This document shows, one piece after another, positions 1 to 29,849 of a DNA stretch of 29,849 bases (its first letter is position 1; every line of letters starts with the position of its first letter). The notes beneath the pieces are model-generated. The model had not been told where the DNA came from, searched no databases, and saw nothing but the letters and a program-made list of their open reading frames with translations. The position numbers and the translations under genes were made by a program. The stretch is from assembly GCA_965233585.1 (NCBI GenBank), contig CBDDTI010000376.1, forward strand, positions 1 to 29,849, in the 5' to 3' direction. Origin of the DNA: a bacterium. GTDB lineage: Bacteria > SAR324 > NAC60-12.

Positions 1-297
1 GTACAAATCTAAGCAGATCGCCCTTCTTCCCGTGCCAAATTTCTAGTGCAATTTGAAGAGTTTCCCTCCTCTCCCTCGTCCGCTAGCACGGTGAATGTTT
101 TCCCATCACCAACATTAGTAAGTGTATTGCAAGGAACTTGCAAGTGACTACATGAGGACATATCAAGTACTACCAAGTTCTACTAAGTTCTATTAAGTTC
201 TGCTAACTTACTATATCGTTTTACTTTCCAATGAGCATAATCAGCTGGATGCCGGGTGAGTTTTAGGAAAATGCGCTGTAGGCAGGTGTGACGCCAG

Positions 298-412
298 GTG
301 CGTAGTGCGACATCACCGATCCTGCTCTGGGTCCTCGTCGCGGGAGAACTGCGGTGCGATGGAAAATTCGGCATCGGGGTTTCCCGTGGTGGGCCTTTGG
401 CGGGACCCGAAG
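298..412 (+). CDS. Candidate exon of an unidentified upstream gene or domain
   Basis: GC-rich island bounded by cag|G and AAG|gt, with open frame VRSATSPILLWVLVAGELRCDGKFGIGVSRGGPLAGPE. No recognised family. Confidence 0.35.
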
Positions 413-806
413 GTGATTCAGTGATCCTAAAGTGCATAGTTTTCATAGATTTTCAAAGGGGGTCCACTGCTTCCTGTTCAAGTCAATCTCACAACACTAT
501 ACAGTTTCATGGTGAGAACATGCCATGTCAACAACATCCTTCTATCAGCATGGATTTCATGTAAGAGAATTTGGATCAGAGGGTGCAAGGTCCATTTTTC
601 AAGATGCACAATCAGGAACCCCACCTGAGCTTATGCCTCAAGACGAGATGTCCCAGTATGACCAAGGATGATCATTGCTTAACAAATGGCAAATCATTGT
701 TGCAACCATATTCCAGGTGTTTTCGGGGCGCATGTGCCGGATCCCTCACATCAATGGCTGGTTGGAATTTGCCCCTTCCATCATTCTAAGGGCAATTGCA
801 ATTCAG

Positions 807-923
807 GAGGCTATGAAAAGCGGTGTGAATACCTTTCAACAGCAGAAACACTACCGACAAATGACGACGCTTGCGCACCTGGAAAAAGCCCAGACAATGC
901 TGCAGTCCGATCGTTCTGACATG
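807..923 (+). CDS. Candidate exon EAMKSGVNTFQQQKHYRQMTTLAHLEKAQTMLQSDRSDM
   Basis: cag|GAG acceptor, possible GC donor at 924, protein-like helical composition. Confidence 0.35.
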
Positions 924-1667
924 GCGTCAGACCGCTTGCAATGATGGGATGAAATTGAGCAATGGCAATTGGGAGAGCATGGCATAGGTTATTTCTTCTT
1001 ACAGTGTTTACTCAGACAGCCCAACCAACCGAATAGGTGTGGTGACGAAAGGCACTTCGGTGATGTATGCAGTGATGTATGCAAGGATGCATTGGTGTGG
1101 GGTTGTGTGATACAATGTCATTTTATATCATCTGATGCAACAAAACAAATACAGTGTTTCATGCGATTGTTCAGCTAATACATTGTGAATATATTGCTAT
1201 ACAACATGAATTCAAACCGTATGAACTACTGTGGTACATTTAGATCGCCTTCCAATTCCGCAGAGAGAAGGAACTTTTCACCCCTCCTGTCTACTTTGAG
1301 ACATGACAGGGCACTTGAGAAACCTCACGAAACAATGAAAGATCATGAAAGATTATGACAGAAATATGATCATGGTTGCATCATGTTGCATCCAAAAGAT
1401 ATCAAATTCCTTGCTGAAGCGGTTGTGCTGCCAGTTCGGAGATGGGCTGAGTACGTGGGCAGCCCATTGGTGAGTCAATGTAGATCGATCTATGTGCAGT
1501 GAAACAGTCGTGAAAGATTATGACCTTAGCAATAGATTATCAGAAAATGATACGATCTTGATTCTTGATATATCTTGATATTATGAATATGTTTTGATTC
1601 TGCAACTTCTGTGTTTTGCCAAAATCAAGCTTCTCATTTTAAGAAGCACAAGAAACTTGCCATCCAG

Positions 1668-1766
1668 GCAAGGTGTAACCCCCCAGAGGGCATGGGTTAC
1701 ACTAGAGCTGCGTCCCAAGATGCGAGTTTTGCGATCAATGCCGGGCTGAAAGGGGCCTTCAAGAGG
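1668..1766 (+). CDS. Candidate exon ARCNPPEGMGYTRAASQDASFAINAGLKGAFKR
   Basis: cag|G acceptor and GC-rich open frame. The 3' end is approximate. Confidence 0.3.
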
Positions 1767-3266
1767 GATGGGCTGCACAGCCCGTTGCATAGTCACGAGA
1801 GTCATGTCTAGTTCTTTGGGAAATGACCTTGTATCACATCAGCTTTGGGAACCCTTCAACTAAAAGGCTCTCTCTCTCTCCTTGTTCCGCCAAAAGTGCC
1901 ATGCTCCAGATGTGGTAGCTACTGTACACAGCCAAAAATGCAGTGCAGCAAAAGCTAAAGGACAAACACTGGCTAAGGGATTTGCAACGGAAGCAGACCA
2001 ATCCTCTTGGCATCGGTCGGTGGATCACACAGGCAGACCCTGGCTCAACACACCAGTAATTTCGCTGACTTCGGAGTGCACCGCCTATCCACAGCCGCTT
2101 ACTTCGATTCGTATCTTGTATGGCCTCATTTAGACAGCATCATGCTAGACAGGGAATGGAGGGTTCTAGACTTCAACTTTACGAATGTGTAGTTGTCACG
2201 GTTGTGATGGTTGTGGTTACCTTCCGACTTACACTTCACAAGTCCAATGGTTTCGGTCGAGTGTGACGTGCCAGTCTGCCTGTGCATCAACGTTTTGGGA
2301 GATGCACTGGAGTCTTCAGTTGTCTAAAACGTTTTCTCACAGATCCAATGCATTCGCCTTCACAGACTTCACAGCATACCAATCTCAACTCCAGTAGCAC
2401 GGCCTTCAAAGTCCACCAGCGGGTGGATTTTGCAGAGCTCACGGGACTATCCAATGCTCCGATTTAGTGTAGGTTGCCTTGCAAAGTGATGGCACTTCTT
2501 GGGGAGATCAGAAACTTGGAAGGTTTTCTCTGCATGACAACTTATGACACAACTTATGACATTTTGATACATTTTGATCATGCCAACTGGGCCGTTTCAG
2601 ACAAGAACCTTTGGTTCCAGCAGGCCAAGAAATGAAAACATCATCCACTTGGCTGTCGATGAACCAGTGGCACCAAGTGTGGGGATAAATTGAAACCTAC
2701 GATACCATATTTGGTGCCAGGAACATTCATTTTCCAGCTATGCTTACCCATGGGTTCCGGCTGATCGCCATTTGGGGCAGATATTTCATGTCAAATCGAT
2801 GATGATCTGCCAGTTCATTATGAGTTCAGTATGAGTTCATTGGATCTCTCCAGACGCCAAAACCGTGGCAAGTTTCTCAGCGTCTCTGGTGTCGACCCTC
2901 GGTCGCAAGGGTGGGATGCAATGGGTGCTGGGTACACTTCATTCGTTACCACAAAAGGTAGATTCAGGTAGATACTCCATTCCACATGGGTATTTTCTAT
3001 GGATATTTCTATGGGTATTTCTATGGGTATATGGATGATCCAAGACTTCCTAAGGTTGCAGATAACAGTCGTACCTTTGGGTGCTCCCCAAACATGACCC
3101 TCCAATTCAATCGGAGTTACAAATCCTAACGGCCGAGGTTCAAAATGATCCCCAAGAAATTCTATGGTTATCGGTTCCATCGGTTCCATCCCAGAACTCA
3201 CCAAATCTATATGTTGTTCAAAACTGTTGTTGTCTATTTTTCTTGTGGTTTCCCTTGACTGCCCAG

Positions 3267-3340
3267 GATCGCAACAACGCCCGGAAGCTCCAGGCCGGGG
3301 TTCCACTGGACCCCTGGTGCGGAGCCCCAGACGAGTTCCG
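3267..3340 (+). CDS. Candidate exon DRNNARKLQAGVPLDPWCGAPDEF
   Basis: Pyrimidine-rich tract followed by cag|G and a GC-rich island. Frame and 3' end are uncertain. Confidence 0.3.
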
Positions 3341-5188
3341 TGGAGTCCCTTGATGTTTCAGACCGTGACCTCTGCCAGATTTTAGGCAGGCCTCTTGGAA
3401 TCCAATGAACTGGCAGAAATTCAATATCTGGACCTCATTGATGGGGAACAGAAGAAGAGAAGGGTAAGAAAATCTCAAATATGTTTCTGCCCTGGTGCCA
3501 TGAGTCATGTCGGCCAATCTTCATTCCACATTACCTTGAGCATCCCTGTAGATATGGAATCACTTATGAAGGTTGAAGTTTTGGTCCAAGATCAACGCTT
3601 GTGACGCCTTCCTCTCCCCTGAGGCCGCGAGTTCCAACTAATGCAATTTGTGCCGCGTGCACTGTTCGCGCTCGGAGCGAAAGCGACTGGTGAAAACCGT
3701 GCCGTGGCAACGCTAAGACATGAAGACATGACCGGTGTAGAAAACCCATTCCCCAAAAGCGATCGGACCGATAGGATCATGCCCATTCTCGGACGGGTGT
3801 CACAGCTCGAAATCAAGATCACATATTCCGATTTTTGTTGCAGAACTCTATCACTTTGTTAACCACAAAAGCCATATTTTTTTTCGCCTTTTGGAAACAT
3901 TTGGAAACTTGAAACGACATGGATGGCCTGGGGTTATGAAGCTGATGACCTCGAGACAACTTGAGACAACTGCTGTTTATGACAATCTCAGTGTGTCTCC
4001 CTTGACACACCAGTGTTTTACAGATGTTGGTGGGAACGATTTTGGGGTGCTCTGTTTTTGCTGCTCTCCAGCTTCAAATTGGTACTTATGGATGACCATG
4101 TCCAACTGATCCTAATATACCTTTTTATTTGCTCAAGTTAGTGACATGGAGAAATGAAGGCAATAGACGAACTTCTTCGCCGTTCAGATGAAAGATGAAA
4201 ATGACCAGACGTCACATATTGAGCTGCACGGGAAAGTTCCACTTGAAGAATTGAGATGTGTCAACAGATGAGCACAAGTAAGATTCATTTAGTGGCCTTT
4301 CTTCAAATTTGAATTCTAATAGCAGAGCCTGGAAAATTAGAAGCGCTCGCTTCAACTGTCTACTGTGGGTTTTGGCTGGTGCTGAAAATTTCACCCAGTC
4401 TTTTGCCCGTCATGGCGACTCGCAGCCTGACTGGCGCCCGTGGCCGGATTTTGCTGCACCGCTGTGGGGTGAGGCCGAGACATGATCAAACTGCATAGAT
4501 CTGCATCGCCGGTGTAGAAACGAGGATGGCGCTCCCCTTGGTGCTTTCCGTGGATTTGTACAATGAAACACAGTAGAAGCACTGTAGAACTTTGTTGTCC
4601 CAGAAAGATGGAGTCATCACAAGACCATGTGAACCGGTAGATGACAGCTCGCGTTGAAGGCAGCTTGGTGACAGCGTGCAAGGGCCACAGCTGATGGATT
4701 TGCCGGGGAATTGGCAAAAGGCAAAGGACTCGCCTGTCTGAGGGATGTTTTAGGGATTCCGATCCTTTGAGCTTTATATTGTTGAAGAGAACCCTGAAGA
4801 ACCAAGGTCCGATTTTGTAATTAGCGTCTTCATGTCAGCACAATGTGAAACCGAACCCTAACCTTGACTTGAACTATCCATGCGACCAGAAGGAGGGACG
4901 AAACCTGCACGTTGCTACCGAAGGCTACTACCATCCAAGTGGGAAACAGAGGCTGTTAACCAATTAGAAACTGGCTGAAGCTCTTTGTGTTTAGTTCCAT
5001 GGTCACATGCTGCACTTGAAAATCGCCAGGAGTTCTTTACTAAGCCAGCTCTCTCATATGGACAGTACAAACAGCAATGCGTGTGTGGGCCTGAGACGAG
5101 TCTCATATCATAGGACGAAGTTCCACAGTTCGCCATGTTTGCGGTACACTTGAAGACTTGTGGACTAGAGTTGGCCCTACAAAATGAG

Positions 5189-5243
5189 GATTGGAAGCCT
5201 CTGTTTGGAAGATCCAACTTGACCCAGGTCGCTACGAATATTC
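5189..5243 (+). CDS. Candidate exon LEASVWKIQLDPGRYEY
   Basis: ag|G acceptor and possible GC donor. LxPGxYxY resembles a beta-sandwich (CBM48/Ig-like) strand but is too short to assign. Confidence 0.3.
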
Positions 5244-6457
5244 GCTTTCAGCGGCATTTGTGGTGGGTGTGCTCGGTCCCCAGTGGTTTGAAGGTACGGC
5301 TGAAATAGATCTGGCGCAAATGATTGATCATACTGATCCCAGATTGAGTGGTTTGATACCAACATTCGGGGTCCTTTCTGGTTTTGGTCTCCCTATTCTT
5401 GAGTTTTTGGCAAAATATAGGTTTCTCTCACAGCTTCCGCAAGTCTTCTTTCGGACCGGGTCCACACAAGACAACTCGGTAGATTAATGCGCTTAGATCA
5501 CCAAACAAACGCGAGTGTGGATCATTCAAGATTTATGGGTTTTTGGAGCAAGCAGTGACAATTGGTTTGTATGATGCTGTCAACCATCACTTGTGGCTTC
5601 TCACAGTCACCTCAACTGGGAGATTCCTCCAGCTACAGTCAGTATGTCCAGCTTCCAAGGTTCTTTCACTGGCAATGTTCCCACCGCCACTTGGTAAAGC
5701 TTTCCATTGCCAAAGGTAGTTGAGGTGATGTTGTATTTTGATTGATATTCAAGACTGCAATATTATTGGGCTCGCAAGTCTCTTGCCACTACCAACATCC
5801 TTGATGATGTCTTGACACCTTTTGTTTCATGAATGAAATGGGGCCGGAGTTTGACAGCTTTACAGCAGATGAACCTATGACCTCAGCAGTGTGCATGGAC
5901 GAGCTAGAACAGCATCAAGTTTTTGCCACTTACTGTCCAACAGGAATTGGCCGAATCTTCATCGGGGGAGATGCAGTGAACAATTGAACAATTGAACACA
6001 TAATTGAACAACTTTAAACAACTTAAACTTATAGATGTTCAAGTCTCTAAGGAAGTCATCATATTGGATCACCTGGAGTCCTTTGTACTGGCTGTCCTAC
6101 GTCCCTCAGTTGCATCGTGCTGTTCGTGCCTTGAACGCACATCAATAAGATTCAATAAGTGTGAAGACTGGTGTGAACCACTCTGAATGGGAATCAAACG
6201 AATGTCCTTGAGATGTTCTGAGAAGGAAACTAATAACTATCTCCAAATCTATCGGTTTCGGTCTTTGGAATTCCTGTGAAGGCTGCTTCAACCAAGTATA
6301 TAAGCACCTGGCTCATTTGTACCAAAATGTCCCACAACTGCTTTCGGATGCAAGGCTGCTGGTTCTTGCAGGATTGCCTTCGTCAAAGGAAGTTTAGAAG
6401 CCTAAACTCCGTGGCACGGAATTTTTGAAAGATACTAGTAAGAAAAAAGCAACCGCC

Positions 6458-6740
6458 AACAATACATCACCACAACAATACATCACCAGAACAATACATC
6501 ACCAAAACAATATATCACAACAACAATACATCTCCAGAGCAATACATCACCACAATAATACATCACAACAATAATATATCACCAGAATCACCAGAACAAT
6601 ACATCACCACGTCACCACAACAATACATCACCACAACAATACATCACAAAAACAATATATCACAACAACAATACATCACCCCATCACCACATCCTCACAT
6701 CACCACATCACCACATCACATCACATCACCACATCACCAC
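6458..6740. repeat. ~16-17-bp minisatellite (ACAACAATACATCACC) grading into CACAT/CATCAC repeats
   Basis: Directly visible tandem units, almost free of G on the + strand. Confidence 0.9.
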
Positions 6741-6780
6741 AGCGAAGTGGGATTGCTTCGTCCAGTGATGCATGAAAGGG

Positions 6781-7072
6781 TAGGAATCGCACCAAACTCT
6801 ATGTTTTCTCGCACAAAGTGCATCCCAGCAGCGATGTAGGGAACCTTGTCTGTGCGACGGGTGCGGTCTTCGCACGTTTTCTCTCGGATGCATCCTGCAT
6901 TGCAAGGTTGAATTCAGGGGCGCAGATCGCACAGTAGGGGCGGCTTAATAGTTGTGATGATAGTCTTGGTGGACGGAGTTCCATTGTGACTTGCAAGGCA
7001 GTGAGTGCAGATCGCAGTGCAATTGCTTTATTCTGGAAGGGTTAGGAATCGCACCAAACTCTATGTTTTCTC
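6781..7072. repeat. Identical 30-bp direct repeat TAGGAATCGCACCAAACTCTATGTTTTCTC at 6781-6810 and 7043-7072
   Basis: Direct comparison of the two copies. Confidence 0.9.
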
Positions 7073-7454
7073 ATACGACGTGCTGCTCGGCGGCGATGAG
7101 GGGAAGCTTGTTTGGGCGACGGGTGGGGCTTGCGTCCAGGCGCGTCCGGAATGGCTGTGCTTCATGTTCATGGTTGTGGTCTTGGTTGGCGCAGTTTTGT
7201 GGTGATTTGCAAGTCAACATCTGCAAATCGCAGTGGAGTGGCTGCGTCAAGGTTTGCAGCGGCTGTGTGTATAATACTTTGGTCTTTTGCAGCTGAGCGT
7301 CGTAAATCGTATTGGACTGGCTGTATCAAGGTTGCGGCGGTGATTTGTCAGCAGACTCATCTCCATTTTGGCTTTGAAGATTCCTTGTGAAAAGTCTGAA
7401 AAGTGCTTCATTTTTGTTTGCTTTGGCGCCAAGATCCGGTTTTGGAGCTGCAAA

Positions 7455-7765
7455 TTCCTGTGTATAAAAGCTTCTCTGTGTGCAAGGTTCCCTGTCAGTG
7501 TGAAAGCTTCTGTCTGTAAAAAGCTTCTGTGTGTAAAAGTTTCACTGTGTAAAACTTGTCTGTGTAAAAGCTTCTGTGTGCAAAAGCTTTTGTGAGCTTT
7601 TGTGTGTAGAAGCGTTTGTGTGTAAAAGTTTCTCTGTCTGAAAGCTTCTCTGTCTGAAAGCTTCTGTGTCTTAAAAGCTTCTGTGTGTAAAAGCTTCTCT
7701 GCGTAAAAGCTTCTGTGTGCAACAGTTTCTGTGTTTAAAAGTTTCTTTCTGCAAAAGGCTTGTGC
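7455..7765. repeat. ~15-16-bp minisatellite (TAAAAGCTTCTGTGTG)n
   Basis: Tandem degenerate units. They explain the spurious ORFs at 7247-7978. Confidence 0.9.
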
Positions 7766-7785
7766 AAAGACCACAGGGAGACATG

Positions 7786-8232
7786 GAGTACTGGGAAGTA
7801 TTTTGTGCAAGTCTTGTACTGCAAAGTAGTACTGGCCCGGGAAGTACTTTGTGGAAGTCTTGCAGGACAAAGTAGTACTGGGAAGTAAATTCTGTAGGCT
7901 TTGTGGTACAAAGTAGTACTGGGAAGTATTTTGTGCAAGCTTTATAGTAGGAAGTAGTACTGGAGGGTGCTTGCGCAAGCTGTGTAGTTAGTACAAAATA
8001 CTGGGAAGTACTTTGTGCAACCTTTGTAGTACAACACAGTACTGGGAAGTACCCTTGTGCAAGTCCTGTAGTACAAAGTAGTGTTGGGAAGTACTTTACG
8101 ACTTTGCGCAAGTCTTGCAATACGAAGTAGCACTGGGAAGTAAATTGTGCAAGCTTTGGGGTACGAAGTAGTACCGGGAAGTACTTTGCGCAAGCCTTGT
8201 AGCACAAAGGAGTACAGGAAGTACTTTGTGCC
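7786..8232. repeat. ~40-bp minisatellite (TACTGGGAAGTACTTTGTGCAAG..TTGTAGTACAAAGTAG)n
   Basis: GGGAAGTA recurs about every 40 bp, roughly 11 units. Confidence 0.9.
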
Positions 8233-8578
8233 AGTGCAAGCGATGACATCAGAAAAACATTGTCAGGAGAGAAGAGTGTGTCAAGTCTCGGGCTTCAGAG
8301 CTGTCAACAAGAAGGGCCGTCAAGATTCAGAGATGTCAGGACCTGATCAATAGAAAGTGGCATCATCAGAAAAGGATGTCGAGAGAAAGAAATGTCAAGG
8401 GCAGACAAAAAGTTCCCAGAGATCAGGCAGTCAACGGCTTTGACAACCAGGGGGTCAGGCTTCGTTCCTATAGGCTCCCCCTTTTCTTTGTAGGCTTCTC
8501 CCCCTTGCGAAACTTCCGTCACCCGGCTTGGAATCTGAGCAAAGAAACTGGCGCAAGGCTTGACAAGGCGATGCTTTG

Positions 8579-8900
8579 CCGTTAACAGGACCCTAACCTG
8601 CTAAATAGTTACATGGAACCTCGCTTACATGGGCAACTTCTTAGAGTGACTGTGCGCGCGCAAGGAAGTTACTTTGAGGCAATAACAGGTCTGTAATGCC
8701 TTGAATGTCCTGGGCTGACGCGCCCTGCAATGATGCGCTCAACAAGCTGCACGTGCGCTACACTGATGCACTCAACGAGTTTACGATCTTGCCTGAAATG
8801 GCTGGGTGATCTTTAAAAATGCATCGTGATAGGGATAGATCATTGTAACTATTGATATATTTTGATCAACGAGGAATTCCTAAGCGCGAGCCATCAGCTC
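8579..8900 (+). pseudogene. Degenerate 18S (SSU) rRNA gene fragment, 3' part (about V7-V8), dinoflagellate-like
   Basis: Conserved SSU blocks occur in order: CCGTTAAC, TAACCTGCTAAATAGTTAC, AACTTCTTAGAG, TTTGAGGCAATAACAGGTCTGT, GCGCTACACTGATG, CATCGTGAT.GGGATAGAT, TCAACGAGGAATTCCTA and CATCAGCTC. It has many indels and no flanking rDNA. Confidence 0.92.
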
Positions 8901-8997
8901 CCTGAGAGTCATGCCAGGCGAAGCAATGCTTCACAGGTGCAGCTCCACCGCTTTTTCTCGAGAAACAGCACGGAGCACAAGTCGCGGCTCTCCTCAG

Positions 8998-9048
8998 GCC
9001 CAAAGGGCCGATCGATTCCATGAGACGCAAGCCCTGTCCAGTGCCGAA
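8998..9048 (+). CDS. Candidate exon AQRADRFHETQALSSAE
   Basis: ctcctcag|GCC ... GAA|gtgac, 51 nt, phase 0. It could splice in frame to the exon at 9501. Confidence 0.4.
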
Positions 9049-9500
9049 GTGACTTTCTTGTTACCTGCGATAATCACTTCACACATTCTTGAGAAAAGGT
9101 CTCCAGTCTCACAAGGTACCTCAGTCAGACTTAGTCCTTAAGTATGGATCTTGGAAGTGGATTTGGTATTGCTGCCAGAAGTATTTGCACGGCTACAACT
9201 CCAACTGCAAGTATCTCAGCTCCCCGAAACCAAAATGCCCAATTTTGAGATTGTTACCAGTCATCACAGCCAGGCCGGAAACACAGGCACCACCGAGCTG
9301 GAAGGGAGAGGGGGTCTGTGTTAGCCCTTGCACTTGGAATTCATTCATGCTTCATGATAGCTTGGTTAAAAAGCACCGTGTTTGATTCTTGGATTTCTTC
9401 TCGGTACCGAACCCATCCATCTGAAATTCATCCAGCTTTGCTGCAGGTTCCTGCCCATCATTTGAGACGTTTGATTTTTTTTATCCGAGCACAGTGCCAG

Positions 9501-9693
9501 GCTCCGGCACCAAGCGACACCGACGTTTCCACAGTGGCAGTCGCACCGGCGCCGGCTGCCACGACCACAGCCACCTCCGCGGCCTCCGCGGCCTCCGCAT
9601 CTCCGTGCTCCGTGGCTTCATCGGCAAGCGCCATGGTGCTCGCCGCGCCGGCGAAGCCCCGCGTGGTGTTCGTCCTCGGAGGACCTGGTGCAG
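9501..9693 (+). CDS. Kinase exon: Ala/Ser/Thr/Pro-rich stretch followed by MVLAAPAKPRVVFVLGGPGA(G)
   Basis: AG|G acceptor at 9499-9501, GC-rich open frame, GT donor at 9694 (phase 1). Encodes the first half of the P-loop. The coding start could instead be the ATG at 9633. Confidence 0.85.
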
Positions 9694-12600
9694 GTCACTT
9701 GGAGAAAAGGAAGGACCACTTCCAGACCCATCCAGGCCCATGCAGATTCCGACACTGGGAAAAATGACTGAAAATGACAGTTCTACACACGTACCCCCAG
9801 GTTTGCCCCCCACGCACCAGTTGCACTAATTACCTTCTCAAACATGTTCTAGACGGGGAACAATACAACAACTCTATTTGGGTTCACATGAGGTCTAGGG
9901 TTTTGGGTTGACCATGATAATCATCATCGTCCAAATGCTTTTTGAAATTCCAGGCAAACCCCAGGGTCTCTGTTTTGTTGCTCTGCGGGTTGTAGTACTA
10001 GGTTCTGAGGCTCTGAAACTGTTTCGTACCACTTGGACCGAAAGGCTTACATTTCCAAAAATTTATCGTTCCATCGGCACCATCCTTCCTGAACCCAATT
10101 AACAATTAACATCACTAACTGGAACCTAAGATCCCATTAGAGGATCTCATCCCAAATCTGCGAACAGATGTAAAAATGACTTTTAACGATTGTTGTTGAC
10201 AAATAACCCATGTTCAGCTGAGGCAAAGGCACACAATGCCGCTTGGATCGAAGATTGATCGTTTTCGATTCATTCATGGGGAGGACCGATAGGGCAGCTG
10301 AACCATTGATGAAGCCGGAAGAAGAGGAATGACTTTCTGAGCCGCAGGAGCGGAGGAAATTCATGTTTACATACTTCCTACGCATAGTGCCCTTGAAGAG
10401 TTATCAGTTCTTTAGCGGGGTCCTGCCAGCGTTTTATTCCCATGTGCCTAACTGAGTGCTTCGGTAAAGGACATGGATATTAAAGGTTAAGATGGTTGCT
10501 TTTGCTTTCTGGTTGCAAGTTTCAACAGGTCCAAAGATTGATGCGTTTGAATGAGGTTCTTGCCATTGATTGGGAAAAGGGCGTCAAACGGAATCTGCTT
10601 GGGCCGATTTCTGTCTAATAGCTCTACCTCGGTTTGGTGTTCCTTCTTTCAGAAGGATTGGTGGGGGCTTTCATGATACATACCGTACCCATTTCATGTG
10701 ATTGAACTTGCGGGCACCACCTCTAGGAATATAGCAATATAGTGTCTTGGTGCCGATCCAATTGCTGCAAACGAATTCTTGCCAGCAACCAAAGATGCCC
10801 TTCCAGTGAGACTTATGACATGGTATCGATGTGTTGCCCCATGAAGCAAGGCTTCTGCTTTGCTGGCAATCAACAAGTAGGCCTTGTGCTAGGAGATGCG
10901 CAGTGCCAGCAAGGCTTATGAAAGATGAAAAGGAGAAGAAAGTGGAAATTGCCTTTTCTCGTTTTTTCAATTTCCCCAACCTCTATGAACTTTTCCCGTC
11001 AGAATCACGTCCACAGAGGTGCAAAAATTTGTGACGCGTACCCGCAGTGGCAGCACATCTCTGCCGGGGACTGTTTGCGTGCAGAACGGCAAGATCCCAA
11101 TTCCAAGGACCTGACTGGTCCCCAAAGTGGGATAGGAGAGAAATAGAATTCATAGCGAGCTCACATGATTTCACAATGCAACTTGTATGGGTGACAGCTT
11201 TGACATCCACCATGGCTTTGTTTAAAGTGTGCAAACAGGAAAACAGCGAGCAATGGCAGAAAGGTGGGACCTCTTAGGCATGTTCAAGAATTGTGCGATG
11301 CTGACTGCTGAAGGACGGGGAATTGATCAACTCTTATATCAAGGACGAGCTGGGTGCATTCTGAAAGTTTGGTCGAGCAAGATGATACAATAGGGAAATC
11401 CATCCTGCGAACATTGGGCTTTCATAAAGTCCAACCAAGTCTGGAAGATTGATGGTCAGATGCATATTGACTGCGACAGGTATTCATAAAGACGGATATA
11501 CGAATTACTTGATGTGATTGGATAGTAGGGAAGCCTCGAAATATGTGAAGGTACTCAAATGCATATTATATAAGTTCTTTGAAGCGTATTTACACGGATA
11601 GGGTCTCCAAGCTCTGCTTCAAGGATCAGTTCCACGTAGCTACTGGTTGGTGAGTGAGGCTAGAACCCACCTATGAATGTGACAGCCCCGGTTACTTGAT
11701 CAAAGGAAGTTGGGAAGCGATCTTCCGAGTTACGGACAAAGTGAAAAGCGGTGCCTAAGAGAAGTGATGACTTCGGGAAGCGGTGACTTAGGGAGGGGGT
11801 GACCTAGAGAAGAGGTGACTCAGGGAAGTGTGCTTATGGAAGTGGTGACTGAGGAAAGTGGTGACTGAGGAAAGTGGTGACTTAGGGAAGCGGTGACTTA
11901 GGGAGGGGGTGACCTAGAGAAGAGGTGACTCAGGGAAGTGTGCTTATGGAAGTGGTGACTGAGGAAAGTGGTGACTTAGGGAAGCGGTGACTTAGGGAGG
12001 GGGTGACCTAGAGAAGAGGTGACTCAGGGAAGTGTGCTTATGGAAGTGGTGACTGAGGAAAGTGGTGACTGAGGAAAGTGGTGACTTAGGGAAGCGGTGA
12101 CTTAGGGAGGGGGTGACCTAGAGAAGAGGTGACTCAGGGAAGTGTGCTTATGGAAGTGGTGACTGAGGAAAGTGGTGACTTAGGGAAGCGGTGACTTAGG
12201 GAGGGGGTGACCTAGAGAAGAGGTGACTCAGGGAAGTGTGCTTATGGAAGTGGTGACTGAGGAAAGTGGTGGCTGAGGAAAGTGGTGACTTAGGGAAGCG
12301 GTGACTTAGGGAGGGGGTGACCTAGAGAAGAGGTGACTCAGGGAAGTGTGCTTTTGGAAGTGGTGACTGAGGAAAGTGGTGACTTAGGGAAGCGGTGACT
12401 TAGGGAGGGGGTGACCTAGAGAAGAGGTGACTCAGGGAAGTGTGCTTATGGAAGTGGTGACTGAGGAAAGTGGTGACTTAGGGAAGCGGTGACTTAGGGA
12501 GGGGGTGACCTAGAGAAGAGGTGACTCAGGGAAGTGTGCTTATGGAAGTGGTGACTGAGGAAAGTGGTGACTGAGGAAAGTGGTGACTTAGGGAAACGGT

Positions 12601-15600
12601 GACTTAGGGAGGGGGTGACCTAGAGAAGAGGTGACTCAGGGAAGTGTGCTTATGGAAGTGGTGACTGAGGAAAGTGGTGACTTAGGGAAAGCGGTGACTT
12701 AGGGAGGGGGTGACCTGGAGAAGAGGTGACTCAGGGAAGTGTGCTTATGGAAGTGGTGACTGAGGAAAGTGGTGACTTAGGGAAGTGGTGACTTAGGGAG
12801 GGGTTGACCTAGAGAAGAGGTGACTCAGGGAAGTGTGCTTATGGAAGTGGTGACTGAGGAAAGTGGTGACTGAGGAAAGTGGTGACTTAGGGAAGCGGTG
12901 ACGTAGGGAGGGGGTGACCTAGAGAAGAGGTGACTCAGGGAAGTGTGCTTATGGAAGTGGTGACTGAGGAAAGTGGTGACTTAGGGAAAGCGGTGACTTA
13001 GGGAGGGGGTGACCTAGAGAAGAGGTGACTTTGGGAAGGGGTGACTTTGCGAAGTGGTGACTTAAGGAAACAGTACTCAGATGAGATGAAGGGAGTTTAG
13101 AAAAACTTAGATGACATCTGCGAAGAGATGACGAGATGAGATGAGATGAAGTGTGGAGCGTGGAGTGTGAAGTGTGACCTTTGGAACGCAAAGTGTCCCC
13201 TTGCCGTTGCATTGCAACGTGGTCATGCGCAGGTCATGTTCTTGGACAACAACAGGTTCGCACAAAGCACGCACGCACGGGCCGCTGGCGCACGGCGCAT
13301 ACAAGTTTTATAGATAAAAAAGGTCTTATAGTGTAAGCCTAAGGCGACTTCCGCGCCGCCTGGTGGGGGGCACCGCTGGTAACCAGGCTTGGTCGCCACT
13401 TACTAAGCAGGATGATCCTCAAAGTGGCGGAAGTTCAAACCGGCGTTGTCATGTCTCAACAAGCAGAGCGGCGCAGATGCGTGTCGTTCAGCAACTTCCT
13501 TGGCTCAGGAAAAGGTTTCGAAGAAAAGATTGGGGTACCACAAGAATTGGATTTCTTGTTGCTAGATGGTGAATTTCTGGGTTAGCACCTGACAACCAGA
13601 AGAACAACACCTCGCTGTCCCCCAAGGTTTGGCTAACACCTAGTTTTAGGTCAAGGTTATTTGCTAAACCCGGGCTAAACCAGTGACTTCGGGCAGGATG
13701 GAAAGATTGTTCCTGTGCAAATCACCGTCCGTTTGTTGCACAAGGCTTTGGGCCGTGGCAGGTGGTGCTTCAGGAGTTGCAGTCCTGAAACTGTTCGCCG
13801 GTCTACGGAATAGTGATGTAGAACCTCACGTGTCACTATGGGATTTGCAAACGCGCAACACCAATACTGGAAACCTATGGAAATCTTGAAGCTTGCGCTT
13901 TTATCACGATTCGAAAAACTTTCAAGATTCAAGAGTGCAGCATTGCAGGCTTGTGGATAGGCTACAGGGAGATGGAATTGTCATTCCCACTATGGTCACA
14001 TAGAAGGTACTTGTTGATTTTGAGCTGAATCAATGGATGTCAGGATCTGTCTAGACAGTCATTGCCACCAGATCGCTACAGAAGCATGATGATAGGCAGT
14101 TTCCTTGCTGTGGAATCCGCATTTTATCTCTCATCATGTTCGCTACATAGGGTTTTTCAATGAAAGCCTTGGTGCCTGCAGGCTATGCAAAAAGGACAAA
14201 AGGAAGGAAAGACAGATTTATTTTCTGATCGATGGATTCCCTCGAAATTGGGACAATGTGCCTGCCCCAGCTAAAATATAAGCTCAGATCCGATATGGGC
14301 ATTTGCTTGAGGAGGTGGTAGATGGACACCAGATCCAAACCTTTGAAAAGAGACCCCAAAGACTTCAGCTTTGTTTTCAATGGAAAATATTGATTTGGTC
14401 ATTCCTTTGCTCACTGTGATAACTTGTTTCTCCGACAATTCGGTTTGTCACTTCAAGACTGGAAGCCTGTGACAGCTGGGGCTGTTTTTCGAAGCATCGC
14501 TAGCAGAGATGGAGTTTCTTGGTGCAGGTTGTGTGTCCGGTCTGACTTTTTGTGCCTTTGGTCAGGCTGAAGGTTTGGTTTCTGAATATTTCTTCAAAAG
14601 TCTGTAAGCATCATGCCTATCATGGACTCAGGGACGGATCGGTTTTCTCGGGTGATTGTGTTTGTGCTTCTGACTTCAAGACTGACTTGTGATTGTACAA
14701 GATACGTCAATGTATATTTTTCATTGGATGTCTCAAGATATCTCAGTGGTTGCTGTCGCGTTTGTGATTGTTTTGCTTTCAAATGCATCCAAAGTTTGGT
14801 AGCCCATCATTTCCTACTTTTGAAACTTATAGACATGAAAACAATGAAACTTGAAGCGTTGCTTTTTTTTCAGAGTCTTCTGCCCGTTTTGAAGTTGAAA
14901 TGAAGCATCGCTCAGGAAACGACTCTTGGGGCGTTCCGTCACCAGCAGCTGGGCCCATTGGAGATTTCCAGGACATTGCTATGGCAAATTATGGCAAGAC
15001 TATTGCAAAGCTACGGCGATTTTGATCAATTTTATTCGAAAGTGATCATGTTTGATCAATGCTTGATCAAAGGTCCCAAGTGTTGGGGAGCTTCAACTTG
15101 ATCAATTCACACCTAAGACATTTGAGACCCCAACCAATGATGCCAATTATCAACGCACAAGTTTCCACCTGGTCAGCACCCATCGGGTACCTCTTGAATC
15201 TTGAATAAGACCAACCGCAAGAATTTCGTCGGACAAACTAGCGACTAGCGACGACATGTTTGACGACGATTTCAATGGGAGTTCAAAGCTGCAGCTAAAG
15301 AAGCTGTATAAGCAGGCCATAGCTGCAGTCTGCAAACTTTGCAATTTAAGTTAGGGGAGAGGAATGCAAATGTCTTTCGGGCTAAACCACAAAGTCACTT
15401 GCAGTGGTCCCTTGAACTGGCAATCGGGAATTGCAATATCAAATTTCCAACTCATCATTGCGATTGTTGACTCCCAGTTTTCTCTTCTGTGAAAGGATTT
15501 CTTGGTGACTAACTAGTGGCAGCTTGACAGAGAATGAGGTGGTCGGGTGGACGACAACCTTGAGAGCATTCGAAAACGTTTTGCGACTTACGAAAAGGAC

Positions 15601-16383
15601 AGCTTCCCAAGTGGTCAGTTCTTAGAAAGCTTAAAGCAACTACTCGACAGGACAGGCTGACAAGACGTGGGGACTTTCAAGAATCTCAGCTTTTCACTAG
15701 CGAAGCTAGAACACCCCGGGAAAAATTCCAGCGTTAGTTGAATGGAGTGCTACAGGTACTACTACTTACTTGGTTGGCCAAAAATGTCAAACTTTGCCAT
15801 TGTGTTTGAGGTGGCTTGGTAATGGCTTCGGGCAATTTGATTTTTGACGCCTAAAGAATTGGGCAACGATCCCACCGGATCGGCTTCCCCACTCCCCACT
15901 TCTTTGAACAGAGTCATTTGGTCGCTTCCAAAGCGTGAGCAAGCTGCAGGAGACAAAGCCGATTCTCGAGAAGTACCAAAAGGAACACAAGGTTTTCAAA
16001 ATTGATGCTATGCAGTCGGTTGATTTTGCTTCTTGGCCGAGAAGCGACCCATAATTTTAAATTAGCATGACACCCAAACATGGATCAAACTACAAGCCCT
16101 TGGGTTCTAAACGAATATTTTCTGATATGTGTATACACGAATATGCATGATGCATGTACAAATATTTTTGCATATGCATATGCATATACATAGACATATA
16201 TGCGTGTACAAATTAATGTTCATGTACATGTACACAGACAAAAAGCTTTTCTTTTACATGTCTATATCTGGCTCTTCGCTCTTGCTACCAAGCAGTCATT
16301 ACCGTCAGTCTTTTTTGCGCTCCAAGGTTTGGGCCCACACCCAAACAAAGCTTCGAGAAGTCGTACCTTGGCAGCAGGTGTAG
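9501..16383 (+). CDS. CMPK1: UMP-CMP kinase (adenylate kinase family), spliced gene model with at least 11 exons
   Basis: The manually spliced translation gives the family motifs in order: VVFVLGGPGAG|KGTQC (P-loop), HISAGDCLRAE, GELINSYIK|DGKIVP, FLIDGFPRN, LFFE..EMEKRLLGR, GRVDDNLESIRKRF (short LID) and VFKIDA. An in-frame ATG in a GCCATGG context lies at 9633. The symbol is a family-level assignment. Confidence 0.92.
10223..10237 (+). CDS. Kinase 15-nt micro-exon (G)KGTQ(C)
   Basis: ag|GC AAA GGC ACA CAA T|gc completes GxPGAGKGTQC. Phases match both neighbouring exons. GC donor. Confidence 0.85.
11019..11107 (+). CDS. Kinase exon (C)AKICDAYPQWQHISAGDCLRAERQDPNSK
   Basis: AG|G acceptor, HxSAGDxLRAE motif, GA donor at 11108. 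Confidence 0.9.
11314..11343 (+). CDS. Kinase exon DGELINSYIK
   Basis: AG|G acceptor, NMP-binding region GELIxxxIK, GA donor at 11344. Confidence 0.85.
11700..13380 (+). mobile_element. Composite repeat element 2, inside the kinase intron 11344-13696
   Basis: It starts TCAAAGGAAGTTGGGAAGCGATCTTCCGAGTTACGGA and ends near TTATAG...GACTTCCGCGCCGCC, the same terminal architecture as element 1. Confidence 0.55.
11750..13065. repeat. Higher-order tandem repeat of 94/110-bp units built from 15-16-bp GTGAC monomers
   Basis: Unit starts at 11781, 11891, 11985, 12095, 12189, 12299, 12393, 12487, 12597, 12692, 12786, 12896 and 12991. Units are near-identical. Confidence 0.95.
13697..13744 (+). CDS. 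Kinase exon DGKIVPVQITVRLLHK
   Basis: cag|GAT acceptor, GKIVP motif, GC donor at 13745. Confidence 0.9.
14182..14257 (+). CDS. Kinase exon AMQKGQKEGKTDL / FLIDGFPRNWDN (apparent +1 frameshift near 14221-14224)
   Basis: cag|GCT ATG acceptor. The FLIDGFPRN signature at 14222-14248 is offset by one nucleotide from the AMQK frame. Probable GT donor at 14258. Confidence 0.8.
14476..14513 (+). CDS. Kinase exon LGLFFEASLAEM(E); 5' boundary uncertain
   Basis: LFFE-x4-EM matches the beta-strand before the LID. The GA|gt end joins G AAA CGA of the next exon. An in-frame TGA at 14470 limits 5' extension. Confidence 0.65.
14916..14944 (+). CDS. Kinase exon (E)KRLLGRSVT(S)
   Basis: cag|G acceptor, KRLLxR motif, GC donor at 14945. 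Phases fit both neighbours. Confidence 0.85.
15539..15597 (+). CDS. Kinase exon (S)GRVDDNLESIRKRFATYEK
   Basis: ag|GT acceptor, GRxDDNxESIxKRF motif typical of UMP-CMP kinases, GA donor at 15598. Confidence 0.92.
15950..16018 (+). CDS. Kinase exon ETKPILEKYQKEHKVFKIDAMQS
   Basis: cag|GAG acceptor and a TxPxxxxY...VxxIDA pattern. The donor is GT at 16019 or GA at 16022. Confidence 0.85.
16327..16383 (+). CDS. Probable last kinase exon VWAHTQTKLREV(VPWQQV*)
   Basis: aag|GTT TGG fits the C-terminal 'VW' helix. It ends at TAG 16381-16383, or earlier at a GT donor at 16363. Confidence 0.55.
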   Translation, partial: VWAHTQTKLREVVPWQQV

Positions 16384-16621
16384 TCTGGTGGGCCACATCC
16401 GTCTCAATTTTTTTTGCGGCTCAAGGGACACATTGTATTCATTGGCATTGCAAAATGCGATTTAGAGCCCTTAGGAAAGTTGGACATGAAAATGCACTTT
16501 ACATATATATATTATGTATATCTGTTCATGTACCAATCTTTATACCCATTGCATATCTGAGGAAACTGTCGCGAAATTCGGCCCTTGATTCAGCAATAAA
16601 TATAATTATGTCAATTTACAT

Positions 16622-17040
16622 TTTTCCCCAAACAGAGTGTCCACACTGAGGGGTTCTTACGGTAAGTGTAAAGGCCAGTGCTTGATCAGGGTGCTCCAGC
16701 TTGGCCCCAACATTTTCCTTTAAATTTCTGTATTAAGTGACTCTTGTGAAATCTCCAAGTGTATTTTGATTACCCAGACTCGTACAAAGTTTGCGGCGCA
16801 AGATTTGCTTGCTCTTGGTCTGCGGCCTTTTACTTGAAATTTCCGTGTAAAGGGGCTCTTGCGAAACCTCCCAATACATGCGACTGCGCATGCTCTACCC
16901 GCGGGCCTGGACTCGGATATTTTTTTCTGTAAATTTCCGTAAAAAGTGGCTCTTGTGAAATCTCCAACTACGTACTGGTATCGATTGCGCAGCTTGTACA
17001 AAATGTTTGTCTGCGTTTTGACATGTAAATTTCCGTATAA
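16622..17040 (-). repeat. Interspersed repeat (GGAAATTTAC / ATTTCACAAGAG subunit family), relatively intact 3' part
   Basis: Recurrent GTAAATTTCCGT and CTCTTGTGAAATCTCCAA subunits. A mutated copy lies in the opposite orientation at about 21940-22990. Confidence 0.75.
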
Positions 17041-17639
17041 AAAATATTTACAATTAAAAATGGACCTAGAATTTAATTATTCTTAGATGGATTTATCTAT
17101 ACAAATTGATTAGCAAGAATCCATATATTTAAATATATTTGAATATATTTAAATATTAATTACTTATTTTTTTTAATTAAATTATAATATATTTGTTATT
17201 AATATTTAATTTTTAAATTAAGGAAATTAAAATATATTTAATAATATATTAAATTAAGTATATTATAATATATAATTTTTAAATGTAATAATTTTGAAAA
17301 TATTTATATATATATATATAATTGTATATTTTATTAATTTTATTTTTATATAAAAATTAATTTATAATATAATTATTTTAAAAAATATTGAAATAAAAAT
17401 ATTATAAGGGATTATAATATTAAATTTAGAAATAGTAAATATTTATTTCGATTTGGTTAATAGGAAAAAATTATTAATACGAATTATGATGTCGTGGTAC
17501 TTTGGTTGGGGGCGAGTGGATTTTGCGTTTGTCGAGATGTGGGCCGGTTGTAGATGTTGGAAGTTTTTTTGTGATATTGATCGATGGTAATGGGTTTTTT
17601 TTTTTAGCCGGATAAATCGACGTATTTTTTGACCTGTAC

Positions 17640-18392
17640 TGGGGTATTTGACTTTTGATCCTATAAGGTTAATAAGTGGGTAAATCTGAGGACCTATATC
17701 GATGCCGTTTTTTGCGCTTCTTTGACCGATGAACTCTTATTTATTTCGTTCTAGTAGTGTGGTCGCTTCGGCTGCTTGGTTTGCGGGCTTAGCGAATTCG
17801 ATAAAAACGGGATTTATCCGACTTGCCGTTTCGAAGCTCGAGCGCCCGCAATAGACTACTAACTTGATATTTGGAACGGGTTTTTTTAATGGTTGTGACC
17901 ATCTAAGCCGGCTAGCTCCCGACTTTGCGATATGTATCGGCCCTCGGCCTAACATACCTGCAGGTATGCAGCAAGATTTGACCCGGGCTTTGGCCACAAT
18001 TACCCACCACAATAATAATTTTTGATGTTACCTTAGAGAGTATTATATGTTTTATCTCGTGGCGGGTGAAAACACCAGCGGGTTGGGGCTTATACCCTTG
18101 ACCGTTTGTAGAGGAGGTAACTTGATGGGGAACATATAAGTTTGTGGGAAACTCGTCGCTAGCCTCCTCATAATCTTCCTGGGTCGTTGTCCGCAGAGGA
18201 ACGGCGAGATCTGGCCAACAGTTTGGGCCGAACAGACTTTGATAAAAAGATATATATTACCCTGTAATCTGAAGGTTTCTGCCCCTTCATTCTAGAAATT
18301 GATTGCGAAGAGCCTGGAAGCCTTGCACCCCCGGAGGACCTTTTTTTGGGGCCAGAGATTGTGCCTGAATTATTCGCCCGTTGTGTATCCCA
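17640..18392 (+). mobile_element. Relic of a non-LTR retrotransposon ORF (Cys-rich region and pre-RT region, probably CRE/RLE-type)
   Basis: Fragments in order: LRTYIDA, CLVCGLS..G.YPTCR.EARA (from 17773), LTRALA (17978), LMLP*.VL...RGG*KHQRVGAYTLDRL (18022-18108), SLWETR, ERRDLANSLGR, EALHP (18317-18331) and PEIVPELFARC. They resemble my recollection of Symbiodiniaceae RT polyproteins. Multiple stops and frameshifts; the RT catalytic core is absent. Confidence 0.65.
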
Positions 18393-19310
18393 TATTATTT
18401 CTGAGTGCTTGTTTTCGAACGAAACCTTTTTACATTTGACACAGAAAGATACTAAGACGGTATCCGATCCATTAATATTGCTCGATTAATTACAAAGAAC
18501 ATCAAATCAGAGGCCACGAATCTTCAGTTATTACACATTTATTCCTTATAACAAACAACACATCAAATCTTTAAATAAGCAAGATTACATGCCAGGTCCT
18601 TGATTTATTGGTGGCGACAGAAAACAGCTGCCAAGCTCAGGTGCGGCACAAGTTGCCTGCGCTAACGTCTCAGTTGCCTTTCGCTTGCAAGGCACAAGGG
18701 GACCAGGGGAGTATGTGGCCGCTGCTGAGGCCCCGGCTGCCTGTGTGGCGTGCCTGGCCACTGCTTTTTAGAGCTGCGCCTGCTTTTTGAATGGCAGCGC
18801 CATACACAGGCCTGCCGGAAAAGTTGCGGCGTACCCTGGCCGTTGCTGGAACTCATGCCATTGCTGGGACTCATGCCATTGCTGTGCACATGGGTTGCGG
18901 CGGTTGCTATGCCAGGAAACGATTGGGACCGCCACAAAGAACAAGATTAAAAAAGCTCCAATGCTCAAAAAATTATTAAATTTAAGAAGGTAAAAAATAT
19001 TTTTTTTTAAATAAATAAACGAAAAAATCAATAAAATAAATTTTAATTGTTCGAATCCAATAGTTACATTTTCATGATTAATTTTTTTCAAAATTTATTA
19101 TTAAATATAATTACTTTTTTTTTTATTTCATTAAATATAATTTCCTAATACTGGAAAAAAACTCCTGAAATTTATTTAATAAAAATTTTAATTTTTTTTA
19201 TGTCCTTCAATTCTTTCAAAGTTATTCATTTGCTTTTATTTAAAATATATATTATTAAAAAAATTAATGATATCCATATGGAACCGAGGCATTACAAGTA
19301 AAAAAAAATT

Positions 19311-19930
19311 CTTGGTGAATAAACCACAACACTTATGGTAACTGCAGAAAGGCCTCAGAAAAAAAAATTGAGTAATAGCCAGCAAGGAAAACAAATAGCA
19401 GGAATAGACACAGATGGCACAACAAAGCAAAACAACCAACCCACACAGGTCCGACGACATCCAAGAGGGGTAAGACGTTTGCAGAACCCCCAGGGAGACT
19501 GACTGGAAGGACCTTTTAATCAGCCAACCCACTTCGACGCCTGAAAACCGCCTGGGCCTGATCTGACCACCATTTCAACTTCCTGCAGAACAGAATTCTC
19601 CGCATTAAGCGCCAAAACACCAATGCGACCGGCCATTGCACAGGCTATATGGCGCGGCACCCACCCGGGCCGCACCAACAACCCAAGGCAGAAGGCGGGA
19701 CGCTTTTTTTCGGGTCCGAATCCAGCTTTTTCAGCCCATGCATGAGCCTGATCTCGAACAACATAGTGCAGCTGCGGTCGTTCTCCAACAGCGACACAAA
19801 CAGCAGTGTGATGCAAAAAAAACAAGAATGCCATCGCAAAGGGGAAACCACAAATCGGTGTGTAGGACTGGATGGGACGCCAGCTGCAGGGAAGCCGTAC
19901 TTACTAGACACTTTTAGGTGAAACCAAACC
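19311..19930 (-). other. GC-rich island, possibly the truncated 3' end of a LINE-like element
   Basis: A coding-like minus-strand stretch (ORF 19520-19834) is followed by a T/G-rich UTR-like tail ending GGTTTATTCACCAAG. No diagnostic motif is present. Confidence 0.25.
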
Positions 19931-21339
19931 AAGACACAGACTCATCAAACGGGTCCATTGCAAATCAATTTTTCATGAATTATTGCACAAATAGGAGAAT
20001 TGCCATTTCCAAGAAAATTGTTCGTTAATTCGGGTAAAAAGCATTTGTTTCTGAAAATCTGCTTAATTTTTTTGAATTTATTCCACTATGAATTCCTATA
20101 AAAAACTTTGTTTCAAAAACCCGTATGGGACATTTTTGAAAAACTATGACCTCTGGCAAAATAATATTGAAATGACTACAAAAAAATTCTATTTTCAATG
20201 GGAACACGCAGTTAAAAAATAGTAATCAATAGCTAGTGTGCTTTCCAAAGGAAATTTGTTTGCCCAGAGCAAAACGGGACATAAAAATTTTCAAAAGGAC
20301 CTCAAGACGAAAATAAAATTATTTCTTGTAGTGCGGCAATTGCGGTTGGGCATTACATCATTTTTTTGGAATTAAATTATTTTTGGTATTCGTAGTCGTA
20401 TTTAATTCTTGGATTTGTGTTTGTCAAACATAGGAATAAAAGGACCAGAAAATCGCACATATCAAAGCTTTTATTCAAAGTTTTAATATGAACTTCGAAC
20501 AAGTATGAGAAATAAAATGTAGGCACGAGGCTCTTAATATTGTACCTGCCACGCGAAAATAAATAAACCGGAAAAGGAGCGGCAGGATCCAAGCGAAAAA
20601 CAAGAACCCACATACAGTGGTGTGGGAAATAATTACTTACCTGCTTATTGCGAATTGATCAAGCTTGATTGGAACAAAGGATGTAATGGTATCTTTTCTT
20701 TGGATTTTATGGCCGGACATCAATTTTTTTCTTTTATAATACATATTTTATATCAAGAAAATTTTCCCAATTATAAAATACTAAAAATATCGGGAAAAAT
20801 GTTTGTATAAATTTTATAAAATCAAAAAATATTGGAAAAAATATATTGAATAAAAATAATGATAAAGAAAAATATTCTTGATAAAAAATAATTTTTTAAA
20901 TAAAAAACATTCAAATAAACATATATATTGTTTTGAAAAATATTCTTAAAATAATTTATATAAAAAAAATAGAAATAATTTTTAAAATAAATTTATTGTA
21001 TCAAAAACCTAAAAATAAAAAAAAAATAATATTATATGAAATCAAATTTCAATAGACCCCAACTAGAAGTGTATCAAAATTACTCTATACTTATAAAATA
21101 TATATATTATTTAATAATCATACCACTACACATACACAACCAATCAATATCCCCTATAGGGCTTCTTCATATTTTTAAATTTTCCGTTACCGCCATCAAG
21201 AAAAATCAATTAATATAGTAGAAATAATATAATAAATTTTTTAACTTAAATTAAAATAAGAATAAAGAAGAAAAAAAAAATAAAATAATTTTTGCAAAAA
21301 ATACAAAAAAAATACGGAAGGAGAAATACAAATTAATAT

Positions 21340-22990
21340 GGTGGAGGAAAAAATAATACTAAGAGAAATAATAATAAATAAAATAAAATTAAAATACATA
21401 ATAATAAGGAGAATTAAGTTAAAAATAATAATGATAATAACAAAAACGATGAAGATGAAAATAATGAAAATAATAATAATGACGATAATGATAATAAAAA
21501 TAATTATATGTAGGAAAATTAAAGTATTGATAATGATAATGTGACTAATTATATTATTATGAATAATAATTCATAAAAAATGAAGGATTATGAGGTACAA
21601 GAAATAATGTGGGGTATGACAATGCTAAAGTAGGTATTGATGAGGATGATGATATTAAGGAGGATAGGGATGAAGATAATAATGCGGAAGATAAAGAGGA
21701 CAAGGTGGAGCATAATAGTATTAAGAAGGAGGCAAATAATAATATTAAGAATTATAATATTAAGAAGAATAAGGAAAGGGATAAAAAAGTTATGTTAGAT
21801 GAGGTGGAGGGGGCCGATATTGCGAAATATAAAATAAAGGATAAAAATATTAAAGATAATGATATGACGGGGCACGAAGATCATGATAGTGAAATAATAA
21901 TATTGAGACAGAGGAAAAATAATAATCAATTAAAACAAAAAAACCGAACCCAAGAACTAGGACCATACTTTTTACGAACCTACGCGGTCTAAACACACAA
22001 TAATATTAAAAAAACTATTCATAAAAAAAATTACAAGCAAAATGCCGCAGACCACAATAAGCCCAGAATGCGGGCACAGACTTTGTTGCGAGCCTACGTG
22101 TGAGCCTACGCAATCGAAACACATACGAAGATTTCAAAAATTACTTTTAAAAAGAAATATTTAAATAAAACACAAGGAAAGATGCCCGCGGCCCATACTT
22201 ACTTTCTGACAGAATCCAAATTCTAAATATAAATTAAAATTTCAACAATTTCAAAAAAATATTTTACACAAAAATTCACAAATTAAAAATATAACAAACC
22301 AAAATAAAACCCCAGAACAAACAAACATTTAATACGAGCTTATACAAAATAAAAATACACATCAATATAAACAAAAATATCGAAAATTATAAATAAAATA
22401 TAATATTAAATATAACAAAATAGATCCATATTTTGTACGAGCCTATGTAATTAAAATAAATTTCTTTATTTCAAAAATATACGGAAATTTATATGCAAAA
22501 TACCGCAAAACAAATCCATAATTCCCATCATAAAAAATGTATCCAAAATACATATCAATATTTCAGAAGGGCCACTTCATAGATAAAATTTACAGGTAAA
22601 CATCACAAACCAAAATAACACCAGGGTACGGGCATAAAGATTATATAATCAAAATTTTAAACAGAAATGATTTATAGCAAAATTTATGGGTAAAATGCTA
22701 CTAATCCCTTACAAAATATAACTAATAAATCCATTTTATACGGGCCTATAAAGTCAATATATAAATAAATATTTGTATATTTCCAAAAAAAAAGAAATTT
22801 ATTAAACATTTATACCACATATTTTATACAAACCTTTATAATCGAAATTCATATTAAAATTTAATAAAAAAAATTTTATACGGAAATTTACAAAAAAAAA
22901 TCCGCGACTGAACTAAAACACCTTTCTAAAATAGCAATTTCTACACCTTCCGTAAAAATTTTTAATATAAATACATTTTAAAAAAATAAA
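21340..22990 (+). repeat. Heavily AT-shifted copy of the GGAAATTTAC repeat family, preceded by a degenerate GAT/GAG(AAT) trinucleotide tract
   Basis: Subunits TACGGAAATTTA, CGAGCCTA and AAATGCCGC persist. The terminal motif at 22950-22974 aligns to the reverse complement of 16637-16662. Confidence 0.7.
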
Positions 22991-23802
22991 ACATAAATAA
23001 TATAAAATACTATGGTCGGCCAGCTTTTTCGAACAGCGGGGAATTACGATAAGAATAAGAATCAATATATTTTTTTTTTAAAATAAAAATAATTCGAAAT
23101 ATTATTTATCAATTAAAAAAATTAAATTTTAAAATTTTCGGCGAATTAATATAATAAATTATTTATCAATTAAAAAATTTGAATAAACAAGTAGTAGCGG
23201 GGCGTACTGTAAATTTGTGAAGATTTGTCAAGATCTTTGGAGATATGAGAAGTAAAATGCTGACATCAATAGTAAAAAAATAAACAAATAATACAACTTC
23301 AAAATATATCAAAATATCAATTACCACATTGGGGTTCCAAGCCGTAATTCATTCTCCATTTCGGATCCCACCAAGCCTCAATTCCATACACCAAATCCTC
23401 CCAGTCCTAATATCAATTAATATATTATTACTAATATTACGATCTAGCTTGACCCAGAGCGCGTGCGCGCAGTTTCTCGAGGCTAATTTTCCCAAAAATC
23501 TGCTACTTTTGGGAAAATTGGCAAATACAAACTTAGTCTGCGCGAATACAAACTAAGTCTGTGCTTCCTGGGCCCCCTGCGCGGAGGTTGAAATTTTACT
23601 ACTATTTTTGGAAAATCATTTTTGGTTTTCCCAAAAAAGTGATACTTTTTTGGGAAAAATTCTATTCTTTCCAGTCAGTGTCCCACTAAGCAAATGCAGT
23701 ACGGTCGGTCAGGGTCGGTCGGGGGTTAGTTCGATTCCCCCTGGTCCAGTGTCGCTTGGTATTCAGTTGTGTTTGAGCATGTGTCTTCTGATTTCCCCCG
23801 TA

Positions 23803-24022
23803 GGTCTCTCATGGATCAGTTGAGCTTTCGTTTTACGTTTCCGTTCTTCTGCATGTACCGAATGCGTCTATCACTCTTTTGAGTGCACTTTCGGCCCCAA
23901 CGTCGCTCGGTCAATCTCTCCTGCATCAGTTGCGCTTTCGTTTTACGTTTCCGTTCTTCTGAATGTACCGCATGCGTCTATCACTCTTCTGAGTGCACTT
24001 TTGGCCCCACTGTCGCTCGGTC
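23803..24022. repeat. Tandem duplication with a 110-bp period (2 copies)
   Basis: GCTTTCGTTTTACGTTTCCGTTCTTCTG...GTCGCTCGGTC starts at 23824 and 23934. Confidence 0.9.
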
Positions 24023-24103
24023 GGTTTTTCAGTTCCATTCCAAAAAGGGTCTTCTGGGAGCTTTGGTTTTGCGTCCACTGTCGCTCGGTAGGTCTCTCAT
24101 TGG

Positions 24104-24412
24104 TCTGTTGTTGTTGTTGCTGTTGTTGCTGTTGTTGTTGTTGCTGTTGTTGCTGTTGTTGCTGTTGTTGCTGTTGTTGTTGTTGGTGTTGGTGTTGGCG
24201 TTGGTATTGGCGTTTGCGTTGGCGTTGGTGTTGTCGTTGGGGTTGTTGTTCTGGTTGTTGTTCTGGTTGTTGTTCTGGTTGTTGTTCTGGTTGTTGTTTT
24301 GGTTGTTGTTTTGTTGTTGTTTTGTTGTTGTTTGTTGTTATTGTTGTTGTTTGTTGTTTGTTGTTGTTGTTCGTTGTTGGTTGTTGTTTTTGGTGGTGGT
24401 ATTGTTGTTATT
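24104..24412. repeat. (TTG/CTG)n microsatellite with 12-bp TTCTGGTTGTTG subunits
   Basis: Directly visible. Confidence 0.95.
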
Positions 24413-24829
24413 TTTTTAATTTTGATTATATATTAATTATTTGGTTTTTTTCTCATTCGAATTTCCTATATAAAATGGGGTTTAAGGCTCCTACAAGACG
24501 GGTTTTATGGGTTATTTTGTAGTGAAACTACCTTGTGAAAAGGTCTAAGGTCTACTTTAAATTTGAATAGTAAATTATTTTGTAGAAAAAAATATCGGGG
24601 TCTATGGATAAAGATAGAAATTTGATCGAAAAAGGGACTTTTTAAGGCTAGATAATTTATAGTGAAATTACCGAATTCCATTGAGGATTTTTAAAGATTG
24701 GAATCCCTGTATTTTGTAGTGAATTTATTGTGTTTTTGGTTAAAATTAAAATGAAGAAAACATATTTATTAAAAAGTATATTAGATAAATATATAGAAAA
24801 GTAGGAAATTATGTTATGTTTCAAAAGTA

Positions 24830-25752
24830 TTCAATAGTCAGACATGCCCGTGGCATCCGGAGTATTTTGCTTGAAATTTTGGCGTCAAGATGGTACCGTC
24901 AGGAATATCATTACTTCTGCGCGGTTCAGTTGTGTGACAGGGGCGTTGAAACACCTGCATGGGATACTGCGCGGGGATGTTGGCGCATCTTGACGCAAGG
25001 TTAGGGATGGTTAGGGAATATAATAGAATAAAAATATGAGCAAATATTATGTTTTAATATTTTTGAAAAATACCGGGGCCACTACTAAATGGGTGGCTCC
25101 AATCCCACCCCTACTAAACGGGTAGCTCTAACCCTTCCCCATTTAATTTCGGAATATTATTATATTTTAATTTAATTTAGATGTTATTTATCAATATATG
25201 TCTACATATTTTTTATTTCTTGCCATGTACTCGAGAAAATTGGGAGGAATGGACTGGCAGATTTAGGCACTCCATTTTGTAATATTTTTATAATTTAAAA
25301 TCGTTTTGTATACCCAATGGTAACCCATTTTATAGTATTATTATGGAGTAAAATTATTTTGTACACCCAATAGAGGCACCACTAATTCCTACGGCGCTGC
25401 TCTAAGTCATACGATGCAACAAGATCATGACCAGCCTCAAGGTGAAGAAAACTATCATCACTTTTACTGGTGCAAGTATCTTGCTATATTGGCCCGGCCA
25501 GGTTGGACCTATTCTGTTACCTTGGATTTTTATGGATTTTCGTTATATTCCCTAACCATTCCTAACCTTGGGTTAAGATGTGCCAACATCCCCGCGCAGT
25601 ATCCCATGTTGGTGCTTCAACGCCCCCGTCACACAAGCGAACCGCGCAGAAGTAATGATAACCCTGGAGGTACCATCTTGACATCAAGACTTCAAGCCAA
25701 AATATACTCCGATTGCCACGGGCTAACTATTAAGACACGTCTGACTATTGAA
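24830..25752. repeat. Inner inverted repeat with arms of about 200 bp (24830-25023 / 25543-25752) and a spacer of about 520 bp
   Basis: The arms align throughout, e.g. ATCATTACTTCTGCGCGGTTC / GAACCGCGCAGAAGTAATGAT and CATGGGATACTGCGCGGGGATGTTGGC / GCCAACATCCCCGCGCAGTATCCCATG. The right arm has a short insertion near 25724-25738. Confidence 0.92.
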
Positions 25753-26699
25753 CATGTGTATCAATGTGTTTTCCAATCTCTGGTCGCCTGCGCAAGCGGT
25801 GAGAGGCCATAGCGCAGCGAGACAATCGGTATAGCTGCAAGAAAAATAAGCGAATATTTTTGTGCCAGACGACATCCTCAAGTTGGGTTCTTGGTGTGTT
25901 TTAGATTTACTACAAAATAGATATTTTGAAATTAATCACGTAAAGTAGTTTTTAATTTTTCAAATTGCTCAGGGCCCCTCGGAGCCTATTTTTAGTCTAC
26001 AAATTAGGTCTTAAAAAATGGTTAAAAAGAGCCTTTGAAAATTATTTTAATAAAAAAAATAAAATCAATCTTGTTTTAATTAATTTTCAACACTTATTTT
26101 AAAGTAAAAAGGCCTATCCAAGGCCAGGTACTTTGTAGAGAAATTTCCAGGCAGCCCATTTTGTAAATTAAATCAAATTATTTTATAAAAAAAATACCGG
26201 GACTACTACTAAATAGGTAACTCCAACCCCACCCCCCTAACTCGAAGGAAGATAATTTTTTGGGATTTATTCAACATACTTAACGTAAATCTCCCGCTAT
26301 TAGAAACAGCAGGCCGACCAATATATTATATAATATTATATATTAAATCCCATATAATTACACTAATTTATAAATCGAAATTTCCGAAATTACAACCAAT
26401 TATAAGTATTAAAAATAAAACAATATATTTAAAATTAAGATTTCAAATTCAAAAATAACATAAAAAATCAAGTCGGATCTTGCCAATAATCATAACCATA
26501 AGAAAGAAAAAAGTAATATATTATAATTAACTACAATATATTAATACAATTTATTATAAAAATAAATTATTTAATTCTAAACCGAACCAATAAATTCAAG
26601 AAAAAACTATTCCCAGCCTTACAAACAAAAAACAAACAAACATATATATAATTAAAAATACCAATCGGAAACCTATATTAGTATTTTTAATTACCTACC

Positions 26700-29645
26700 T
26701 ACTCTTCACATACTACCAAATACTCCCCAAAATTACAACCAAAAACTAATTCCCAAAGTTACGTTATCGAAGCCTATTTCGCGTATAGCAAGGTCCATTA
26801 TTATTCCAGAAAATTATTTATAAAATTATTCTCCAAAATTCTTCCCGAAATCTGCTCTCCAAAGCTGGTTCCCGAAACTGCCCCAGAGCAGCTCTCCACA
26901 ACCCCGAAGCTAATTCCCAATACTATTTCCAAAAATATTCCGGAATAAAATTCCCAAAATTATCCAAAATAATTATCCAAAATTCCTTATAAATACATAC
27001 CCGAAAATTATTATTTTTCGAAATAAGTAAAGAAAAAATTAATCAAAATTATTCTTAAAATTATTTATGAACAGTAACTATTACCCCAAAATTACGACTT
27101 TTCAAATTTATTTGTAAAATTATTTCCGAAAATTACTCCCCAAAATTAATGTTCTTCAAAATAATTAATCCTCAAATTTGTTCCGGAAAGCTTGCCAAAG
27201 TTACATCTGTTCCCCAAAACACCTCTGCGAAGCGGTTGCCCCAAAGCGGCTATGCTTCAAACCTATTCCCCAAAGTTATTCTCCAAAGCGGCTCCCGAAA
27301 GCTGCTCGTCATTCAAAGCTGCTGTTCAAAGCTGCTCCGCCTCAAAGTTGCTCCGAATAGCTGCTAAGCTTGCCCCGAAAAGTTGTTTCCGAAAGCGGTT
27401 TCCCAAAGCTGCTTTCTAAAGCTATTTCCCAAAGCTATCGTTTTTCAAAGCAACTGTCCGTCAATGCTGCTTTCAAAGCCGCAAAGTTGCTCCCCACAGT
27501 TGCTCCCCAAAGCTGCTCTTCAAAGTTGCTACCGAAAGCCGCGTCCCAAAAACGCTCCCCAAAATTCCAATGTTAATACCTGAAGTTGCCTCAAAGCTGG
27601 TCCGAAAAGCTGTCCAAAGCTGCTCCCCAAAGCTGTTCCCCGGCGCTGCTCCCCAAAGTTGTGCCCCAAAGCTGTTCTCCAAAGCTGTTGCCCTAAAGCT
27701 GCGATTCTGCAAACCTGTTCACCAAAACGGCTCCCCAAAGCCATTCTGCAAAGCGGCTCCTAAAAGCTGCGCCCCAAACTTGCTACCAAAAGCTGCTGTC
27801 CAAAGCCACAGCCCCAAAGCTGCAACTCTTCAAACCTTATACCCCCAAATAGCTCCCCAAAACTATTCTGCAAAGAGGCTCCCGAAAGCTGCTCCCGAAA
27901 GTTGCTACTGAAAGCTGCTCCCCGAAGTTGTTTGTAAAATTGCCCCCGAAAGCTGCTGTTCTTCAAAGCAATTGTTCCTGAAAGTTGCTCCGGACAGCTT
28001 GCCAAAGCTGCTCCCCAAAGTGGTTCCCCGAAGCTGCTTCCCAAAGCTGTTCTCCAAAGCACCTCTGCAAAGCGGTTGCCCCAAAGCGGCTATGCTTCAA
28101 ACCTATTCCCCAAAGCTAGTCTCCAAAGCGACTCCCGAAAGCTGCTCCTCAAAGTTGCTGCCGAAAGCTGCTCCCCAAAGTTGTGTTCACAAAGGTGCTC
28201 CCCAAAGCTGAAATTTTTCAAAGCTGCCGTGCAAAGCTGCTCCTCAAAGCTCCTCCCTAAAGCTGCTCCCCAAAGCTGTTCCCCTGCGCTGCTCCACAAA
28301 ATTGTGCCCAAAGCTGTTCTCCAAAGCTGTTGCCCCAAAGCTGCGGAAAGCTGCTCCCCAAAGTTGCTGCCGAAAATTGCTCCCCAAAGTTGCGTTCCAA
28401 AAGCTACTCCCCAAAGGTGCTCCCCAAAGCTGCGGTTCTTCAAAGCTGCCGTGCAAAGCTGCTCCTCAAAGCTGCTCCCTAAAGCTGCTCCCCAAAGCTG
28501 TTCCCCTGCGCTGATCCACAAAGTTGTGCCCAAAGCTGTTCTCCAAAGCTGTTGCCCGAAAGCTGCGATTCTGCACACCTGTTTGCCAAAACGTCTCCCC
28601 AAAGCCATTCTGCAAAGCGGCTCCCGAAAGCTGCGCCCCAAAGTTGCTAAGCCTGCCCCCGAAAGTTGTTTCCGAAAGCGACTTCTAAAAGTTGCTTTCT
28701 AAAGCTACTCCCCAAAGCTGTCGTTCTTCAAAGCAACTGTCCGTCAATGCTGCTGCAATCAATGCCGCAAAGTTGCTCCCCACAGTTGCTCCCCAACTTC
28801 CGAAAGCTGTTCTCCAAAGCACCTCTGCAAAGCGGTTGCCTCAAAGCGGCTATGCTTCAAACCTGTTCCCCAAAGCTATTCTCCAAAGCGACTCCCGAAA
28901 GCTGCTCCCCAAAGTTGCGGTTCTTCAAAGCTGCCGTGCAAAGCTGCTCCTCAAAGCTGCTCCCTAAAGCTGCTCCCCAAAGCTGTTCCCCTGCGCTGCT
29001 CCACAAAGTTGTGCCCAAAGCTGTTCTCCAAAGCTGTTGCCCCAAAGCTGCGGAAAGCTGCTCCCCAAAGTTGCTGCTGCCCGAAGCTGCCAGCTGGTCG
29101 GAAAGCTGTCCAAAGTTGCTCCCCAAAGCTGCTACCCAAAGCTGTTCCCCGGCGCTGCTCCCCAAAGTTGTGCCCCAAAGCTGTTCTCCAAAGCTGTTGC
29201 CCTAAAGCTGCGATTCTGCAAACCTGTTCACCAAAACGGCTCCCCAAAGCCATTCTGCAAAGCGGCTCCCGAAAGCTGCGCCTCAAAGTTGCTACCAGAA
29301 GCTGCTGTCCAAAGCCATAGCCCCAAAGCTGCAACTCTTCAAACCTATACACCAAAACGGCTCCCCAAAGCTATTCTGCAAAGCGGCTCCCGAAAGCTGC
29401 TCCCGAAAGTTGCTACTGAAAGCTGCTCCCCGAAGTTGTTTGTAAAGCTGCCCCCGAAAGCTGTTCTTCAAAGCAATTGTTCCTGAAAGTTGCTCCGGAC
29501 AGCTTGCCAAAGCTGCTTCCCAAAGCTGCTGTCCAAAGCTATTGCCCGAAAGCTGCGATTCTTCAAATATATACCCTAAAACGTTTCCCCAAAGCTATTC
29601 TGCAAAGCGGCTCCCGAAAGTTGCTACTGAAAGCTGCTCCCCGAA
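26700..29645. repeat. Satellite of ~12-13-bp degenerate monomers (CCCCAAAGCTGCT) with longer duplicated blocks; left end AT-degraded
   Basis: Very many AAAGCTG/CCCCAAAG units. They produce the stacked spurious ORFs at 27149-29671. Confidence 0.95.
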
Positions 29646-29849
29646 GTGGTTTGTGTACAGGCAGATCGTAATATTAGTAGTAATAAATTGAGGACATGCC
29701 GTTATAGATTGCGGCTTGCAATTCTTGGGGCGCAACAGTGAACAGCCATGCGGTCTACACCGAGGGCACCGCCACAGGGTTAACATGACTAAATGTGTAG
29801 TCATATGAAAATATGCGACTGGTTTGGTTGTGTAACTTCATTCCGCTAG

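Follow-up and report, generated by a model that had tools for sequence, protein, structure and literature searches.

The window, by which we mean the whole analysed stretch of 29,849 nucleotides, carries the following gene in its genic half:

4,412–16,380, + strand: multi-exon UMP-CMP kinase gene, mapped by tblastn of the Cladocopium goreaui protein, with exons mostly at 75–100% identity

An open reading frame at 15,908–16,051 was 83% identical to the C. goreaui UMP-CMP kinase (E = 1.9e-7), and a sub-threshold Pfam ADK match (E = 0.087) was located at 14,096–14,278. The ORF match and the mapped exons agree with the preliminary description, which had assigned the DNA to a dinoflagellate-type genome, and to judge from this protein similarity the source is a Cladocopium-like dinoflagellate. 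About 0.5–0.7 kb past the 3′ end of the gene begins an AT-rich domain of 10.15 kb (17,037–27,190), whose GC content is 32.6%, compared with 46.5% and 51.6% in the flanks. The window contains no N.

When the domain was divided into 100-bp tiles (n = 102), 46 had ≤30% GC, 26 had 31–40% and 30 had >40%, whereas tiles with ≤30% GC numbered 2 of 170 and 0 of 26 in the two flanks. The domain is a mosaic of GC-poor patches and GC-normal islands rather than a uniform block, and its lowest tiles contain 2% GC. The main AT cores and a GC-normal inverted repeat are as follows:

17,037–17,440, unstranded: AT core 1, tiles of 2–10% GC, with a sharp left edge
18,950–19,272, unstranded: AT core 2, approximately 12% GC
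20,700–21,950, unstranded: AT core 3, 9–34% GC, purine-rich and C-poor, with a 15-bp R/Y periodicity
24,869–25,697, unstranded: GC-normal inverted repeat, arms 24,869–25,028 and 25,538–25,697, 87% identical

Comparison of chunks with controls found no GC-rich relative of AT core 1 (chunk scores equal to those of controls), AT core 2 or AT core 3 in the window. A likeness of AT core 3 to the 11.7–13 kb array and to a (TTG)n tract was rejected, as the scores equalled those of controls. With symmetric, transition-tolerant scoring, 21 of 67 chunks of 300 bp scored more than 1.4 times their reversed-query control. Ten of these lay in AT-rich copies of a repeat family termed X, the motif pair at 26,189–26,235 or the edge of a satellite; the remainder were ordinary GC-normal repeats, namely the inverted-repeat arms, whose differences were undirected (6 G>A and 6 A>G), and a 110-bp duplication. 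GC-richer relatives could be traced for only about 2.4 kb of the 10.15 kb. Those within the window involve the following features:

16,637–17,036, + strand: X family, GC-normal tandem units starting AAATTTCYGT, anchors at 16,722, 16,837, 16,931 and 17,027
21,950–22,980, − strand: X family, AT-rich inverted copies, 18–36% GC, with G>A predominant on the + strand
26,189–26,235, + strand: AT-shifted motif copy, partner motif at 25,065–25,111
26,700–27,190, + strand: A/T-eroded edge of a 13-bp satellite, with a sharp border to the intact array at about 27,180–27,190
27,191–29,650, + strand: intact satellite, monomer CAAAGCTGCTCCC, higher-order units of about 121 bp, 47–57% GC

Three repeat pairs had been described as differing almost only by transitions toward A/T. 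All three pairs exist at the coordinates given and score well above reversed-query controls. The first, the reverse complement of 16,637–16,662 against 22,950–22,974, shows 5 G>A, 5 C>T, one indel and no transversion; it forms one end of a longer alignment, of 166 bp, between 22,809–22,974 and the reverse complement of 16,637–16,802 (score 79.5; reversed query 30), which pairs the GC-rich tandem units of the X family with its AT-rich copies at 21.95–22.98 kb. The second, satellite 29,192–29,228 against 27,076–27,112, shows ten A/T-ward transitions (6 G>A, 4 C>T) besides 2 T>C and 1 G>T, within a satellite-derived stretch (score 86–106; controls 31–40). The third is a 47-bp motif alignment with 40 matches (score 81; control 36); five of its differences are G>A, one is C>T and one T>C. 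The near-absence of transversions holds for these excerpts and fails for the full alignments, where neutral scoring yielded 296 differences (84 G>A, 63 C>T, 11 A>G, 15 T>C and 123 transversions). Against in-window partners, 205 changes went from G/C to A/T and 36 from A/T to G/C. These alignments, together with the satellite consensus, indicate that A/T-directed, transition-dominated change in the local repeat copies is real.

At the satellite edge, the GC-rich partner is the intact array, whose copies differed by 11 substitutions in total in five copy-to-copy alignments. The eroded edge still aligned to the satellite (score 15.5; shuffles −99 ± 9), and its lag-13 R/Y periodicity (0.18–0.39) continues down to about 26,700. 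Relative to the monomer consensus, the G>A rate was 0.606 (intact-array baseline 0.091) and the C>T rate 0.307 (0.173). Transversions were also raised (C>A 0.149, baseline 0.025; G>T 0.121, baseline 0.014; T>A 0.122, baseline 0.024), and every excess change was A/T-ward. G>A affected 40 of 66 sites and C>T 66 of 215 (p = 2e-5). The same strand preference was seen in the X copy at 22,809–22,974, where 25 of 35 G sites had become A and 16 of 39 C sites had become T (Fisher p = 0.011).

A strand-coordinated cluster of the opposite polarity lies toward the gene-proximal end of the domain:

17,441–18,529, + strand: strand-coordinated C>T tract in a dispersed-repeat copy, the ORF-like sense of the repeat being on the − strand

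Comparators were dispersed-repeat relatives from public protein sets, which cover 17,714–18,529; eight representatives of the family were found. The copy is 86% identical to P0003 (158 of 190 codons compared are identical) and differs from it, in the − strand sense, by 20 G>A, 1 C>T, no A>G, no T>C and 9 transversions (G>A against C>T, p = 2e-5). The union of four comparators gave 31 G>A, 3 C>T, 3 A>G, 7 T>C and 21 transversions, that is, a cluster at 17.7–18.5 kb in which C>T outnumbers G>A on the + strand by 31 to 3 (p = 8e-7). At the changed sites, other family members mostly match P0003 (as at site 160, where all 5 of 5 have W, and at site 152, where 5 of 6 have G), which makes the copy in the window the derived one. 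A-to-G reversion alone improved the alignment of comparator tails, with gains of 9 and 12; the other reversions gained 0–3. Between 17.4 and 18.0 kb, C/(C + T) rises from 0.09 to about 0.4–0.56 while pyrimidines stay at 43–61% per 100 bp.

The context of this tract, which is based on 20 inferred non-synonymous events, was defined mainly by the 3′ neighbour: mutated C was found at 9 of 24 CpA, 5 of 30 CpC, 5 of 28 CpT and 1 of 20 CpG sites (CpA versus all others, p = 0.018). Apparent survival estimated from composition followed the same order (CpA 0.11, CpY 0.28, CpG 0.70). The 5′ neighbours were C (7), T (7), G (4) and A (2). The in-window pairs showed neither CpG sparing (0.40 versus about 0.47, p = 0.43) nor a CpA preference, and residual CpN use over all low-GC tiles, with strands pooled, equalled that of the normal half (p = 0.92).

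The tract runs leftward into a patch (17,401–17,600) that retains 2 non-CpG C against 45 non-CpG G, with 8 CpG. This loss of non-CpG C with CpG kept resembles chemical conversion, as would be expected if base-converted, damaged or mis-called reads filled the region and the domain were an assembly or consensus artefact; the resemblance presumes CpGs methylated by default, as reported in the available part of PMC5890265. The sharp patch edges and the tiles down to 2% GC would also fit such an origin. However, C as well as G has gone from the cores, and G>A occurs beside C>T at the satellite edge, which one conversion cannot yield, and the conversion is partial and graded across about 0.7 kb. Indels and transversions separate the mutated copies from their partners, which are not collinear duplicates, the window is free of N, and GC dips appear in contiguous sequence of independent assemblies, according to the accessible portions of PMC8110479 and PMC9412976. 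We consider an artefact very unlikely.

A further reading concerns the left tract alone. Its G>A changes are on the strand bearing the ORF-like frames of a dispersed family, as they would be if a host deaminase had edited the first-strand cDNA of a retroelement before integration, leaving sense-strand G>A independently of the locus. Yet the window ORF of this copy yielded neither a reverse transcriptase nor another domain, P0003 has no precomputed Pfam domain, and the ORFs are probably non-coding because the frame shifts between family members. The 3′ neighbours of mutated G (A 6, G 5, C 4, T 2; n = 17) are not GA/GG-specific, the mutational load increases toward the neighbouring AT core, and tandem arrays are mutated in situ too. 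Such editing is highly improbable.

Ordinary long-term neutral decay would make the domain old unconstrained DNA with A/T-rich low-complexity growth, the satellites and islands being younger, with no special process. Transversion divergence is 14.5% per site in the AT-rich copies and 1.1% between intact satellite copies, and even the intact satellite departs from its consensus with an A/T-ward bias (0.09 for G>A and 0.17 for C>T, 0.03 each for A>G and T>C). The AT cores hold short tandem repeats of their own, and sharp edges are compatible with later amplification or insertion. Symmetric decay would not, however, give 31:3 on the left and a reversed 2–4:1 on the right. The A/T-ward bias inside the domain (about 0.50 against 0.08 per site) far exceeds a baseline bias of about 2:1, and CpG survives best in the left tract yet is depleted elsewhere (observed/expected 0.59). 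At similar transversion divergence, the GC-rich X units compared pairwise have 13 balanced transitions and 11 transversions over 142 aligned sites, whereas the AT-rich copy at 22,809–22,974 has 50 transitions, 41 of them A/T-ward, and 20 transversions. Neutral decay as the whole explanation is quite unlikely. Because transversions are frequent (123 of 296) and C>A, G>T and T>A are in excess at the satellite edge, neutral decay over a long period or misalignment contributes.

Several repeats were spared, including a second copy of a dispersed repeat inside the domain:

19,273–19,739, − strand: second dispersed-repeat copy, P0011 family, abutting AT core 2

Compared with P0011 (138 of 155 codons identical), this copy shows 3 G>A, 1 C>T, 1 A>G, 7 transversions and 5 ambiguous changes, with no directional bias. 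It serves as an internal negative control within the domain. The same comparison showed that the compositional skew at 19.3–19.5 kb is native to the repeat family of that patch, so composition alone misleads. The intronic arrays of the UMP-CMP kinase gene (6.4–8.3 kb and 11.7–13.1 kb) are GC-normal, in line with the earlier remark that repeats in the genic half are untouched. An intronic array of 1.3 kb (91% matches), the adjoining satellite of 2.4 kb and the 19,273–19,739 copy are all untouched, and a repeat-confined mutation is not supported. Because intronic arrays, satellite and P0011-family copy were spared, the process looks regional rather than repeat-triggered.

This sparing bears directly on a repeat-triggered, RIP-like genome-defence mutator, in which duplications would be recognized, C deaminated by a methyltransferase-like or deaminase enzyme, and the change would spill over into flanks. 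Strand-coordinated C>T with the order CpA > CpY > CpG, in a dispersed-repeat copy adjoining a fully converted core, is what such a mutator would leave; two local repeat families have mutated copies, and P0007, another member of the dispersed family, is likewise A/T-ward (20 versus 7 transitions). Many DNMTs and expanded DYW deaminases are described for dinoflagellates in the accessible parts of PMC5890265 and PMC5889660. The earlier label "RIP-like" stands for the strand coordination and the CpA-high, CpG-low context of the left tract. It does not extend to the in-window pairs, which lack CpA preference, to the common transversions, or to the RIP indices, which on low-GC tiles (TpA/ApT 0.90, (CpA + TpG)/(ApC + GpT) 1.23, composite −0.32) lay outside the classic range. 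A transcriptome survey, in its available part, places DNMT4/RID-type enzymes in diatoms only (PMC9998398). Taken together with the spared repeats, we regard a repeat-triggered mutator as unlikely, and probably no repeat-sensing step was involved.

We think the domain is best read as the product of deamination-type mutation at what is probably a gene-array boundary, in keeping with published GC dips. That the spacer 3′ of the UMP-CMP kinase gene was eroded by a local, deamination-type, strand-wise C>T regime, and is a GC dip, has in our judgement about an even chance of being correct. On this reading the domain is a gene-free spacer built of local and dispersed repeats, parts of which a locally confined regime may have taken to 2–30% GC. 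C would have changed to T strand by strand, for the most part outside CpG and with the greatest ease at CpA; rounds on both strands would leave cores nearly without G or C, and GC-normal islands would be younger or spared pieces. Cores that have no relatives presumably arose by the same C>T route. C>T lies on the + strand at the gene-proximal left and on the − strand in the right half, a switch of polarity that rests on four places and that the patches at 21.3–21.9 kb and 24.5–24.8 kb misfit by composition. Processes converging from both sides, such as transcription or replication that exposes one strand and is then poorly repaired, could generate this polarity, and single-stranded exposure at a putative convergent boundary would then be the cause. 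Because no gene is visible to the right of the domain within the window, convergence at this boundary is something we can only infer.

In ascomycete RIP, A/T-ward C>T/G>A change affects one strand per tract, with CpA favoured and CpG disfavoured. The left tract resembles it in one-strand C>T and in both preferences, and the cores resemble it in near-total conversion with graded spread into the flank. According to the available text of PMC9998398, no RID/DNMT4 is known in dinoflagellates. The window also differs from RIP in its untouched near-identical tandem arrays and dispersed-repeat copy, its index values, the absence of CpA preference in the in-window pairs and its common transversions. 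RIP-affected fungal genomes have AT-rich isochores, where GC-normal and very AT-rich blocks alternate sharply beside genes. The window shows such alternation beside a gene, but in patches of 0.3–1.3 kb within 10 kb, in an alveolate alga and with no repeat dependence seen. AID/APOBEC enzymes produce strand-coordinated clusters (kataegis) on exposed single-stranded DNA, with a lagging-strand and non-transcribed-strand bias, and prefer particular 5′ neighbours (TpC, CpC or WRC). The C>T clusters here likewise keep to one strand for hundreds of bases, and their polarity on one side of the domain is the reverse of that on the other, but it is the 3′ neighbour that carries the stronger context signal (high at CpA, low at CpG). 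In dinoflagellates, AID/APOBEC-like sequences were judged host contamination and expansions were reported for the DYW clade only, in the accessible part of PMC5889660; according to that of PMC5890265, CG sites are methylated by default, and silent transposable elements are enriched in CH methylation.

A close published parallel in setting is the GC dip of Symbiodiniaceae. In the available portions of the reports, GC dips occur at Hi-C domain boundaries and convergent sites in Symbiodinium microadriaticum (PMC8110479) and at 17 of 25 putative TAD boundaries in C. goreaui (PMC9412976). Like these, the domain exceeds 5 kb, has GC well below its surroundings and lies in a Cladocopium-like genome; it also starts just past the 3′ end of a gene, at a putative boundary. 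Strand-wise C>T erosion may explain the G/C-poor borders of dinoflagellate gene blocks. The published GC dips are, as far as those reports describe them, defined by composition only, whereas here a mosaic of patches of 2–30% GC carries directional, strand-coordinated C>T footprints.

The window comprises 29,849 bases with no N, and neither a tRNA scan nor Rfam at gathering score returned a match in it. An ORF at 15,908-16,051 resembled a Cladocopium goreaui UMP-CMP kinase (83% identity, 73% of the query, E 1.9e-7), and tblastn with the 376-residue C. goreaui kinase traced a chain of short exons on the + strand from 4,412 to 16,380, mostly at 75-100% identity. One kinase exon also gave a sub-threshold Pfam ADK match (E 0.087). 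Judged by sequence, the ORF and the exon chain identify the window as nuclear DNA of a Cladocopium-like dinoflagellate, which bears out the dinoflagellate-type genome proposed in the preliminary description. The genic half of that description is a single long gene, and its repeats are untouched, as had been claimed: the introns contain intact arrays at 6.4-8.3 kb and 11.7-13.1 kb. The AT-rich domain begins at 17,037, about 0.5-0.7 kb past the last mapped kinase exon. Features of this half are as follows.

4412-16380 (+): UMP-CMP kinase gene, ~12 kb, >12 exons, most <100 bp
16380 and 16562-16585: C-terminal ends of the kinase, differing between two public relatives (P0002 runs to 16380, and the P0001 type has its end at 16562-16585); this points to alternative last exons or to differing gene models
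8567-8863 (+): two eukaryotic small-subunit rRNA fragments (model positions 1276-1473 and 1502-1604; 27 and 37 bits, below the gathering score) in a kinase intron ~55 bp upstream of the exon at 8918-9004; looks like an rRNA pseudogene fragment
11746-13070 (+): G-rich intronic tandem array, 16-bp sub-unit, 204-bp higher-order period, 91% matches, GC skew as high as +0.65
16124-16239: alternating pyrimidine-purine tract (CATATGCATATG-like); its mir-297 and mir-466 matches (29-41 bits against gathering scores of 85-90) are almost certainly low-complexity

Because the array at 11746-13070 is naturally strand-skewed, skew alone could not be read as mutation.

GC content was 46.5% in 1-17,040, 32.6% in 17,041-27,190 and 51.6% in 27,191-29,849. 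Tiles of 100 bp with GC <=30% numbered 2 of 170 in the left flank, 46 of 102 in the domain and 0 of 26 in the right flank; the lowest value was 2%. In make-up the domain is mosaic: 30 of the 102 tiles exceed 40% GC. At this one locus, about 2.4 of its 10.15 kb could be traced to relatives; the AT-richest cores (17,037-17,440, 18,950-19,272 and 20,700-21,950) had no GC-rich relative within the window. A Pfam search of 248 ORF pieces found no real domain in the AT-rich region, the ADK exon being the sole relevant match, and Rfam and tRNA scans of the domain were likewise empty. Several repeats lie inside it.

23805-24022 (+): GC-normal 110-bp tandem duplication, 91% matches; differences include C>T 4 and A>C 4, without clear direction
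24106-24409 (+): nearly A-free (TTG/CTG)n microsatellite of ~300 bp, grading to (TTGTTGTTCTGG)n and T-rich variants
24869-25028 / 25538-25697: GC-normal inverted repeat, 160-bp arms, 87% identity, 510-bp spacer; may be a foldback-type element
23013-23053 / 26279-26320: additional inverted pair with a midpoint different from that of the 24869/25697 pair

A single large palindrome centred at ~25.28 kb was rejected because the midpoints of the inverted pairs differ. Two further candidates failed against controls. The (AAT/GAT)n tract at 21.4-21.5 kb was considered as a C>T copy of (TTG)n at 24.1-24.4 kb, and controls scored higher. For 21.3-21.95 kb, mutational derivation from the 16-bp G-rich array (11.7-13.1 kb) was considered; scores were near those of controls (24.5 and 34.0; reversed, 23.5 and 29.0; shuffle means, 22.1 and 33.5), and the stretch has its own period of 15, not 16.

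The three repeat pairs quoted in the preliminary description (16637-16662/22950-22974, 29192-29228/27076-27112 and 25071-25110/26195-26235; pairs 1-3) were all present, with their differences correctly counted. With the reversed query as control, gapped local alignment tolerating G>A and C>T scored 79.5 versus 30 for the stretch containing pair 1, 86-106 versus 31-40 for that of pair 2 and 81 versus 36 for pair 3, and in a symmetric scoring version 21 of 67 300-bp chunks exceeded their own control by >1.4-fold. An ungapped diagonal scan in purine/pyrimidine code was dropped because its controls equalled the real scores (microsatellites, purine runs). Since the first matrix favoured G>A and C>T, the homologous stretches were realigned with neutral scoring.

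Substitution spectrum relative to in-window partners, neutral scoring (change: count; per site)
G>A: 84; 0.53
C>T: 63; 0.26
A>G: 11; 0.04
T>C: 15; 0.09
Transversions: 123, 58 being G/C to A/T; 0.145
All differences: 296

The divergence is thus strongly A/T-directed and led by transitions, as first described; that it consists almost only of transitions is true of the quoted excerpts only, transversions contributing 123 of the 296 differences. Intact satellite copies differed by 11 substitutions in total over five alignments. In the X family, a local repeat with GC-rich units at 16637-17036 and AT-rich inverted copies at 21950-22980 (-), comparison among the GC-rich units gave 13 transitions against 11 transversions (142 aligned sites), and comparison of an AT-rich copy with a GC-rich unit gave 50 transitions, 41 being A/T-ward, against 20 transversions (~164 sites). 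A/T-ward transitions thus exceed what transversion divergence predicts.

To the right, the domain abuts a satellite of 13-bp monomers. A monomer-level profile of its eroded edge (26,700-27,190) against the consensus sidesteps the choice of paralogue. This edge aligned to the monomer consensus with a score of 15.5, compared with -99 +/- 9 for shuffles, and its lag-13 purine/pyrimidine periodicity (0.18-0.39, against 0.32-0.60 in the intact array) stops at ~26,700. The adjoining 26,300-26,699 was rejected as satellite-derived, with a score of -126.5, below shuffles (-111 +/- 5.5), and lag-13 periodicity lost. The border between intact satellite and eroded edge is sharp, at ~27,180-27,190.

Substitution rates relative to the satellite consensus (change: eroded edge; intact array)
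G>A: 0.606; 0.091
C>T: 0.307; 0.173
C>A: 0.149; 0.025
G>T: 0.121; 0.014
T>A: 0.122; 0.024

Neither A>G nor T>C was in excess at the eroded edge relative to the intact array. Every change in excess at 26700-27190 (+) yields A or T; read on the + strand, the product is mostly A (G>A, C>A, T>A). An A-ending excess might also arise if A were inserted across from damaged bases on the complementary strand.

On the left, the domain could be compared with relatives from outside the window. ORF-like frames in the GC-normal island beside the first AT core matched predicted 'proteins' from related dispersed-repeat copies. For the left tract (17441..18529, ORF-like sense on the - strand) one match was P0003, at 86% identity, with seven more family representatives in public data. 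The 'proteins' of this family are probably non-coding, because members shift frame relative to each other. The public entries P0003-P0011, matching 17714-18529 (-) and 19273-19739 (-), are ORFs called on probably non-coding dinoflagellate repeats and are usable as stand-ins for repeat DNA. These comparators are predicted proteins, not DNA; residue differences were kept only where one unambiguous base change explains them.

The left tract and P0003 shared 158 of 190 codons, and on the - strand the differences comprised 20 G>A, 1 C>T, no A>G, no T>C, 9 transversions and 2 ambiguous changes. Four of the G>A changes converted a W codon to a stop. Taken singly, four comparators gave G>A:C>T ratios of 20:1, 12:1, 11:1 and 16:3, and their union 31 G>A, 3 C>T, 3 A>G, 7 T>C and 21 transversions (binomial p 8e-7 for 31 versus 3). 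At the changed sites most other family members carry the residue of P0003, indicating that the window copy is the derived one. One of the entries, P0007, itself has A/T-ward transitions relative to P0003, 20 as against 7. Permitting A in the window to revert to G raised the alignment scores of two comparator tails, by +9 and by +12, compared with 0-3 for three other reversions. A second dispersed-repeat copy at 19,273-19,739, adjoining the second AT core, shared 138 of 155 codons with P0011 and differed by 3 G>A, 1 C>T, 1 A>G and 7 transversions, without the bias of the left tract. The A-rich patch at 19.3-19.5 kb was rejected as a G>A gradient, since in P0011 the repeat proves to be skewed by nature; composition by itself thus does not count as evidence.

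In + strand terms the left tract is a C>T cluster, with 23 of 31 sites within 17,831-18,184. Its leftward continuation at 17,401-17,600 retains 2 non-CpG C against 45 non-CpG G, and pyrimidine content there is steady at 43-61% per 100 bp. An assembly artefact is possible, though less likely: the left tract is graded, the cores are lost on both strands, the satellite edge combines G>A and C>T with transversions, and the copies differ from their partners by indels as well as transversions.

Strand polarity could be inferred from four places only. On the left side, where relatives allow inference, the change is C>T on the + strand (31:3). In the right half G>A exceeded C>T in the X-family copy (25 of 35 G versus 16 of 39 C, p 0.011), at the satellite edge (40/66 versus 66/215, p 2e-5) and in pair 3 (5 versus 1). 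GC and AT skews agreed with this polarity at 17.0-18.5, 22-23.5 and 25.5-27.5 kb, whereas patches at 21.3-21.9 and 24.5-24.8 kb did not fit it in composition. Plain decay of an old spacer explains part of the pattern, accounting for the transversions and the sharp edges; the strand ratios, and the sequence context of the changes, are left unexplained by it.

Relative to the remaining + strand C, the 20 non-synonymous C>T events of the left tract fell on CpA at 9/24, CpC at 5/30, CpT at 5/28 and CpG at 1/20 (CpA versus non-CpA, 11/78, p 0.018; CpA versus CpG, p 0.013). Apparent survival estimated from composition, in patches chosen by polarity, was 0.11 for CpA, 0.28 for CpY and 0.70 for CpG. 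The in-window pairs gave CpA 0.46, CpT 0.60, CpG 0.40 and CpC 0.36, with neither CpA preference (p 1.0) nor CpG sparing (p 0.43), and CpN use over all low-GC tiles, strands pooled, equalled that of the normal half (p 0.92). CpG sparing was accordingly rejected as a domain-wide property and kept for the left tract only. The 5′ neighbours of the 20 mutated C were C 7, T 7, G 4 and A 2, counts not normalised for availability. Survival by 5′ neighbour was 0.19 for ApC, 0.40 for GpC and 0.28 for YpC, and the in-window pairs gave RpC 0.55 versus YpC 0.31-0.45; no 5′ motif was consistent across the left tract, the survival estimates and the in-window pairs.

RIP is conventionally called at TpA/ApT >0.89, (CpA+TpG)/(ApC+GpT) <1.03 and a composite index >0. 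These indices were 0.90, 1.23 and -0.32 in the 46 low-GC tiles and 0.64, 1.37 and -0.73 in the normal half, moving RIP-ward yet falling short of the thresholds. The normal half is CpG-depleted (observed/expected 0.59), and in Symbiodiniaceae, according to the available text of PMC5890265, CG methylation is the default and CH methylation is low, with enrichment on transposable elements that are silent. What acted on the left tract is therefore something other than the usual decay of methylated CpG.

The sequence carries a real footprint, directional, strand-coordinated and limited to the spacer. Its behaviour is not that of a repeat-triggered process, since the intronic array, the satellite and the P0011-family copy are untouched. 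On that ground we prefer regional deamination of cytosine, which would act on one strand at a time at a probable gene-array end; converging transcription or replication could then give opposite polarity on the two sides. An enzyme-driven, RIP-like defence is a possible alternative. The 3′-neighbour context, the one-strand tracts and the spread out of a converted core would suit it, as would the many DNMTs (PMC5890265) and expanded DYW deaminases (PMC5889660) that the available texts describe in dinoflagellates. It is opposed by the failure of repeat-dependence at this locus and, in the accessible portions of two sources, by MMETSP transcriptomes in which no RID/DNMT4 was found outside diatoms (PMC9998398), and by the judgement that AID/APOBEC-like dinoflagellate sequences are host contamination (PMC5889660). 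A dedicated dinoflagellate DNA cytosine mutator, methyltransferase-like or a deaminase, which would act on one strand at a time, favour CpA, find methylated CpG refractory, be aimed at silent spacer or repeat DNA of gene-array ends as an analogue of fungal RIP, and cumulatively create boundary GC dips, seems to us unlikely.

Published accounts, in the text available, treat the low GC bordering dinoflagellate gene blocks and Hi-C domains as a composition trend only, and one of them suggests that the boundary 'is encoded in the genome' (PMC8110479). Should the pattern seen here prove general, the GC dip would instead be a mutational scar of strand-wise cytosine loss with opposite polarity on either side. 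Boundary biology would then be readable from sequence alone, through the traces left by converging transcription or replication, by exposure of single strands, by repair and by methylation context, and a concrete prediction, testable genome-wide, would follow. Were an enzyme to drive the process, it would count as the first RIP-like system known from outside the fungi. Outside subscription papers and preprint supplements, literature searches turned up no account of a footprint of this kind in dinoflagellates; a search for Symbiodiniaceae hypermutation returned no match, and a 2024 review contained no term starting 'deaminat'.

Among known systems, the locus shares with fungal-type RIP a directional C>T/G>A excess over unmutated copies (84+63 versus 11+15 in the window; 31+3 versus 3+7 against external comparators), but the RIP index thresholds are not reached. 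Fungal-type RIP also hits all long, similar duplications, whereas here the 1.3-kb intronic array (11,762-13,070; 204-bp period, 91% matches), the 2.4-kb satellite (27.2-29.65 kb) and the P0011-family copy (19,273-19,739) were all spared, contrary to the repeat-confined mutation first proposed. Strand-coordinated C>T clusters of the AID/APOBEC type are present (31 versus 3 at 17.7-18.5 kb; the satellite edge and the X family are biased the other way), but no 5′ motif of those enzymes (TpC, CpC or WRC) emerges consistently. A bisulfite-like artefact, expected as total loss of non-CpG C on one strand and nothing else, fits 17,401-17,600 only.

The remaining comparison is with the GC dips of Symbiodiniaceae, defined in the available text of PMC9412976 as >5 kb with GC below the scaffold background. 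The domain, 10.15 kb at 32.6% against 46.5% and 51.6%, has these properties; the + strand gene ends at ~16.4-16.6 kb, and the window ends 0.2 kb beyond the satellite, with no gene visible to the right of the domain. In the accessible parts of the corresponding papers, GC falls on average from 51% to 46% at Hi-C domain boundaries of S. microadriaticum, with a ~10% reduction at convergent sites (PMC8110479), a dip marks 17 of 25 putative TAD boundaries in C. goreaui (PMC9412976), and the same boundaries in Breviolum are 5-hydroxymethyluracil-enriched and less accessible (PMC11071213). As far as their available text goes, these three papers treat composition and boundary features without a mutational account; in another Breviolum paper (PMC8110477) the terms 'GC content', 'GC skew' and 'AT-rich' are all absent. 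The domain described here fits the published GC dips.
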